From positions 1,058,957-1,122,956 of the forward strand of contig OZ242382.1 of NCBI GenBank assembly GCA_965209235.1: a DNA stretch of 64,000 bases, in the 5' to 3' direction. The DNA is from Gammaproteobacteria bacterium (GTDB lineage Bacteria > Pseudomonadota > Gammaproteobacteria > G965209235). The translations under genes were made by a program, and so were the position numbers. Below, piece after piece: positions 1-64,000 of this stretch. The notes under the pieces are model-generated. The model saw nothing but the letters and a program-made list of their open reading frames with translations, was not told where the DNA came from and made no database searches. Numbering within the stretch: position 1 is the first letter of the stretch; the number at the start of each line of letters is the position of its first letter.

Positions 1-9
1 GTTACCGCG

Positions 10-732
10 ATGGTGAAACGCACGATTGGCGTGACGCGCGTGCTGAGTATTGATGAGTTTTACGTGGAAGACATCGCCTCCGCCATGGTGTTGTCGACGA
101 CGTTAGGAACATCGCTACGGTCAGGGTGTGCGCTAGTTTTCACATCGAATCAAGCGCCGACCGATTTGTACCGAGGCGGTCTCAACCGTCATCGTTTTCT
201 CCCCGCCATTCAGTCGATTTTGGATCACTGCGATGTGTTGCAGATGGACGGAGATCTCGATCACCGCCGCGTCGACCGAGAGAGCGGACACCGAGTTGCG
301 GTCGGAGGTGAAGCGTATGGGATGGCTGTCGATGATTTGTGGACATCGCTGGGTGGCTCGCTGGATGCCTCGTCCGGTGGGCTGTCTCTTGGGCGCGTCA
401 ATCTGCGCTGCAGCCGGCATGACACCGCACGGGCTGCCATCTCCTTTGCGGAGTTGTGTGAGCGGCCTTTGGGGTCTGGGGATTACCGCAAACTTGTGGA
501 GAACGTACAAGGATTGCTGTGCGTCGGCGTACCCGTTTTATCCGATGATGGATCAGCGCGCCGCTTTATCTCACTCGTCGATGAGCTGTATGAACGCCGC
601 GTGCCGGTGGCTCTCCATGCGGCCGTGGCTCCCGATCAGCTCTATCCGAGTGGCATTCTCAGCGGTATCTTTGCTCGTTCAGCCAGTCGTCTTGCGGAAC
701 TCACGCACATGCCTGTAACAGCGACGGGTTAG
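10..732 (+). CDS. zapE: AFG1/ZapE-family ATPase, 3' part (gene probably starts upstream of the window)
   Basis: Walker B 'VLSIDEFYVEDIASAMVL' and 'TSNQAPTDLYRGGLNRHRFLPAI' match ZapE; no Walker A is visible, so the gene is 5'-truncated. Confidence 0.8.
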   Translation: MVKRTIGVTRVLSIDEFYVEDIASAMVLSTTLGTSLRSGCALVFTSNQAPTDLYRGGLNRHRFLPAIQSILDHCDVLQMDGDLDHRRVDRESGHRVAVGGEAYGMAVDDLWTSLGGSLDASSGGLSLGRVNLRCSRHDTARAAISFAELCERPLGSGDYRKLVENVQGLLCVGVPVLSDDGSARRFISLVDELYERRVPVALHAAVAPDQLYPSGILSGIFARSASRLAELTHMPVTATG

Positions 733-1679
733 CGAATCTCGTCGTCTGGCCAGTTCACGGCGACGGCGCGCCTGAGTTCGTCGGGAATTGGCGAGTACAC
801 GTCCATCTGAGCTTGGGTACGTGGATGAGGGAAAGACAAGCGGTAAGCGTGCAACGCCGGGGATGTGAGCGCGCGCATGCGGTCTCCGCCATAGAACGTG
901 TCACCAATGATGGGATGGCCGATATGGGAGAGATGGACCCTGATTTGATGCGTTCGCCCTGTTTCAATCGATACATCCAGCACGCTCGCTGATGGCCGGG
1001 TCATGCGCTGCGTCACCCGAAAACGGGTCTTTGCGGGTCGTCCCGCAGGGTTCACGACCGTGCGGCCCGAGGTATCGGTGAGCCGCAGCAGCGGCTCGTC
1101 AATCACGCCTTGAGACTGCGGCAGTGAGCCGTGGGCGAGCGCCATGTATCGGCGTCCGACTTTGCGTTCACGAATCAGGGCGTGTAGCGCCCGCACCATG
1201 CTCGGTTTTTTGCCGACCAGCAGACATCCACTGGTGTCGCGATCGAGACGGTGCGCCAACTCGAATCGTTCCTGCCCCGGCGTGGCACGAATGCGCTCAA
1301 TGAGACCCGCGCGGACGCCGCTGCCCGCATGCACGGATAGCCCGCTGGGTTTATCAATGACCAGCACGTCATCATCTTCGTAGAGCGCGCGGGCGCTGAG
1401 CGGCGGTGGAGGTGCTTGGGGTTCAACGGTCGGTTCATGCATGGGGGGGAGCCGGACACGATCGCCTTCAGCGAGACGAGTTGACAGTTTGGCCCGGCAG
1501 CCATTGATGCGAATCTGTCCTGTGCGCAGCCACTTGGAGAGCAGCGATCTGGGAACGGTTGGGACGTGCATGTGCACGAAATTTCCAAGGGAGCGGGTGG
1601 CATGCTCACTGTCAACCGTGAAGTACCGAACCGGATACGACGTGGGAGGTTGCGACATTTCCAAAGACATTGCCTTCAT
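729..1679 (-). CDS. rluC: 23S rRNA pseudouridine synthase, RluC/RluA family with S4 domain
   Basis: S4-like 'KWLRTGQIRING', catalytic 'HRLDRDTSG', and 'TGRTHQIRVH'. The ORF opens at 1883, but the likely start is 1679 or 1658. Confidence 0.85.
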   Translation of the reverse strand: MKAMSLEMSQPPTSYPVRYFTVDSEHATRSLGNFVHMHVPTVPRSLLSKWLRTGQIRINGCRAKLSTRLAEGDRVRLPPMHEPTVEPQAPPPPLSARALYEDDDVLVIDKPSGLSVHAGSGVRAGLIERIRATPGQERFELAHRLDRDTSGCLLVGKKPSMVRALHALIRERKVGRRYMALAHGSLPQSQGVIDEPLLRLTDTSGRTVVNPAGRPAKTRFRVTQRMTRPSASVLDVSIETGRTHQIRVHLSHIGHPIIGDTFYGGDRMRALTSPALHAYRLSFPHPRTQAQMDVYSPIPDELRRAVAVNWPDDEIR

Positions 1680-1706
1680 AATCCAGTATCTCTGACGAGC
1701 AAGATT

Positions 1707-3065
1707 GTGAAGTATTCCGCGGCCCAAGCCGAGCAAGATGCGCTCGCGCATCTCAAACACCACCGATCCATCATCACCGAGCGTTGGTGCACAGCCATGC
1801 GCGCGGCGGACGTCAAACGTGTTGCGATTATCTCGGGTGAGCTCGCTCACAGGCCTGGCGATGATGTGGGATTGCCGCACCATGCCAACCCGTGGTTCTG
1901 CCAGTTTGTTCCGGTCTCTGACGCACGGTCAGCCGCCATCATCCTGGATCAAGAGGGTCAGGTTCAGTTGGTGTGGCTAGCGCTATCGGATCACTGGCAT
2001 GCGCCCAGACATCCCACGGGGGATGAACCTTGGATGCAAGACCTCACGTACGTTCCGATCGACAACGCCGCGCGCTTTGAGTCAACGATCGCCGATTGCG
2101 ATTTGGTCGTTGATGCGACGTGGGCGTATGCCGAGTCGAGCCTCAAGGATCAGATGAATCCGATGGAGGCGCAGCTCACGTTTTCCCGTGCCATCAAAAC
2201 GCCGTATGAGATTGCCGCGACTTATGCCGCCTGCGTCAAAGCATGGGATGGCCATCGCGCTGCTGTTTCGATCTGGGAAAAGGGCGGCAGTGAATTCCAA
2301 GCAATGTGCGCATTTGTAGAGGCCACTGGCCAAGAAGAGTCGTCGCTCCCGTATTGGCCGATCGTGGCCACTGGCACGAGGTGTGCGATTCTGCATGCCG
2401 ATATCCGAGGCCGCGGCAAGAGCGATCAACGGTCATTTTTGATTGATGCGGGTGCCTCGTCGTTGGGATATGTCAGTGACATTACCCGCACGCATGCCGA
2501 CCCTCACACCCCGGGCGGGGATGTCGTGGAGGCTGTGAAACGGGTGCATGCTGATGTGATGGAGCAGGTCACAGCGAAAGGAGACTTTGCCAGCCTGCAG
2601 TTGCGTGCTCTTCATTGCATCTCACAAGAAGCCGTCAATCTCGGCATGTGGAAAGGGTCAGCGGAAGACGCCTATCACGCCGGGTTTGCTGGAGCCCTCA
2701 TGCCCCATGGGTTAGGGCACTTACTGGGCTTATTGACACACGATGTCGGTGGTCACATGGCGGGGCCTGATGGCCGTTCCAAAGCGCCGCCGGTGGAAGC
2801 GCCGAAATTGCGAACCACGCGGGAGCTCAAGGTCGGCACGATGTTGACGGTTGAACCGGGGATCTACATCGTTCCGGCGCTACTGAAGAAGTTTGAGGAC
2901 GCGGAATACCGGGACCAAGTGAACTGGGATCGGGTGGCAGAAATCGCGCCTTACGGTGGTGCGCGGCATGAAGATGACGTGCTGGTGACTGAGGGCGCCG
3001 CCTGCAACATCTCGCGACTGGCTGAGCTGGGGGAGAAACTCCCTCGCACAGTTCTCGCGAGTTAA
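1707..3065 (+). CDS. pepQ: Xaa-Pro dipeptidase (prolidase, M24B)
   Basis: Metal-ligand motifs 'FLIDAG..GYVSDITRT', 'MPHGLGHLLGL.THDV', 'TVEPGIY', 'GGARHEDDV' are collinear with PepQ. A GTG start at 1707 was chosen from N-terminal length. Confidence 0.9.
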   Translation: MKYSAAQAEQDALAHLKHHRSIITERWCTAMRAADVKRVAIISGELAHRPGDDVGLPHHANPWFCQFVPVSDARSAAIILDQEGQVQLVWLALSDHWHAPRHPTGDEPWMQDLTYVPIDNAARFESTIADCDLVVDATWAYAESSLKDQMNPMEAQLTFSRAIKTPYEIAATYAACVKAWDGHRAAVSIWEKGGSEFQAMCAFVEATGQEESSLPYWPIVATGTRCAILHADIRGRGKSDQRSFLIDAGASSLGYVSDITRTHADPHTPGGDVVEAVKRVHADVMEQVTAKGDFASLQLRALHCISQEAVNLGMWKGSAEDAYHAGFAGALMPHGLGHLLGLLTHDVGGHMAGPDGRSKAPPVEAPKLRTTRELKVGTMLTVEPGIYIVPALLKKFEDAEYRDQVNWDRVAEIAPYGGARHEDDVLVTEGAACNISRLAELGEKLPRTVLAS

Positions 3066-3070
3066 GCGAT

Positions 3071-3104
3071 TCAAGGGAGCGGGTCAACTGACCGGCTCCC
3101 TTGA
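3071..3104. terminator. Hairpin between convergent pepQ and aldolase genes (likely bidirectional terminator)
   Basis: TCAAGGGAGC-G-GGTC-AACT-GACC-G-GCTCCCTTGA inverted repeat. Confidence 0.75.
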
Positions 3105-3109
3105 TCTTC

Positions 3110-3961
3110 TCAGTCTAAAACGTCAGGCTGTGACGCAAAGATCATGTCATACAGTGGCTGGATCGAGATCCATGCGCTGAGATCGCTCGCGATGTAGTCT
3201 TTGGTTTTCTTCGCGATTTCATCGGGAATGATCGTCGGCGTTCCGGCGGCTTCCGCCATCAACTGCGACTGGCAGCACTTCTCCATCGAGAGGAAGAACC
3301 AGCACGCGATATCAATATCGGATCCCGTGGTGAGCAGCCCGTGATTTTGAAGGATGGCAAACGACTTTTGGCCTAGCGTTTCGGCGATGCGGTCACCTTC
3401 GCTGGTTTCTGCCACAACCCCAGAGAACCCAGAAAACACGACTTGATCGTCAAAGAACGCGCAACTGTCTTGCGTGATCGGATCCAACGTGCGCCCCAGA
3501 GAACTGAATGTGCGACCGTACAGGGAGTGTGAGTGCGCAGCAGCCATCACATCCGGGCGCGCCATATGCAACCGCGAGTGGATCGCAAATGCGGCCCGGT
3601 TGACAGGGCGTGAGCCTTGCACGATGGTGCCATCGTGACCCACGAGCAAGAGGTCTGAGACCTGCATATGCCCGAAATAGACGCCGAGCGGATTGACCCA
3701 AAACATGTCAGGGAATTCGGGATCCCTGACGGTGATGTGTCCGGCAACACCTTCGTCATAGCCAAAGTGTGCAAAGAGACGAAACGACGCTGCTAGCCGC
3801 TCGAGGCGCCATCTTCGTTCCTGCGCGACATCATCAAATTCTGGACGCGAGAGTGTGCCTTTGACAGGCGTGGGATGCCGGTGGGCGCGCAGATCAATCG
3901 AACCGGGAGCGGCAGTAATCGGAAGCGGCGCGTTGCCGATGGCAGCAGTAGTTTCCATCAT
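3110..3961 (-). CDS. Class II aldolase/adducin family protein
   Basis: 'GHITVRDPE', 'AAAHSHS' and 'QNHGLL' Zn-binding histidines. Confidence 0.9.
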   Translation of the reverse strand: MMETTAAIGNAPLPITAAPGSIDLRAHRHPTPVKGTLSRPEFDDVAQERRWRLERLAASFRLFAHFGYDEGVAGHITVRDPEFPDMFWVNPLGVYFGHMQVSDLLLVGHDGTIVQGSRPVNRAAFAIHSRLHMARPDVMAAAHSHSLYGRTFSSLGRTLDPITQDSCAFFDDQVVFSGFSGVVAETSEGDRIAETLGQKSFAILQNHGLLTTGSDIDIACWFFLSMEKCCQSQLMAEAAGTPTIIPDEIAKKTKDYIASDLSAWISIQPLYDMIFASQPDVLD

Positions 3962-4056
3962 GAAACCGAATGTCTGGTGTGACGCGATTGTAGGCGTCGC
4001 GGCCGCCGATAGAATGGCGGCGATGCACTTCGGTGTCGTTTGAGAAGGGGAGACGC

Positions 4057-5439
4057 ATGAGCAATCAGTACCGTACAGAGCGCGACAGCATGGGGGACGT
4101 GCAGGTCCCGAAAGATGCTGTTTGGGGCGCTCAAACGCAACGCGCGGTTGAGAATTTTCCGATCAGTGGGTGGATGTTGCCGCCTCGGTTTATCAGTGCA
4201 TTGGCGCACATCAAAGCGGCGGCAGCGGATGCCAATTGCCAGCTCGGACTATTGGACGAACCCCGTCGCGAAGCCATCGTGACGGCAGCCGATGCAGTCA
4301 GTCGCGGTGAGCATGACGCGCAGTTCCCGATCGATGTGTTTCAGACAGGATCGGGAACCAGTAGCAATATGAACGCCAATGAAGTGATTTCGCGTCTGGC
4401 ATCCACTGATGCCCTTTCGGTGCATCCCAATGACCACGTCAATATGTCGGCGTCGAGCAATGACACGATTCCAACGGCACTACACGTGTCTGCGGTCATG
4501 GAAAGCCGAGAAGCCTTGATGCCAGCGGTACAGGGACTATCGAACGCCATTGGGCAAAAAGCCGAAGAACTCAAAGGCATCACGCTGACCGGACGCACGC
4601 ACCTAATGGATGCGATGCCTGTGTCGTTTGATCAAGTGCTCGGCGGCTGGAAAGCTCAAGTGGATCACTGGGCGAAAGCCATTGACCATGCGCTTGAGGA
4701 TGTCGCCAAGTTGGCACAAGGGGGCACCGCTGTCGGAACCGGAATCAATGCTGATCCGCGGTTTGGCGGTTTGGTCGCAGACATTCTGTCCAAGCGCACG
4801 GGACAGTCGTTCTCTCAGGCACCCAATCTCTTTCAATCACTATCTGGGCTTGATGCCATCATGTCGTTGTCGTCGGCCATTCGGGGTCTGTCAACCGCGC
4901 TGGTCAAGATCGCCAACGATCTTAGATGGCAAAACAGCGGACCGCTCGCGGGTATCGGTGATATCGAACTGCAAGCGCACCAACCCGGTAGCAGCATCAT
5001 GCCAGGGAAGGTCAATCCGGTGATTCCCGAAGCGACACTCATGGCCGCGGCGCAGATCGCAGGGCACGACACGGTGATCGCGACGGCGGCAGCCTCCGGT
5101 AACTTTCAGCTCAACGTGATGCTTCCGGTAACGGCCTGGAATATCCTGTGGCAAATCACGATCGCAACAGGCACCTGCAGCGCGCTCGCTACCAAGGCGA
5201 TTGCCACCTTCAAGCCGAGAACGGACAACATTAATCAAGCGCTCAGCCGCAACCCCATCCTGATTACAGCGCTCAACCGAGAAATTGGTTACGACAAAGC
5301 AGCATCCATCGCCAAAGCGGCCTACGCTTCTGGGCGCCCTGTCTTGGATGTGGCCAAAGAGAGCTGCGACATTTCAGAAGATCGTCTGAAGGAATTGCTT
5401 GATCCTGCGAGCCTGACAACCGGTGGGATCAAAGGTTGA
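4057..5439 (+). CDS. fumC: Fumarate hydratase class II
   Basis: 'RTERDSMG', 'QTGSGTSSNMNANEV' and the 'GSSIMPGKVNP' signature; ATG at 4057 follows an AAGGGGAG RBS. Confidence 0.95.
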   Translation: MSNQYRTERDSMGDVQVPKDAVWGAQTQRAVENFPISGWMLPPRFISALAHIKAAAADANCQLGLLDEPRREAIVTAADAVSRGEHDAQFPIDVFQTGSGTSSNMNANEVISRLASTDALSVHPNDHVNMSASSNDTIPTALHVSAVMESREALMPAVQGLSNAIGQKAEELKGITLTGRTHLMDAMPVSFDQVLGGWKAQVDHWAKAIDHALEDVAKLAQGGTAVGTGINADPRFGGLVADILSKRTGQSFSQAPNLFQSLSGLDAIMSLSSAIRGLSTALVKIANDLRWQNSGPLAGIGDIELQAHQPGSSIMPGKVNPVIPEATLMAAAQIAGHDTVIATAAASGNFQLNVMLPVTAWNILWQITIATGTCSALATKAIATFKPRTDNINQALSRNPILITALNREIGYDKAASIAKAAYASGRPVLDVAKESCDISEDRLKELLDPASLTTGGIKG

Positions 5440-5801
5440 GTGAGGATCTTCGCCGCGGCGTATGTGTGGCATGTCGGGGTGATGTGCCGCCGATCGTGGG
5501 AGAGGAACTGTTTCGCCGCATGGAGGATGTCCCCTTGTGGGACCTGCACCTTCAGGCCGACACCGTCCGACTGCGCCGGCAATTTGACTGCGCGGGCTGG
5601 GCGGGAGCCATGGCACTCGCGAGCCAGATATCAAAACTCGCCGAAAGTCAACACCATCATCCCGAGCTGACCGTTGGGTTTGGGTATGTGCAGTGTGACT
5701 GGTGGACGCATAAGATCGGCGGATTGCATCTCAATGATTTCATTTGCGCCGCGCAAACGGATGAAGTTGCGGGGAGTGACGGCGTCGCCGACTCGTCATG
5801 A
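5436..5801 (+). CDS. phhB: Pterin-4-alpha-carbinolamine dehydratase
   Basis: N-terminal 'CVACRG', 'HHHPEL' and 'WWTHKIGGLHLNDFICAA'; GTGA overlap with the fumC stop. Confidence 0.9.
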   Translation: MSEDLRRGVCVACRGDVPPIVGEELFRRMEDVPLWDLHLQADTVRLRRQFDCAGWAGAMALASQISKLAESQHHHPELTVGFGYVQCDWWTHKIGGLHLNDFICAAQTDEVAGSDGVADSS

Positions 5802-6445
5802 CAGCGGTGGTATTGCTGTCGGGCGGACTTGACTCATCGACGGTGTTGGCGCAGGCCAAGAAAGACGGGGTCTTGGCCGGTGCTCTGTGGGTTGGCTACG
5901 GTCAGCGACATGTGAAGGAGCGGCTGTGTGCGCGCTATCAAGCGAAGGAAGCGTCTGTCACGCTCGAAGAGGTTGAGATTGCCTCAACCGGGATGTTTGC
6001 TGGTAGTGCGCTGACTGATCAGGCGCGTGAGATGCCGGAAGGCGAGTATTCACAAGACAACCTCAAGCAGACGGTGGTACCCAATCGCAACATGGTGTTG
6101 CTATCGTGCGCCATCGCGTACGCCATCACCCAAAATGCCGATGAAGTGTGGTACGGTGCCCAAGCGGGTGATCGTGACACGTACCCTGATTGCCGGCCGG
6201 CTTTTGTTGAGGCCATGGACCGCGTGGCGCAGGTCTGTCACTTTTCACCGATCCGCGTCAAGGCGCCGCTTGGGGGCATGACCAAAGCGGACGTGGTGGA
6301 ACGAGCGATCGCACTCGGCGTGAATATGGCGCAGACGTGGACGTGCTACAGCGGCGGTGAGACTCCGTGCGGCACCTGCGGGAGCTGCGACGCGCGGCAA
6401 CACGCGTTTGCGACAGTTGGGGCGATGGATCCATTGCTCGCATGA
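5798..6445 (+). CDS. queC: 7-cyano-7-deazaguanine synthase
   Basis: PP-loop 'SGGLDS', 'VPNRN', 'YPDCR' and Zn site 'TWTCY...CGTCGSC'. Confidence 0.95.
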   Translation: MTAVVLLSGGLDSSTVLAQAKKDGVLAGALWVGYGQRHVKERLCARYQAKEASVTLEEVEIASTGMFAGSALTDQAREMPEGEYSQDNLKQTVVPNRNMVLLSCAIAYAITQNADEVWYGAQAGDRDTYPDCRPAFVEAMDRVAQVCHFSPIRVKAPLGGMTKADVVERAIALGVNMAQTWTCYSGGETPCGTCGSCDARQHAFATVGAMDPLLA

Positions 6446-7068
6446 GCTACGCCGTTAAAGAGATTCACTCCACGATTCAAGGAGAGGGATTTCACGCCGG
6501 ACGAGCCTGCGTGCTCCTGCGGTTTGCGGGGTGCAACTTGTGGTCTGGGCGCGAACAAGACCGCGCGAGCGCGGTGTGCCAGTTCTGTGATACCGACTTT
6601 GTCGGTATGGACGGTGAGTATGGCGGCCGGTACGACGCCCAAGCGTTAGCGCAACAGGCGGTGGATCTGTATCCCGGCGGCGGTGCTCCCTATGTGGTGC
6701 TCACCGGAGGTGAACCGCTGCTTCAAGTGGATCAGCCTTTGATTGAAGCCTTTCATCGCAAGGGCTGTGAGGTCGCCGTCGAAAGCAACGGGACGATCGA
6801 AGCGCCCTCAGGCCTTGACTGGATTTGCATTAGCCCAAAAGCGGGGGCCGAGCTGACGCAGACGACGGGCGACGAACTGAAGTTGGTCTACCCGCAGACT
6901 GAGCTGATGCCGGAGCAATTGCCGTCACTTGAGTTTGATTATTGGTATCTGCAACCGATGGACGGACCGCAACTGAGAAGCAATATGCAGGCCGCTGCTG
7001 AGTACTGCCGGCAACACCCCAAGTGGAAGCTATCCATCCAACTTCATAAGGTTGTCGGTCTGAAATGA
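6442..7068 (+). CDS. queE: 7-carboxy-7-deazaguanine synthase (radical SAM, CX14CX2C type)
   Basis: 'STIQGEG', 'RFAGCNLWSGREQDRASAVCQFCDTDF', 'LTGGEP'; ATGA overlap with queC. Confidence 0.95.
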   Translation: MSYAVKEIHSTIQGEGFHAGRACVLLRFAGCNLWSGREQDRASAVCQFCDTDFVGMDGEYGGRYDAQALAQQAVDLYPGGGAPYVVLTGGEPLLQVDQPLIEAFHRKGCEVAVESNGTIEAPSGLDWICISPKAGAELTQTTGDELKLVYPQTELMPEQLPSLEFDYWYLQPMDGPQLRSNMQAAAEYCRQHPKWKLSIQLHKVVGLK

Positions 7069-7112
7069 GCGTCATTTCCTAGAATGTCCGCCCTGCCAAT
7101 TGAATCGACTGA

Positions 7113-8087
7113 ATGAACGCGGAACAAGCGCGCGCGAAATACGAGAAATTCCCGCTTATCACGGAGCAACCATCTTGGTTTCGCGAGATTGTGGGGATGC
7201 CGATGATCGAGGGAGCCGTCAACGTGGACGGTTCACGGGTGCACTATCTGGAATTCGGAGATCGCAGCAAGCCGTCGATGGTCTTGGTGCACGGCAACGG
7301 CGCGCATGCTTGGTGGTTTCTGCCAATGGGACAGATGTTGGCCAAGGACTGGCACGTCGTGGCCATCACACTCACCGGTATGGGCGACAGCGATTGGCGG
7401 CCCCAATATACGCGTGAGACACTGGCCGACGATGTGATTGGCGTGATCGACCACCTTGGGCTGGACAAACCCATGCTTGTCGGCCACAGCTTCGGCGGCT
7501 TGATCACGTTGGCAGCAGCGGGCAAGATCTCGCACCGCCTCGCCGGGTTGATCTTGATGGACTTTGTAGTGCGTACTCCGGAACACCACGTCGAGTGGTT
7601 TGCGGATCGCACCAAAAACCAGCCGCGCCGGATCTACCCATCTTTTGAGGCGGCTCTCGGACGTTTCCGGTTGCTCCCCGAGCAGGTGTGTGCTAACGCG
7701 TTTTTCCTGCGATGGATTGCCGAGCGCAGTGTGTGCACCATTCCACAAGGATGGAGTTGGAAGTTTGATCCAACGATCTACGACAACATGCGCGTGGGCA
7801 CCGATTTACCCGAGACACTCAACGGGCTGCAATGTCCGCTGGGATGCGTATTCGGTGAAGACACGCTTGAGTTTGAGCGATCCTCCCTGACGGATATGGT
7901 GCGGCTATCGCCCAAGGGGACACCGTTCGTGAAGGTCACGGATGCCCAGCATCACCTGATGTTGGATCAGCCTCATAAGACCACGGAGGTGGTGTCCACA
8001 ATGGCGACGCAGTTAACGGCAGTCTCATCCTCCGATGTTCTGACTGGCGTTGTGAACGCTAGTCAATCAGCCACCGTCTCTCCGTAA
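7113..8087 (+). CDS. Alpha/beta fold hydrolase
   Basis: 'LVHGNGAH' oxyanion motif, 'GHSFGG' nucleophile elbow and 'HHLMLDQP' catalytic His. Confidence 0.9.
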   Translation: MNAEQARAKYEKFPLITEQPSWFREIVGMPMIEGAVNVDGSRVHYLEFGDRSKPSMVLVHGNGAHAWWFLPMGQMLAKDWHVVAITLTGMGDSDWRPQYTRETLADDVIGVIDHLGLDKPMLVGHSFGGLITLAAAGKISHRLAGLILMDFVVRTPEHHVEWFADRTKNQPRRIYPSFEAALGRFRLLPEQVCANAFFLRWIAERSVCTIPQGWSWKFDPTIYDNMRVGTDLPETLNGLQCPLGCVFGEDTLEFERSSLTDMVRLSPKGTPFVKVTDAQHHLMLDQPHKTTEVVSTMATQLTAVSSSDVLTGVVNASQSATVSP

Positions 8088-8165
8088 GTCTTGTGGGTTA
8101 GGCGGGTGCCGGCCACAACCCCAGATACCCTGATCTCTCAACAACCCCTTATTTGAAGATAGGCG

Positions 8166-10025
8166 ATGGGGAGTTTGCAGTACCGCTCGGAAGTTGATGG
8201 ACTGAGAGCAGTCGCCGTTCTGCCGGTGATCTTCTTCCATGGAGGGTATGCGTGGTTTTCAGGCGGTTTCGTTGGGGTTGACGTGTTCTTTGTGATCAGT
8301 GGGTATCTGATCACGACCATCATCGTTCACGAACTTGATAAGGGGACGTTCAGCCTTCTGAACTTCTACGAACGTCGCGCGCGACGGATTTTGCCAGCGC
8401 TGTTCTTGATCATGGCGGTGTGCGTGCCATTTGGCTGGTTTTGGCTAGCACCCACCGATTTGCGAGACTTTGGGCAGAGCCTTGTCGCTGTCTCGACCTT
8501 CTCCTCCAACGTCTTGTTCTGGCATGAGAGCGATTATTTCGCTACCGATATCGATCTTAAGCCTCTCCTGCACACATGGAGTCTAGCAGTCGAAGAGCAG
8601 TATTACGTTCTTTTCCCGCTGTTCCTGGTCCTCACCTGGCGAATGGGCTTCACCCGGATCGCTGCCGCGCTATTGGCCGTCTTCATGGTTAGCTTGGCAC
8701 TCGCGCAATGGGGTGCGCATTACGCGCCGACTGCGAATTTCTATTTGTTGCCCACACGAGGATGGGAACTCCTGTTGGGTGTCTTGACGGCGCTCTTTCT
8801 CAGGCGTTCAGGTTTCATCCAGTCACGAGGGGTCAATCAATTGATGAGCCTCCTCGGGCTCGGCATGATCGTTTATGCGATCGCGGTTTTTGATTCAGAG
8901 ACTCTCACACCGGGACTTGTTGGGCTGCTGCCGACCGTCGGCACCGTGTTCATCATTCTGGGCGCGAGACCAGGAACCGTAGTGCATGCGCTGCTGTCGT
9001 TCAGACCGATGGTCGGAATCGGACTGATTTCGTACAGCGCCTATTTGTGGCATCAGCCTGTTCTCGCGTTTGCACGCTATCGCTCGTTGGAAGAGATTGG
9101 CGCCGGCGCGACACTTGGGTTAGTGATCCTGCCACTGGTGCTTGCCTACGGCAGCTGGCGGTGGATCGAAAAGCCATTTCGTAATCGCGAGAAAGTCAGC
9201 CGCCGCACCGTGGGCCTGAGTGCGGGGGCCGGGACACTGGCCTTCGTGCTGATTGGAGCAGCGTTGCATTTCACCGATGGTGGTCTCGCGCGGTTTGGCG
9301 AAGACGAACAGAGAGTGTTGACGTCGTTTTCCGATCTGAGTGAGGTGATCCCAGGAAAGATGCGTGACATTCGCTTGAGAGATTTCGACTCTGAGAGCGA
9401 CAGAAAGGTTTTACTGATCGGCGACAGCTTCGCTCAGGATATCGCGAATGTCATCTTTGCATCGCCGTTGATCAATGACATCTCTCTCTCAGGGTTTTAC
9501 CTTCACCAGCAATGTGGTGTGGTGATGAGCCGACTAGAAGATCAACCATTCACAGCCCCGATGTGTCGAGATCGCGCACACTCCTTTAACACTCCTAAGC
9601 TACTGGCGTTGATGGAGGAAGCCGACGAGGTTTGGCTGGCGTCAAGTTGGCGGATGTGGAAGGTGCCGCTCCTTCTAGACGCGATTGAACACTTCAAGAC
9701 GCAGGGTGCTGAGGTTGTCGTTTTTGGCAGAAAGAGCTTTGGGTACGTGACTGAAAGGGACTTTATGGACGGGGGCAAACGCGAGTGGACAAAACCCCGA
9801 GAGCTGCAACAGTTTCACATCGAGGTGAATGACGCGATGAAAGAGATCATCCCGCCCCATGCACGTTTTGTGGACGTCAGTCTGGCGGCATGTGGCGGTG
9901 TCACTCATTGCGTGAACTCCGATGGCTTCAATGTGTACTCTCACGACGGATGGCACCTGACGCCATACGGTGTGACGTACATGGCTGAGAAGCTGTTCCC
10001 AAGAGGCGAAGCAGACGCACGGTAG
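8166..10025 (+). CDS. OafA/YrhL-type O-acyltransferase (AT3 membrane domain + SGNH domain), copy 1
   Basis: 'DGLRAVAV..V.FFH', 'GFVGVDVFFVISGYLIT', 'HTWSLAVEEQYY'; SGNH motifs 'GDSFA' and 'DGWH'. Confidence 0.92.
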   Translation: MGSLQYRSEVDGLRAVAVLPVIFFHGGYAWFSGGFVGVDVFFVISGYLITTIIVHELDKGTFSLLNFYERRARRILPALFLIMAVCVPFGWFWLAPTDLRDFGQSLVAVSTFSSNVLFWHESDYFATDIDLKPLLHTWSLAVEEQYYVLFPLFLVLTWRMGFTRIAAALLAVFMVSLALAQWGAHYAPTANFYLLPTRGWELLLGVLTALFLRRSGFIQSRGVNQLMSLLGLGMIVYAIAVFDSETLTPGLVGLLPTVGTVFIILGARPGTVVHALLSFRPMVGIGLISYSAYLWHQPVLAFARYRSLEEIGAGATLGLVILPLVLAYGSWRWIEKPFRNREKVSRRTVGLSAGAGTLAFVLIGAALHFTDGGLARFGEDEQRVLTSFSDLSEVIPGKMRDIRLRDFDSESDRKVLLIGDSFAQDIANVIFASPLINDISLSGFYLHQQCGVVMSRLEDQPFTAPMCRDRAHSFNTPKLLALMEEADEVWLASSWRMWKVPLLLDAIEHFKTQGAEVVVFGRKSFGYVTERDFMDGGKREWTKPRELQQFHIEVNDAMKEIIPPHARFVDVSLAACGGVTHCVNSDGFNVYSHDGWHLTPYGVTYMAEKLFPRGEADAR

Positions 10026-10033
10026 ATTCCGTT

Positions 10034-10060
10034 TGTCAGCACTCGAACAGAGTGTTGACA
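10034..10060. terminator. Hairpin between convergent acyltransferase and MFS genes
   Basis: TGTCAGCACTC-GAACA-GAGTGTTGACA, an 11-bp stem with one G:U pair. Confidence 0.55.
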
Positions 10061-10196
10061 CAGGCGTTCTGATCGGAGTCCGAAACGCCATTTAGCATGA
10101 ACTGGTTGTCGCCTGTATCGCTCGTTCGCTTACGGTGCTGTCGCTGCGGTGCGTCTTGCAGGCAGTTGGTCGGTTTTGCCGCGCTTGACGCGCCGC

Positions 10197-11459
10197 TCAG
10201 GACCGCGCCGGCAGCGGTTTCGGGGCGCTGTAGCGCATCATGAACGTCAAACCGCAGCACACCCATAACAGCGAGGCGACAACGATCAACATCAACGTGT
10301 AGTTTCCCGTAGAAGCCAGCAAGATGCCGCCCACGGGTGCGCCAATCGCGCTGAAAGGCACGCTGTATAGGCGGCTTGCGCCAACCACGCGACCAAACTC
10401 TTCCGGGCGAAACAGTCGTCCCATGGCAAAGTTGAACAGCACGATCGCCATGCCATAACCGAGGCCGAACAACGGGAACACGATTTGCATCGTCGTGAAC
10501 ACCGGAGCCACAGCGATGGCGGTGATTGCGACGGCTTGAATCGCGCCGCAGACGAGGAACACACGGGCAGTTGACATGCGATCCAGCAGCCATCCCACAA
10601 CGACTTTTCCGCCCATGGCCAGTCCTGCCATGATGGCAGCCATGGTGCTCGCGGATTGCAACGTTGCGCCAGCCTCAAGGCCCATATTGACGGCATGAAT
10701 GAGGACGCAGTTGATCGAGAAGAACATGATTCCCGTGACCGTGATCATCAGCAAGAATTGCTTGTTTCTCATCAGAATGAGAATGGTTTCGCCGATGGCA
10801 GCAAAGACGCCTGCGTCGTTGGGTGCTTGAACGGTGTCGCCGGCTTCTTCGCCCACCGGTTCTGGCGCTTCGCCGTCGGGGTGTTGGCCAACCTTGGCAG
10901 GCTTATCAATCACAACGAGGTAAAACAGCGGGGCTGCCAGAATCGCAACGACGCCGTAGATCAGGGCCAGTGTTTGCCAGTCTCTCCAGCCAATAATCGC
11001 CGCACCGACAATCGGCATGACAAATCCCGACAGGGAGATGCCGACGGCTGCGATGCCAAGCGCGGTGCCTCGGCGTTTGACGTACCAGCGCGTGATGAGC
11101 AGGGCGGGCGCGAGACCGCCCAGCAAGGGAGCGCCCACAGCAAGGACCGTTCCTGAAATCAACCACCAATGCCAGATTTCGGTCATCTGGGTGACTGCCA
11201 GAAATCCGATTCCCAGAAGCGCCGATCCCAATGCAAAGACGGCACCGATGGGACGGGTATCAGCCAAGCGGCCGATGTACGGAGAGACCAGCGCACCCAC
11301 CACCTGGAAAATCGCCATGCCCCATGCGAATGAGGCTTTATCCGCGTCTGATTCTGGAATGGCGGTGAGCAGCAACGAGAACGAGTAGAAGTAGAGACCG
11401 GTTGCCAGGAAGTCAGCAGAAAAAGCCGCACCAATTGCGCGCGGTCCAGAAAAACGCAT
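10197..11459 (-). CDS. MFS transporter
   Basis: About 12 hydrophobic segments; MFS motif A-like 'GRLADTRPIG' and 'GWLLDRM'. Start is uncertain (11459 or 11531). Confidence 0.88.
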   Translation of the reverse strand: MRFSGPRAIGAAFSADFLATGLYFYSFSLLLTAIPESDADKASFAWGMAIFQVVGALVSPYIGRLADTRPIGAVFALGSALLGIGFLAVTQMTEIWHWWLISGTVLAVGAPLLGGLAPALLITRWYVKRRGTALGIAAVGISLSGFVMPIVGAAIIGWRDWQTLALIYGVVAILAAPLFYLVVIDKPAKVGQHPDGEAPEPVGEEAGDTVQAPNDAGVFAAIGETILILMRNKQFLLMITVTGIMFFSINCVLIHAVNMGLEAGATLQSASTMAAIMAGLAMGGKVVVGWLLDRMSTARVFLVCGAIQAVAITAIAVAPVFTTMQIVFPLFGLGYGMAIVLFNFAMGRLFRPEEFGRVVGASRLYSVPFSAIGAPVGGILLASTGNYTLMLIVVASLLWVCCGLTFMMRYSAPKPLPARS

Positions 11460-11799
11460 ACGGATTCCGAGAGAGGACTCCGAAGCGATGCTCGGAGGGG
11501 GAGAATGGGATTGTAGGTGTCTCGTCATCATGCCGGTGATACGCTTCGTACATCAACGAGACAGCGCATGCGGGGAGGTGGTCGAAGTCGCTGAATGACC
11601 TATGAAAACCGAATGATATTCTGGATCCAGTCTTGGCTCTGGGAGGCGATAGCGAGATAATCGCGGGATCGGGTGAATGACCTCGCTGGTCTCGTCAGTT
11701 CATCCCGGTGTCTCGCCTCGTCGCAGACAAGAGCGTGACGCTCTCATGGCCATATGCTGACTTGAAGGGTGGAGTGAAAGATGGGCGCGCGTACCTGAG

Positions 11800-13761
11800 A
11801 TGACAACGTATCGAAGAGAGATTGACGGCCTTCGGGCGGTCGCCGTCATTCCTGTGATTTTTTTCCACGCGGGATCTTCTCTTTTCAACGGTGGATTCGT
11901 TGGTGTCGATGTCTTTTTCGTGATAAGCGGTTATCTGATCACGAGCATCATCATCCAAGAGCTGAGCGAAGAGCGATTCTCTCTCGTCAATTTCTACGAG
12001 CGGCGTGTGCGGCGCATCTTGCCGGCTCTGTTTCTGGTGATGTTGGTTACCTTGCTATTTGCATGGCGGTTTTTGCTGCCGAGTGATGTTCCAGAGTTTT
12101 CCAAGAGCCTGATCGCGGTGCCCCTGTTCATAGCCAATTTTCACTTCATGGAAAACGACTATTTCGGCATCGCGAACGAACTCAAGCCCATGCTCCACAC
12201 ATGGAGCTTGGCCGTCGAGGAGCAGTTTTACGCCGTCATCCCGTTCTTGTTGCTTGTAACTTGGCGGTTTGGACTGCGTGCGGTTGCGGGTGTCGTGATC
12301 CTCTTGTTCATGTGCAGCCTTGTTGCCATGATATTCATTCTGCCGGTCAACCCTGATCTCACATTTTTTATGCTGCCGACCCGAGCTTGGGAACTGCTGC
12401 TTGGCAGTGCCATTGCCGTGTACTTCTTTTACCAGAACCCTGCCGCACGTGAAAACTGGATTGCGAGGAGTGGAGCGTGGATCGCTCAACTGGGAAGCGC
12501 TGCCGGCTTATCTCTGATTGCTTATTCGGTCTTTGTATTCAGTGAGGCAATGCCATTTCCCAGCGTGTACGCACTGATGCCGACGATCGGCACCGCACTG
12601 GTGATCATCTTTGCCTCTCCGCGTACTCTGGTCGGCCAGCTGCTTGGGAACAAGCTGTTGGTCGCAATGGGCCTTGGAAGCTACAGCGCATATCTGTGGC
12701 ACTTCCCCCTGTTCTCATTGATTCGGTATAGAGCGATCTCTGATGTCGATGCGGGGGTCTTGATGCTGTACAGCCTCCTGATCATTCCACTGTCGTACCT
12801 CAGTTGGCGGTTTATAGAAACGCCGTTTCGCAACAGACATCAAGTGAGTAGGCGTGTGGTTTTCGGGATGTCCGCAGCGTCCGCTCTAGTGTTGATCGGA
12901 TTCGGTGTGATCGGCGCCCAATCAGATGGCATCGTGGGCCGGCCGCATGTCACACAGCAACTCCTCGAGATCGAGCGCAATCTCTTGCCGAATGTTGGAT
13001 TGCGTGATAACTGTCAACCTGTGTTCAGTCGCCTATCTTGCGTGACAGGCGATCAGCCCAGAGTTATGGTTTGGGGAGACTCGCAGGCAGCCAGTCTCGT
13101 GCATGGCATGCTGACATCGCATCCCGACTTGCAGGTGGTGCAGGCGACGACCAGCAGCTGCGGGCCAGTCTTTGAAATTGCGGTTTTTGCGGAAAGAAAG
13201 AAAAGAGCGCAAGCGCAGTACTGCCTGAGACAAAACGATGCGGTGCGGCGGCATTTGGAGGAGACCACCTCCATTCAGTACGTGGTGTTGGCCGGGGCGT
13301 ACAGCGAGTTCTTCTCTGATGACTACCGGCTGGTCGATCGTGAAGACAACCTTATTGAAACTAGATCGCACCGAGAGGTGAGCCGGTACTTCGTACACAC
13401 AGTTCAATCTTTGGAGCGCCTCGGGAAGACCGTGATTGTGTTTTCCGAGTTGCCGACTTCGGGCGAAGACGTGGCGCGTTGCCATCTTAATTCGGTGCTT
13501 TCTGGAGCGGACAAATCGCGTTGTGACTTCCCAGAGAGCGTCTATCGATCGAGATCCAACGGAGTACTCAAGATGCTTGAAGCGGTGACCGCGGAGACCA
13601 ACGCGACGGTGATTGACCTCGCTGCTTTGATGTGTACAAACGGCACCTGCTCTGTTGAGAAACACGGCGTGCCGATGTACCGGGATGAGAATCACCTCTC
13701 GAAAGATGGCAGTGCGTTCGTCATGAGGGAGATCGATTTTGGGCGGCTCATTTCGGAATAG
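11800..13761 (+). CDS. OafA-type AT3-SGNH O-acyltransferase, copy 2
   Basis: 'YRREIDGLRAVAV', 'HTWSLAVEEQFY'; SGNH motifs 'WGDSQA' and 'DENH'. Confidence 0.92.
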   Translation: MTTYRREIDGLRAVAVIPVIFFHAGSSLFNGGFVGVDVFFVISGYLITSIIIQELSEERFSLVNFYERRVRRILPALFLVMLVTLLFAWRFLLPSDVPEFSKSLIAVPLFIANFHFMENDYFGIANELKPMLHTWSLAVEEQFYAVIPFLLLVTWRFGLRAVAGVVILLFMCSLVAMIFILPVNPDLTFFMLPTRAWELLLGSAIAVYFFYQNPAARENWIARSGAWIAQLGSAAGLSLIAYSVFVFSEAMPFPSVYALMPTIGTALVIIFASPRTLVGQLLGNKLLVAMGLGSYSAYLWHFPLFSLIRYRAISDVDAGVLMLYSLLIIPLSYLSWRFIETPFRNRHQVSRRVVFGMSAASALVLIGFGVIGAQSDGIVGRPHVTQQLLEIERNLLPNVGLRDNCQPVFSRLSCVTGDQPRVMVWGDSQAASLVHGMLTSHPDLQVVQATTSSCGPVFEIAVFAERKKRAQAQYCLRQNDAVRRHLEETTSIQYVVLAGAYSEFFSDDYRLVDREDNLIETRSHREVSRYFVHTVQSLERLGKTVIVFSELPTSGEDVARCHLNSVLSGADKSRCDFPESVYRSRSNGVLKMLEAVTAETNATVIDLAALMCTNGTCSVEKHGVPMYRDENHLSKDGSAFVMREIDFGRLISE

Positions 13762-14123
13762 CCGCATGTCACACCTCAACTCTCATCCGCAATCCGCGAT
13801 GTACGCGAGGATGAGGGACTGTCCTTTATGCGGAGGTGTTTTGTATCTCGCAGCCCTTGATTGAGTGGTGGAGCCATCGCAAGGGCGGGTGAGAAACGCT
13901 TTCTCGCTTACGGAAGGCGTAAGACGTACTGCGCCGGATAGTAGGATAATTGCTAGGTCGCGAAAATGACATTGCGGGCTTTATCTGCTCGTCAAGCACT
14001 CTGACTTGATTCGAGGCAAGGACCGGCACGTTCACCGCAATGTACCGACAGGATTGGCCACTGTTGCATTGTTTGCGGTGGCGACTGAAGGGTTAATCAA
14101 GAGAGAAGCGAAGCGTATCTAAG

Positions 14124-16064
14124 ATGACAACATATCGTAGAGAAATCGATGGGCTTCGGGCAGTCGCGGTGATTCCCGTGATCCTGTTTCATGCAGGGTC
14201 ATATCGGTTCAATGGGGGCTTCGTCGGCGTCGATGTCTTTTTCGTGATCAGCGGATATCTGATCACGAACATCATCATCAATGAACTCAGCCAAGAACGG
14301 TTTTCACTCGTCAATTTTTATGAGCGGCGCGTGCGCCGCATATTGCCGGCTCTCTTCTTTGTGATGTTGGTCAGCCTGCCGTTTGCATGGCTATTTCTGC
14401 TGCCCGGCGATCTTCCTGGCTTTGCCCAAAGCGTGATGGCAGTACCGCTCTTCATCGCCAATTTCCACTTCATGGAGAACAACTACTTCAGTATTGCCAG
14501 CGAGCTGAGGCCCATGCTCCATACGTGGAGCTTGGCGGTCGAGGAGCAGTTCTATGCGGTCGTGCCCATACTGCTCCTTGTGACATGGCGTTACGGGCTG
14601 CGTGTCACCGCAAGTGTGGTGGCTGCGTTGTTCGCAGGTAGCTTCATTGCCATGCTGATACTACAGCCGGAATATCCTGAGTTCACGTTTTTTATGCTTC
14701 CGACCCGAGCTTGGGAACTGCTGGTTGGTAGTGCTATTGCCATGTACTTTTTCAAAAAGGACATTACGAAACACGGAGTCTGGAGCGCTCAGCTGGGTAG
14801 CATCGCCGGCTTGTTTTTGATCACCTATTCAGTGTTCGCTTTCAGCGACGGCATGCCGTTTCCGAGTGCAAACGCGCTGATACCGACCATTGGGACGGCG
14901 CTGGTGATTGTCTTTGCGGCGCCCAGTAATCTCGTCGGTCAGCTCCTGGGAAGTAAGTTGTTTGTCACGATCGGCTTGGGAAGTTACAGCGCGTACTTGT
15001 GGCACTTTCCTTTGTTCTCGTTGATTCGACACCGAGCTATCGAGGATGTCGAGACGGTGACGATGGTGTTATTTGGTCTTCTGATCATTCCACTGTCGTA
15101 CCTCAGTTGGCGGTTTGTCGAGACGCCGTTTCGCAACAAAAAGCGATTCAGCAGACGCGTTGTTTTTGGGATGTCCGGTGCATGTGCCATGGCATTGATT
15201 GGATTGGGTGCTGTCGGTGCTCAGTCGGATGGCATCTTAGGGCGGCCGCATGTTACGAAGCAACTTCTAGAGGTAGAGCGCAATCTCGAGCCAAACGTTG
15301 GTCTCCGAGGTAACTGTGAACCGGTGTTGACACGTTTTTCTTGCAAGACGGGCGCCCAGCCGACGGCGATGGTTTGGGGTGACTCTCAAGCAGCATCTCT
15401 CGTGCATGGAATTGTGGCATCGCACCGTGATGTGCAGATCGTTCAGGCAACAACCAATGGGTGCGGACCCGTTTTTGGTGTTGCGGCGTTCAAAGGCCGA
15501 CCTGATAGCACGAGAGTGAAGGAATGCCTAGAGCAAGGTGATGCGGTGCAACGGTACTTGGAGGAGACCGCATCCATCCAGTATGTGATTTTGGCTGGGA
15601 CGTACCGAGTGTTTTTTGAGAGTGGTTACCGTCTGGTGGACCGGGACAACGCTGTTGTTGACATTACATCTCACCGTGAGGCAACCCCTCACTTTGTGAG
15701 CACCGTTCAGTACTTAGAGCAGCTTGGAAAGAAAGTGATCGTGTTTTCCAGTTTGCCAACGTCGGGAGAAAATGTCGCGCGGTGCCGCGTGAAGTCCGTG
15801 TTCTTTCAGGTGCCTGAATCGCATTGCGACATCCCGGAGAAGGCGTATCGTGCGCGTTTCGCAGGAACCTTTCAGATGCTTGCTGCTGTTGCAGCCGATA
15901 CCAATGCGGAGGTCATCGATCTCTCATCGGTCATGTGCTCAAACGGTGTGTGTTCGACGGAAAAACAGGGAGTACTGCTGTATCAGGATGACAATCACCT
16001 CTCGAAAGATGGCAGTGCGTTCGTCATGAGGGAGATCAATTTTGGGCGGCTCATTTCCCCGTAG
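14124..16064 (+). CDS. OafA-type AT3-SGNH O-acyltransferase, copy 3 (close paralog of copy 2)
   Basis: Same motifs ('WGDSQA', 'DDNH'); collinear with copy 2 from MTTYRREIDG to the C-terminus. Confidence 0.92.
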   Translation: MTTYRREIDGLRAVAVIPVILFHAGSYRFNGGFVGVDVFFVISGYLITNIIINELSQERFSLVNFYERRVRRILPALFFVMLVSLPFAWLFLLPGDLPGFAQSVMAVPLFIANFHFMENNYFSIASELRPMLHTWSLAVEEQFYAVVPILLLVTWRYGLRVTASVVAALFAGSFIAMLILQPEYPEFTFFMLPTRAWELLVGSAIAMYFFKKDITKHGVWSAQLGSIAGLFLITYSVFAFSDGMPFPSANALIPTIGTALVIVFAAPSNLVGQLLGSKLFVTIGLGSYSAYLWHFPLFSLIRHRAIEDVETVTMVLFGLLIIPLSYLSWRFVETPFRNKKRFSRRVVFGMSGACAMALIGLGAVGAQSDGILGRPHVTKQLLEVERNLEPNVGLRGNCEPVLTRFSCKTGAQPTAMVWGDSQAASLVHGIVASHRDVQIVQATTNGCGPVFGVAAFKGRPDSTRVKECLEQGDAVQRYLEETASIQYVILAGTYRVFFESGYRLVDRDNAVVDITSHREATPHFVSTVQYLEQLGKKVIVFSSLPTSGENVARCRVKSVFFQVPESHCDIPEKAYRARFAGTFQMLAAVAADTNAEVIDLSSVMCSNGVCSTEKQGVLLYQDDNHLSKDGSAFVMREINFGRLISP

Positions 16065-16466
16065 CCCCGTTGCCAAGCATCAGCTGTCGAAAACGTTCAG
16101 GCATCTTCATGGGCAGACAAGCACGTGCTCGTTTGTGTGCGATTCGCTGCTTGGAAGGCATGCGCTCGCGACAACGCTGAGGAAGCTGGGACAGTCCGCC
16201 GCAGCGGTCCTCAAGGGGATCTCACATCTTCGCGAAGAGATAAAGACAGTGCGTACCCTTCATCTGATTGCCTGCTCTCACGCCACATATGCCGTGCCTC
16301 CGTCAGATACTTGGATAGTCGCTCGGCTGAGGATCTGGTAGGCTTCATCTGCTCATCTGGCGGTTTGGCTTGGTTCGGCAAGGGCCGATGCCTTTATGGC
16401 CTACACCGACCGGATCCGTCTATAGCATGACGGGTATTGCAGGATGAGCTGAGAGAGTAGCGACGT

Positions 16467-16560
16467 GTACCTAAGAGGACAACCTATCGACGGGCTTTGT
16501 GGAGTTGCAGTGATTCCGGTGATCTTGCCTAAGGCAGTGCCTTCGTCTTCAACCAACTTG
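16467..16560 (+). pseudogene. 5' relic of a further OafA-type acyltransferase copy
   Basis: 'gtacctaagAGGACAACctATCGACGGGctttgtggagttgcagtgattccggtgatc' aligns with the starts of copies 2 and 3 ('gtatctaagATGACAAC...atcgatgggcttcgggcagtcgcggtgattcccgtgatc') and reads IDGLCGVAVIPVIL. Confidence 0.75.
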
Positions 16561-16743
16561 GCCCTTTGCTGCTGTGTTTGCACAAAGAGTGAGGATGAGC
16601 ATCATGTTTGAACGACAGCCGTTCGGCTTGAGCCGAGACCCCCGGGCGAGGGGCTTATAGATTGATTGCGCCAACTTCCCGTTGGTAATTTTCGTGGTAA
16701 CAAGTAGGGTATTACAATTGGCAAAGCAAGTGACGGCCATGCT

Positions 16744-18216
16744 ATGAGATTCGTCGGCGAGTCTCTCACATTTGACGATGTCTTGCTTCGTCCGGGTCCG
16801 TCGCAGATTGGCCCCAGTGAAGCCAACTTGCGAAGTGAAATCGCTGGAATGGGCGTTGCTCTTCCATTCGTGTCATCCGCGATGGACACCGTCACCGAGC
16901 GCGACATGGCGATTGCCATGGCCGAGGCTGGCGGCCTTGGGGTGATCCATAAGGCGTTAGATCGCGTGCTTCAAATCAAACAAGTGAAAGCTGTTAAGCG
17001 GCGCGGCGCCGGTGTACTGCGATCCCCCACCACCATTGATTACCGAGCGTCTGTCGGTGAAGCGCGAGAACTGACTCGCGATTCAGGGTATTCCGGGGTG
17101 CCAGTCGTTGAAGGGCGGACGTTGGTGGGCATTGTGACTCATCGTGATCTGCGGTTACCTATTGAGAATTCGGCACCCATCACCAGTGTGATGACCAAAC
17201 GGGATAACCTGGTCACGGTGTCAGAAGGCCAGTTTCGAGACTCACAAGCCTTGATGATTGAGGCCGAACGGCTGATGAACACCAATCGCATTGAGAAGGT
17301 GCTCATCGTCGGGAAAGACAATCATCTGACGGGGATGGTCACCCTGCGCGATATCAAGAACGTCAACACTTGGCCGAATGCCACGCGCGATGCGCAAGGT
17401 AGGCTCATGGTGGCTGCTGCTATTGGAGTTGGTGCGTCCGCCATTGAGCACGCCCAAGAACTACACGCCGCCGGGGTTGATGCCGTGGTCGTGGATAGCG
17501 CCCACGGCCATGCTCAGGCTGTGGTTGACACTGTTAGGCAGCTGTGCTCTGAGACTCGGCTGCGCGTGATTGCGGGCAACGTGGCCACGGCTGATGGTGC
17601 CAAAGCACTGGCAGATGCTGGCGCGTCTTGCGTGAAGGTGGGAATCGGTCCAGGATCGATCTGTACTACACGTATCGTGACAGGTGTCGGTGTTCCGCAG
17701 CTTACGGCGGTGATTGAAGTTGTGAACGCCTTGAAGGGATCAGGTGTGAGCGTGATTTCAGACGGTGGAATTCGAGCCAGTGGTGATGTCGTGAAGGCAC
17801 TCGCTGCAGGCGCGAGCGCGGTCATGTTGGGTAGTGCGCTCGCCGGCACTGATGAAGCCCCCGGCGAGACGATCATTCTCGACGGGCGTAGCTGGAAGGC
17901 GTATCGCGGCATGGGATCCCTTGGAGCCATGAGCTCGCGGCGAGAAGCGGCAGAGCGGTACTTTCAAGGTGACGCTGAAGTGTCGAAGTTAGTGCCTGAA
18001 GGCGTCGAAGGCAGAGTTCCTTACCGTGGCCCCGTGAGGGCCGTGTTGGACCAGTTGTCTGGCGGATTACGTTCAGGGATGGGATATGTCGGTGCGGGCA
18101 CCTTAGAGGATCTGCATGATAAAGCAGAATTTGTGAGGGTCACACCGATGTCCATGCAGGAGAGCCACGTTCACAGCGTTCGGGTGACGCGCGAAGCTCC
18201 TAACTACGATGGCTGA
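16744..18216 (+). CDS. guaB: IMP dehydrogenase
   Basis: 'LTFDDVLL', CBS pair, '[14 protein letters not shown]' with catalytic Cys, 'YRGMGS', 'PEGVEG'. Confidence 0.97.
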
Positions 18217-19756
18217 ACACCCTATCAGTCACATTGCGGTTCTTGATTTTGGATCCCAAGTCGCTGCTCTCATCGCACGTCGATTGCGTGAGCGTGGGAT
18301 AGATTCGAGGGTATATCCGAGTACGGTCGACGCGAGCACATTGTGCGAAAGTCAGCCATCTGGTGTCATCCTTTCTGGCGGCCCCGAGAACGTCGCCAAG
18401 CGGCATCATGACTATCCTGCGGTACTGGATGAGATGGATGTTCCGGTACTTGGGATCTGTTACGGAATGCAACTGCTGTGCCAGCATTTTGGTGGGAAGG
18501 TCTCCACCCGGATCGGCCAGTTCGGCAAGACAACCGTGCACGTGATTGACCACGATTGCGCGGTGTTGAAAGGCAACGGTGTTGGTAACGACTTTGTCGC
18601 ATGGATGAGTCACGGCGATGAAGTTGACCAGCTTCCAGATGGGTGGACAGTGGCGGCTGAGAGTGAGACGCATCCTCATGTGGCTGTGTCATCCGCCGAC
18701 GGCCGACGCATCGGATTGCAGTTTCACCCCGAGGTCTCGCATACCGTTGGAGGCACGGACATGTTGGAGCGTTTTGCTCGGCAGACGTGCGGTATGGCAG
18801 GAAGTACCGAGACAAGCGATCGACTGGACATCGCCATCCGAAATGTGCAGGAACTGATCGGTGATGAAGAGGCTGTCATTGGCCTGTCTGGTGGCGTGGA
18901 CTCCGCGGTGGCCACTGCCATCTGCGTGAAAGCTGGAGTGCGGGTCCATCCGGTGGCTGTGGATACGGGACTATTGCGGCAAGATGAGCTTGCGCTGATT
19001 CGTGGTGCCACTCGCGCCATGGGCGTCAAACTGGATGTGTTGGATGCATCAAAGGCCTTTTTTGCGGCGCTGCATGGGGTGAGTGACCCTGAGACGAAGC
19101 GCAAGATCATTGGTCGGCTGTTTGTGGAAACATTTCAAGAGTGGGCGCGTCAGCGCCAGCCCAAGCCGGCATTTCTTGTGCAAGGCACGATTTACTCCGA
19201 TGTGATCGAGTCAGCAGGTGATGGGCACGGCAGTCACAGCATCAAGTCGCACCACAATGTTGGTGGACTGCCGGAAGAGATGGAACTACGGCTATGCGAG
19301 CCGTTACGTAAGTTATTCAAGGATGAAGTCAGGGATGTTGGGCGGTTGCTCGGGTTGCCTGAGGAATTGCTGATGCGTCATCCATTTCCCGGACCAGGCC
19401 TCGCTGTCCGATTGCCAGGTGAAGTGACCAAGGAGCGAGCCGATACGTTGAGACAGGCTGACGCCATTTTTATGGAGGAACTGTATGCCTCGGGGTGGCA
19501 TCAGAAGGTGGCACAAGCTTTTGCTGTCTTATTGCCGGTCAAATCAGTAGCGGTGAAGGGTGATGCGCGGCTGTACGGTCAGGTTGTGTCGCTAAGGGCG
19601 GTGGTGACCGATGATTTTATGACGGCCAGTTGGGCTCAGCTACCACATGATCTATTGAGTCGCGTTGCGCGCAGAATCGGGAATGAGTGCGTCACTGTGT
19701 CAAGAGTCTTGTACGACATCTCCGATAAGCCACCGGCCACCGTTGAGTGGGAGTAG
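18209..19756 (+). CDS. guaA: GMP synthase (glutamine-hydrolyzing)
   Basis: 'LDFGSQ', 'LGICYGMQ', 'QFHPEV', 'SGGVDS', 'IKSHHNVGG', 'KPPATVEWE'. Confidence 0.97.
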   Translation: MAEHPISHIAVLDFGSQVAALIARRLRERGIDSRVYPSTVDASTLCESQPSGVILSGGPENVAKRHHDYPAVLDEMDVPVLGICYGMQLLCQHFGGKVSTRIGQFGKTTVHVIDHDCAVLKGNGVGNDFVAWMSHGDEVDQLPDGWTVAAESETHPHVAVSSADGRRIGLQFHPEVSHTVGGTDMLERFARQTCGMAGSTETSDRLDIAIRNVQELIGDEEAVIGLSGGVDSAVATAICVKAGVRVHPVAVDTGLLRQDELALIRGATRAMGVKLDVLDASKAFFAALHGVSDPETKRKIIGRLFVETFQEWARQRQPKPAFLVQGTIYSDVIESAGDGHGSHSIKSHHNVGGLPEEMELRLCEPLRKLFKDEVRDVGRLLGLPEELLMRHPFPGPGLAVRLPGEVTKERADTLRQADAIFMEELYASGWHQKVAQAFAVLLPVKSVAVKGDARLYGQVVSLRAVVTDDFMTASWAQLPHDLLSRVARRIGNECVTVSRVLYDISDKPPATVEWE

Positions 19757-19882
19757 TGACATGGGCTGTGAACCCCTTATAAACTAGGTTTACCGACTGT
19801 AACCTTCTGCAGATACTGCTGTTCAGCGGTCTCACAAAGCATCTCAGCTTTGCAACCTCAAGACAACGTGCCACTCGATCGT

Positions 19883-20500
19883 TCACAACGTACCGCGGTG
19901 AGCGGCATTGTTAGAGCGGCGGCAAGAATGAGAATGTTGGGCACTCGCGGTATGTTGCGAGAACGCTCCGATGGTCGTCAAGCACAGAAAGACGACCGCG
20001 TCTCGCTCAACTGCGCATACATGGTCAACGGATAGATGTAGTTCCAAAAAAGTAATAAGCGCGAGAGATGTGGTGGATAGAGTGATATACAAGAACGATA
20101 ACTTGCTTGTACGAAAGACAAAGCAGTCTTTGCTCCGATACTGTGCGATCGCAACAATTACGAAAACAATGAGTGCCAACCAAGACGGCCTAGGCAAAGC
20201 AGATCAGTGAATAGATTGACGTAGTCCCGTAGAAAGAGACTGATCCTCTGAAAGTAAGCGCGAAATAGAGAATACGAATATACACCTAGAAGATGCTGAA
20301 CAACGCAGTATCAAATATCATTGTGTTAGGCAACGACCCGGTTTGGATGAGTGTAAGGTGGCTGGCAGATATAATGGTTGTCGTTGCGCCCTCGCCAATC
20401 TATTGATGTGCAATTCCGGTTCGATTTGGCGCAGAGAGATAAGAGAGCGCATACAACAATGACAGAAGCAAAGCAAAACGGACGCGCGGATGCGCTCCAG
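19883..20500 (-). pseudogene. Possible decayed membrane-protein gene
   Basis: The minus strand gives hydrophobic peptide stretches (e.g. RFALLLSLLYALSYLS, MIFDTALFSIF*VYIRILYFAL, WLALIVFVIVAIA) interrupted by in-frame TAG stops and a frameshift. No family was recognised. Confidence 0.3.
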
Positions 20501-20629
20501 GACGTGAGATATTGTTCGGATAATTTGATCTTACAGATGGTATGTTGAAACGCTTACCCACAGAAAGGAGAAGCTAGATGAAGAGTCATCTGAAACGTCG
20601 AATTAACTATAAATCATAGGACTATTAAT

Positions 20630-22567
20630 GTGAAATATCGCGCGGAAATTGATGGCTTGAGGGCGCTTGCTGTTGTGCCAGTGATACTATTCCACGCTGG
20701 ATTTGAGCTATTCAGTGGAGGCTTTGTTGGCGTCGATGTTTTCTTCGTTATTAGCGGCTATCTGATCACGACAATCCTTATCGATGACATAGAAAAGGAA
20801 CGTTTTAGTATCGTTAGCTTCTATGAGCGACGTGCGCGACGAATACTACCTGCACTATTTTTTGTCATGCTTGTCTGCGTGCCTTTCGCGTGGATTTGGA
20901 TGTTCCCCAGCCAGATGAAAGACTTTTCAACGAGCCTGGTTGCTGTCAGCTTGTTCGTGTCTAACATCTCGTTTTGGCAGGAAAGTGGTTACTTCAATCC
21001 TGCTGTTGATGCAAAGCCTTTGCTACATACTTGGAGTTTGGCCGTCGAGGAGCAATACTACGTGCTATTTCCTATCTTTCTTACGATGGCTTGGCGTTTC
21101 GGAAAGAGTAGAGTATTTTGGATGATTGTTGCTATGGGTGGCATCAGTCTCCTGTTAAGCGAATGGGGATGGCGAAATAAGTCGATTGCCAACTTCTATC
21201 TTGCACCGACACGAGCCTGGGAGTTGTTGGCTGGTTCAATAACAGCATTCATCGTGCAACACAAGGGTGTGAGGAAGAGTGACATATTAGCTCTTGTAGG
21301 CTTGGGTGCAATCGCATTTTCCATTCTTGCTTATGATAAACACACACCGTTCCCAAGTGTGTACGGCCTGGTTCCAGTTCTGGGTGTGGTACTGCTTGTT
21401 CTCTACGCTCACAAAGATACGCTGGTCGCCAAAATCCTTGGGTCAAAGGCGTTCGTTGGTGTTGGGCTGATCAGCTACTCTGCTTATCTATGGCATCAGC
21501 CGTTGTTTGCGTTTGCCCGGTTAAGAATGCATGAACCCGGAATGCTCACATTCATTTTGCTGAGTATCGCATCATTGCTACTGGCGATTGTTTCCTGGAA
21601 GTACGTGGAACGTCCGTTCAGGCGCAAGGACGGCTTGTTGTCCAGTAGGTCGCTAGTGTTCTACAGTTCAATTGCCGCGGTGGTGGCGTTTTCAGCGATT
21701 GGACTCATGGGTCGCATAAGCAATGGTTTTGAGAACGCGACAGAAGGTCGAAAACGTTTGGCAGATCTAGCAGCGCAGATAGAACCCAATCCAGGAATTA
21801 AATGGACATGTGCTGGATCGTTTGTCATCTCTGATGGCTGCTCTTCGGGCGATGGGCCCACTCTTCTGCTGTGGGGTGACAGTTTTGCAATGCATCTTTA
21901 CGAAGGTTTGAGGGCTAGCGCTCCTTCTTTGGGAATTATGCAAATTACGACAAATAGTTGTTCACCCATCCTCGGCATCTCAAGATTAAATCCATCCGGC
22001 GGAAATGGGTTGTCGTGGTCTAACCGATGCTTAGCATTTAATCAAGGAGCTTTCGAATGGTTAAAACGAAACAAAACTATTGATCTTGTTGTGATCTCGT
22101 CTCCATTTGGATGGGTTGGAACAGAAAGAACAATCAACTCCGATGGTGATGTTCTGGATCCGGATTTTGAGGTTGCACTTAGTGGCTTGTCACGAACAGT
22201 AAGGGCGATTGAGAATCTCGGAATTGAGGTAGTTGTTGTTTCAGCGTCACCAAAAAGCGGATTTGATGTGGGTCAATGTCTTATAAGAAGATATCAATTC
22301 AACTTGCGCGCTGGATGTGATTTTGAGTACGTTGAGTCAAGTTACAGGCATGATTTCTTTAGCGCTGTGGAGCAGAGTGTGCCGGTATACTGGCTTTACA
22401 AAGATCTTTGCACAGATGGCGTGTGTGAGGCAGAGAAAGGTAGTGTATTTATCTACAACGATGCTGTGCATTTAAGCAAGCAAGGCAGTGCTCTCATAGG
22501 TGCGTCGAACAATTGGTACGAGAGACTAAGAGAGTTAACGCTCAAAAGCAAGTTGCCGCAGAATTAG
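20630..22567 (+). CDS. OafA-type AT3-SGNH O-acyltransferase, copy 4 (AT-richer)
   Basis: 'KYRAEIDGLRALAV', 'HTWSLAVEEQYY'; SGNH motifs 'WGDSFA' and 'DAVH'. Codon usage is visibly more A/T-rich than copies 1-3. Confidence 0.92.
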   Translation: MKYRAEIDGLRALAVVPVILFHAGFELFSGGFVGVDVFFVISGYLITTILIDDIEKERFSIVSFYERRARRILPALFFVMLVCVPFAWIWMFPSQMKDFSTSLVAVSLFVSNISFWQESGYFNPAVDAKPLLHTWSLAVEEQYYVLFPIFLTMAWRFGKSRVFWMIVAMGGISLLLSEWGWRNKSIANFYLAPTRAWELLAGSITAFIVQHKGVRKSDILALVGLGAIAFSILAYDKHTPFPSVYGLVPVLGVVLLVLYAHKDTLVAKILGSKAFVGVGLISYSAYLWHQPLFAFARLRMHEPGMLTFILLSIASLLLAIVSWKYVERPFRRKDGLLSSRSLVFYSSIAAVVAFSAIGLMGRISNGFENATEGRKRLADLAAQIEPNPGIKWTCAGSFVISDGCSSGDGPTLLLWGDSFAMHLYEGLRASAPSLGIMQITTNSCSPILGISRLNPSGGNGLSWSNRCLAFNQGAFEWLKRNKTIDLVVISSPFGWVGTERTINSDGDVLDPDFEVALSGLSRTVRAIENLGIEVVVVSASPKSGFDVGQCLIRRYQFNLRAGCDFEYVESSYRHDFFSAVEQSVPVYWLYKDLCTDGVCEAEKGSVFIYNDAVHLSKQGSALIGASNNWYERLRELTLKSKLPQN

Positions 22568-23065
22568 GAAAGATGACTCAGCTCCTGACGTAAGAACGGG
22601 CTTTATCAACCTGATAGTGAGAGGCTATTGAAGATACTCTTCCGACACAAAGCATGCAACGTAACGGCTTGACAGAAACGGTGATAGAGAAAAGGAATGT
22701 TGCAGTTTCTCTCGTTTACCAACGGACGGCATACCTTTGTTTGACCGCTATTCCTCTAAGTATTTGTAGGTAACAGTTGGGTTGTCTGCTCCGCTAATCG
22801 AAGTTACCACTGGAAGGATGTAGTTGTAGTTTTTGGTGTTGAATGATACGTAAAAGCAACCACAGAAAATGTAGGATCTCTATTTGTAACACCAGCGTTC
22901 TATGAGAAATTGACAGCGATTCCTTACAGAACTTGCAGTGTGATGAAAAAGAATGTTTGATGCTGTCGACGCTGACCAGCAGTTGTTGTGTAACCAGTCT
23001 TAAGAATGATGTATAAAAATTATACGGCTAGATAATGGGAACCGTCCATAAAATGGCAGGTTGAA

Positions 23066-23698
23066 TCAATTGGATGCGGTTCTTAGTGTCTGTATAGCAT
23101 TCCCAAGCCTTTGAGTGTGAAATATGGCAGTTAAGGTTCCTTTGTTGTACGGCGTAGTTTGGGCCACGAGTGTATCGTGATTCAACAGTGAGTCGACGAA
23201 TCCAGAGACGTCACCATGGAGAAAAGTTGCTTGGCCATCTGTAGACAAGGACCAATGTCTCTCAACGGCTACTTCCTTGCCGACTCTTGTGGTAACCTTC
23301 GCTTCTCTTCTAAGATAGCTCCACCACACGATGATTAAATCGAGTTCGTTACGCTTACATCTTATGCTGAGAAATGGACTGCGGTTTAGCAAAGTATTAT
23401 TTTTAGATTCTGCGGGCAAACTTAAAATAACCAGTGCTGAGTCATCGATAAGGTCAGTTTCGACACTAACCCCCCATTTACCGAGTTCGTCAATCTGTGA
23501 TGCAACAACCTCATTTTCTTGGAGTGACAAAGTTCTCGCCGGAGCGTCGAAACATTGAATCTTCTGATCCGTGTCTTTGAGGGAAGAACAGGCCAGAAAT
23601 TCCGCATCAGAAATGGCTGCAAAACTGACTTCTACGGTTAGCATACAGGGTAGAATAATGAGGATCTCACGAATTATGATTAGCGTTGGTGACTTCAT
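23066..23698 (-). CDS. Exported protein resembling the TagO/VasI (T6SS-associated) family; possibly degenerating
   Basis: Signal-like N-terminus, then 'C....D..K.QCFD', 'GKW.V....D.IDDS..V.LSLPA', 'IRCK.NE', 'W..STD.QATF', 'LVAQ.TPY....TAIF'. This pattern was recalled for the family, not searched. Confidence 0.6.
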   Translation of the reverse strand: MKSPTLIIIREILIILPCMLTVEVSFAAISDAEFLACSSLKDTDQKIQCFDAPARTLSLQENEVVASQIDELGKWGVSVETDLIDDSALVILSLPAESKNNTLLNRSPFLSIRCKRNELDLIIVWWSYLRREAKVTTRVGKEVAVERHWSLSTDGQATFLHGDVSGFVDSLLNHDTLVAQTTPYNKGTLTAIFHTQRLGNAIQTLRTASN

Positions 23699-23916
23699 GA
23701 GAGGAGATCAGCCGTGAGGTAATTGTGATCTGCATTCCACTAACTTTCTTATTGCAAATGTTCGTGTAACCCTCGAGTGTGACTGTGTTGCGCAGGAATG
23801 ACTTCAGCTTATCTAAGTTTGTTCAGGGATTTGAAGCTTTACTTTGCTGAAGGCGTAGACCACAATTGATGGGGCTGTGATTTGGATATATCTAATAGGC
23901 GCCAACTAATGTCGTT

Positions 23917-24753
23917 TCAATACCAACCTCGTAGCCCGAGCAACACGGTGGTTTCATAGCTGTTAGTGTCGAACTCAAGGTTATCCAGATTTTGTGCGGG
24001 AAGTACGAGAGCGTGACGTATTCCCACATAAGGCGCAAATCGTGGCGTCACCTCGTAACGTAGGCGCATTCCAGCCTCTAGTTGAGTGATTCCGCGGATA
24101 ACGTCCTGCTCTTCTACGGCTTGGAGGGAGAGGTTGATTTCAGCCCGGAACTGCAGTATCAGTTGTTTTGAGTACGTCCACTCGTATTCAATCTCCGCTC
24201 TGCCAAACACGTCACCTCGGTGGCTGACGAACACCGCGACATCCACTTCCCACCAGTATGGCGCTAACCCGTGCACGCCAAACACGGCATAAGCGGTTCC
24301 GCGCGGTGAGACATCTTGGCGGTATCCCAGTTGAATGTCCCAATACGGTGAGATGGCGTGACTCCATAGCGCCTGAAGCTCCCCGTCTTCTAGCTCATCA
24401 GTGTCAAGATCGTACTCGCCTTCTGTTTTCCACAGGAACTTGTTGATGTCGCCTCCAACCCAACCTGAGGCATCCCACACGAACTCCGTACCGTCGTAAC
24501 CGCGAATCTCCGTGCGCTCAAACACGCTCAACCACCCCAGTGCAGATCCGTGGTGGTGTTGAAGTTGCTCGCGAGCGCGTCTCATCTCTTCGGGGTCATA
24601 GTGTTCGTCGGCCTGAGACCATGGTGGCTCGGCATCGGTGTCTTGACTATGAGCATGCTCGTCATCCGCTGCAGTAGCAACTGCCGGCAAGAGGGCGAGA
24701 GTGAGAAGCCATAGAACTGAGCGCGCGGCAATGGCTTGCATGAGCTCAGGCAC
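23917..24753 (-). CDS. copB: Copper resistance protein B (outer membrane)
   Basis: 'WDASGWVGGD.NK.LWKTEGE', 'LWSHAISPYWD.QLG.RQD', 'GLAPYWWEVD', terminal 'GLRGWY'. Confidence 0.92.
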   Translation of the reverse strand: MPELMQAIAARSVLWLLTLALLPAVATAADDEHAHSQDTDAEPPWSQADEHYDPEEMRRAREQLQHHHGSALGWLSVFERTEIRGYDGTEFVWDASGWVGGDINKFLWKTEGEYDLDTDELEDGELQALWSHAISPYWDIQLGYRQDVSPRGTAYAVFGVHGLAPYWWEVDVAVFVSHRGDVFGRAEIEYEWTYSKQLILQFRAEINLSLQAVEEQDVIRGITQLEAGMRLRYEVTPRFAPYVGIRHALVLPAQNLDNLEFDTNSYETTVLLGLRGWY

Positions 24754-26395
24754 TCGTGGGTTTGATGGAAACGACTTGCATCATCCCTGCAATCATGTGC
24801 ATTAACAAATGGCAGTGAAACGCCCAGTCTCCAATCGCATCGGCGGAAATGTCCACAGCGAGTTTTTCGCCAGGCTTCACAATGACGGTGTGTTTATGCG
24901 GCTTGTGGCTTCCGCCGCCGTTACACAGCTCAAAGAACATCCCATGCAAGTGGATGGGGTGACTCATCATGGTGTTGTTCACGAGCGTCATCCGGACTCT
25001 CTCGCCGTGATGTAACGCAATGGGCTCCGTTACTTCAGAAAAACGCACCCCGTTAAACGACCACATGTAGCGTTCCATGTTGCTGGTCAGGTGGACCTCA
25101 AGTTCCCGTGATGGCTCACGTTGGTCAGGATTGGGGTTCACGCTACGAAGTTGCGTGTATGTCAACACGCGGTGGTTCATGTCTTCAAGCCCAATCCCTG
25201 GTTCGTGGAGCCGGCTTTCAGGCGCCGTCGCGACATTGACCACTCCGGGGCCAATGACGATCCCCTTGGCGTTCTTGCGGCCGGCCGCGTGCCCGTGATG
25301 TGCGTGATGACCTGTGCCATGTCCCATGTCTCGCATGGTGAGAGTCGGCACTGGCCGCATCTGAGGCACCGTGGCAAGCGAGTCGACGGTCGGACCCAAC
25401 GTGGCGACCACTTGCCCGGAACGCTCAATGGCTTCAGCTACGAGCGCGTACGGCTTGGCAGTCGGCGGTTCGACCACCACGTCATAGGTTTCGGCGACGC
25501 CAATCTGAAACTCATCCGTCTCGACCGGCTGCACGTTTTGACCGTCTGACTGCACAACCGTCATTGGGAGACCAGGGATCCGAAAGTTAAAGATCGTCAT
25601 GGCTGAGGCGTTGATGATGCGTAGTCGCACGCGTTCCCCGACGTTGAAGATCGCATTCCATCCATCCTCAGTCGCGTGGCCATTGATCAGAAACCGATAG
25701 TCATTGCCGGCGATATCTGAGATATCTCGGGGTGACATCCGCATCTGACCCCACATAGTCATGTCAGGTAGTTCGCCGGCCAATCCTTGACCCACGGTGG
25801 CCGGCACCGAGTTGAATGCTTCCGGCATGCCTTTAAGCTGGCGGTACACCCGGTAGGGGTCTGCAAACATCCAGTCGGAGAGGACCAGCACGTACTCGCG
25901 ATCAGCCGTAATCGGATCGACACCGGCCGGATCAATAATCAGCGGTCCGTAGTGCCCAAGCTGTTCTTGCAGCCCGGAATGGGAGTGATACCAATAGGTT
26001 CCTGTTTGCTTGGCCTGAAACCGATAGGTAAACGTCTCATCGGGCGCAATTCCTGGAAATGAGACGCCAGGCACACCGTCCATGTAAAACGGAAGCAACA
26101 AGCCGTGCCAATGGATGGACGTGTCTTCGTCAAGCCGATTGGTGACTCGGATTTCAATGTCATCGCCTTCTGTCATGCGTAGCAACGGCGCGGGCAACAT
26201 GCCGTTGATCCCGATCGCCGCGCCCCGGCGCCCACCGATTGTGACTGGGAAGCGATCAATCGCCAGATCAAACCCTGTGTGGGCGGCTTGTCTGCGGCCG
26301 ACATTCCCCATCGATGATGACAGGGACCAACTTGGCATCATGCCAAGAGCTGTCGCTCCCAGCGCGGTTGCGAGGAAAGATCGTCTCGAAGTCAT
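24746..26395 (-). CDS. copA: CopA-family multicopper oxidase (Tat-exported)
   Basis: Tat signal 'SRRSFL'; Cu-binding motifs HWHG, WYHSH, HPIHLHG, HCHLLMHM; His-rich linker. Confidence 0.95.
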   Translation of the reverse strand: MTSRRSFLATALGATALGMMPSWSLSSSMGNVGRRQAAHTGFDLAIDRFPVTIGGRRGAAIGINGMLPAPLLRMTEGDDIEIRVTNRLDEDTSIHWHGLLLPFYMDGVPGVSFPGIAPDETFTYRFQAKQTGTYWYHSHSGLQEQLGHYGPLIIDPAGVDPITADREYVLVLSDWMFADPYRVYRQLKGMPEAFNSVPATVGQGLAGELPDMTMWGQMRMSPRDISDIAGNDYRFLINGHATEDGWNAIFNVGERVRLRIINASAMTIFNFRIPGLPMTVVQSDGQNVQPVETDEFQIGVAETYDVVVEPPTAKPYALVAEAIERSGQVVATLGPTVDSLATVPQMRPVPTLTMRDMGHGTGHHAHHGHAAGRKNAKGIVIGPGVVNVATAPESRLHEPGIGLEDMNHRVLTYTQLRSVNPNPDQREPSRELEVHLTSNMERYMWSFNGVRFSEVTEPIALHHGERVRMTLVNNTMMSHPIHLHGMFFELCNGGGSHKPHKHTVIVKPGEKLAVDISADAIGDWAFHCHLLMHMIAGMMQVVSIKPTSA

Positions 26396-26644
26396 GGTTG
26401 CCTCCCCACATCTCATGCCGAATCTGTGATGTCAGCGTTGTTGAACCTCATCTCGCGCCGATTTTGACCCCATTTCAGCGCGATCGTTCCCTCGTGTCGC
26501 GCGCGCCGGCGTGACCTGCTTGGCGTCTGAGGTGATGCGATCGGGCACCTTATGCTGACACATCACATTTCCTGTCATCCGTCTCGCTGATATAAAATCA
26601 CCGACCGACTGAAGAATGAGTGCATCATTTCGCATCGACCCGTC

Positions 26645-27067
26645 GTGCTACGGTCAGTGGCAGTGGCGCTGAGTTGCCTTGTGTCGTTCGCAAGCGCTCA
26701 ATCAACCAACAACGCAATCAGTTCTCTTGAGTATCAGGCGAGGCAAGGCGACCCGCATGCGCTTCTCGCTCTTGGGTTGCAACGCATCCGTGGCGGTGCC
26801 GTTCTTCGAAGCTATACCGATGGTGCATCCTTAGTGCAACGCGCCGCCTATCGCGGCCTTGCGGAAGCGCAATTTGAACTCGCACTTCTTCACCGTTCAG
26901 GTTCAGGTGTAGAGCAGAGCGTCAAAGAGGAGTTCATTTGGTTGGCCATTGCGGCTTCGCAAGGTCACCCCTATGCGGTCATAGAGCTCGACATGATGAT
27001 TTCCGGCGTTGATCGACCTCACCGGGAGCGATGGTTGCTGGAAGCGCGCGAGCGGATTTCGCAATAG
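26645..27067 (+). CDS. Secreted Sel1-repeat protein
   Basis: Signal peptide; 'AAYRGLAEAQFELALLH..G.GV' and 'W..IAASQG...A' Sel1-like repeats. Confidence 0.75.
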   Translation: MLRSVAVALSCLVSFASAQSTNNAISSLEYQARQGDPHALLALGLQRIRGGAVLRSYTDGASLVQRAAYRGLAEAQFELALLHRSGSGVEQSVKEEFIWLAIAASQGHPYAVIELDMMISGVDRPHRERWLLEARERISQ

Positions 27068-27080
27068 CCCTGTCAATCCC

Positions 27081-27941
27081 ATGACGACATTGCAAACCCT
27101 TTCACACGGCCGCTCGGTCGTGGTGTGCCGCCCGCCAGTTGATCCCAGGGGCATCGCGGTTCTTGCGTCTGTCAAGCAAGCACTGGAGAGCCATCAGGTC
27201 ACCGAATTGACGGACCTTGCCCAATTGCCGCACTGGATCATGGGACATGATGCGACGAGCAGTCTGGCGGTCATTGTCGGCGGTGATGGCATGATGTTAA
27301 GCGCAGCGCGGGTGGTGGCTGAGAATTCGTCGGCGCTGCCGATCTTGGGCATCAACACCGGTCAAGTCGGGTTCTTGTCTGACTGTTTGCCCGATGATGT
27401 GCCGCAGCTCAACGACGAAATATGTCAAGGTGAGTTTGTGGTCGAACAGCGCGATACGCTGGCTGTGTCGCTGCGTGACCACGTCTATTTGGCCGCCAAC
27501 GAAGCGCATTTCGGGACGCGAGACGCGGGCCGGATTATCAGCATCGTGGTGGAAGCTGATGACGCGCCGCTGTTTCGCTTACGCGCCGATGGAATCTTGG
27601 TATCGACGCCGACCGGATCCAGTGCGTATGCGCTGGCAGCCGGCGGGCCACTCGTTCATCCGTCAGTGGCAGCCTTTTCGGTGGTACCGATTTGTGCGCA
27701 AGTCTTGGGCGCTCGTCCTGTGGTTGTGGGGCGTGATACGCATCTATCGATCGCACAGCAAGAACACGAACGCGGGTATGCAGCCGCGTTGGTCATTGAT
27801 GGCCACAAAGTCGCCGATGTGGGACCCGATGACGTGGTGCGGATATCACGCGGAAATCCGTGGCATCTCGTTCGGCATAAATCGCGCGGTTTTTTTGAAA
27901 CCTGCCGGGTCAAACTCGGGTGGGCGGAGCGTCTACGCTAG
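27081..27941 (+). CDS. nadK: NAD(+) kinase
   Basis: 'VGGDGMML', 'GINTGQVGFL', 'ANE', 'ADGILVSTPTGSSAYALAAGGP'. Confidence 0.93.
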   Translation: MTTLQTLSHGRSVVVCRPPVDPRGIAVLASVKQALESHQVTELTDLAQLPHWIMGHDATSSLAVIVGGDGMMLSAARVVAENSSALPILGINTGQVGFLSDCLPDDVPQLNDEICQGEFVVEQRDTLAVSLRDHVYLAANEAHFGTRDAGRIISIVVEADDAPLFRLRADGILVSTPTGSSAYALAAGGPLVHPSVAAFSVVPICAQVLGARPVVVGRDTHLSIAQQEHERGYAAALVIDGHKVADVGPDDVVRISRGNPWHLVRHKSRGFFETCRVKLGWAERLR

Positions 27942-29467
27942 CGGTTGGCCCGCCACTTCTTCCACAATCCGGCAGCAGCCATGCGAAGCGCGCGACGAGT
28001 GGGGGCATTGAGATCGCCGCCAAATTGCGCTCGCTCCAGAATTTCTACAGCCCGCTTCGCATCGCCGTCCAACACTTGGGCGATGTCCCATAGGCCTGCA
28101 GACGAGTGAATCAACGCGCCTGACTTCGCAAACACGACAAACGCGTCACGGCACTGAGCGGGGTTACCGCGCCATGCCGCAAGCCACGCGCGCACGCCTT
28201 GCGACCAAGGCCAGTCAAAAATCCAAACGGCGCGTATCCACAGCACATGCGAGACCCAGCCCAAGATCACTAAGGCGGTCACGATCCACGGCGCGATCGA
28301 TGAGCGCGCCACCGTCGACGTTGTGGCGTCTGGCGTGAGGGTGTACGTCCCTGCTGTGGCTGGGAGCACCGTGACCACTGCCGGCGGCACTGTGGCCCAC
28401 CGGAGTGAGTCGCTGGCCGTATCCCACCATGGCACGCGCAGCGCGGGAATGGTCAGTTGACCCGGTTGGGTGGGAATGATGGTATGCACCGCATCACGGG
28501 TGGCTGAAATCGGATTCGTGGTCAAGTCACCCTGACTGTCTGACTGCACGACCGAGAACAAGGCGTTGTCTTGCGCGTCAGGCACGGGAATGTTGGGGAG
28601 CAGATCGCTGCGCGCGCCAAGGGCATGCAGCGAGACTTCTCGGGTGCGGGGCTCACCAACGCGCGGTGGTTCATCCGTTTGTTGCTCCTGCAGTTCCAGA
28701 TTGACGTCTTCGGCAATCAACCACGAATGGTCACGAGGAAAGTCATCGGGAATCGCCTTGACATCAAATTCTTGCTCGCCGAGCCGCAATGTCGAGGTTG
28801 GCCATGACCCAAACGTGTGTCCTTGCCCGGGCCGTAAGATCGTGATCGTCATGGGGCCGACGACTCGCTTGCCTGGCTCTTGAAAGACCAATCCAACGTG
28901 AAACTGATGCCGGGTCCATTCCCGACCATCATCATCTGTGAATCGCTCTGTCGTGCGGCGTTCTAGTGACGTCAGCGAGAGACCTAGCGTGGGGGTGATG
29001 TTGAACACCGGATTGCGAACGGGTCCCTGAGGCAGGGTGATCTGAATCGTCGCGGGCACGAATTGCTGCACGTACGGCGTGCGTGTATCGGCAATCAATT
29101 CAACGTATTCAGATCCCTTGGTGACAACGATCGGGACGGGAGCGGTCAACTGTCCATTAATGTTCAGCGGAGGCAGTTCGAGCGTACCGGTTCGCCGAGC
29201 AAACAGAGTGCGCGTCGTGGAATAAGTGCACGACCGAAAGGTGCACCGCTGCTGCTGATTGACCCCTGGCGCTACGGTAAAGGACTGGTCAAGCGGCGAG
29301 AGATCAAGATCATCAAGCTGCACGTCGGCCTGAATCGTGAGGCGAATGGGCTGGTCAAAAGTGACGCGGTCGGGCTCAACAGTCACGATGACGTTGGCGC
29401 GCGCGGTGGGAATCGCCGCCGCCACGAGGACAAGGGCCAACGCCCGTTTGATTAGCGCTCGGTACAT
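27938..29467 (-). CDS. BatD-family protein
   Basis: Signal peptide, Ig-like repeats with 'PG.LTIPAL.VPWWDT' and a C-terminal TM segment; last gene of the MoxR-vWA operon. Confidence 0.85.
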   Translation of the reverse strand: MYRALIKRALALVLVAAAIPTARANVIVTVEPDRVTFDQPIRLTIQADVQLDDLDLSPLDQSFTVAPGVNQQQRCTFRSCTYSTTRTLFARRTGTLELPPLNINGQLTAPVPIVVTKGSEYVELIADTRTPYVQQFVPATIQITLPQGPVRNPVFNITPTLGLSLTSLERRTTERFTDDDGREWTRHQFHVGLVFQEPGKRVVGPMTITILRPGQGHTFGSWPTSTLRLGEQEFDVKAIPDDFPRDHSWLIAEDVNLELQEQQTDEPPRVGEPRTREVSLHALGARSDLLPNIPVPDAQDNALFSVVQSDSQGDLTTNPISATRDAVHTIIPTQPGQLTIPALRVPWWDTASDSLRWATVPPAVVTVLPATAGTYTLTPDATTSTVARSSIAPWIVTALVILGWVSHVLWIRAVWIFDWPWSQGVRAWLAAWRGNPAQCRDAFVVFAKSGALIHSSAGLWDIAQVLDGDAKRAVEILERAQFGGDLNAPTRRALRMAAAGLWKKWRANR

Positions 29468-31281
29468 GATTGGGTCACTTCGCACCGCAGGCGGGCGCGT
29501 AAAAAGTCGGATTGGTCATTGGGCAGGGCGCGTAGCCAGGCTTTGAGTTCTTCTTGCCGGGCGCGCTCGGCATCACTGAATTGCGCTTCAAGGCTGTCGT
29601 CTCCTTCGCCTTCGTCGCTGGCCGCCGTGGCCTCCTGATCAGGAGCGGCATCTGTTTCTTGTGCCTGGCTATCTTGCTCACCTTCTTGCTGCGATTCAGA
29701 CGCAGATTCCCCTGATTGCTCGCTGGGTTGTTGATCGGACGATTGAGCACCTTCATTGTCGGGGTCGCTGGGTTGTGATCCCTCGTCTTGAGCTTGCTGA
29801 TCGTTCCCGTCTTCACTATCACTAGGCGAGTCAGAGGCTTCGCGCTCGTCTGACTGATCACCGTCTCCTGTGTCCTGCGATTGATCCTCTTGGTCTTGCT
29901 GTTGTTCGGCAATCGCATCCAGCACTAGATCGAGGTTGCGCTGCACGTCATCGACGTTGACGGCGGTCGTCTCGTCGTGCCACGGAATTGCCCGCTCGAG
30001 CCAGTATTTCGCGGGATGCAAATCACCGGACTGCGCCAGTTCCGTGCCGAGGTTGTAAGCATGGCGCCGCGCATCGTCATCCTCAGAAGATTGCTTCAAA
30101 ATCTCAGCCGCTTGTGCATGGTCACCGGCGAGCGCCAGTGCGTAGGCCTTGCGATCGTGATCCTCAAACAACGCTGCCGCTCGCGTCGGATCGCCATCAT
30201 CGAGTGCCTCTTGAGCTTGTTGATCGCGCGTTTGCCACAGATCATCCCAAAAGCTCGATTCCGCAGCCCACGTGTTCAACGGCATGCAGGTGAGGGCGAG
30301 GGCAAGCAAGACGCCGCGGCGCCACAACGGAAAAGCGCAGGCCAGCAGCAAGGGAAGCAGCCAGTATCCGCTGTCCACTGGCTGGTGGGTGGCTGACCCC
30401 TCAATGCCATCGCCGCACCGAACCACGCAGTGGTCACGGGCGTAGTCCTCAATGTCCTCTTCCGTAAAGGACGCCACGCGGAACGTGCCGCCGCCCGCGT
30501 CTGCTGCCGCAGCGAGCGCATCATCATCGCGCCGCGCGAGCGTCAGTTCACCGTTGTCTGACCGTTCAAACACTCCGTCTTCACTAATCGGTGTCGGGCG
30601 ATCGGACCCCACCCCCAAAACCAACAGGCGAATCCCCGATTGGTCAATCGCTGACATTGCCGATTGTGACGGCGACCCCGTCATGGCAATCAAAATCATG
30701 GTGCGGCGCTTGGCAGCATTGGTGAATGTGGCGAGTGCCAAGTCCACGGCGGCCTCCAGATCATTGCCTCGCACGGGCGCCACGCTTGGCGATAACTGTT
30801 TTCCCAGGATCCCTAAGAAGCCTGAGTGCAGGGTGGTCGGACTAATCAAGTGCGCGGTCCCGGCATACCCAATGAGTGCGGTGCGGCCATTGGTGCGAAG
30901 ACGCAAGATGTCTGCTAATTTCAACCTCGCTTGTGCCATCGCGGACAGCGCTTGAGGTGCTTCGGCATCCATGTCTTCAGAGAGCTGAACAACAATCACG
31001 AGTTCACTGTTGTTGCGTGCAGCCGGCACTTCTTCCAGTAACCAACTCGGTCCCGCCAAGCCGATCCCTGCTGTGATCAATCCGGCCGCGGCACAGCCAC
31101 CGATCCAGCGCACGGAGACGGCGCTTTGCTGCAGCTGATGTGACAAAGCGGGGCCTAATACACCGTGCCAGACATTACTGGTGCGAAGTGCCAAGTGCAT
31201 CACCCACGGCATCAGTGCACCGGCGCCAATGAGAAGCAGCCACCACGGGCGGATCCACCACATGCCAAACAGTTCGATCAT
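29452..31281 (-). CDS. vWA + TPR protein (BatB/BatC-like) with acidic Q/D/E/S-rich linker
   Basis: 'RPWWLLL', 'GLAGPSW', 'RTALIGYAGTAH', TPR-like 'AYNLG..LA' and a low-complexity tail. Confidence 0.85.
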   Translation of the reverse strand: MIELFGMWWIRPWWLLLIGAGALMPWVMHLALRTSNVWHGVLGPALSHQLQQSAVSVRWIGGCAAAGLITAGIGLAGPSWLLEEVPAARNNSELVIVVQLSEDMDAEAPQALSAMAQARLKLADILRLRTNGRTALIGYAGTAHLISPTTLHSGFLGILGKQLSPSVAPVRGNDLEAAVDLALATFTNAAKRRTMILIAMTGSPSQSAMSAIDQSGIRLLVLGVGSDRPTPISEDGVFERSDNGELTLARRDDDALAAAADAGGGTFRVASFTEEDIEDYARDHCVVRCGDGIEGSATHQPVDSGYWLLPLLLACAFPLWRRGVLLALALTCMPLNTWAAESSFWDDLWQTRDQQAQEALDDGDPTRAAALFEDHDRKAYALALAGDHAQAAEILKQSSEDDDARRHAYNLGTELAQSGDLHPAKYWLERAIPWHDETTAVNVDDVQRNLDLVLDAIAEQQQDQEDQSQDTGDGDQSDEREASDSPSDSEDGNDQQAQDEGSQPSDPDNEGAQSSDQQPSEQSGESASESQQEGEQDSQAQETDAAPDQEATAASDEGEGDDSLEAQFSDAERARQEELKAWLRALPNDQSDFLRARLRCEVTQSCTER

Positions 31282-32258
31282 GCGCGCGCCGGAATCCACC
31301 GAAGAACTGACGGGAGTAGCAGGGACAGGGCGACGATGATGAGTCCCAACCCCACAGGCCACGCATACAGTTCGGTGATTGGCCTAAGTTGTTCCTCAAG
31401 CACGTGATCCACGGTCTCTAGTTCATCGATGCGCCGGTAGACCTGCTCCAGAGAACTCGTGTCATTCACCACGTGAAACGTTCCGCCTGTGAGCTCGGCC
31501 ATGCCTTTCATCGATCCTTCATCCAAATCGACGGGAGTTGGAAAAATACTGCGACCGCGAAACCCAATCGCGTGGATGCGCGTCTCAAATCCCGCGGCGC
31601 GGCGCGCGGCTTCGATCGGCGTGGTGATCCCGGAATTGTTGTGCCCGTCTGTCACAAGAATGATGGCGCTGTTGCCACGGGCGTCGTCTGGCAACAGGCC
31701 GAGTGAAGCGCCCACGGCATCGCCAATGGCCGTGCTCGGTCCTGCTAGCCCAGGCTTCAAGCTCAGAATGATGTCGGCCAGCGCTTCCCGGTCGTGCGTG
31801 AGCGGGACCACGGGATAGGGGTGCGAGCCAAACACCACCAGCGCGATTAGGTCATTGGGGCGATTACGGACGAACGTGGCCGCAACCTCTTGCAGGGCCT
31901 CTAGCCGCGTTGGTCCAAACGGTCCGATACTGGCATGTTGCTCCATGGATAAAGAAATATCGATGGCCAGCACGATCATGCGTGGATCGTGATCGATATC
32001 CACCGGCTCTCCGATGTTTTGCGGGCGCATCGCGCCGAGACACAGCAGACACCATGCCGCCATGGGCAGGATCAGCATTCTGAGAGACGAAGATGAGATC
32101 GTTGATGTGAGGTGTTCAGCCGGATGACCCCGCGGGATACTCAGCGCTGGTCGCAAGGGAGAGACGGGCGCGACAAAAAGCCAGAGCAATGGCACGGCCA
32201 TTAGCGCAGCCATCCAAGGCCACGCAAAAGCAATGGAGTCAATCATGAGGCGTGGCAT
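31278..32258 (-). CDS. vWA domain protein (BatA-like)
   Basis: MIDAS 'DISLS', 'LVVFG', 'TAIGDA', 'LVTDG'. Confidence 0.9.
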   Translation of the reverse strand: MPRLMIDSIAFAWPWMAALMAVPLLWLFVAPVSPLRPALSIPRGHPAEHLTSTISSSSLRMLILPMAAWCLLCLGAMRPQNIGEPVDIDHDPRMIVLAIDISLSMEQHASIGPFGPTRLEALQEVAATFVRNRPNDLIALVVFGSHPYPVVPLTHDREALADIILSLKPGLAGPSTAIGDAVGASLGLLPDDARGNSAIILVTDGHNNSGITTPIEAARRAAGFETRIHAIGFRGRSIFPTPVDLDEGSMKGMAELTGGTFHVVNDTSSLEQVYRRIDELETVDHVLEEQLRPITELYAWPVGLGLIIVALSLLLPSVLRWIPARA

Positions 32259-32709
32259 TTGACATCAACCAACCGCGCGCGAGTTCAGCAAACTCAATGA
32301 CAGATTCAGGGGTGGCGTCTTGGCCACCAAATAGCACTGCATCTAGCGGCGCTGGCTCCATCACCACCATGCCGCTGGCACGATATACCGCGTCAAGCCA
32401 CGCGGACGTGGGCCATGACAACGACCCAGCGTCAAGAGACGGAGCCATGCCCGAGCGCGTGATTTGCATTGCAGAGCGCAAGGCGGCTGTGTGCGTGATC
32501 TCCCCGCGGTCGACCTGCGCTAACAGTCGCGTCAATCGGCGGTAGGCTTTGCGGTGCGGCTGCCGTCTTAGGTAGCCCCACGTGGCGAGTGTTGCCATGG
32601 TGATGACGACAAGGATGATCACGATCCAGTAGCCCCATGCCAACGGCCACCATCCCGGCGGGTCAAGCGCAACCACGCTCGCAAGCTGATCTTGCCAGGC
32701 AGATTCCAT
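32239..32709 (-). CDS. DUF4381-like membrane protein
   Basis: 'PPGWWPLAWGYW' followed by one TM helix; usual position in MoxR operons. Confidence 0.8.
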   Translation of the reverse strand: MESAWQDQLASVVALDPPGWWPLAWGYWIVIILVVITMATLATWGYLRRQPHRKAYRRLTRLLAQVDRGEITHTAALRSAMQITRSGMAPSLDAGSLSWPTSAWLDAVYRASGMVVMEPAPLDAVLFGGQDATPESVIEFAELARGWLMSNATPHD

Positions 32710-32715
32710 GAGCGC

Positions 32716-33633
32716 TTAGCGCCGTCGCTGCAGGCTGTGAAGGGCCGATGCATCGATCGTGGCGCCGGCATCGAGTTCCACAAATTGCGCGCCGGTGGAT
32801 GCGCTCACGTCGCGCAAGATCTCCAGACGTTCTTGTGTCGCTTTGGCGATAGCGCCCGTGTTTCGCCCAAAGGTGACGTCAAATCGTTGGTCGCCGCGCG
32901 CTAGCGGATAGGTGCCAGACGGCAACTCTTCGCGCTCGAAACGATCCACCACGCACATCACCACGCCGCTGCGTTTAAGCGCGGCGCGCATCGACCGGGT
33001 TTCGGTCTCGCTAATGTCGTGAACGCCGGTAATGATGAAAGCGATCGCGCAGGATTGGGCCACGTCAGCCGCGACGCGGGAGAGGACGCCTTGCCACGTG
33101 TCATCGACATCGCTCGGTTCGTCGAGGCATGCGCTTGCCAGAGAAGCGCACCACTGGCGCCGCCCGCGCTCACCTCGGCATTCGCCGGTGTCGATGACGC
33201 GAGAGGGCGTGGCAATCATGGCGCGGCAAGACCCGTTGTCATCGATGACGCTGTGCGCTAACAACGTGGCTAGTTCTAGGGCGACCACGCCCTTGGTGCC
33301 GACGCAGGTCCCAAAGTCCATGGGCGCGCGCAGATCGATGGCGACGATCACCGAGACGTCTGAGTCGGGGTGAAAGACTTTGGTGTGGGGTTTGCCTGTG
33401 CGTGCGGTCACCTTCCAGTCTAGATGCCGGGGATCATCCCCAATGTGATAGGCGCGCACCTCTGCAAACTCCATGCCCAGCCCGCGCAACGCCGAGGTGG
33501 CGTCGCGTTGTCCGGCTTGCGTGGACGACCCCGTTAAGATTTTCCGAGCACTGGATTGCAGGCTCATGAGCTGGGCAGCGGTGACCGATCGTCCGGGAAA
33601 GACCGGCAGGCTAGCGCGCGACGTGCCAATCAC
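32716..33633 (-). CDS. DUF58 domain protein
   Basis: 'G.GMEFAEVRAY..GDD.R.LDWKVTARTGKPHTK.F'. Confidence 0.9.
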   Translation of the reverse strand: MIGTSRASLPVFPGRSVTAAQLMSLQSSARKILTGSSTQAGQRDATSALRGLGMEFAEVRAYHIGDDPRHLDWKVTARTGKPHTKVFHPDSDVSVIVAIDLRAPMDFGTCVGTKGVVALELATLLAHSVIDDNGSCRAMIATPSRVIDTGECRGERGRRQWCASLASACLDEPSDVDDTWQGVLSRVAADVAQSCAIAFIITGVHDISETETRSMRAALKRSGVVMCVVDRFEREELPSGTYPLARGDQRFDVTFGRNTGAIAKATQERLEILRDVSASTGAQFVELDAGATIDASALHSLQRRR

Positions 33634-34616
33634 AGCGTAATAGGAGTATTGGTCAGAAGGTCAGACACCACCATGTCCGCTGTGGTGCCATCCGCTTGGG
33701 CGTCATACGTCAATCCCAAGCGATGGCGAAGGACATCGTGGGCGACTTGTTGACAGTCTTCGGGGGCGACAAAGCTTCGTCCCTTGAGCCAAGCCGTCGC
33801 GCGCGCTGCGCGCTCAATATAGATGGCGGCGCGCGGGCCTGCGCCCCACGCTAGGGGTCCGTTGGTCTGTCCGGGTTTGGGCCGAGTCGCCACCACCAGA
33901 CGCACGATGTATCGGGCGAGTTCGGGTGACATCGTGATATCGGCAATGCCTTGCTTCGCGGCCGTCAGCGCATCCACCGAAATCGTCTCGCTCGAAGTGT
34001 TGTCCGTAGGCTCGTTTTCTGAATCCGTGGCGCGGGACCACTCATCGCGCGCCAGTTCTAGGATGCGCACTTCATCATCGACCGTGGGGTAGTCCACCGG
34101 CACATGCATAAAAAAGCGATCCAACTGGGCTTCAGGCAAGGGGTTGGTGCCGTGCTGCTCGATCGGGTTTTGGGTGGCCATGACAAGGAACGGTTGCGGC
34201 AGTTGCCATGACTTTAGACCGACGGTGATTTGCCGTTCTTCCATCGCTTCCAAGAGCGCGGACTGCACCTTCGCAGGTGCCCGATTGATTTCATCTGCAA
34301 GGATGAGGTTGTGAAACAGCGGGCCCTGACGAAACTCAAATGTTCCGCTTCCTTGCACAAAGATATCGGTCCCCGTGAGATCAGAGGGCAACAGGTCGGG
34401 CGTGAACTGAACGCGGTGAAAAGACAGGTGCAGCAATGTGGATAACGCCCGGATCGCTCGCGTCTTAGCTAGGCCAGGCCGGCCTTCGACCAATAGATGG
34501 CCGTCGCAGATAAGCGCGAGCAGCAATCGTTGTGACAACGCTGGTTGGCCGATGATCGACGTCTCAAGGCGCGCTTGCGCAGCCGCGAGAGCGTCCCGCG
34601 CTTCAGCTGGAGTCAT
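33630..34616 (-). CDS. moxR: MoxR-family AAA+ ATPase
   Basis: 'LVEGRPGLAKT', 'RVQFTPDLLPSD', 'LADEINRAPAKVQSALLEAM', 'ATQNPIEQ', 'PEAQLDRF'. Confidence 0.95.
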   Translation of the reverse strand: MTPAEARDALAAAQARLETSIIGQPALSQRLLLALICDGHLLVEGRPGLAKTRAIRALSTLLHLSFHRVQFTPDLLPSDLTGTDIFVQGSGTFEFRQGPLFHNLILADEINRAPAKVQSALLEAMEERQITVGLKSWQLPQPFLVMATQNPIEQHGTNPLPEAQLDRFFMHVPVDYPTVDDEVRILELARDEWSRATDSENEPTDNTSSETISVDALTAAKQGIADITMSPELARYIVRLVVATRPKPGQTNGPLAWGAGPRAAIYIERAARATAWLKGRSFVAPEDCQQVAHDVLRHRLGLTYDAQADGTTADMVVSDLLTNTPITL

Positions 34617-34724
34617 AAAGGAATGGATGGTGCGACGATGTCAAATTGTGACACGTCGTTGCATTCTCAAATGGAACCCGGGTGCCGGGTGATGGATAAT
34701 CAGGCGTCGCTTCGATTTGTCATC

Positions 34725-35597
34725 GTGGATATTCAAGCGGCCATTATTCCATGCGCGGGTCGCGGCCTGCGCATGATGCCCTTGACTAAGGCGGTGTCCA
34801 AACCGCTACTCCCGGTCTTGGACCGCCCTCTGATTCAGTACGCCATCGACGAAGCGTGGGCCGCGGGATGCACGCGGGTGATCTTGGTTGTCTCACCCGG
34901 TGACGCGGCTATGCGACGGTACGTGGCGCCCGATCCCGAGCTCAAGCGCATCACTGTCAAACGCGAGGCTGTTGCGAAATTAGTCGCCATGAGCGATGTG
35001 CCTCCGGGATGTGACATCGTCGTTGCTGAGCAAACCGAACCGCATGGCTTGGGTCATGCCGTGGGCGTGGGGTGCGCGCACCTTGGCCCCAACGAATCCT
35101 TTGCTGTCATCCTGCCTGACGAAGTCGTGTTGCCGCCTCAGGTAGCTGGGCAACGAGTGGGATTGGCTGCGCTGGTGGATGTCGTGCAGAGCACAGGTCG
35201 CGCCGCTGTTGCGGTGGAACCGGTGGATCCGGCGCACACGCGAAGCTATGGCATTGCTGACTGTGACTCGCTCGAAGGCCAGATCAGCGTGCCGTTGCGC
35301 GGTGTCGTTGAAAAGCCAGATCCCGATGATGCGCCCTCGTGCTACCGCTTGCCGGGACGATATATCCTTCCACCTGAAGTGGCTCGTGCTCTCGCTCGGA
35401 CGCCTCGTGGAGCCGGTGATGAAATCCAGCTCACCGATGGTATTCATATTGCGGTGCAAGACGGTGCTGCGATTGATGGTGCGCTCATGGTGGGCGACAT
35501 TGAAGACTGCGGAAATCATGCTGGTGTCTTGAAAGCGACCATCCGGATCGCGAAGCGGAAACCCGAGTTTATGACCGTGCTTGAGTCGGTGTTGTGA
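34725..35597 (+). CDS. galU: UTP--glucose-1-phosphate uridylyltransferase
   Basis: 'AIIPCAGRGLRMMPLTKA..KPLLP', 'Q..P.GLGHAV', 'LPD', 'VEKP', 'EIQLTD'. Start is uncertain (34692 or 34725). Confidence 0.9.
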   Translation: MDIQAAIIPCAGRGLRMMPLTKAVSKPLLPVLDRPLIQYAIDEAWAAGCTRVILVVSPGDAAMRRYVAPDPELKRITVKREAVAKLVAMSDVPPGCDIVVAEQTEPHGLGHAVGVGCAHLGPNESFAVILPDEVVLPPQVAGQRVGLAALVDVVQSTGRAAVAVEPVDPAHTRSYGIADCDSLEGQISVPLRGVVEKPDPDDAPSCYRLPGRYILPPEVARALARTPRGAGDEIQLTDGIHIAVQDGAAIDGALMVGDIEDCGNHAGVLKATIRIAKRKPEFMTVLESVL

Positions 35598-36709
35598 GAC
35601 TGTCGCTTAAGGCATTATTGACAGCGAGAACGATCGCAAAGAGCTTGGGCTTGCTGGGCGTAGGTTGGAAAATTGCGCCATACCGCACGCGCGAACTGAG
35701 CCTCAAGATCATTCGGACGGTCATGTCCGGTGGCGTGCCTGCTGCGCCGACCGGTCAGCACACAAAGGCGCTGGGCCTGACGTTCCAGAATCCCATTGGG
35801 ATTGCCGCTGGTATTGACAAAGACGGCAAATACTTGTCCGCGCTGGCGCACTGCGGCTTTGGCTGCATTGAAGTGGGCACGGTCACGCCGAAGCCTCAAG
35901 GTCCGAATACAGGATCCGTGATGCATGCGATGCCTAGGTCAGAGGGATTGAGCATGATCAATCGGCTGGGGTTTCCCGGCGAGGGCATGGTGGCGGTGAG
36001 ACAACGCATCGAAGCCGAATGTCCGTGGGTGATGAATGTCCCTAGCCACGAGCGACCCATTGTCGGGATCAACATCGGCAAAAATCGCGACACGCCCATG
36101 GACACCATGCACGAGGACTATGTCCGCTGCGCCGAGTACATGGCGCCCGTGGCTGATTACATCACAATCAACTTGAGCTCCCCGAATACGGCAGGGCTAC
36201 GCGATGCGTTGCTGGGCACGGGACTACGCGATCTTCTGGGCGATGTGAAGGACCGGGCGTCTGCTACCGGCACCATGCCAGTGATCCTCAAAGTGCCGCC
36301 GGATCTCGCAACGCCCGAGATTCAAGCGGTGAGAAACGCTGCTGAACGCGCTGGTATCGATGGGATCTGTTGTGGCAACACGTTGTCAGTCAAACGAGGC
36401 GATAAATCCCCCGCCGATCAAAAGACCTTTGTCATGGACGGCGGATTGAGTGGTGCTGCGGTTGCAGAGACCTCGCTTCGGGCTTTGCAGGCGTGGGATG
36501 ACGCTTTGCGTGATTCGTCACTCGCCTTGATTGCGTGTGGGGGGATCCAGACGCCTGACGATCTCGCGAGCCGCTTGGACACCAAAGCCTCGCTTGTGCA
36601 AATCTGCACGGGACTAGTCGACCGGCCCGCAGAATGGATGAAGTACATCGACGTGCGGCCATCGAGTGAGCGCAATACGACGAGGAGCGCTCGAGCTAGC
36701 GCCGCCTGA
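35594..36709 (+). CDS. pyrD: Dihydroorotate dehydrogenase (quinone, class 2)
   Basis: 'GIAAGIDK', 'EVGTVTP', 'NRLGF', 'GINIGKN', 'NLSSPNT', 'GGLSG'; GTGA overlap with galU. Confidence 0.92.
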   Translation: MRLSLKALLTARTIAKSLGLLGVGWKIAPYRTRELSLKIIRTVMSGGVPAAPTGQHTKALGLTFQNPIGIAAGIDKDGKYLSALAHCGFGCIEVGTVTPKPQGPNTGSVMHAMPRSEGLSMINRLGFPGEGMVAVRQRIEAECPWVMNVPSHERPIVGINIGKNRDTPMDTMHEDYVRCAEYMAPVADYITINLSSPNTAGLRDALLGTGLRDLLGDVKDRASATGTMPVILKVPPDLATPEIQAVRNAAERAGIDGICCGNTLSVKRGDKSPADQKTFVMDGGLSGAAVAETSLRALQAWDDALRDSSLALIACGGIQTPDDLASRLDTKASLVQICTGLVDRPAEWMKYIDVRPSSERNTTRSARASAA

Positions 36710-38499
36710 TGTCAAAGGCACAAAAACGCGTGCAGTGGACTCAGTACAACATTCCAATCTTTGTCGTTAGCATGCCAAATAGCGGCCCTCGCCGCGATGC
36801 AATGACGGAACAGCTCAAACAACAGCAACTCCCTTTCCGCTTTATTCCTGGTGTGATGGTTCCCGGTGATGTGACGGAGCATGCGATGACCGCTTTACGG
36901 CGCCGGGTGGCCGACTGTGGCGCTAAACCATTAACGGCGCCTGAAGAAGGCATCTTCTTGGCGCACACACGCGCGTTGGCACAGTTGGTCCGCGAAGGGT
37001 GCGATGGAGCGGTCATCATGGAAGATGACGTCAAGTTGAGACCAGAGTTTCGCGGCGCGCTGCAAGAACTCCATCCGGCGCATCCCCCGCAATGGTTTAC
37101 GCACTACGAGTTTGATCCTGACAACGTGGTCAGTCGCTTGACGTATTGGAAGAGCCGCCGCGGCGCGAGACTGAAGACGGGGCCTGTGATTTCCACTTGC
37201 GCCTTATCGTGGGGCGGCGGCACAGCCGCGTACTGGGTGGACAGGCGGTCGGCGCTACTGTATTTAGCGGCGTTTCAGAGTCTGAGCGCACCGATTGACA
37301 TGATGTATTTGGATCGCCAGCTTGCGCCGCAGTGGGTGTGGGTCCCGCGGCCACGCACGGCACCAGCCCTTCATCCGTATGAGAGCCCGACGAGTGCAGC
37401 GACAGAAGCACGTAAGTCAACCGGCCGCGACCCGCATGCGCGGCTGGGTATCCTGCGGGCGGCGGGTACGGCCCTCGTGGCGGCGGCCCTTTGGGCGTTG
37501 CCAACGCCCACTCCTGGCACGCGCAAAGAGAGCGTGATGAAACGGCGTGGTCCGCTGGGATTCTTACGCCATTACGCGCGGGAAAGGGCGCAAGATCAAC
37601 GCCCGCTGACGCGCTTCAGCTGCGGCGCGAAGGCTCCCATCTACATCGCCGGTGACGTGCCATCCATGCCGGAGTGGGTGAAGACGTCTGGTAGCCGCGT
37701 GATGGTCGCGCCTCAGTCCGTCGCGCTCCCCCCGGAGCTGATTGATCACGAGATGGGGCATCTGGCGTGGGGAGAATGGCCGGATGTGACGAAACGCCGT
37801 GCAGCCGCGCACCTTTGGTGTATCGCGCGCATTGCCCGGGAACAGGCACAGGGGGCGATTGTGATGGAGCCGCATGCTGCACCTCACTCGGATTTTGCCG
37901 CGCTGTCAGAGGTGTTGCATCACCGCGGGCATCACTTTCCGTTGCTGCAACTGGTCAAAATCTTTCCCAAAGCCGGCGGCCCCTTGGGATCGCCCGTGTT
38001 TTCCCGCCGAAACGTGCGCTGGGCGCTCGACGCGCCGCGAACCTGCAGCCTCAATATGGGACAGGCCCCAAGCGCCGCGGCGTATTGGATTTCACGAGAC
38101 TATGCCAAACGCCTGATACGCGAGCTTGTCCCGTTGCGTGCGCCCATCGAATGGGCTTTGTTTGGCAATCCTTGGGCGGTGCGGCCACACTGGGCCATTG
38201 ATGCCGGACCATCGCCCGTCTCAGTGCAAGGAGTTGATCCCGGCGCGATCACGTGTGATAGTGGCCAGGGTCGTCTCGCGGCCTTGCGCCGCGTCGAACT
38301 CTCGTGGCGACACGTGTCGGATGACGATGCAAAAACACGCTGGGTGCGGCCGCAGCGGTTTCCATTGCGACCGCAGTTTGCGGCCACATGGCTGCGGCGA
38401 TTTCGTGGTCCCGCGCCCGTCGCCGAAATGGGTACGCAGCAATTGATGCAGGCGCTTGCGACGCTGTCCCCGGCTGATCAGAGGGATCCCATCGGATGA
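36709..38499 (+). CDS. Tandem GT25-like glycosyltransferase, paralog A (N-domain EDD, C-domain EPH)
   Basis: 'IPIFVVSM...RR', 'EEGIFLAH', 'AVIMEDD', 'GTAAYWVDRRSA', 'PID'; a second similar domain follows. TGATG overlap with pyrD. Confidence 0.75.
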   Translation: MSKAQKRVQWTQYNIPIFVVSMPNSGPRRDAMTEQLKQQQLPFRFIPGVMVPGDVTEHAMTALRRRVADCGAKPLTAPEEGIFLAHTRALAQLVREGCDGAVIMEDDVKLRPEFRGALQELHPAHPPQWFTHYEFDPDNVVSRLTYWKSRRGARLKTGPVISTCALSWGGGTAAYWVDRRSALLYLAAFQSLSAPIDMMYLDRQLAPQWVWVPRPRTAPALHPYESPTSAATEARKSTGRDPHARLGILRAAGTALVAAALWALPTPTPGTRKESVMKRRGPLGFLRHYARERAQDQRPLTRFSCGAKAPIYIAGDVPSMPEWVKTSGSRVMVAPQSVALPPELIDHEMGHLAWGEWPDVTKRRAAAHLWCIARIAREQAQGAIVMEPHAAPHSDFAALSEVLHHRGHHFPLLQLVKIFPKAGGPLGSPVFSRRNVRWALDAPRTCSLNMGQAPSAAAYWISRDYAKRLIRELVPLRAPIEWALFGNPWAVRPHWAIDAGPSPVSVQGVDPGAITCDSGQGRLAALRRVELSWRHVSDDDAKTRWVRPQRFPLRPQFAATWLRRFRGPAPVAEMGTQQLMQALATLSPADQRDPIG

Positions 38500-40457
38500 G
38501 CGGTTTCCGTGCCCCCGTCTTCATCATCACGTTACCTCATGCGCGTGGCAGAGCCGATGGCTTGGTGGCCGATCTCGCGGATATGGGAATTGATTCGACG
38601 GTGGTGATTGGAGTGCGGCCCACCGTTGACGTCACCACACAAGTCTTAGAACGTTTTCAAGCTCGGGTGCCAGAATTGCGGTTCAGGCGGAAACTTCTTG
38701 CTCCGGAATTCGGGTGCACGCTTGCGCATATGCGGCTGTATGCCCGGATCGTCAGAGAAGGGCTGCAAGGGGCGGTCATCATGGAAGATGATGCGGGGAT
38801 ACTGCCTCCATTTCAGTCGTTCTACGAGGCACTCCATCCGAGCTTGCCGCCGGTGTTTGCCAGCGCGCGGGAGCATCGTATCGGGCGCCGTATCTGGCAC
38901 ATGGCCAACCTTCGGGCCCGCTGCGCCGCCTGGCTTCAGGTCGGGGATCTGCGTGCGACACCTGCACTTCGGGCCATCGGTGGCACCACCACCTATTGGA
39001 TTGATCGCAGATCTGCCCTGCTAATGCTCAATCACTTGTCGGTTCCGATTGATGCCATTGACAACATGTTTTTGCAACCTGATATTTCGCCTCAGTGGGT
39101 GTGGCTGACCAGACTCGACTCGGGCGCGACCACGCACTCACTCGCGGTCAAGGAGGCATCGACGATTTGGAGTCACCGCCTCGACCGCGACCCCTGGGTC
39201 AACGATGCGCAGTGGGACCGGCTGATCTCAAGCAAACAGTGGCCCGAGGTTGGTCCACGCAAGAGGATGTGGGGTGCATCGCTTTGGGGATTCATGCGAG
39301 AGACAGCGCACATGCGCTGGGGCGCAGCCCCCACCCCGGGAAGCCGTCGCCGGTTTGCCTCCCTCAGTCGCAGCTCTGAGCCAACCGTTGTGCCGTCACA
39401 TGATGAGTCGCTGGCTGAGATGCCGGCCATCCCTCGGCGGAGAGGCGTGGGCGGTGTGATCAGCGCTGTTGTATCTCGCCTGCCAGGGGTGCGGATGATG
39501 CAGACGTGGCGCGCACACCGCCAAGATGTACTTGGCCAGCACGACAGTCAACGTCGCCCCATTTCTCGCGTCATGCAAGGGCCATATCCGCCTGTTTTCT
39601 TAGCGCAGGCGGATGGTACCAGTGATGCAGCGATCACGCTGGCCCATGCGGGGTGTTCGGTGATGGCGATGGGTACCACGCAAGCATTGCCGTATGGGCT
39701 TCGATGTGTCGACGTCGTGCCAGCGCATTGGCGGCACATTCATGATCACGATGGTGCATGGGCGCGAGTCCAAACCCATTTGGCCATTTGGCAACGTATT
39801 GCCAATCTCACAGAAGGGTGTGGCGCCCTCGTCATTGAGCCGCAGGTGCAGCTGCGCGAGGATGTGCGCGGGTTGCTGGAAGTGTTGCATCACCGCGGTA
39901 GCAGTTTTTCGCTGCTGAACCTGTCAGCGAATGCAACTCAGGGGCGTTTCCCCATGCGCGATGACCCCATTGTGGGTCGGCGAGCCGAACGGTTTGTTTT
40001 GGACGGCGCGAGACAGTGTTCAGTCAACCTCGGGGCATCGTCGCTAGCGGGGGCCTATTGGCTGAGCAAAGGCGCGGCACAGAGACTTTTGAACGAAGCG
40101 GTGCCGTTGAGAGGACCGATTGAGCATGTGCTGTTTGGATGGCCGTGGGCTTTTCGCCCGCACTGGATCACGCTGCCGGGCATGGCACCTTTTGCTGATC
40201 TGGGACATCCAGCGGCTGTGTCGGCGCCGCGTCTTCGCGGCGCGAGATGGGGCGCTGCGCGCTTGCGCGCCGGTCAGGGAATTGCCTTCGATCAGTTAAA
40301 TCGCATCACCAGACCCGCCGAGGTGCCTATTGGATTTCACCCCGCATGGATTCATCGCACCGCGGCGCCTGGGCCACTGATGCAGTCACTGCGGGAAGTC
40401 CGGCAGGCGGTGAAGCAGATCGCTGACACAATGCCTGTCACTCACATTCGCGGCTAA
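38496..40457 (+). CDS. Tandem GT25-like glycosyltransferase, paralog B (N-domain EDD, C-domain EPQ)
   Basis: 'PVFIITL', 'PEFGCTLAH..LY..IV', 'AVIMEDD', 'GTTTYWIDRRSA'; ATGA overlap with paralog A. Confidence 0.78.
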   Translation: MSGFRAPVFIITLPHARGRADGLVADLADMGIDSTVVIGVRPTVDVTTQVLERFQARVPELRFRRKLLAPEFGCTLAHMRLYARIVREGLQGAVIMEDDAGILPPFQSFYEALHPSLPPVFASAREHRIGRRIWHMANLRARCAAWLQVGDLRATPALRAIGGTTTYWIDRRSALLMLNHLSVPIDAIDNMFLQPDISPQWVWLTRLDSGATTHSLAVKEASTIWSHRLDRDPWVNDAQWDRLISSKQWPEVGPRKRMWGASLWGFMRETAHMRWGAAPTPGSRRRFASLSRSSEPTVVPSHDESLAEMPAIPRRRGVGGVISAVVSRLPGVRMMQTWRAHRQDVLGQHDSQRRPISRVMQGPYPPVFLAQADGTSDAAITLAHAGCSVMAMGTTQALPYGLRCVDVVPAHWRHIHDHDGAWARVQTHLAIWQRIANLTEGCGALVIEPQVQLREDVRGLLEVLHHRGSSFSLLNLSANATQGRFPMRDDPIVGRRAERFVLDGARQCSVNLGASSLAGAYWLSKGAAQRLLNEAVPLRGPIEHVLFGWPWAFRPHWITLPGMAPFADLGHPAAVSAPRLRGARWGAARLRAGQGIAFDQLNRITRPAEVPIGFHPAWIHRTAAPGPLMQSLREVRQAVKQIADTMPVTHIRG

Positions 40458-40467
40458 CGGCACCCAT

Positions 40468-42033
40468 ATGTCATCCATGGATGTTTCAGTGCAGACGGCC
40501 GGCGTGGGTCAGATGCCGGTCTTTATCGTGCAGCGTGAGGCCAGCCGCGATCGTGCCCTTGGCCTCGAACGTGACCTTGCAGATCTTGGGATTTCGGCCG
40601 CGCATTGGCCTTTGTTGCGCGCGGGTATTGACGTCTCCGCTGGATGGATGGAACGAGCCGCGCGCGCCATTCCGCCGCCTTCTGAGGAGGCGTTTTTAAG
40701 ACACTTTGCGCATGCTCGGTTGTACGCCCATATCGTGGCCAAGGGGCTGCCGGGCGCCGTGATCCTCGAAGATCACGCGTGCGTCAGTCCGCGCTTTGCT
40801 GCGTTGTACCACGCCTTTCACCCGGGGCTTGCACCCGTGATGGCGTCGATGGACGGGTTGCAACATGTGACGTCCGATTCCGGCGTGTCCCTGGCATTGG
40901 GTGATGCGATCGCAACGCGCGGTACGTTCGGGGTCGGTCATCCTGCGTGTTACTGGATCGATCGGCGCAGCGCGCTCAAGCGACTCAATGCTGCGATCCC
41001 TCCGTTGCGTTACGCCGGCGATATGTGGTTGCTGCGCCGCGAGGATCAAGTGGCGACCTATCCGCAGACTGCTGTTCTCAATCGGTCTCCCGTGGTGCAT
41101 GCCTCGCGCAATCACCCGATGCCAGCGCGCCGAACGGGAAGGTCTCGCGTCTTAGCGGGGCCCGTGCCCCCCGTGGTGGTCATTGAGGAAGCAGGTGCGT
41201 CATCTGTGGCCGCGGAACTCCGTGCCATGGGGTGCGATGCGCAGATCGTGAAACCCATTGACGTGCTCCCTCCTGATGCAATCTGCCCGTTTCGACGGCA
41301 GCTGCATTGGTCGCAAGTGGATGATGCTGTCTGGCACCGCGGCATGCAACATGTTTGCGCGTGGCGGTGGATCGCCGAACACGGTGAAGGGAGCGGCGGC
41401 TTGGTCGTGGACAGCCAGGCACGGGTACAGCACGACCTCTCGGCGTTGCTGGCAATTTTGCGTCGTCGCGGTGACCTCTTTGAGGTACTCAACCTCACAT
41501 CACAGATCACGGAATCGACATGGCCGCGGTTGAACGACTCTTTTGTGGGACTGGACTCTGAAAGCTATGCGCTGGATGATGGACGGGAGTGTGGAATCAA
41601 TCTCGGTGCGTCTGCCAGTGCCAGTGCGTACTGGGTGAGCCAGTCCGGCGCGAAGCGGTTGTTGAACGAATGTGTACCCATGAGGGCACCTATTGAGCAT
41701 GCGTTGTTTGGGTTGCCGTGGTCCTTTCGTCCCCACTGGATCCTGACCAAGGGACAACCGCCGCTGTCGGCTGAACGCCACCCGCTGGATGCTGACATGT
41801 CACAGCCCACCGATTGGCGTGGCCGGTGGCTCGCGCGCTATTGGCGTCTTGGCGCCGGCGTGGCTCTGTCCCAGTGGTCTCAGGCTCAACGAAACACCGC
41901 CTTTTGGCCCAAGGATCGTATTGAAACCATTCTCAAACGCCGATTCAGAGGACCTGCCCCACAAGTCTCGCCTTTGCTGACATCGCAGATCGCTCAACTG
42001 GCCGATCGCGTGGTGGCGCCATGGTTGCCATGA
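40468..42033 (+). CDS. Tandem GT25-like protein, paralog C (N-domain EDH, C-domain DSQ; short linker)
   Basis: 'PVFIV', 'FAH.RLY.HIV', 'AVILEDH', 'ACYWIDRRSA'; C-domain collinear with paralogs A, B and D. Confidence 0.7.
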   Translation: MSSMDVSVQTAGVGQMPVFIVQREASRDRALGLERDLADLGISAAHWPLLRAGIDVSAGWMERAARAIPPPSEEAFLRHFAHARLYAHIVAKGLPGAVILEDHACVSPRFAALYHAFHPGLAPVMASMDGLQHVTSDSGVSLALGDAIATRGTFGVGHPACYWIDRRSALKRLNAAIPPLRYAGDMWLLRREDQVATYPQTAVLNRSPVVHASRNHPMPARRTGRSRVLAGPVPPVVVIEEAGASSVAAELRAMGCDAQIVKPIDVLPPDAICPFRRQLHWSQVDDAVWHRGMQHVCAWRWIAEHGEGSGGLVVDSQARVQHDLSALLAILRRRGDLFEVLNLTSQITESTWPRLNDSFVGLDSESYALDDGRECGINLGASASASAYWVSQSGAKRLLNECVPMRAPIEHALFGLPWSFRPHWILTKGQPPLSAERHPLDADMSQPTDWRGRWLARYWRLGAGVALSQWSQAQRNTAFWPKDRIETILKRRFRGPAPQVSPLLTSQIAQLADRVVAPWLP

Positions 42034-43883
42034 CGGGCGCCGTTGTCACACGGAAGATGCCCGTCTTTGTCGTGGCACTGGGAAGCCGGTTGCCGCAGGC
42101 GCAGGCCACGGTTCGCCTGCTTCACGACATGGGGATTGAGGCGCGCATTTTCCCTGGCGTGGTGCCGCCGAAAGATCTGGCGCCATCGGCTATCAACACC
42201 ATCTTGAATCGCGCGGCGCACCGGCGCCACCACCCCCTCACGACCGGCGAAGTGGGGTGTTACTTTGCGCACTACCGGGCGCTTGCATCCGTGGTGCGTG
42301 ACGGATTAAACGGCGTGGTGATGCTTGAAAGTGACGCATTGTTGCGGCCTGCGTTCAAAACCACGTATGAATCGCTGCATTCGTCGCTTCCATTCACGGG
42401 ATTGGCCGCGGGCGAGCTGCCGTTGGATACACAGTTGCATGTGAAGCAGCTCACTCGATCGCGCAACACGCCTTGGCTTCGGCTGGGCCAGATGCGCGGC
42501 GCCACGGCCATGACCTTCGTGTGCGGCACCTCTGGGTATTGGATGGATCGCCGCTCGGTGATCTTGGCGTTGTCTCATCTTCATTCCGTCTTCATGCCGA
42601 TTGACGAGATGCTGTCTTCTCATGGCACATCGGTCATGTGGCAGTGGGCGGTTCGTCCCCGCGACGCCAATGTTGTTGTGTCTCTTGGCGAGAACATGAC
42701 GGAATCGGCGATTGAAAAACAACGGCAGGAACGCGGTAGTACGCCGCGCGAAGCGCGATTGACGCTCGGGCAGCGCATCCGCACGCGCTTGCGATATATC
42801 CGAATGTTGGTGCTCCCGGCACCGCATCCCGGAACGCGCCAGACGTGTAATCTTCCCAAGCTCATGAGAGCTCCTGAACCCACGGCAGCCGTGGCGTCAG
42901 CGCCGGCCAAAGCTGCACCCACTCGCCCACTGCTTCATCGCATCTCAGATATGGCGGGCTCGTTAGCGATCGGTCGATTCATGATTGCGACCGTGCACGA
43001 CATTCGTGAAGCCAAGGGACAGACGCGGGCCCAACAACGCCAAGTCACGCGCTATGCGGCAGGGCCGTTCGCGCCGGTCTATCTCGCAGAAACAGCGGGT
43101 CGCACGGGTGATGCTTATGACACCATTGCGCGACGAGGACTTGAAGTCCAGTCTGTGCGGGCGAGCGAATCGCTCGGGGATGATTTGAAGTGCCGTTCCG
43201 TGATCGAAGAACACTGGAGCCATGTGGAACCGTCAGCTTGGGATCGTGCGGCGGCGCACATCGCGTGTTGGCAACGCATCGCAGATCAACGCCAGGGACA
43301 CGGCGGGGTGGTTATTGAGCCCCATGTCGACATCACGTGCGATGTGCGAGAGCTTCTAGAGGCGCTGTATCACCGGGGAGACACTTTTTCACTTCTCAAT
43401 TTGTGTCAGCCTGTGGCAGGCAGTCTTTGGCCGTCGCCAGATGATCCGTTTGCTGGAAGGCGCGCGTACCGATGGACACTCGATGGACAACGTCAGTGCT
43501 CTCTTAATCTGGGCGGCAGTCATTTGGCCGGCGCATACTGGGTCACCACGGAAGGCGCGCGCGCATTGTTGAACGAGGTGTTGCCGCTTCGGGCACCCGT
43601 GGAGCACGCCCTCTTCGGGCATCGTTGGGCACTGCGCCGCCATTGGTCCATCACGTCAGGCGGTGCGCCGTTTCGTGATGCGGGACACCATGATGCCGTG
43701 ACGCGGCATCGTTCAGTCGGCGGCCTATTGCATGCTCGCGCGGCTTGGCAGCACATGTTTGAAGCGAGACATGAAGAGGGACTGTCCACCGCCTCTGTGC
43801 CATGGTTTGACGGCGGCGTGCCGCAGTCGCCGCGTTTTGCTAGAGACGCCGCGCGGCGTCTGGCCAAGGACAGCCCGGCGTAA
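42030..43883 (+). CDS. Tandem GT25-like protein, paralog D (N-domain ESD, C-domain EPH)
   Basis: 'PVFVVAL', 'LTTGEVGCYFAH', 'VVMLESD', 'GTSGYWMDRRS', 'PIDEM'; ATGA overlap with paralog C at 42030. Confidence 0.75.
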   Translation: MTGAVVTRKMPVFVVALGSRLPQAQATVRLLHDMGIEARIFPGVVPPKDLAPSAINTILNRAAHRRHHPLTTGEVGCYFAHYRALASVVRDGLNGVVMLESDALLRPAFKTTYESLHSSLPFTGLAAGELPLDTQLHVKQLTRSRNTPWLRLGQMRGATAMTFVCGTSGYWMDRRSVILALSHLHSVFMPIDEMLSSHGTSVMWQWAVRPRDANVVVSLGENMTESAIEKQRQERGSTPREARLTLGQRIRTRLRYIRMLVLPAPHPGTRQTCNLPKLMRAPEPTAAVASAPAKAAPTRPLLHRISDMAGSLAIGRFMIATVHDIREAKGQTRAQQRQVTRYAAGPFAPVYLAETAGRTGDAYDTIARRGLEVQSVRASESLGDDLKCRSVIEEHWSHVEPSAWDRAAAHIACWQRIADQRQGHGGVVIEPHVDITCDVRELLEALYHRGDTFSLLNLCQPVAGSLWPSPDDPFAGRRAYRWTLDGQRQCSLNLGGSHLAGAYWVTTEGARALLNEVLPLRAPVEHALFGHRWALRRHWSITSGGAPFRDAGHHDAVTRHRSVGGLLHARAAWQHMFEARHEEGLSTASVPWFDGGVPQSPRFARDAARRLAKDSPA

Positions 43884-43916
43884 CGCCGCCTGTAGCGCGC
43901 AAACCCGCGACGAAAT

Positions 43917-43945
43917 TTGTGGCAGGGTCCCGTCCTTGGTACAAT
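43917..43945 (+). promoter_or_regulatory. Putative sigma70 promoter of the rpsP operon
   Basis: TTGTGG-17 nt-TACAAT with an extended -10 TG. Confidence 0.55.
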
Positions 43946-43972
43946 CTCGAAAACGTGGCATTAGGCTGTTTG

Positions 43973-44239
43973 GTGCTCAAAATTCGTCTAGCTCGTGGTG
44001 GTACCAAGCATCGCCCTTTTTACCGTATTACGGTCGCTGATTCGCGCAAACCGCGCGATGGTCGCTACATCAAGCGTATCGGGTTCTATAACCCGCAACC
44101 GTCTGGAAAAGATGTGCCGCTCAACATTGATGTTGATGCTCTCAACCATCACATTGCGCAAGGCGCACAAATGTCCGGTACCGTCGCAGCATTAGTGCGC
44201 CGGTTCCAACGCGAAGCTGCCGCAACTCCGGCGGAATAA
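43973..44239 (+). CDS. rpsP: 30S ribosomal protein S16
   Basis: 'LKIRLARGG.KHRPFYRI.VADSR.PRDGRYI..IG.YNP'. Confidence 0.97.
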   Translation: MLKIRLARGGTKHRPFYRITVADSRKPRDGRYIKRIGFYNPQPSGKDVPLNIDVDALNHHIAQGAQMSGTVAALVRRFQREAAATPAE

Positions 44240-44255
44240 CTTTGGTTGCCGTGGC

Positions 44256-44774
44256 ATGCAGGACGAACACACCATTGCCCTTGGGCGGGTCGGGCGCAGC
44301 CACGGCATAAAGGGGCAAGTCCGCGTTCATTCGTGGGCATCCCCGATGGAAGGCATCACGGCCTTTCAGGAATTCCAATGTCACCTCGAGGGTGAATGGC
44401 TGACGGTCAAGATTGACAACTGGTGGAGACAGCCCGGGGGATCCATGGTGGCTTCGGTGCGCGGTTACCGCACTCCCGAAGATGTCAAGCATCTGACCGG
44501 CGGCGTTCTGCATGTGCCGCGGCATCTCTTAACGCGCGACGATGACGAGGTCTTTTGGCATGAGTTGGAAGGCATGGATGTGGTTGATACGTCCGGGTCT
44601 GTGTGCGGCACGGTGACATCGTTGATGGAAACAGGATCCAATGATGTGCTGGTGGTGAAGACTCCAGAGACTACACACCTCATCCCGTGGCTCATGAACG
44701 AGTCGATCGTGTCGATTGATCAGACCGAGCGGCGCATTGTTGTGGACTGGGACACATACGGAGATGCGCCGTGA
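44256..44774 (+). CDS. rimM: 16S rRNA processing protein RimM
   Basis: 'G...SHGIKGQVRV', 'FWHELEG..V', 'ETGSNDVLVV', 'LIPW'. Confidence 0.95.
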   Translation: MQDEHTIALGRVGRSHGIKGQVRVHSWASPMEGITAFQEFQCHLEGEWLTVKIDNWWRQPGGSMVASVRGYRTPEDVKHLTGGVLHVPRHLLTRDDDEVFWHELEGMDVVDTSGSVCGTVTSLMETGSNDVLVVKTPETTHLIPWLMNESIVSIDQTERRIVVDWDTYGDAP

Positions 44775-45532
44775 CTTTTCACATCGTCACACTCTTTGCA
44801 GGGCTGATCGAAGCGATCAACCACGATGGTGTGATTGGACGCGCCATACGCAATGGCGTGGTGCATGTTACGACGTATGACCCGCGCGACTATGCCAAAG
44901 ATGCACGGCGAACCGTCGACGATACGCCATACGGCGGAGGCCCGGGGATGGTCATGATGGCTGATCCGGTCGGACTGGCGATTGAGGCTGCTCGCGTCAA
45001 CGCCCCAAACGCGCCGGTGATCTACGTGTCACCGTCTGGAGAGCCGCTCGATCGCGGACATGCCGTGACGTGGAGCCAAGAGACCGACATCATCCTCGTA
45101 TGTGGTCGCTACGACGGAATCGATCAGCGCGTGCTCGATCAACACGTCAGTGCGTGCGTCAGCGTGAGTAACGCCGTGGTGTCAGGCGGCGAATTGCCCG
45201 CGCTGATGGTGGTTGACGCAGTGACCCGTCGCATCCAAGGAGCCCTTGGAAATCCTCGCTCGGTTGAGGAAGACGCGTTTGAAACTGCGGTGTTTCCGGC
45301 TGCTCAGTACACCCGCCCGTCAGTCTGGAGAGGGGTGCCCGTCCCCGCAGTACTGGAAAATGGCAACCACAAAGACATCGCGAACTACAAACGCGGTGCA
45401 GGGTTATGGCGGACGATGCGCCATCGCCCAGACATCATGGAACAAACACCGATGAGCTTCGTAGACGCGAATCTCCTCATCGCGTTTGCACAGAAACATT
45501 TGACCTCAAGGTCGCAAGGAGAAAAATCGTGA
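44771..45532 (+). CDS. trmD: tRNA (guanine37-N1)-methyltransferase
   Basis: 'VDDTPYGGGPGMVM', 'CGRYDGIDQR', 'SGGELPA', 'YTRP'. Confidence 0.95.
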   Translation: MTFHIVTLFAGLIEAINHDGVIGRAIRNGVVHVTTYDPRDYAKDARRTVDDTPYGGGPGMVMMADPVGLAIEAARVNAPNAPVIYVSPSGEPLDRGHAVTWSQETDIILVCGRYDGIDQRVLDQHVSACVSVSNAVVSGGELPALMVVDAVTRRIQGALGNPRSVEEDAFETAVFPAAQYTRPSVWRGVPVPAVLENGNHKDIANYKRGAGLWRTMRHRPDIMEQTPMSFVDANLLIAFAQKHLTSRSQGEKS

Positions 45533-45897
45533 GTCAAAACAAATGGGTCGAACTGGTTGATAGTCAACAGCCACGTAACGACATGCCCGAATTCAGGCAG
45601 GGAGATACCGTCCGCCTCATGATGAGGGTGCGCGATGGTGCGCGCGAGCGTCTTCAGGCTTTCGAAGGAGTTGTGTTGGCACGCCGAGGTGGCGGGTTGC
45701 ACGAATCCGTGATCGTCCGTCGCATCTCGCATGGTGTGGGCGTTGAACGTACGATTTGCCTGAACAGCCCCGCCCTCGCTGGCGTGGAAGTCAAGCGTCT
45801 GGGACGCGTGCGTCAAGGGCGGATTTACTGGTTGCGGGATCGTTCTGGCCGCCGGGCTCGTATCCCCCAACGTATCGTGGCGAACACCACGAAGTGA
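45529..45897 (+). CDS. rplS: 50S ribosomal protein L19
   Basis: 'PEFRQGDTV', 'RLQAFEGVV', 'VRRISHGVGVER', 'YWLRDRSGR.ARI'. Confidence 0.97.
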   Translation: MSQNKWVELVDSQQPRNDMPEFRQGDTVRLMMRVRDGARERLQAFEGVVLARRGGGLHESVIVRRISHGVGVERTICLNSPALAGVEVKRLGRVRQGRIYWLRDRSGRRARIPQRIVANTTK

Positions 45898-46805
45898 CCG
45901 ACGCTTCGGCTCATGCCCCCGATATGTCTGTGGTCCGTCAGTGGGTTGATGGGCTGCGGGATGTCCGGGGGTTATCGCCGAGGACGCTGAGCGCGTACGA
46001 GCGAGATGGCTTCCAGCTGGTGGCGTTCTTGCATGCGACGGGCACGAATCTCGTTGAGGCGACGCCGCGCGACTTAGAAGAGTGGGTGCTTGATTTGGAG
46101 CGTCGTCGCACGGCGCGAAGCTCAGTCTTGCGGTATCTGTCGTCCGCTCGTGGGTTGTACGGCGAACTGGTGGCAATCGGTGCGGTGACCCGCAGCCCGG
46201 TGGAGCACATCTCGCGCCGGACGAAACCTCGCCTTCCTCGAAATGTTCCGTCTAGCCGGCAAATTGCCGATATCCTGACCGGCGCTGCTGGTCATGGCGC
46301 GTTGGGGCAACGCGACCGCGCGATGATTGAGTTTGGATACGGATGCGGGTTGCGCGCATCCGAATTGGTGGGGATTGATGTCACGGATGTGTCGTTCGAA
46401 GAACGCACGGTCCGCATTCGCGGCAAAGGCGGCGCGGAACGCCTCGTGCCATTCGGCGCACCGGCGCAAGAAGCGGCGGAGCAGTGGATGTACGACGGAC
46501 GTCAACTTTTTATTCGGTCATCGCCCAGCTTGCGTGCGTTTTTCGTGTCTCGTCGGGGTGATCGCCTGTCGCGCGAGCAATGGTGGCGCCGCGTCATGGC
46601 GTGTGCTCGCACTGTAAGCCCTCTCCTGCGCGTTTCGCCTCACGGCCTGCGTCATGCATTTGCAACACACTTGCTCGAGGGAGGTGCCGATTTGCGCGCC
46701 GTACAAATGCTCTTGGGGCACCGGTCTCTCAGCACAACACAGAGGTATACACATGTGGAAAACCGACTTCGTCAATTTGCGCAAACGCATCACCCTCGTG
46801 GGTAG
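45894..46805 (+). CDS. xerD: Tyrosine recombinase XerD (chromosomal)
   Basis: 'RDRA..E..YGCGLRASEL', 'GKGG.ERLVP', 'SPHGLRHAFATHLL.GGADLRAVQMLLGH..LSTTQRYTH'; synteny with dsbC-recJ. Confidence 0.92.
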   Translation: MTDASAHAPDMSVVRQWVDGLRDVRGLSPRTLSAYERDGFQLVAFLHATGTNLVEATPRDLEEWVLDLERRRTARSSVLRYLSSARGLYGELVAIGAVTRSPVEHISRRTKPRLPRNVPSSRQIADILTGAAGHGALGQRDRAMIEFGYGCGLRASELVGIDVTDVSFEERTVRIRGKGGAERLVPFGAPAQEAAEQWMYDGRQLFIRSSPSLRAFFVSRRGDRLSREQWWRRVMACARTVSPLLRVSPHGLRHAFATHLLEGGADLRAVQMLLGHRSLSTTQRYTHVENRLRQFAQTHHPRG

Positions 46806-47589
46806 TCGTGCGCAGTATGCGGGCGCTTGCGCGCTCGCTGCACTCATATTGGCATTCCCGGCCCCCGCACAAGCGGATGGCAAACCAGGGAAGCCGGTGC
46901 GCGCATCTGAAGCCGCGCGCGTTAAGAGCATTCTGAGCGGCATGATTCCCGAGGAAAGAGTGCAGGCCGTTCTGGGATCAGATGCCAAAGGGCTGTATCA
47001 GGTGGACATCGGTTCATCGGTCATGTTGCACACCACCACTGATGGGAAATATCTCTTTATTGGCGATGTGGTCCGCACGGCGGATCAAGTCAATGTGTCT
47101 GAGGTGTGGCGCACGAAAGAGGCCCAGAAGATTGCGCGAGCTTACCCAAGCCGATTCCGGATTCCATCCACGAAGAAGTCCAAAACGTACACCGTGTTCG
47201 CTCTCATTGACGTGCGGTGCGGGTATTGCCGGCGTTTGTACGACGCTTTGAGCGATTACCACGCCAAGGGCATCCGCTTTGAGTTTGCGCCGTTTCCGCT
47301 GAATCCCAGTGATGCTGAGTCCATCAAGGACTTGGGATCGATCTGGTGCTCGCGGGATCCGGTTGCCAGCCTGAAGTCAGGTTTTGCTGGGAATCCCGTT
47401 GTGGAACAAGAATGCAACAGTGACCCCAGTCCGGTGCAAGCTGGCTGGGAAGCGATGCAACAGCTTGGTGGCCGCGGAACTCCACTCTTGGTTTTGCCGA
47501 ATGGGACGGTCCTGAGCGGCGCGCTGCCCCCTGAAGATCTTCTGGCCAGTCTGCAAGCGGATGCTGAACTGGCCACGGCGCAGCGTTGA
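46798..47589 (+). CDS. dsbC: Thiol:disulfide isomerase DsbC
   Basis: Signal peptide, dimerisation region 'GKYLFIG', active site 'CGYC' and cis-Pro 'GTP'. Confidence 0.88.
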   Translation: MGSRAQYAGACALAALILAFPAPAQADGKPGKPVRASEAARVKSILSGMIPEERVQAVLGSDAKGLYQVDIGSSVMLHTTTDGKYLFIGDVVRTADQVNVSEVWRTKEAQKIARAYPSRFRIPSTKKSKTYTVFALIDVRCGYCRRLYDALSDYHAKGIRFEFAPFPLNPSDAESIKDLGSIWCSRDPVASLKSGFAGNPVVEQECNSDPSPVQAGWEAMQQLGGRGTPLLVLPNGTVLSGALPPEDLLASLQADAELATAQR

Positions 47590-49223
47590 TGCTCCGTGAT
47601 GATCAAGCACGATCGAGTGCGTTAGAGGTTCTTGCTCGCCTGCGAGGACTGACGGCCCAAGACTTTGATTACCGCATGGCCAACATACCGACGCCGGATG
47701 GATTGCCAAATGTGCAGCGTGCCGCTGAGGCGATCGTGAAGGGCATCCAGGCGAAGGCCGCGATGCTCGTGGTCGGTGACCAAGATGCGGATGGCGCGAC
47801 GGGCACAGCGGTGATCGTGCAAGCACTAAGAGATCTTGGCGCGACGATTGATTTCACCGTGCCGCAAGCCACCACAGGCCGGGGTATCACAGAGGCTGTC
47901 GTGAGCGCTGCGGCTGCGGCTGGTCAAAAGCTCGTCATGACGGTGGACAACGGGACCAACGAGGTGGCGGCTGCGGAAGCGGCAGAGCGGCTCGGTGTGC
48001 AGCTCATCATCACGGATCACCATGATCCCGATCCCGGCATGCCGGCGTCTGCGATCATCGTCAACCCCAAGTTGGGCGGTTCGGCGGAACTGAAGGATTT
48101 GGCGGGATGTGGCGTGGCGTATTTCGTCGTGGCACAGGTGTATGCCATGATGTTGGATGGTGCGCGTTCGGCGCACCGTTATTTGGACTTTGTCGCGACA
48201 GGAACGGTGGCTGACGTCGTGCCCTTGACCTACACCAACCGCCTGCTCATTCACGTGGGTACTGATGTGATCGCCTCCGGGGAGGGATCGCTTGCACTTC
48301 GCCAATTGGCCGAGACTGACAGATACTGGAATGAATCCGATGATCGGCCATTGCCGGATGCGCTAGGATGGGCGGTCGCGCCTGTTCTGAACGCCATCGG
48401 CCGCATGGGTGACATGTCGAAGGGTATTCAACTGCTCCTCAGCCGGGATTCCAGTCAAGTGCCGGCCATGATCGCCGATGCGCGAAAGGGCAATCACGCG
48501 AGGAAGAGAGAGGAGCAACGCATTCTGGATGAAGCCCGGATGCACGTTCAGGCGGTGGCACACTCGGTGCCAAATGTCTGGGTGTTGCAGGGGGATGAGT
48601 GGCACGCAGGTGTGGTCGGATTGGCGGCATCCCGCTTGAGCTCAGAACTCAAACGACCGGTCATCTGTTTGGGTGGCGGCGATGACGGCATGCTGAAAGG
48701 GAGTATTCGCACCCAAGGGCGGGTGCACGGCAAGCAACTGCTCGCCACCTATGACGCCCAAAACCCAGGGTCCCTTGAACGCTACGGCGGTCATGCGGGT
48801 GCTGCAGGGTTTTCGATCAAAGAAGAGACGGTCCCAGGGCTGATCGCATGGATGTCTCAATGTGAGGTGAAAGCCGAAGATGCTGGTCGCGATTCGGATG
48901 GAGCGCTGCTGCCGCATGAGATGTCCCTCGCCGTGGCACGTGGGTTTGAGTTACTGGCCCCGTGGGGCGCTCAGTGGCCGGAGCCTGTCTTCACCAACGA
49001 GTTCCGCACGACGGACGTGAAGTGGATCGGTGCCAACAGCGATACCTTGCGGATCAGCATGGACAATGAAGAAGGCCGTGCTGTCAAAGCCATCTGGTTT
49101 CGTGCCAGTGATGTTGTACTCAGCAGTGGGCACACCTACAAGATGACGTATTCCCTGCGCATCAATCGGTATTGGGGTCGGGAGGATCTGCAGCTTGTCG
49201 TCAAAGACGCCGTTGCGGCCTGA
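47586..49223 (+). CDS. recJ: Single-stranded DNA exonuclease RecJ
   Basis: 'GDQDADG', 'TVDNG', 'ITDHH', 'GTVADVVPL', 'GGHAGAAG'. Confidence 0.95.
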   Translation: MMLRDDQARSSALEVLARLRGLTAQDFDYRMANIPTPDGLPNVQRAAEAIVKGIQAKAAMLVVGDQDADGATGTAVIVQALRDLGATIDFTVPQATTGRGITEAVVSAAAAAGQKLVMTVDNGTNEVAAAEAAERLGVQLIITDHHDPDPGMPASAIIVNPKLGGSAELKDLAGCGVAYFVVAQVYAMMLDGARSAHRYLDFVATGTVADVVPLTYTNRLLIHVGTDVIASGEGSLALRQLAETDRYWNESDDRPLPDALGWAVAPVLNAIGRMGDMSKGIQLLLSRDSSQVPAMIADARKGNHARKREEQRILDEARMHVQAVAHSVPNVWVLQGDEWHAGVVGLAASRLSSELKRPVICLGGGDDGMLKGSIRTQGRVHGKQLLATYDAQNPGSLERYGGHAGAAGFSIKEETVPGLIAWMSQCEVKAEDAGRDSDGALLPHEMSLAVARGFELLAPWGAQWPEPVFTNEFRTTDVKWIGANSDTLRISMDNEEGRAVKAIWFRASDVVLSSGHTYKMTYSLRINRYWGREDLQLVVKDAVAA

Positions 49224-49263
49224 CCACCAGTCACACATAGAATTTGACCCTAGGACGACTTGA

Positions 49264-50385
49264 ATGAACGTGTCAGCGCAGACAACGACTCTTGATTCTG
49301 CGCGGGTGGTGCTCAAGGATCTGATTGAGCGGGTCGACGGCATCGTGAAGGTGCAACAGCCTGATCAACTCGAACAGCGATTCCAAGAGCTTGGGGTCTT
49401 GCTGGAAGATCCCGAGTTGTGGAACGATCAAGTACGCGCCGCTGCCATTAGCCGCGATCGCGGCCGGGTGGAGCGCATCCTTGGGCTCGTCAGGGGACTT
49501 GTCTCACAGTCCTCTGAATTCGGTGATTACATCGACATGTGCGAGGATGAAGGCGATCCGACGGCGATTTCTGATGCGGTGAAAGAACTGTCAGTACTGC
49601 GTCAAAAAGTGGATGACGCCGAGCTGCAGTCACTCTTCACCGATGCAATTGACGTCAACGATGCTTGGATTGAAATCCAAGCCGGTTCTGGCGGCACGGA
49701 GGCGCAGGACTGGGCGGAGCATCTGCTGCGCATGTATTTGCGGTATTGCGAGCGCCGCGGATACGATACGCAACTGACGGATCGTGTACCAGGCGAAGTG
49801 GCTGGTATCAAGCGGGCCGTGATTCAGGTGACGGGTGACTATGCCTACGGGTGGCTCAAGACCGAGTCCGGGGTACACCGGCTCGTGCGCCGGTCACCGT
49901 TTGACTCCAGTAATCGGCGCCACACATCGTTCGCCTCCGTGTTTGTCACGCCGTTTATTGACGACACCATTGAAGTCGACATTGATATGTCTGATGTGCG
50001 CGTAGACACCTACCGAGCGAGTGGCGCTGGCGGTCAGCATGTCAACAAAACCGATTCCGCGGTTCGGATGACGCACCTTCCAACAGGCGTGGTGGTTCAG
50101 TGCCAAAGTGAGCGCTCTCAACATCAAAACCGCGATCGGTGCATGGCCCAACTGCGCGCGCGCCTGCACCAGCTAGAGCTGGCGAAGCAACGCGCTGTGA
50201 AGGATGCCATGGAAGCCGAGAAGCCCGATATCGGGTGGGGTCAACAGATTCGCAACTATGTGTTAGACCAGTCTCGCATCAAGGACTTACGGACAGACGA
50301 GCAACGTAATGATTGCACGCAAGTCTTAGATGGAGACATTGACGGCTTTATCAAAGCCACATTGCGGCATCAAGCGACTAGGTGA
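49264..50385 (+). CDS. prfB: Peptide chain release factor 2, encoded as one continuous ORF
   Basis: 'GSGGTEAQDW', 'GVHRLVRRSPFDS' (SPF recognition loop), 'GAGGQHVNKT', 'WG.QIRNYV'. Confidence 0.96.
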   Translation: MNVSAQTTTLDSARVVLKDLIERVDGIVKVQQPDQLEQRFQELGVLLEDPELWNDQVRAAAISRDRGRVERILGLVRGLVSQSSEFGDYIDMCEDEGDPTAISDAVKELSVLRQKVDDAELQSLFTDAIDVNDAWIEIQAGSGGTEAQDWAEHLLRMYLRYCERRGYDTQLTDRVPGEVAGIKRAVIQVTGDYAYGWLKTESGVHRLVRRSPFDSSNRRHTSFASVFVTPFIDDTIEVDIDMSDVRVDTYRASGAGGQHVNKTDSAVRMTHLPTGVVVQCQSERSQHQNRDRCMAQLRARLHQLELAKQRAVKDAMEAEKPDIGWGQQIRNYVLDQSRIKDLRTDEQRNDCTQVLDGDIDGFIKATLRHQATR

Positions 50386-52310
50386 ACTCAGTCATGCTAA
50401 CAATCTCAGATCTTCTCGCGCGCGACAATCGCGCGCCTGCTGACGACGATGCATCCATCACCCTGATGGTGTTGGGCCCTGTGAACGATGGCATGATTCC
50501 CGTCACGGATGGATCTGCAGTACTCGGCAAGGGGCCAGAGGCAGCGATTCCTCTGGTTGCAGCCTTTGCGGGCACCTTTGGGGATGATGACAAGGTCGCT
50601 ACGGTCAATACTGGCCAATACCTGCTGTGGGGCTCAGGAGGACGGCACGTGGACGTTGAAGGCGAACAAGTGCGCTTGTCAGGCGGCACGCTTGAGCTGC
50701 AGCCCCGGGCTGAGGGGTACCGCGCATTTGCGAAAGCGAGAAAGCAATTGCAGATGCAGTTGGACACTGCGGGCTTCCCGCATCCAGGATCGGTGTCGAT
50801 CACCATTCCCGAATTCCAACGGACGTTCGAATCAATAGCCGCGGATGATCAAGTCACCATGGCCGGACTGGTCACGAGCGTAAGGCAAGGGAAGCTTGGT
50901 GCGTTTGTCGATATTGCTAGTGGTCATGAGACCCTCGAAACGCCACGCCAGCAGGTGTACATCAGCGGAGAGCTCGAAGCTGGATATGCGATGAAGGTGT
51001 TTCGTCATCTTGTGAAGAGAGATGACTTTTTGATTGTGCGAGGCACGCCGTTTACGACGGAGACCGGTCACCAATCGTTACGCGCTGTCGCCTTTCGCAG
51101 TGTGATTGCGCTGAGAGAAACGCCATCGTCTTTGAAAGATTTAGGGGTCCGCAGGTCTGCACGACACCTTGAGTGGCGTATTGATCGGCCGTCGACCCAT
51201 CTCTACATGCTGCGCGCAAAGATCATGCGTACGATCAGGGACTACTTTGAAGAATCGAACTTCTTGGAAGTCGAGACACCGGTGCTACAGAGCGTGGCAA
51301 GTGGCGCGGCAGCGCGGCCGTTTAAGGCCTACTTTGATGCCGTCGGACAGGACACGTATTTGCGCGTCGCTCCTGAGCTCTCCCTGAAGCGTCTACTGGT
51401 CGGTGGCTTTGAACGCGTTTTCGAAATGGCACGTTGTTTTCGTAATGAAGGCGTCTCCCACCAGCACAACCCTGAGTTCACGATGCTGGAGTGGTACGAA
51501 GCTTGGTCATCAGGTCCTAAGGGAGCACTTCGCATGCTCACGCTCATTGGCCGCTGTGCCAAGGCCGCTGACGGGTTTGTCACTGACCACACTGACCTGA
51601 AACGCCTTGAGGCGGTTCAATCGCAGTGTCAGGCCCATTGTGATGCCCTCGAGGCTGGCGGACTTCAGTTCCCGGTTGATACCGATATGGCAGGAAGTGT
51701 CAGGGCATGGCTGTCGGCTCATGATGTTGAGAGCGCAGAAATTGATTCCGGCTCGCTGAGCGTGCGCGGGGTTCGACCTGCATTTAAATCCGCAAGGGGA
51801 AAGGTCTGGAAGCGTTTTCAAGAACGCTATCACGACCTCAACGAGATGACGGCCAGCGAACTCTTGTGTTGGATATGGGAGACCGTGATCTGCAAGGACA
51901 CTGGTATCTCCATGGTGACCGGACATCCCGCAGCCATTTCTCCTTTGGCAGCGCGGCAGAATGAGGAACGTCCCGATGTTGATGGGCATCGTCAGCTGGG
52001 CTACGCTTGGGAAACAACCAACCGTTTTGAGATGTTTTTAAACGGCGTTGAGATCAGCAATGGTTACTCCGAGATCAACGATGCGGAGGTGCAGGAAGAG
52101 CGCTTTCAACAGCAGCTCACCTTGCAGGACGGCGCAAACGAAGAACGTGAGCACATGCACGTGGACATGGACTTTGTGGCGGCGCTGGAATATGCCATGC
52201 CACTCGCTGGTGGCGTCGGCATTGGGCTTGACCGGTTGATCATGCAATTGGCGGGCGTGTCGCATATCCGCGACGTCATTCTGTTTCCGTACACGACACC
52301 GTCTCAGTAA
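50382..52310 (+). CDS. lysS: Lysine--tRNA ligase (class II) with N-terminal extension
   Basis: 'FLEVETP', 'GAAARPF', 'YLRVAPEL.LKRL.VGG.ERVFE', 'FRNEG...HNPEFTMLE', 'GIGLDR', 'RDVILFP'; GTGA overlap with prfB. Confidence 0.93.
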   Translation: MNSVMLTISDLLARDNRAPADDDASITLMVLGPVNDGMIPVTDGSAVLGKGPEAAIPLVAAFAGTFGDDDKVATVNTGQYLLWGSGGRHVDVEGEQVRLSGGTLELQPRAEGYRAFAKARKQLQMQLDTAGFPHPGSVSITIPEFQRTFESIAADDQVTMAGLVTSVRQGKLGAFVDIASGHETLETPRQQVYISGELEAGYAMKVFRHLVKRDDFLIVRGTPFTTETGHQSLRAVAFRSVIALRETPSSLKDLGVRRSARHLEWRIDRPSTHLYMLRAKIMRTIRDYFEESNFLEVETPVLQSVASGAAARPFKAYFDAVGQDTYLRVAPELSLKRLLVGGFERVFEMARCFRNEGVSHQHNPEFTMLEWYEAWSSGPKGALRMLTLIGRCAKAADGFVTDHTDLKRLEAVQSQCQAHCDALEAGGLQFPVDTDMAGSVRAWLSAHDVESAEIDSGSLSVRGVRPAFKSARGKVWKRFQERYHDLNEMTASELLCWIWETVICKDTGISMVTGHPAAISPLAARQNEERPDVDGHRQLGYAWETTNRFEMFLNGVEISNGYSEINDAEVQEERFQQQLTLQDGANEEREHMHVDMDFVAALEYAMPLAGGVGIGLDRLIMQLAGVSHIRDVILFPYTTPSQ

Positions 52311-52519
52311 GAGATCAATGTAGCGGCCGCAGCTAAACTCGTTGCGCCTCCACTCGCTGTGTTCATAGACAGCGACGATGCTCTGGCATTCTGCTGCGAC
52401 CGCCTAAATGTCTTAGTGCGTTGTCATTACGCTCAGTCAAAGCAGCAACTGCTACGCATAGAAAGCAGCACGGGGTTGTGATCACATCACAACCAGCACT
52501 CAACCGCTTTCCAGATACG

Positions 52520-52554
52520 AAAAAAGCGCGCTACCTGCGAGAGGTAGCGCGCTT
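52520..52554 (-). terminator. Rho-independent terminator of the TonB-dependent receptor gene
   Basis: Minus strand: AAGCGCGCTACCT-CTCGC-AGGTAGCGCGCTT followed by a T-run. Confidence 0.85.
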
Positions 52555-52575
52555 CTTAAGCGTCTAACGTTGCTG

Positions 52576-55473
52576 TTAGAAATCCATACGGAATGACAAA
52601 GCAACGGTCCGTGGGTCGAGCAAGAACAGGTTCGTGAAGTTCCCTGAGGATGCATCCGTCAGGTATGTTCCCGTGATGCTGTCTTCATCAAAGATGTTCA
52701 GGATCGTGCCTCGTACTTCCCAGCGGCCATCGTCCGGTCCCCAAACAATGTTCAGGTTCGCTTGGTCCCAGCCTTCGATGAAGTCTGATTCAGTGTTAAA
52801 CACGCGACCGTAGAACGAACTCTGCTTGTAGAAGTCCAGACGAATTGACAGACGGCTGTAGAACCGCACTGGAAGATCGATGTTGTATTGCACGCCAATC
52901 TTGTACGTCCATTCTGGTGAGTTAGGAAGCTCGTTACCTGTGACAGTCGTCTCCAAGCCATCAGCAATGTAGTTTGCTGCTGTTGCTGCGCCAACGAGTG
53001 CGGGGTTCGAGAGAGCTCCAAAGTGACCATACAGGGCGTTATCCGGTGACAAGCCAGGAATGACGTTGCAAGGCAGTCCATTGGTGGCGACATAGAAGAA
53101 CGCTTGTGACAAATCTTTACAGACGGACACATTGGCAACACCAGCCGATGGGTTGGCGGGATCAACGGATGAAAAGTCACCGACTTCTGTTTTCAAGTAA
53201 GAGAACGTGAAGTCAACGCGGAACTCATCAAACGGCAAGTAGATCAACTCAAGCTCACCACCATAGTTGGTGCTGTCAATGTTCTCGTTAATCGATGTCC
53301 GTGACACGATCTTCGAGACTTGCAGATCCCGGAAATCGTAGTAGAACACACTCCAGTTCAATTGCAGCGTGTTGTCGAGGAAGCGGCTTTTCAGGCCGAA
53401 CTCGAGTGCATCTACAAACTCCGGTTCAAAGGCAACGGGCACGTTCAGAGTGTCGCGCAGTGCATCTGGCACAGGAGGGTTGAAACCACCACCTTTGTAA
53501 CCGCGAGAGAAACCAACGTACCCCAAGTGGTTTTGCGTAAATGCCACGTCCCAAACAACACGGCCTGTCGTGACCTGCCAATCGTTTTGTTGCTCAACGC
53601 AACACGTGGCAAAGCCGGAACCGAGGTAGGACGTCGTCAGGCCGTTTGAACCCATCGGGGTTTGCACAAACTTCTCTTCATCGGTCATGCGAAGTCCGAT
53701 GGTCAGGCGGCTTTTCTCGCCGAGATCCAAGTACAGCTCCCCAAAGAGGGCGGTTGACTCTGCATCAACGATGCTGGCGGACTGGAAGTAGCTTCCTGCG
53801 TAGTTCAGGAAGGTGTTGGGAGCTTGACCGGCGCCGAGCTGGGTTGCTGGGCCCAACCCACCTTGGAAGAACGCTGACAATGCGTTGTAGTACACACTGT
53901 AGATGTTATTGGTCTGTCCTTCGGAGTAGTTAAGTCCGAATTGGAAGTTTATCCATCCATCAAATGAAGTGCTGACGCGGAATTCAGCGTATTGCACTTC
54001 GTTGACTCCACCAGATTCATCGTAACCAACTGGGCGGTCAGCGGTGATCATTTGACCATCAATCCCATAGATCGTTGGCATGTTCTGGTAGAAATTGATC
54101 GTGTCCGCGAGTTGTTGGTTTTGCGCCGCGGACAGGGGGCCGAGGTAGACAGTTAAGTCGCCATCGCCATCGCCATCGCGGTCAGGAGCGAAGTTCGGTG
54201 TCGAATACAAGCCGCCCAAGATGGCGTATTCCGGAACGACGTTAAACGGGACATCCGGCACACCCCAATCGTAGTCGTTAATACCTGCGTTGGTGTTGTC
54301 GTAGTCGGTGTAGTTCGCGTAAAGATTCCATCCTGAATCAAACTGGAACGAGAATTCTACTTGTTTGATACGCTCTTCAACGAAGTAACGAGGCGTCACG
54401 TCGGTGCGGACCGAGCGAAGATCGTTGGGGCGTGATGACGTGAAGCCGTCTTGCCCGATGTTCGTCAGACCTGGGTAAGGGATGTTGCCGTCACCAAGAA
54501 TGCCAGGCGCCCAATTTGATGTCCAAATGTTGGCAAGAGTCGCACCCGTGTTTTGATATTCAAACCCAAGACGCGAATCCGAGACACATCCGAGAACGCC
54601 TTCGGTATCTTTGGTGCAACCTTGGTTCTGCACCCGAGCACGCGTGTCATCTTCCTTGAAGTAGCTGTACAGAACGCGAACGTAGCCGCGGTCGCCAAGA
54701 TTGAAGTTCAGAGTGTTTCGGAACGCGGAGATATCGCGATCATCAATCTTCTCCGGCAAACCGAATCCCAAGAAGTCTGTTGCGCCATTGGTTCCGTTAG
54801 CGACATCAACAGCGTATTCGTTGGTGATGATGCCATCGCGTTGGTGCTTGTAGACCGCCAAACGGTTGCTGACGATATCGCTTGACCCAAACGGTGTGTT
54901 TAAGACGAACGATGCTTTCTTCGCGTTATATGATCCAAGTTCGACCTTCCAGTCTCCTTCGAAGTCATCCGTTGGTGATTGAGTGACAATGTTGATCACA
55001 CCTGCTGAAGTGTTGCGTCCAAACAGAGTTCCCTGTGGACCCCGTAGCACTTCGACGCGTGCGATATCAAAGAACTCGTTTTCGAACACTCGAAACGTTG
55101 GCACGGATGCGAAGTTGAGGTGAACCCCAACAGCCGCATCACACGATGCCGCGACACATAAGTTACCAATACCGCGAACGGAGATATTGGCACCAGTGAA
55201 GTTGGATTTCGAGAAGCTCAGGTTCGGAGTGTTGAGCTGGATGTCAGACACTGAGTCGATGGATTGACGGGTCAATCCTGCAGCATCAAATGCACTCACC
55301 GAGATTGGCGTGTCTTGAAGTGTCTTCTCGCGTTTTTCAGCGGTCACAACAACTTCTTCGACGTCAAGTCCTCGCGGTGAGCTGTCATCGGCTTCCTGCG
55401 CGAAGGCTGGAGCGGCAAACACAGCTCCAAGCGCAAGGAACGATGCCTTCCTTAAGGTGGTCAAACTAAACAT
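52576..55473 (-). CDS. TonB-dependent outer-membrane receptor
   Basis: Signal peptide, TonB box-like 'EEVVVTA', plug motif 'RVEVLRGPQGTLFGRN', terminal Phe; RBS GAAGGAG. Confidence 0.95.
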   Translation of the reverse strand: MFSLTTLRKASFLALGAVFAAPAFAQEADDSSPRGLDVEEVVVTAEKREKTLQDTPISVSAFDAAGLTRQSIDSVSDIQLNTPNLSFSKSNFTGANISVRGIGNLCVAASCDAAVGVHLNFASVPTFRVFENEFFDIARVEVLRGPQGTLFGRNTSAGVINIVTQSPTDDFEGDWKVELGSYNAKKASFVLNTPFGSSDIVSNRLAVYKHQRDGIITNEYAVDVANGTNGATDFLGFGLPEKIDDRDISAFRNTLNFNLGDRGYVRVLYSYFKEDDTRARVQNQGCTKDTEGVLGCVSDSRLGFEYQNTGATLANIWTSNWAPGILGDGNIPYPGLTNIGQDGFTSSRPNDLRSVRTDVTPRYFVEERIKQVEFSFQFDSGWNLYANYTDYDNTNAGINDYDWGVPDVPFNVVPEYAILGGLYSTPNFAPDRDGDGDGDLTVYLGPLSAAQNQQLADTINFYQNMPTIYGIDGQMITADRPVGYDESGGVNEVQYAEFRVSTSFDGWINFQFGLNYSEGQTNNIYSVYYNALSAFFQGGLGPATQLGAGQAPNTFLNYAGSYFQSASIVDAESTALFGELYLDLGEKSRLTIGLRMTDEEKFVQTPMGSNGLTTSYLGSGFATCCVEQQNDWQVTTGRVVWDVAFTQNHLGYVGFSRGYKGGGFNPPVPDALRDTLNVPVAFEPEFVDALEFGLKSRFLDNTLQLNWSVFYYDFRDLQVSKIVSRTSINENIDSTNYGGELELIYLPFDEFRVDFTFSYLKTEVGDFSSVDPANPSAGVANVSVCKDLSQAFFYVATNGLPCNVIPGLSPDNALYGHFGALSNPALVGAATAANYIADGLETTVTGNELPNSPEWTYKIGVQYNIDLPVRFYSRLSIRLDFYKQSSFYGRVFNTESDFIEGWDQANLNIVWGPDDGRWEVRGTILNIFDEDSITGTYLTDASSGNFTNLFLLDPRTVALSFRMDF

Positions 55474-55565
55474 TGGGGAACTCCTTCATGTCTGGGTGTC
55501 GAGGCTACGCGCCGGAATCGGGCAACAAGGCGTGACCGAACTGAGGCGCGGACGATACTGAGTGA

Positions 55566-55571
55566 ATTATA
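55566..55571 (-). promoter_or_regulatory. Possible -10 box (TATAAT) upstream of the receptor gene
   Basis: Perfect TATAAT on the minus strand about 90 nt upstream of the ATG; the -35 element is weak. Confidence 0.35.
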
Positions 55572-55597
55572 GGTGGCAACGGCGTCGTGCAGTCGAG

Positions 55598-56605
55598 CTA
55601 TGAAAAGAGGTGCGCGACCATCTCTTTCTCTTGTTGCAACTCTTTGACCGAAGCATCGACCCGAGATTGCAGCCACGGCTGGATTTCAAAATCACTGGCC
55701 ACCGACAGAGTCCCGTGGCCATCAGATACCACTGGCAACCCGCAGACGATTCCGGATGGAATCCCGTAGTGCGTGCCATGCTCGGTGACCATGAGCGCCA
55801 CACTAAAGCAGTCGCCTGCCGGCGTTTTGCCTTCACACTGTTGCATGGTGACGAGAGCAGCATTGGCTGCGGATGCAGCAGATGAGGCGCCGCGAGCGGC
55901 AATGATGGCTGCGCCGCGTTGCTGGACGGTTGGGAAGAAGGTGTCCTCCACCCACGATTGATCTTGCCCGATGGCGTCGTAGGCTGATGATGTGCCAACT
56001 CTCGCGTTCACCATGTCGGGCACCATCGTTGGGCTATGGTTCCCCCAGATGCAGATCCGAGACACGTCGCCAACGTCAGCTCCGGCTTTCTTGGCGATTT
56101 GGTGCCGCGCGCGCAGCGCATCAAGCATCGTCATGGCCATCCATGTCTGACTTGGTTGTTTCGCATGATGGGCACCAATGAGGGCATTGGTGTTGGCTGG
56201 GTTGCCGACCACAAGGACTTTGGCATTCGGGCTGGCAGTACGACCAATCACAGCGCCTTGTTGCTGAAAGATGCCACCGTTGACGCCAAGCAGATCAGCG
56301 CGTTCAACGATTTTCTTCCCGTTAATGACGATGCCACGCGGCGCGCTTCCCAAGAGAACGGCCCAATCAGCACCATCACAAGCAGCCGCTAGGTCAGCCG
56401 TAGCAGTAATGGATGCAATATGCGGTGAACCACAGTCTTCGAGTTCAAGGACCGTGCCGGACAGACGCTCCATGGCAGGCGGCACTTCAACAAGGCGCAG
56501 GTCAATTGGGCGATTTCCAAACACCTCACCAGATGTGAGGCGCGGGAGCAATGAGTAAGCAATTTGCCCCGCAGCACCGGTGACAACGACTTTAATAGGT
56601 TGCAT
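55598..56605 (-). CDS. mdh: Malate dehydrogenase (MDH type 2 family)
   Basis: 'KVVVTGAAGQIAYSL', 'ELEDC', 'VVGNPANTN', 'IWGNHS', 'RGAAII.ARG.SSAASAA'. Confidence 0.93.
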   Translation of the reverse strand: MQPIKVVVTGAAGQIAYSLLPRLTSGEVFGNRPIDLRLVEVPPAMERLSGTVLELEDCGSPHIASITATADLAAACDGADWAVLLGSAPRGIVINGKKIVERADLLGVNGGIFQQQGAVIGRTASPNAKVLVVGNPANTNALIGAHHAKQPSQTWMAMTMLDALRARHQIAKKAGADVGDVSRICIWGNHSPTMVPDMVNARVGTSSAYDAIGQDQSWVEDTFFPTVQQRGAAIIAARGASSAASAANAALVTMQQCEGKTPAGDCFSVALMVTEHGTHYGIPSGIVCGLPVVSDGHGTLSVASDFEIQPWLQSRVDASVKELQQEKEMVAHLFS

Positions 56606-56657
56606 GAGAAGACTCCAAGAGTTCAAAAGGAATGGGTGAGGGTCACGCGCGGTCTAA

Positions 56658-58205
56658 CTAGACTGCGACCGATTTCAGCACATGCACCCCTGAGTTAGCG
56701 GGCATGACTGTGGCTCGCCCATTGAGCCAATCTTGAGAGGTGGCAGCATGGGCGAGGGATGGTTCATTGGATTGGGCGATGATGCGCTTGCCATCGGATG
56801 TATCCGCAATGACGATGGCAGACGCAGGTCCTGTTTTGTCATACACTGACGTGTACGTGGTGATCGTGACATCGCCGGTCACGTCTTTCGCAAGTTCCCG
56901 TGGCGCCGCCCCATCGACGAGCGTTTGCGTTTCACCAAAATTCGGCGCTCTCCACTTCTCTGTGGGCGGTATCGTCGAGTAGATACCCGTGGAGTGTTTG
57001 GTCAGGTAAAACCCGTTACCAGTCGTGAGCGCGTAACTGCCGCGGTCGCGACGACAACGCTCGACCGCTTCCGCGATGCTATGCAGTTGGTACGCGTTCC
57101 CTGGTCCACCAAAGTAAGGGAGGCCTCCGGTCAACGTCAGACCGCGCGGATCGTCGTGCGGAATACCAATTTCGTCGCAGGCAATTTGCACAGCGCACGG
57201 GAAACAAGAGTAGAGGTCGATGTAGTCGACATCACTCATCGTGATATTGGCCATATCGAGCGCTTGCGATACGTTGTGCCTGATGCCAGGTGAGGAATGG
57301 AAATTGGCCCTCTGATGCACATACCACTCGTCATGGGCTTGAGAACACCCGGACAAATACACCCAGTGGCTTTCGGGTATGCCGAGTTCCTTCGCCTTTT
57401 TGACAGAGCAGACGAAGGCTGCGGCTGATTGGTTCACACGGATGATGGAGCACATGTACTTGGTATACGGCTCAGAGATCATTCGGTTCGCGAGTGACGG
57501 CTGTGCGACTTCATCAGCGGTGTGTGCCTTAGGGAACCATGAGTAGGGGTTTGAAGCAGCAACTTGTGACATGCGCGAGAAGATCTCGCCGCAGGCTTGT
57601 TGATGCTCCGGCACCGATTGTTGGTACTTCTGACGTAGCCCGTTGGCAAATAGTGGGTAGCTGATGATCGGGTAGTGCAGGCCGGCTGCGTGTTCTTCGG
57701 GGGTTACCCCTGCCCGTACGACGCCGATGGCTTCGGGATCTTGAGGCCACTGTTCTGTCCAGTGCTGGTTGCTCAATCCCGCAGTGCGTCGTTTGAGGCG
57801 TGATCCCAGCGCTTCACCTCCCACGACAAGCGCGAGATCAAACTCACCGTTGGCGATCATGTCTGCCATGGCCGAGATGCAATATTGCCCCGAATCGCCG
57901 CCGCCCGCATTGAGGAACGTGCGAGAGCACGTCGTGCCTAGTCGTTTAGCAACCGAGGCAGCGGGGTCGTTGTATGGCAAGGTGGACATGGATCCGTCAG
58001 CGGATGTGTCCGTAACGAATCGAACGGCGCAGCAAGCTTGAGTGGCCCCAAGCAGGTCTGCCGGATTGACAGACGTGTTTGCTGCAGCCGCGCGCGCCGC
58101 ATGAGCCAACATGTCGATGGGGTCGCTGGCCGTCTCGAGGTCGGGCGATCGCTCAATGGATTGCCCGACCCCGATGATGACCGGCGTTCTGTCATGCGCC
58201 GTCAT
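56658..58205 (-). CDS. Thiolase-like acetyl-CoA acetyltransferase
   Basis: 'PVIIGVGQ', 'DLYSCFP', 'LTLTGGLPYFGGPGN'. Confidence 0.85.
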   Translation of the reverse strand: MTAHDRTPVIIGVGQSIERSPDLETASDPIDMLAHAARAAAANTSVNPADLLGATQACCAVRFVTDTSADGSMSTLPYNDPAASVAKRLGTTCSRTFLNAGGGDSGQYCISAMADMIANGEFDLALVVGGEALGSRLKRRTAGLSNQHWTEQWPQDPEAIGVVRAGVTPEEHAAGLHYPIISYPLFANGLRQKYQQSVPEHQQACGEIFSRMSQVAASNPYSWFPKAHTADEVAQPSLANRMISEPYTKYMCSIIRVNQSAAAFVCSVKKAKELGIPESHWVYLSGCSQAHDEWYVHQRANFHSSPGIRHNVSQALDMANITMSDVDYIDLYSCFPCAVQIACDEIGIPHDDPRGLTLTGGLPYFGGPGNAYQLHSIAEAVERCRRDRGSYALTTGNGFYLTKHSTGIYSTIPPTEKWRAPNFGETQTLVDGAAPRELAKDVTGDVTITTYTSVYDKTGPASAIVIADTSDGKRIIAQSNEPSLAHAATSQDWLNGRATVMPANSGVHVLKSVAV

Positions 58206-58226
58206 GTCCCGGTAAGACCGGAGCGC

Positions 58227-60056
58227 TTAGTGGTTTGCACCCCCGTGTGCGATGTATTCGTTCACGTGTCTTTCCAAGATATCCAGAGGCAAGGAACCTT
58301 GCTTCAGGATGACATCATGGAAATCGCGAATGTCGAAGTTATCGCCGAGGTGATGCTCGGACTTGTGCAACAGTTCTTGGATCTTGAGCATGCCAATCTT
58401 GTAGGCTGTTGCTTGACCAGGCATCACTGCGTAGCGATCAATTGCACGTTCGCATTCTTCGGATGTGTCAGCCGTGTTGTTGACCAAGTAATCAACAGCT
58501 TGCTGGCGAGACCAACGTTTGTGGTGCAGACCGGTGTCCGTCACCAAACGCGCGGCTCTCCACGCTTCCATCGCGAGACGGCCGAAGTCGCTGTACGGGT
58601 CAGTGTAGTAACCGAATTTTTTCGGCAACCACTCGGAATACAAACCCCATCCTTCGGTGTACGCGGTATGTCCACCAAGGCGACGGAACAATGGCAAGCC
58701 ATCCAGTTCTTGCGAAATGGCCAACTGCATGTGGTGTCCTGGGACGCCTTCGTGATAGGCCAAGGCTTCCAGTTGGTAGGTCGGCATGTTGGACATGTCG
58801 AACAGGTTGACGTAGTAGATGCCAGGACGCGAGCCGTCGAGTGCGGGCCGGCCGTAGAAGGCTGTGCCAGCTGACTTTTCGCGGAAGGTTTCCACACGTT
58901 TGACAACCAAAGGAGCTTTGGGCTTGATCGAGAACATCACATCAGACTGCGCTTGGATTTCGTCGATAACGCGCGTGGCGTTGGACAAGTACTGCTCGCG
59001 GCCTTCATCAGTGTTCGCGTAGTAGAAGCGAGGTGACGTACGCATGTATTTGAAGAAATCCTGCAGATTGCCGCTGAATCCCACTTTTTGCATGATGGAA
59101 CGCATTTCATCATGAATACGGGCCATTTCTTCCAGTCCGAGTTGGTGTATCTCAGTCGGAGTCATATCCGTGGTTGTGATGGTGCGCAGGCGGTAGCTGT
59201 AGTAGTCAGCACCGTCATCAAAACGCCATACTCCGGCGCGGTTGTCGGCTCTGCGCTCGAGTTGCTCCAAAGTGGCTGTCAAGTGATCATATGCAGGCTT
59301 CATGTCCTGCACCATCGCAGCCGTGGCTTTGGCAACAAGCGCATCCGTCTTGGCAGGGCCTAGGTTCAGTTCAGAGACCTTGGAGACAAAATCCGCGAGC
59401 ATGGCTGAATCGCCTTCGCCGCCGAAGGGAGAACCAACGAACAGACCATCAATGGCTGAGTACACCTTAGGAAAGATGAACTTCGGCAGGATGACCCCGT
59501 TGTCACCCTGTTTATGGATGCGAGTCGTCGTTTCGCGAATGACCCGGCCCAATTCTGAGATGCGGCTGATGTAAGCATTGGCATCTTTCTCATCATCAAT
59601 GCGATGTTGATTGATGATGAATGCTGGCAATGACGAGTGCACACCAAACATCTGGTTGATGGGATAGCCGTAGTTGCGATATTGCGCGCCTTCGATATCG
59701 TCTTCTAAGTTTTCTTCGAAGAGGTCGTAGTTCAGTTGGTTCGCTGACGACAGTTCATCGCGATCAAACTTCCGAAGCTGTGCGAGCTGCTTTTTGTTCA
59801 GCGCCACACTCTTCTTAGCACCGGCATCGGTGTAATCGTCTAGCTGATTGCTCTTGTCCTTGCTTCCGATGTACGTCAGAAACTCGGGGGATTGAGCGAT
59901 TTGGACTTTTGTGGCATCATCGAGAAACTGTTCAAACGTTGAGTCGATGGTGACACGCGCCTTCGTAGAGGAGCCGCCTGATGTCGTGCAACTCACAACG
60001 AGCGCTGCTGCTGCAACGAGCGCTAGGGAGCTGGAAAAGGTATGTCGAAAGGTCAC
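58227..60056 (-). CDS. DUF885 family lipoprotein
   Basis: Lipobox 'LVVSC', 'YHEGVPGHHMQ', 'AYTEGWGLYSE', 'PGQATAYKIG'. Confidence 0.92.
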   Translation of the reverse strand: MTFRHTFSSSLALVAAAALVVSCTTSGGSSTKARVTIDSTFEQFLDDATKVQIAQSPEFLTYIGSKDKSNQLDDYTDAGAKKSVALNKKQLAQLRKFDRDELSSANQLNYDLFEENLEDDIEGAQYRNYGYPINQMFGVHSSLPAFIINQHRIDDEKDANAYISRISELGRVIRETTTRIHKQGDNGVILPKFIFPKVYSAIDGLFVGSPFGGEGDSAMLADFVSKVSELNLGPAKTDALVAKATAAMVQDMKPAYDHLTATLEQLERRADNRAGVWRFDDGADYYSYRLRTITTTDMTPTEIHQLGLEEMARIHDEMRSIMQKVGFSGNLQDFFKYMRTSPRFYYANTDEGREQYLSNATRVIDEIQAQSDVMFSIKPKAPLVVKRVETFREKSAGTAFYGRPALDGSRPGIYYVNLFDMSNMPTYQLEALAYHEGVPGHHMQLAISQELDGLPLFRRLGGHTAYTEGWGLYSEWLPKKFGYYTDPYSDFGRLAMEAWRAARLVTDTGLHHKRWSRQQAVDYLVNNTADTSEECERAIDRYAVMPGQATAYKIGMLKIQELLHKSEHHLGDNFDIRDFHDVILKQGSLPLDILERHVNEYIAHGGANH

Positions 60057-60138
60057 GGGAAAACGCGCCGCTGAGCTGATGGACGATTCTACCCACGACT
60101 ACACTACACTAATCTGCGCATCGCATATAGGAATCGCC

Positions 60139-61050
60139 GTGATTGATTTTGAAGGACAGGTTGTGATCGTGACGGGAGCCGGTGGAGGCATCGGTCGCGA
60201 GCACGCGCTTGAGTTTGGTCGCCGCGGCGCCAAGGTTGTGGTGAATGACCTGGGCGGTGACGTTGCGGGCCAAGGGCACAGCGCGATGGCGGAAAGCGTG
60301 GTCAATGAAATCAAGAGTGCGGGCGGTAAGGCGATGGCTGATGGCTCAAACGTCACCTCGGCTGAGAGCATGGATGACCTCGTTCAGCGCGTGATTGACC
60401 GTTGGGGTCGAATCGATGTTCTGGTAGCCAATGCGGGAATCTTGCGCGATAAGACTTTCGCGAAGGTGAGTGTTGAAGACTTCCTGACGGTGGTCAACGT
60501 GCACTTGACGGGCACGATGTTGATCACCCGGGCAGTGTGGCCTCATATGCGCGAGCAGGCCTATGGTCGCATCGTCATGACGACATCGTCTTCTGGCTTA
60601 TATGGAAACTTCGGGCAGGCCAACTACGGGGCCGCGAAGATGGGCATCGTCGGATTGATGAATGTCCTGCGTCTTGAAGGCGCGAAATATGACATTCGCG
60701 TGAATGCCGTTGCGCCGATTGCGGGTACGCGTATGACGGATTCGCTAATGGGCGAAGAGGGGGTTCGGGTCTTTGATCCTAAGTTAGTCACCCCAGCCGT
60801 CATTTGCTTAGCGGATCAAGACGCGCCGAATGGACAGATCATCTCAGCAGGCGCAGGTGCCTTTGCTCGGACTGCCATTATTGAGGGTCGCGGTGTCTAC
60901 TTGGGCAGCGACGTTCAGGCTGAAGCGCTCCGCGATCACTGGGAAGACATCGTCGACACCACCGAGCATATTGAGCCGCAACACGGCGGCGAGCAAGGCG
61001 CGAAGATTCGGATGCTGATGGAAGAAGCTGCGACGGCGAAACGCAGATGA
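60139..61050 (+). CDS. SDR-family oxidoreductase (3-hydroxyacyl-CoA dehydrogenase/MFE-2-like)
   Basis: 'VTGAGGGIGR', 'VVVNDLG', 'NAGILRD', 'GLYGNFGQANYGAAK'. Confidence 0.92.
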   Translation: MIDFEGQVVIVTGAGGGIGREHALEFGRRGAKVVVNDLGGDVAGQGHSAMAESVVNEIKSAGGKAMADGSNVTSAESMDDLVQRVIDRWGRIDVLVANAGILRDKTFAKVSVEDFLTVVNVHLTGTMLITRAVWPHMREQAYGRIVMTTSSSGLYGNFGQANYGAAKMGIVGLMNVLRLEGAKYDIRVNAVAPIAGTRMTDSLMGEEGVRVFDPKLVTPAVICLADQDAPNGQIISAGAGAFARTAIIEGRGVYLGSDVQAEALRDHWEDIVDTTEHIEPQHGGEQGAKIRMLMEEAATAKRR

Positions 61051-61053
61051 CGA

Positions 61054-61671
61054 TTACGTCAGCTGAAAGCTAGGCCTTGTTGCCAACGCGTCAAACCACC
61101 GCTTGAGGTTGGGGGCATCTTCAGGGAACGGCGTGCGAGTCACGGGCAAGAAGAACTGCACGGTGCAATAGGCGGTAATGTCCGCCACCGATGGACCGGC
61201 CGTTCCTGCAAGCCATTCGTGATCTTTGAGTTGCTTGTCAAAGGTCGTCAGGCTTCGTTTAGCGACCTCGCCTTGAGACTTTCCATAGTCAGGGAACTGA
61301 TTCTCAAGCGCAGCCATGGCCGGATGTGTATGCCGGAAGAACGCCGCGAAGGGGAACATGAGTTCGAGCTCCGCGCGGCGGTCCCACATGCACACTCGTG
61401 CTTGTTCCACTTTCGTGCCACCAAATGGCGAGTCGGGGCCAGGTTGATCGAGGTAACGACAAATCGCCGTGGTCTCAAGGATGACAGAATCGTCACCCAA
61501 CACCAAAGCAGGGACACGCCCTTTGGGAGAGATAGCGCGATAGGCTGGTTGTTTATGCTCGCCGTCTCGAATTGAGACTTCTTGAATCGGCACGGAGACG
61601 CCAGTTTCTTGCATAAAGAACAATACCCGTTTGGGGTTGGGGGCTGTTGCGCAACTGTAGAGCTTCATCAT
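61054..61671 (-). CDS. Glutathione S-transferase family protein
   Basis: 'APNPKRV', 'GRVPAL', 'LETTAIC.YL', 'SVADI'; ATGA overlap with the nrdB stop. Confidence 0.92.
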   Translation of the reverse strand: MMKLYSCATAPNPKRVLFFMQETGVSVPIQEVSIRDGEHKQPAYRAISPKGRVPALVLGDDSVILETTAICRYLDQPGPDSPFGGTKVEQARVCMWDRRAELELMFPFAAFFRHTHPAMAALENQFPDYGKSQGEVAKRSLTTFDKQLKDHEWLAGTAGPSVADITAYCTVQFFLPVTRTPFPEDAPNLKRWFDALATRPSFQLT

Positions 61672-62999
61672 GTTTCATCCGTCCATTCGAGTTGAACTCC
61701 CGTTTGGTACTCGGTCACACGAGACTCAAAGAAGTTATTCATTTGTGAGAAGTCGGTCATTGTTTGTAACCAATGGAATCGATTTTGAGCGCGCGGCCAC
61801 TGCGGCTCTAAGCCGAGTTGGACCAAGCGTCTGTTGGCAATCGACTCCAGATACTCATAGAGGTCTTTCTTCGCGAGAAGCGGGACCGGTCCCTTACTCA
61901 GCATGTCATCAACGAACGCCTTCTCAAGATCGAGACCTTCTCTGACCATGTTGATCACTTCAGTTTGCATGTCCTCGGTCCAGACATGAGGGTTTTCTGC
62001 GATCAAACGTGTGATCATGTCCAACCCAAACGCGATGTGGTTGGACTCATCGCGCATGATGTACTGAAACTGCTGAGCCGTTCCTTTGAGCAGGTTACGG
62101 TTGCCTAGTGAGAGCACGCTGGCAAACCCACCGTAGAAGAAGATCCCTTCCAACACCATATAAAAGGCAACCAAATTGCGCAGGAACTGTCGATCACTCG
62201 CGACCGTGCCGGTTTTGAAGGCCGGGTCGCACAACTCACGGGTATGGGCCAAGGCCCATTCCGCTTTGGCATTCACCGATGAGACTTCGCGGTACATGTT
62301 GAAGATCGTGCCGCTATCCATACCGAGCGACTCGACACAGTACTGATAGGCATGCGTGTGAAGGGCTTCCTCATACGCTTGCCGAAGCAGAAACTGACGG
62401 CATTCGGGATTCGTAATGTGTGCATACACGGCCAACACGATATTGTTGGCGACGAGTGAGTCAGCGGTCGAGAAGAAGCCAAGAGACAGTTCACACACAC
62501 GTCGCTCCGACTCCGTGAGCCCGTCGCTCTTCCACTCTTTGATATCGTCCGCCATGCTGATTTCGGAGGGCATCCAGTGGTTCGCGCTACTCGCGAGATA
62601 CCGTTCCCATGCCCACTGGTACTTAAAGGGCATGAGTTGATTGAGGTCAGCTCGGCAGTTGATTAGTGATTTATCTGAGACTTCAATACGGCGTTCGCCC
62701 ATCTTCAGCGATGCGATGCTGGCAGCAACACCTGCTCCAATTTCCCCAGCCAAATCGCCTTCTGGTGCGCTTGGGCGGCTGGTGGTTTGGGCCCTCAACA
62801 TCGCATCAACGTCGACTCGTGGGGCTCCCGGATTTTTGGGGGTGACCTGGATGGGCGTTGGAGGAACAGAAGGCGTTAGGGTGGTGGTTTGAGGGCGCGA
62901 TGGCGCTACGGCGTCAGCAAATGGTGCGGGGGCCGCGGGCGTTGGTTTGGCTTGGGGAAGCGACGTTCTGTTGGGGTCAAAGAACCGGTTACTACTCAC
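61668..62999 (-). CDS. nrdB: Ribonucleotide reductase class Ia beta subunit
   Basis: 'FFSTAD', 'EEALHTHAY' (radical Tyr present), 'LEGIFFY', 'RDESNH', 'NFFESRVTEY'; Pro-rich N-terminal extension. Confidence 0.96.
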   Translation of the reverse strand: MSSNRFFDPNRTSLPQAKPTPAAPAPFADAVAPSRPQTTTLTPSVPPTPIQVTPKNPGAPRVDVDAMLRAQTTSRPSAPEGDLAGEIGAGVAASIASLKMGERRIEVSDKSLINCRADLNQLMPFKYQWAWERYLASSANHWMPSEISMADDIKEWKSDGLTESERRVCELSLGFFSTADSLVANNIVLAVYAHITNPECRQFLLRQAYEEALHTHAYQYCVESLGMDSGTIFNMYREVSSVNAKAEWALAHTRELCDPAFKTGTVASDRQFLRNLVAFYMVLEGIFFYGGFASVLSLGNRNLLKGTAQQFQYIMRDESNHIAFGLDMITRLIAENPHVWTEDMQTEVINMVREGLDLEKAFVDDMLSKGPVPLLAKKDLYEYLESIANRRLVQLGLEPQWPRAQNRFHWLQTMTDFSQMNNFFESRVTEYQTGVQLEWTDET

Positions 63000-63345
63000 T
63001 GGACTTGCTCAACGATCTGACTTTTTCTGATTCAATATTGTATGTCAGAAAAGGCATCTTCATGGCTGGATCAAATCACAAAGTCAATGATGGAGTCGGT
63101 CTTTAACGGCGTTGTACGAGACGTTATTACATAACAGATCGAGAAGAGAAGTCATTTTCGAATCTTAGGTGGCATTCTTGATGTGCGCCTTCTGTAGGCT
63201 CAATTCACTCTCACAGTTTCACCCATGTTCTTGGATGACTCCATCCATTAACGTAACGTTACAACTTGCGATTTCAGACCGCAAGCGATTCTTCGCAGGC
63301 ACTGTCAAAATCGAAGATCATGAGATGGCGAAAAAGGGATATCCG

Positions 63346-64000
63346 CTACTGGCATGCTTCGCAATCTGGGTCTTCAATCAAACAGACCGGAGCGGTTGAA
63401 GCAGCTTGAGTTGGTTGAGGTGTTTGCGGAGCGCGAGGGGTCATCGACGGGGCTTGTGCTGTTGACTCAATCTGAGAGGCTGCTTGGGTGCGGAGGTAGT
63501 AGGTCGTCTTCAATCCGCGAAGCCATGCCAGTTCGTACAGGGCGCTGATCTGCTTTCCGTTTGTTGTCGCGACATGAAGATTGAGCGATTGGGCTTGGTC
63601 AATCCACTTTTGACGTCGAGCGGCGGATTCAATCAGCCACTTGTTGTCAATCTCAAACGCGGTCTTGTACAACGCTTTGAGATGGTTAGGGATGCGTCGA
63701 ATGTGCGCCACACTGCCTTTGGCTTGTTTCAAATCGGTGCTCATCACTTCATCAAACATCCCAAGTTCGCGCAAATCGTCAACGAGATGCTTGTTGACCC
63801 ATGGGAAGAAGCCAGACTTGCTCCCACGAGACTGAACGTTCGAGAAAAGCGGCTCAATTGACGAACTGACATCACAAATGTTGGCAATGGTTGCTGTTGG
63901 TGCAATAGCCATCACGTTGGAGTTTCGCATGCCGTGCTGTTGCACTTTCTCGCGAACGGGTGTCCAGTTGAGAGCAGCGTCATCATTGACATCTAGTTCC
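63346..64000 (-). CDS. nrdA: Ribonucleotide reductase class I alpha subunit, 3' end (partial)
   Basis: 'GMRNS.VMAIAPTATI', 'SSIEP', 'DQAQSLN', 'KTTYYLR' and terminal 'DCEACQ'. Confidence 0.95.
   Translation of the reverse strand, partial: ELDVNDDAALNWTPVREKVQQHGMRNSNVMAIAPTATIANICDVSSSIEPLFSNVQSRGSKSGFFPWVNKHLVDDLRELGMFDEVMSTDLKQAKGSVAHIRRIPNHLKALYKTAFEIDNKWLIESAARRQKWIDQAQSLNLHVATTNGKQISALYELAWLRGLKTTYYLRTQAASQIESTAQAPSMTPRAPQTPQPTQAASTAPVCLIEDPDCEACQ

Follow-up and report, generated by a model that had tools for sequence, protein, structure and literature searches.

Four intact genes for fused AT3-SGNH acyltransferases, all of them on the + strand, and one relic lie at positions 8166-22567 of the 64,000-nucleotide stretch of DNA analysed here (the window). 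The question raised by this locus is whether one gene was multiplied in place, as the term "local expansion" in the initial annotation implied, or whether genes of different ancestry came to lie side by side. We consider it likely that the locus is a collection of AT3-SGNH genes that stem from three lineages and came to flank guaBA on either side. The density of the genes is unusual, but the enzymes themselves are ordinary representatives of the known AT3-SGNH family.

Layout of the locus and tandem units

The first gene, AT1 (8166-10025, + strand, 619 aa, Pfam PF01757 and PF19040), is followed by a gene for an MFS transporter on the - strand (10197-11531, PF07690), which presented weak matches, all below cut-off, to the NCBIfam lactate and oxalate/formate MFS families and is probably a bystander to the acyltransferases. 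Then come AT2 (11800-13761, + strand, 653 aa), AT3c (14124-16064, + strand, 646 aa), the relic (16452-16527, + strand), and the genes guaB for IMP dehydrogenase (16744-18216, + strand) and guaA for GMP synthase (18209-19756, + strand), both recognized by Pfam matches. Between guaA and copB, a low-GC island defined by composition (19900-23950) contains AT4 (20630-22567, + strand, 645 aa with a GTG start, PF01757 and PF19040) and a 210-aa ORF on the - strand (23066-23698). The acyltransferase genes are therefore non-contiguous, with the MFS gene, guaB and guaA interposed, and the conserved housekeeping genes guaB-guaA are flanked by them on both sides.

A whole-genome search showed that these four are the only AT3 or fused-SGNH (PF19040) genes in the 1.47-Mb genome. 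The high copy number pointed out initially is indeed rare, since 349 of the 400 other genomes of the class lack such genes altogether and just one (G065) also has four; four copies and a relic within 14.4 kb represent the highest density among the 401 genomes. Clustered or tandem AT3-SGNH paralogs could also be found in Zhongshania (L008 and L153), in Novosphingobium (L160), at L062 and in G065 with its four copies. As in the present case, several genes lie there side by side and tandem duplicates are mixed with unrelated subfamilies; what sets our locus apart from them is, in addition to its density, the arrangement around guaBA.

AT2 and AT3c are located inside two tandem units, unit 1 at 11789-14112 (2324 nt) and unit 2 at 14113-16451 (2339 nt). 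By blastn, 11789-13754 aligns with 14113-16057 at 72% identity, and the two proteins share 70% of their amino acids. With a dS of 1.2-1.3 and a dN/dS of 0.14-0.17 overall and about 0.2 in the SGNH domain, the pair is, on this sequence evidence, an old tandem duplicate kept under purifying selection; the "diversifying" repertoire proposed at first is not borne out by these values. The relic, which the initial annotation had mentioned without placing it, does exist: it is 71% identical to 14100-14186 (blastn, E 2.6e-7), aligns to the 24 nt upstream and the first ~17 codons of AT2/AT3c, and carries as lesions an ATG changed to AGG and a deletion of 11 nt. It begins exactly one period after unit 2, so that ~75 nt of a third ~2.33-kb unit are left. 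When positions 1-30000 were searched in six frames with a family profile, the relic (E 0.013) was retrieved and no other additional match. The AT2 type would have undergone tandem amplification to three or more units of 2.33 kb, the third of which would have decayed to a 75-nt stub.

No phage genes were found in the window around any of the four copies, nor was a prophage or gtr context seen for them. The search for phase-variation signals showed no notable tandem or simple-sequence repeats and no GATC clusters, only a T7 run inside AT2. In addition, a sigma-70 promoter scan gave 12 matches against 11.2 expected, which is chance level, and a terminator scan of the locus gave nothing usable.

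Conserved residues, activity and acceptor

The assignment to the OafA/OatA-type AT3-SGNH family was confirmed, both Pfam domains being above their gathering cut-offs in all four genes: PF01757 (Acyl_transf_3) scored 101-119 bits (cut-off 31), and PF19040 (fused SGNH) 48.8 bits in AT1 and 148, 151 and 114 bits in the others (cut-off 27). The motifs noticed previously in the intact copies (DGLRA, FFVISG, HTWSLAVEEQ, GDS and DxxH) are invariant in the four-way alignment, and the SGNH domains are, as had also been observed, strongly divergent. Between lineages, the SGNH halves share 16-31% identity versus 49-56% for the AT3 halves; within the AT2/AT3c pair, the values are 62% and 76%.

OatA is the Gram-positive AT3-SGNH peptidoglycan O-acetyltransferase, which acts on MurNAc. 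The OatA proteins of Staphylococcus and Streptococcus have the same fused architecture as the present ones and the same two-step relay mechanism; no detectable sequence match to OatA was obtained in PDB searches, either single-sequence or profile. A closer comparison is offered by OafA and OafB of Salmonella enterica, AT3-SGNH O-antigen O-acetyltransferases, the SGNH domain of OafB being available as PDB 6SE1 (PMC7448272, PMC9833829). Like our proteins, both have two domains, 11 predicted TM helices and a periplasmic SGNH domain, whose triad consists of the Ser of GDS and the Asp and His of DxxH; conserved Cys pairs in the periplasmic portion are likewise shared. In OafA, furthermore, the R-X10-H, GG-F-xGV-D, FFxISG and RxxR motifs and the Glu after TMH10 are found at nearly equal residue numbers.

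The mutational study of OafA established the functional importance of R/K-X10-H, FFxISG, RxxR and other residues (PMC7448272). Those essential in OafA (R14, H25, GGFxGVD, RxxR, E325, and the Ser/Asp/His of GDS/DxxH) are invariant in all four copies, with Ser112 in AT2/AT3c as the sole exception. In AT1 numbering, R14, H25, F41-G46 and R70/71-R73/74 are invariant in the four and at least 98% conserved in 271 homologs; the fused-type residues G33, G34, F35, V36, G37, V38 and D39 with E335, and the SGNH triad represented by G419, D420 and S421 with D594/H597, are likewise invariant in the four copies. For AT1, the protein chosen for structure modelling, the AlphaFold model (pLDDT 87.3, pTM 0.83) presented 11 TM helices and an alpha/beta SGNH domain, which Foldseek matched to GDSL/SGNH esterases with probability 1.00 and a target-normalised TM of 0.44-0.58. 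The best solved relative by profile was the OafB structure 6SE1 (E 7e-4 and 1.4e-3), a remote similarity of about 1e-3 reached by profiles only; single-sequence searches with AT1, AT2 and AT4 against PDB sequences gave nothing at E<=0.01.

Unlike OafA, the set comprises three SGNH/linker subtypes, and AT2 and AT3c are devoid of the equivalent of the essential Ser112. [quoted passage not shown] The pair also differs at 42 of 220 columns conserved in its own clade, among them that of the otherwise invariant His three residues past the GDS Ser, which is Ser in both proteins (H432S). Because of Ala112 and of the departures at 42 of the 220 columns, the activity of AT2/AT3c may be altered. A more definite version, in which both were retained but are no longer ordinary acetyltransferases, having adopted another donor or another route of transfer, or an esterase-only or regulatory activity, would agree with these replacements, the H432S change adjoining the catalytic Ser, and with a long shared stem branch (1.0-1.24). 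We judge it rather unlikely, given that purifying selection acted on both copies after the duplication, that the catalytic triad has been preserved together with R-X10-H, RxxR and E325, that six of the 271 natural homologs likewise carry Ala, and that the whole genome is fast-evolving, with GuaA and GuaB ~50% identical to other proteobacterial ones.

While domain content, motifs, fold, copy number, phylogeny, composition and synteny are shown by the analysis, we infer what the four enzymes use as donor and acceptor, whether they are expressed and what role they have in the cell. According to the OafA/OafB model, the 10-helix AT3 domain would accept acyl groups (most likely acetyl) from acyl-CoA in the cytoplasm and move them through the inner membrane, and the Ser-Asp-His triad would pass them to a sugar in a glycan of the envelope; LPS/LOS or some other surface polysaccharide linked to undecaprenyl is the most likely acceptor. 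The three very different linker and SGNH types would imply at least three different acceptor sites, and a fourth may have been split off between AT2 and AT3c.

The four genes sit outside any glycan cluster. Their link to the GT25 array located downstream, suggested by the initial annotation, is not supported: the ~14 kb in between hold unrelated genes (copAB, NAD kinase, a Bat/MoxR operon, a nucleotidyltransferase gene and pyrD), and no GT25 genes are found near AT3-SGNH genes at 172 other loci. A search of the whole genome for an O-antigen ligase (PF04932, WaaL/Wzy_C-like) gave a single, sub-threshold match of 18 bits. The acceptor could be other than LPS or a surface polysaccharide, for example peptidoglycan (as for OatA), osmoregulated periplasmic glucans or a secreted glycoconjugate: the AT3-SGNH family has many acceptors (reviewed in PMC9558356), the genes lie among housekeeping genes, and the sole NCBIfam match of the acyltransferases, far below threshold, was the mycobacterial SucT. 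Such an acceptor nevertheless seems improbable to us. Among solved structures the best match is to OafB, which acts on O-antigen, the phage homologs are annotated as O-antigen acetylases, a relative of AT4 lies inside a polysaccharide cluster and, according to one report (PMC12148441), in Gram-negatives peptidoglycan is O-acetylated by PatA/PatB and not by AT3-SGNH proteins.

Origin of the three lineages

In the trees, AT1, AT2/AT3c and AT4 fell into three separate, well-supported clades (support of 100), and AU tests rejected a single clade with p 3.7e-4 when based on the AT3 domain and with p 1e-60 when based on the SGNH domain. Moreover, the closest outside relatives of the three lineages are 65%, 50% and 45% identical, versus 37-42% between lineages in the genome. 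AT1, with a short, divergent SGNH subtype, has outside homologs that are 50% identical over the full length, and it falls into a clade of its own (support of 100). It should be noted that the genome is an isolated one, the 60 relatives compared being all class-level only.

Of the local expansion claimed at first, what stands is the in-situ tandem duplication of AT2, AT3c and the relic; AT1, AT2/AT3c and AT4 as the outcome of one expansion are rejected by the clades and the AU tests. A single ancestral gene expanded in place to four or five copies, with SGNH domains that diverged afterwards under diversifying selection driven by phages or a host, would be in line with the location of all copies on one strand within 14.4 kb, with the true tandem duplicates and with SGNH halves much more diverged than the AT3 halves. 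This explanation is very improbable, considering that each lineage is closer to genes elsewhere than to the copies in its own genome, that the AU tests reject a common clade for the three lineages in both domains, that the composition of AT4 is foreign, and that AT2 and AT3c, which alone form a true duplicate pair, have a dN/dS of 0.1-0.2.

Within the preferred reading, that of a collection drawn from three lineages, AT1 and the AT2 type would be long-term residents, which is proposed because of their native composition (GC3 of 0.64 in AT1) and long branches. AT4, on the other hand, looks like the most recently acquired copy, and its island was probably acquired horizontally, as judged from composition and homology. 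The ~4 kb of the island have 43-50% GC versus 56.7% in the genome, being one of 11 genome regions below 48% GC, and AT4 has a GC3 of 0.47. Its outside relatives reach 65% identity, versus 39-42% over the full length to the other local copies, and it departs from none of the columns conserved at >=85% in the family, showing no lineage-specific substitutions. A 58%-identical relative (L081) is found amid GT2, GT4, UDP-glucose dehydrogenase, DegT, Bac_transf and CapD-type genes, that is, in a polysaccharide cluster. AT4 homologs are also present on phages and plasmids, annotated as O-antigen acetylases. The phage enzymes (Pseudomonas phage PAJU2, YA3-like; Salmonella P22-like) have an AT3 domain 43-44% identical to that of AT4, the match being limited to the AT3 part, residues 1-419. 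Phage O-antigen acetylases are mobile, single-gene serotype-modifying cargo. AT4 would have been brought in recently, through horizontal transfer to the position directly downstream of guaA.

The only long ORFs of the island are AT4 and a gene for a putatively exported protein (23066-23698), whose hydrophobic N-terminus, read by eye, resembles a signal peptide; its only Pfam match, to VasI, was sub-threshold (23.6 bits, cut-off 26.5), and it had no NCBIfam match. That a site-specific recombinase integrated a genomic island into the 3' end of guaA is not supported, since between 19000 and 24200 there is no tRNA gene, no integrase-sized ORF and no convincing direct or att-like repeat. Although the sharp fall to 43-50% GC over 4 kb and the origin of the closest AT4 relatives in other marine taxa could suggest an assembly or binning artefact foreign to this chromosome, this is hardly credible for an island that has guaA and copB as neighbours on one and the same 1.47-Mb contig, in a genome with ten other such islands and an estimated contamination of 0.07%, and at a position downstream of guaA that is typical for the AT3-SGNH family.

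The position downstream of guaA

An AT3-SGNH gene following guaA was observed at 11 of ~124 loci, scattered over the tree, and in 5 of 50 family-positive genomes of an evenly drawn, unbiased class sample. The genes found in this position belong to many subfamilies, in unrelated bacteria. No integrase was found beside the guaA-linked AT3-SGNH genes in seven other loci checked, and nothing relevant on an association between guaA and acyltransferases was found in the literature. The bacteria with AT3-SGNH genes linked to guaA include Alpha-, Beta- and Gammaproteobacteria as well as Desulfuromonadales.

Tentatively, then, the region downstream of guaBA could be an undescribed, widely shared slot for swappable AT3-SGNH genes, of which the present locus would be an extreme case and in which the Ser112-less AT2/AT3c might have a modified transfer route; we hold this to be possible rather than probable. 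If true, the slot would be a one-gene "serotype" locus whose occupant is exchanged through recombination that uses the strongly conserved gua genes as anchors, and the present genome would be extreme in having acyltransferase genes heaped on both sides of guaBA. The linkage to guaA would also give a simple, testable rule for locating variable glycan-modifying genes.

O-acylation of surface sugars alters the way in which a cell is recognized by phages, by antibodies and by enzymes of the lysozyme kind. With four acyltransferases retained in so small a genome, the organism evidently invests in surface variety. While the practical value is modest, the locus supplies three natural SGNH/linker subtypes on a near-identical AT3 chassis for the study of acceptor specificity, and AT2/AT3c, a natural Ser112-to-Ala pair under purifying selection, could serve to test the proposed hand-over step from AT3 to SGNH.

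Gene content and evolutionary origin of the four acyltransferases

This genome is a single contig of 1.47 Mb with 56.7% GC, of which the window covers positions 1058957-1122956, and four AT3-SGNH acyltransferase genes lie on its + strand at 8166-22567 of the window, namely AT1 (8166-10025), AT2 (11800-13761), AT3c (14124-16064) and AT4 (20630-22567). Interleaved among them are an MFS transporter gene (10197-11531, minus strand), guaB (16744-18216, +) and guaA (18209-19756, +). Each of the four proteins matches both Acyl_transf_3 (PF01757, the AT3 domain) and PF19040 (the fused C-terminal SGNH domain) above the curated cut-offs, and the motifs DGLRA, FFVISG, HTWSLAVEEQ, GDS and DxxH were invariant in their four-way alignment. 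The four intact genes and the motifs described in the initial annotation are thereby corroborated, its OafA-type family assignment is secure, and the proteins belong to a well-described kind of enzyme. Neither family searches nor tblastn, both covering the entire genome, revealed any AT3 or PF19040 gene beyond these four.

The set had been regarded as a single local expansion, and separate phylogenies of the two domains had been proposed for it. When these were run, both rejected one clade: the AU test excluded monophyly of the four with a p of 3.7e-4 for the AT3 domain and of ~1e-60 for the SGNH domain. In the 70-sequence maximum-likelihood tree, AT1 and AT4 were placed in separate clades (support of 100 each), and AT2 and AT3c formed a sister pair, with a long stem, within a third group; a tree of 157 sequences and the separate domain trees agreed with this topology. 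Between the lineages (AT1, AT2/AT3c and AT4) identity is 49-56% in the AT3 domain, 16-31% in the SGNH domain and 37-42% over the full length, compared with 76% and 62% in the respective domains of AT2 and AT3c. Database searches retrieved outside proteins with 65% full-length identity to AT4, about 50% to AT1 (including its odd short SGNH type) and about 45% to AT2, so that every lineage is closer to proteins from other sources than to the other lineages of this genome. Expansion in situ thus stands for AT2, AT3c and a relic, to which it is limited, but not for the set of four. Three lineages are assembled at the locus, along with an old tandem amplification whose third unit has decayed.

Within this array, 11789-13754 (AT2) and 14113-16057 (AT3c) share 72% nucleotide identity. 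The relic (16452-16527, +) aligns with the 24 nt upstream and the first codons of AT3c at 71% identity (E 2.6e-7 within the region), has its start ATG changed to AGG and 11 nt deleted, and is the sole extra match of the family profile in the six frames of 1-30000 (E 0.013). Since unit 1, which holds AT2, measures 2324 nt and the relic begins 2339 nt past the start of unit 2, which holds AT3c, this arrangement is a three-unit tandem array whose last unit was mostly deleted. With a dS of 1.2-1.3 the duplication is old, and both genes are under purifying selection, with a dN/dS of 0.14-0.17 (~0.1 in AT3 and ~0.2 in SGNH). These values indicate relaxed or shifted constraint on the SGNH half rather than positive diversifying selection, and the diversifying repertoire formerly envisaged is not supported.

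Copy number was evaluated in an even sample of 400 genomes from the class, this being the level of the relatives compared, with none closer. No PF19040 gene was present in 349 of them; most of the remainder have one, three genomes have three, and a single genome (G065, 2.0 Mb) has four. A copy number of four is indeed unusual, and the number of AT3-SGNH genes per megabase is the highest of the sample in this genome. Three of the four genes of G065, likewise a small genome, lie within 55 kb (C1:90121-145768, loci L170-L172) and the fourth at C16:34268, their proteins being 34-38% identical to the copies in the window. Clustered multi-copy sets are rare, but not unique, because adjacent pairs also occur in other genomes (L008/L153, L160 and L062).

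Catalytic residues and candidate acceptors

The AlphaFold model of AT1, a confident one (pLDDT 87.3, pTM 0.83), presents the expected helical membrane domain and an alpha/beta domain, and the latter matches GDSL/SGNH esterases with a probability of 1.00. AT1-clade and AT2-clade profiles retrieved the OafB SGNH structure 6SE1 as the best solved relative (E 7e-4 and 1.4e-3). In OafA/OafB, O-antigen acetylation is abolished or strongly reduced by loss of R14 or H25 in TMH1, of G34, F35 or D39 in the GG-F-xGV-D motif, of R69 or R72 in RxxR, of S112 in the TMH3-4 loop, of E325 past TMH10, or of the SGNH triad S412/D587/H590 (PMC7448272, PMC9833829). The four proteins have all these residues at the corresponding positions, with approximately the same numbering in AT1 as in OafA, except S112, essential in OafA, which is Ala in AT2 (codon 112, 12133-12135) and in AT3c (codon 112, 14457-14459). 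Ser occupies this column in 261 of 271 homologs (96%) and in all 30 outside members of the AT2/AT3c clade, and Ala in six natural homologs. In addition, AT2 and AT3c differ at 42 of 220 columns that are conserved in the clade, mostly through changes that predate the duplication; among them is Ser instead of a clade-invariant His three residues past the GDS catalytic Ser. Since both copies are maintained by selection, they probably retain activity, perhaps with a modified hand-over step.

A structured linker (SGNHext) tunes acceptor specificity in OafA/OafB (PMC7448272). The three unrelated linker and SGNH types of the locus most likely reflect acceptors that differ in the sugar or in the position. 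AT3-half homologs are carried by Pseudomonas and Salmonella phages, in which they bear the annotation of O-antigen acetylases, and by many plasmids. This is clearly a mobile family. A surface polysaccharide is favoured as candidate acceptor by these phage annotations, by the relationship with OafB and by the context of L081, a relative of AT4 located among GT2, GT4, UDP-glucose dehydrogenase, DegT, Bac_transf and CapD-type genes. The search for an O-antigen ligase gave one sub-threshold match, and that for phase-variation repeats gave none. The presence of the GT25 array (36709-43883) was confirmed. The unrelated copAB, NAD kinase, Bat/MoxR operon, nucleotidyltransferase gene and pyrD lie between it and AT4, and GT25 genes were found in the flanks of none of the 172 other AT3-SGNH loci. 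The link with this array suggested in the initial annotation is possible, but none of these results supports it.

AT4 and the region downstream of guaA

AT4 is located in an island of ~4 kb (~19.9-23.95 kb, 43-50% GC) between guaA and copB, one of only 11 regions of the genome below 48% GC. The other ten (e.g. C1:394001-398501, 405001-410001 and 1172501-1182501) may hold imported genes too. The GC3 of AT4 is 0.47, versus 0.59-0.70 in neighbouring genes, and its departures from family columns conserved at 85% or more are 0, with 7 in AT1 and 11-12 in AT2/AT3c. By these compositional and alignment criteria, AT4 looks like a recent import into the slot downstream of guaA. Its lack of departures fits a short residence within a fast-evolving genome, whose GuaA and GuaB share only ~50% identity (~44-57%) with their counterparts in other proteobacteria. 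The only long ORFs of the island are AT4 and a 210-aa ORF (23066-23698, minus), so it contains no integrase-sized gene, and neither a tRNA gene nor att-like repeats were found in it. The N-terminus of the 210-aa ORF is hydrophobic and resembles a signal peptide; the ORF has a single Pfam match, to VasI of type VI secretion, which falls below the threshold (23.6 bits), and none in NCBIfam. The copper-resistance pair copA (multicopper oxidase, 24746-26416, minus) and copB (23917-24753, minus) directly borders the island.

The nearest AT1 relative with context (L082) also lies directly after guaB...guaA. Among 164 fetched AT3-SGNH loci, ~124 of which had enough upstream flank, guaA lay on the same strand and ended 28-654 nt upstream of the acyltransferase gene's start in 11, from Shewanella, Alteromonadaceae, Cellvibrionaceae, an Enterobacterales MAG, Hydrogenophaga, Methylophilaceae, two alphaproteobacteria and a Desulfuromonadales MAG. 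On the protein tree, these 11 genes were scattered without clustering (10 changes for 11 labels); the guaA-linked genes thus belong to many different subfamilies, in unrelated hosts of the Alpha-, Beta- and Gammaproteobacteria and the Desulfuromonadales. Furthermore, in the unbiased class sample, guaB-guaA was followed by an AT3-SGNH gene in 5 of 50 family-positive genomes (G120, G154, G200, G266 and G334), with gaps of ~135-680 nt when checked on DNA; the gene of G334 is of the AT1 type (50% full-length identity). The guaA-flank loci are L002, L005, L013, L082, L096, L103, L115, L128, L132, L142, L145 and L165-L169, together with 18209-22567 of the window. By a rough estimate, chance alone would put about one gene in a few thousand at this position. 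The genes beyond the guaA-linked acyltransferases are heterogeneous, no integrase was found next to these acyltransferases in the seven other loci checked, and our literature search found no published description of the association. This pattern is most simply read as a site, adjacent to a very conserved operon, where such genes repeatedly land or are replaced, for which co-transcription, anchor-mediated recombination or decayed islands are candidate causes.

Beyond the routine, the locus stands out only for its copy density, for the natural pair with Ala in place of Ser112 and for the recurrent guaA placement; with respect to the last, the slot downstream of guaA appears to be favoured by the AT3-SGNH family across bacteria.

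Follow-up and report, generated by a model that had tools for sequence, protein, structure and literature searches.

Within the window, the 64,000-nucleotide stretch of Gammaproteobacteria DNA that was analysed, four adjacent genes (A to D) run in the same direction, and each encodes an N-terminal Pfam GT25 domain (N-module) followed by a C-terminal module (C-module) that Pfam does not see. Gene A (36709–38499, + strand) encodes a 596-aa protein with an EDD motif in its GT25 domain and a degenerate GT25-like C-module; PF01755 matches residues 15–199 only (E 5.8e-15). Gene B (38496–40457, + strand, 653 aa) has a start codon overlapping the stop of A (ATGA) and a PF01755 match at residues 7–183 (E 1.2e-12). 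Gene C (40468–42033, + strand, 521 aa) harbors a short linker and a weakly GT25-like N-module, for which PF01755 reaches only E 0.0075 (16.6 bits), while gene D (42021–43883, + strand, 620 aa), whose start overlaps the end of C, matches PF01755 at E 4.7e-11. Of the four N-modules, those of A, B, and D score above the PF01755 threshold. Catalytic motifs have decayed in N-modules as well: that of C reads EDH, and that of D reads ESD, with the equivalent of COLGALT1 R354 replaced by Gln. The A, B, and D proteins are strongly basic (net charge +19 to +25). The co-oriented upstream genes (34725–36709, + strand) encode a GalU-like sugar-1-phosphate nucleotidyltransferase (Pfam NTP_transferase, 3.2e-21) and PyrD (DHO_dh, 4.4e-51), the stop of the latter overlapping the start of gene A (junction TGATG). 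Long antisense ORFs are also present in the GC-rich stretch holding the four paralogs.

The C-modules span 37588–38265 in A (aa 294–519), 39546–40235 in B (aa 351–580), 41143–41814 in C (aa 226–449), and 43029–43715 in D (aa 337–565), all on the + strand. The sequence-only reading had described them as GT25-like modules in which the EDD position reads EPH, EPQ, DSQ, and EPH, beginning at 37867, 39837, 41410, and 43317, respectively, and these readings are exact (37867–37875, 39837–39845, 41410–41418, and 43317–43325). An xED-like PIE occurs at 38143–38151 in A, 40116–40124 in B, and 41689–41697 in C, and the corresponding PVE of D at 43596–43604.

The C-modules fall below the Pfam gathering threshold, such that scans of the full-length proteins assign no PF01755 stretch there; in isolation, they have no Pfam match at E ≤ 10, and NCBIfam also returns nothing. 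The designation as GT25-like is nevertheless borne out by profile–profile comparison, in which the C-module profile matches ten canonical GT25 domains (hhalign, 99.3%, E 2.9e-20, 189 columns) and the N-module profile (90.5%, E 1.4e-6). An exhaustive profile search of 1.84e9 representative proteins gave nine non-self matches to the C-module, all of them PF01755 proteins, while a comparison with PDB sequences returned chance matches only (E about 1). An AF2 model of the C-module of B, built on a 57-row alignment, has a pLDDT of 81.8 and a pTM of 0.83. All 19 of its Foldseek PDB matches at E ≤ 0.001 are GT25 structures apart from vaccinia H3, the best being R655, COLGALT1, and 8xc8/8xlz (TM 0.48–0.57); since the alignment consists mostly of GT25 sequences, this fold evidence is not independent of the homology. 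A model of full-length A on a four-sequence alignment (pLDDT 43.6) was left unused. Judged from these profiles and the predicted structure, the C-module is clearly a GT25-derived domain with a GT-A fold.

Residues were mapped by alignment to COLGALT1, in which EDD corresponds to E435, D436, and D437 and the aspartate of the PID motif to D522. The E435-D436-D437 motif of COLGALT1 binds Mn2+ and the ribose, R354 binds the diphosphate, and D522 is the catalytic base (PMC12987934, PMC11897130). Activity is abolished or nearly so by the E435A, D437A, and R354A substitutions (PMC11897130) as well as by D436A and D437A (PMC12987934). The ExD motif is absent from the C-modules: in A/B/C/D, the D436 position is occupied by P/P/S/P and the D437 position by H/Q/Q/H, with the E435 equivalent retained in three of the four. 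The equivalent of the diphosphate-binding R354, an arginine in 48 of 49 comparison GT25 domains, reads D/G/G/R and is lost in three, and the NLxxxxxR segment is acidic and shortened by a three-residue deletion. The uracil-loop glycine (G377 equivalent) is changed in all four (A/A/V/S), the serine preceding the family-invariant histidine (S415 equivalent) reads A/T/Q/A, and the G-loop glycine survives in only two. The degraded donor-site positions differ among the paralogs, and no new consensus has taken the place of the old. Loss beyond EDD, at the R354, G377, and S415 equivalents, strengthens a pseudoenzyme reading.

Other elements of the family are kept. The invariant histidine (COLGALT1 H416) and the tyrosine of the G..AY motif are present in all four C-modules, and the catalytic-base position (D522), which is Asp in all 49 comparison domains, is Glu in all four (P-[IV]-E). 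Ten independently found relatives all keep E-D, followed by D in eight and T in two; the invariance of EDD in the 45 metagenome comparison rows was built in by the search pattern.

The motifs that the earlier reading listed as shared among the four C-modules appear as invariant columns of the four-way alignment, namely R-G..F..L.L, L-D..R.C..N.G, A.AYW, and A..L..E..P.R.P.E..LFG..W..R.HW; in all, 41 C-module residues are invariant. The terminal RRFRGPAP said to be common to A and C is likewise present (38395–38418 and 41938–41961, both + strand). Only 15 of its 24 bases are identical between the two genes; the codons differ while the peptide does not, which shows selection at the peptide level.

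The C-module had also been called the most conserved part of the paralogs, which holds for one half of it. Whole-module identity differs only slightly, at 40% among the C-modules and 33% among the N-modules; over 174 shared columns, the values are 41.7% and 34.9% (one-sided bootstrap p about 0.035), and on a second alignment, the whole-module excess has a p of about 0.10. After ExD, in the acceptor-side half, the C-modules are 49.6% identical with 24 invariant columns, as opposed to 32.9% and 12 for the N-modules, and the difference (C minus N) over all 95 shared columns is +0.128 (CI 0.032–0.223, p 0.004). Before ExD, in the nucleotide-binding half, the order is reversed (30.6% versus 35.5%). 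Thus, the conservation excess of the C-module is real but local, lying wholly after ExD, and ahead of that motif, conservation is, if anything, lower than in the N-module.

The comparison of dN/dS between modules, proposed alongside that of identity, is inestimable because synonymous sites are saturated; pN, pS, and codon identity are reported instead. The C core has a pS of 0.67–0.85 (saturated) and a pN of 0.32–0.44, compared with 0.47–0.57 in the N-modules, and identical residues share identical codons in only 21–51% of cases (22–51% within the C core). Purifying selection on the C-module is no weaker than on the N-module, an estimate that rests on four sequences without orthologues and therefore does not extend to individual sites. 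Saturated synonymous sites, together with different codons for conserved residues, show that selection acts on the protein and that no gene conversion has taken place recently.

A search of 1.84 billion representative proteins yielded no orthologue of the four paralogs. The word-indexed homologue search returned only the self match for protein B and nothing at E ≤ 1e-5 for a mixed GT25 alignment, for which its length or word filter may account. A scan of genome contigs with a profile of the four-paralog alignment found no relative, a homologue of the C-module is absent from the forty class-level relatives examined, and among public sequencing runs, the sequence occurs in the source sample only, with no second strain and no RNA match.

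The nearest relatives of A–D are four double-GT25 proteins, none of them characterised, in one Gammaproteobacteria MAG (OZ244031.1; hhalign against A–D, 98.3%, E 1.2e-14, 477 columns). Two of these, P0007 (642 aa) and P0005 (548 aa), lie in tandem after galE, with paralogs of 545 and 569 aa elsewhere in the MAG genome. The two sets have in common a collinear arrangement of GT25, a basic linker with a Pro/Gly-Arg/Lys motif, GT25, and a tail, as well as the motif PI[DE]..LF..W....W. Both genomes, which are related at class level at best (TrmD 39% identical), encode four paralogs, with adjacent copies (two of the four in the MAG) lying beside a UDP-sugar gene. The second domains of the MAG proteins read EDD, EDT, EDN (base Asp lost), and EDD, and are degenerate to varying degrees (EDT; EDN without the base Asp), as are the C-modules; P0007 has EDD and the base Asp intact in both domains. 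In contrast to the C-modules, these second domains are still recognised by Pfam as GT25, and most of them have ED[DTN] and the arginine of NL..R. Intact GT25 relatives carry PID.LLFDW.YN.Y.PW, and single-domain relatives too have the C-terminal aromatic motif. On sequence comparison, much of the seemingly private C-module motif P-I-E..LFG.PW...HW is inherited from GT25, and it thus provides no evidence for new chemistry.

In a domain tree, the C-modules are monophyletic (SH-aLRT 100), as are the N-modules (SH-aLRT 99), and the C-module stem is long (2.21 versus 1.35) while its tips are mostly shorter. GT25 was duplicated inside one gene, and the two-domain gene was later copied to four. All eight MAG domains fall into one clade (SH-aLRT 97) and all eight A–D domains into another (85), suggesting that the internal duplications were independent or were homogenised.

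The preferred explanation, given about an even chance, is that the C-module is a non-catalytic GT-A pseudo-domain, a diverged internal GT25 duplicate with an accessory role in binding an acceptor or a partner. Following duplication within one gene, the second GT25 copy would have diverged fast, losing the donor-binding residues of the canonical UDP-sugar/Mn2+ site, and the two-domain gene would afterwards have multiplied to four, with later selection acting mainly on the post-ExD half of this copy. That half may retain a cleft or surface for a partner paralog or for a growing surface glycan, probably a heptose-less LOS/LPS core or some other envelope glycan. The C-module could then hold substrate or partner in place for catalysis by the N-terminal domains, much as COSMC serves T-synthase or the inactive GT-A domain of COLGALT1 serves its catalytic GT25 domain. 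The GT-A derivation and the pairing with a homologous, catalytic-looking N-module are consistent with membership in this class, and both the absence of catalysis and the binding role are inferred.

Several features speak against a non-catalytic domain. The catalytic-base position invariably carries an acid (Glu), the family-invariant histidine is kept, and the E435 equivalent persists in three of four. In dead domains of the COSMC type, xED is usually lost too (PMC7185993), whereas the C-modules keep an acid there. Several invariant Arg and His residues in the conserved half could replace the metal ion, and the His at the D437 position of A and D could still bind one. The earlier proposal of a pseudoenzyme kept under selection stands in part: the domain is GT25-derived, with a GT-A fold, without the acidic motif, and under purifying selection, but it keeps an acid, Glu, at the base position. 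Nucleotide-sugar sensing, one of the roles proposed for it, is the least likely, as the nucleotide-binding half has decayed, differs from paralog to paralog, and shows the lowest conservation.

The main alternative is that the C-module is an active transferase, which is unlikely but carries appreciable weight. A metal-independent or His-assisted donor site would operate with a Glu base and with Arg and His residues neutralising the diphosphate, as in GT14 and bacterial GT6, making the proteins bifunctional. The invariant P-[IV]-E at the xED/D522 position, the invariant His, and the invariant arginines of HHRG, LD..R.C, P.R.P, and R.HW would suit such a site, and purifying selection is strongest in the half holding the G-loop, xED, and the acceptor site. 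GT14 and prokaryotic GT6 enzymes have lost DxD and work metal-free, and Glu acts as base in GT14 and GT43 (PMC7185993); P0007 of the MAG, with EDD and base Asp in both of its domains, also fits. However, the nucleotide-site positions differ among the paralogs in the half that is least conserved, an acidic segment stands in place of the diphosphate-binding Arg, only two of the four have the G-loop Gly, and neither Pfam nor NCBIfam models match. A narrower version, in which the C-module is an active metal-independent GT25 offshoot that uses the P-I-E Glu as base and Arg/His in place of Mn2+ in four bifunctional proteins, founding a new family with a donor-binding mode unseen in GT25, is slightly less probable still. 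The new chemistry suggested earlier thus loses the conserved motif as an argument, that motif being largely inherited, while the invariant Glu keeps metal-independent catalysis alive.

It is more doubtful that the C-module lacks any specific ligand and acts as a scaffold for folding or oligomerisation, or in membrane association, with one half conserved solely through packing against the N-module or, in a hetero-oligomer, against other paralogs. The operon-like array of four paralogs with overlapping stops and starts and the strongly basic character of A, B, and D would agree with this, and the motif decay in the N-modules of C and D is compatible with a complex containing both catalytic and non-catalytic subunits, for which EXT1-EXT2 is a precedent. 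A pure scaffold, however, would not need an invariant acid in an invariant xED-like motif, and the aromatic motif, being found in single-domain and intact GT25 relatives, is older than any paralog–paralog interface. That the conservation is an artefact of DNA homogenisation or of an overlapping element on either strand is very improbable: tandem paralogs are prone to conversion and the antisense ORFs are long, but pS is saturated, codons match for only 22–51% of the identical residues in the C core, the longest DNA repeat families are 18–68 nt at 60–83% identity with no long near-identical tracts between C-modules, and an Rfam scan of the window gave no match, so both gene conversion and constraint at the nucleic-acid level were rejected.

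Known examples of pseudo-glycosyltransferase domains in eukaryotes are COSMC, the N-domain of COLGALT1, and the EXT proteins; for bacterial envelope-glycan pathways, to our knowledge, documentation is poor. The C-module is most likely a known kind of thing, a non-catalytic helper domain, in an otherwise orphan protein family. The locus offers a clean, internally controlled case, in which each of four paralogs combines a catalytic-looking GT25 domain with a GT25-derived one whose donor site is degraded and whose acceptor-side half is better conserved than any other part of the protein, and it raises the question of what role a GT-A acceptor cleft has after donor-site loss. If the C-module were instead an active transferase, it would represent a metal-independent GT25 derivative. 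Practical reach is limited, as the family is confined to a single uncultured, fast-evolving, small-genome lineage without orthologues.

Among known systems, COSMC (C1GALT1C1) is a GT31 pseudo-glycosyltransferase, a GT-A duplicate without DxD that supports its catalytic paralog as a scaffold or chaperone (PMC7185993). Unlike the C-module, which is fused to a catalytic-looking domain and has an acidic residue at xED, COSMC exists as a protein of its own and has lost xED too. The metal-independent GT-A enzymes GT14 C2GnT-L and bacterial GT6 likewise have no DxD, GT14 employing a Glu base with basic side chains replacing the metal (PMC7185993). Throughout each of these families, the alternative site is fixed, and homology with the C-module does not go beyond the GT-A fold; the four C-modules, in contrast, differ from one another at the positions that would form a donor site. 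The bacterial GT25 β-1,4-galactosyltransferase (8xc8, 8xlz) and mimivirus R655 (9crz), which rank highest in the structural comparison with the C-module model and also match the N-modules in sequence, differ in being single-domain proteins with EDD and the catalytic Asp intact. Moraxella catarrhalis Lgt3 was rejected as a two-domain GT25 precedent, since the literature places it in GT2 (PMC6171495). COLGALT1/GLT25D1 (PDB 9evj, 8zgc, 9u7h) resembles A–D in having two GT-A domains, one of which is a catalytic GT25 domain (E435/D437, R354, base D522), to which the N-modules and, remotely, the C-modules align. As had been noted from the sequence, its non-catalytic GT-A domain precedes the catalytic GT25 domain (PMC12987934, PMC11897130), an order reversed in A–D. 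The inactive domain of COLGALT1 is GT2-like, keeps its DxD, and binds UDP-Gal/Mn2+ tightly, whereas the C-module is GT25-derived and has lost both DxD and the diphosphate-binding Arg.

Four ORFs with a shared orientation, encoding proteins of 596 (A), 653 (B), 521 (C), and 620 aa (D), occupy positions 36709-43883, preceded by genes for a GalU-like nucleotidyltransferase and PyrD and followed by rpsP. Their junctions overlap (pyrD stop/A start, A stop/B start, and C/D) or nearly abut, B and C being separated by a 10-nt gap. The proteins align end to end as an N-module, a variable linker, a C-module (residues 294-519 in A, 351-580 in B, 226-449 in C, and 337-565 in D, from the four-protein alignment), and a variable tail. 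The Pfam GT25 match (PF01755) is confined to the first ~200 residues (5.8e-15 in A, 1.2e-12 in B, 4.7e-11 in D), with protein C scoring only 0.0075, and NCBIfam returns zero matches to the four proteins. Three of the proteins (A, B, D) are strongly basic, and no clear transmembrane segments were found in the paralog proteins. Homologue, class-relative, and contig profile searches found no family members nearer than class level; A–D are an orphan family without orthologues.

The C-module is GT25-like by profile, as the sequence-only reading had proposed. Its profile aligns with that of the N-modules (90.5% probability, E 1.4e-6) and with ten canonical GT25 domains (99.3%, E 2.9e-20, 189 columns). 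In agreement, when 1.84 billion representatives were searched exhaustively with an HMM, only the four window proteins and nine weak matches (E 3.5e-6 to 1e-3) came back, all nine of which are PF01755 proteins. An AF2 model of the B C-module (57-row alignment; pLDDT 81.8, pTM 0.83) has GT-A topology, and its 19 Foldseek PDB matches at E <= 0.001 are mimivirus R655, COLGALT1, a bacterial GT25 beta-1,4-galactosyltransferase, and vaccinia H3; the model leans on GT25 homologues and thus supports homology without being independent of the homology evidence. One remote search match, P0010, is a giant protein (2173 aa) with four GT25 stretches and a weak GT10 match; therefore, multi-GT25 arrays in one polypeptide exist elsewhere.

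The claim that the C-module is the most conserved part of the paralogs holds for only one of its halves. Mean pairwise identity is 40% for whole C-modules and 33% for N-modules (linker 29%, tail 23%). Over 174 structurally equivalent columns, the values are 41.7% vs 34.9% (bootstrap p about 0.035; about 0.10 on a second alignment). In the nucleotide-binding half, up to the EDD motif position (ExD), C-modules are the less conserved (30.6% vs 35.5%). In contrast, after ExD (G-loop, catalytic-base position xED, and acceptor side), they reach 49.6% with 24 invariant columns vs 32.9% with 12 in N-modules. When all 95 shared columns after ExD are counted, the C-modules exceed the N-modules by +0.128 (CI 0.032-0.223, p 0.004). 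The excess conservation is confined to this half. The flanking motifs described as common to the paralogs are, every one, invariant columns of the four-protein alignment.

The GT25 domain of human COLGALT1 binds Mn2+ via E435 and D437, ribose via D436, diphosphate via R354, and uridine via the G377 backbone and S415, with D522 as catalytic base (PMC11897130, PMC12987934). Activity is abolished or nearly so in E435A, D437A, and R354A (PMC11897130) and in D436A and D437A (PMC12987934). Profile alignment to PDB chains places the family EDD on COLGALT1 435-437 and P-I-D on D522. The C-module triplets EPH, EPQ, DSQ, and EPH start exactly where first read (37867, 39837, 41410, and 43317), so that in A/B/C/D order the 435, 436, and 437 positions are E/E/D/E, P/P/S/P, and H/Q/Q/H, respectively (N-modules: E in all four, D/D/D/S, and D/D/H/D). 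The R354 position is D/G/G/R in a shortened acidic segment (N-modules R/R/R/Q), G377 is A/A/V/S (V/P/A/P), and S415 is A/T/Q/A (A in all four). H416 is His throughout both sets, and the D522 position is Glu in every C-module and Asp in every N-module. Thus, the C-module donor/metal site is degraded broadly, beyond the EDD, and differs from paralog to paralog, while the base position holds an invariant acid. Among the 45 metagenomic GT25 domains of the comparison set, EDD invariance follows by construction from a search pattern ending in EDD, but that of the Arg, His, and base Asp does not; ten independently found relatives keep E-D, with D third in 8/10.

The catalytic motif of the N-modules (within 37015-37032, 38778-38795, 40762-40779, and 42321-42338) varies too, reading EDD (A), EDD (B), EDH (C), and ESD (D), and the D N-module has Gln where the diphosphate-binding Arg is expected. 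The C N-module is barely GT25 by score (16.6 bits), and its branch in the tree is the longest (1.7). Judged by the canonical rules, protein C may lack any working catalytic domain.

In the best-supported hypothesis, held at about even confidence, the C-module is a GT25-derived pseudo-domain that has lost the canonical donor site and keeps the acceptor-side half to bind either a partner or a glycan acceptor. The earlier pseudoenzyme proposal is upheld in part: the broad degradation favors it, but the retained acid does not. That acid is central to the main rival, a possible but less probable reading in which an active metal-independent site uses Glu as base and Arg/His instead of the metal. The invariance of Glu, His, and Arg residues and the precedents of GT14 and bacterial GT6 (PMC7185993) speak for it; however, every would-be nucleotide-contacting position varies between paralogs. 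A pure scaffold or oligomerisation unit, which overlaps with the pseudo-domain reading, is unlikely, and nucleotide-sugar sensing ranks lowest among the functions first proposed. A DNA-level artefact, i.e., homogenisation, is excluded by saturated pS (0.66-0.85 throughout), codon agreement of just 21-51% at identical residues, and the short length and 60-83% identity of DNA repeats between the genes; RRFRGPAP, present in A and C, likewise differs in codons. Divergence is too great for proper dN/dS, and selection was gauged by these measures and pN, which is lower in the C core (0.32-0.44) than in N-modules (0.47-0.57).

A maximum-likelihood tree built from 61 GT25 domains groups the four C-modules in one clade (SH-aLRT 100) and the four N-modules in another (99), with the two clades as sisters (85); domain duplication therefore preceded gene quadruplication. 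The C-module stem is long (2.21 vs 1.35), so the second copy changed fast and then settled. The linkers (37440-37480, 39230-39300, 42800-42850) share P.P.PG[TS]R after a short hydrophobic/amphipathic stretch, a similar RGPAP/PGP motif occurs in the tails, and the relatives in the MAG OZ244031.1 have W.PG.K behind each GT25 domain. Because of these similar post-domain motifs, the original duplicated unit may have been a GT25 domain plus tail.

The window genome is a single 1.47-Mb contig of a divergent lineage. It encodes the Kdo transferase WaaA (PF04413), and no GT9 heptosyltransferase (PF01075) was found in the assembly, estimated to be only 89% complete; a heptose-less LOS/LPS core made by other transferases is thus plausible. 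Outside the window, this genome has two adjacent single-domain GT25 ORFs (G000:C1:245556-246652; frames of 275 and 292 aa) that score above the Pfam threshold. G+C at 20001-24000 of the window is 0.44-0.47 vs about 0.58 elsewhere.

The best remote relatives are P0005 and P0007, encoded by adjacent genes directly after galE (OZ244031.1 1865505-1873147). Their Gammaproteobacteria MAG, with four double-GT25 proteins, is the sole other genome seen with such architecture and is class-level kin only (TrmD 39% identical). Its double-GT25 proteins are collinear with A–D through the two domains and the intervening linker (98.3%, E 1.2e-14), and the domain tree suggests that the internal duplications arose independently in the two lineages. 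The second domains of the MAG proteins read EDD, EDT, EDN (base Asp replaced), and EDD; second-domain erosion therefore recurs in this architecture. The MAG relatives also carry PID.LLFDW.YN.Y.PW, resembling the C-terminal motif of the window C-modules, and much of this apparently private motif is thus inherited.
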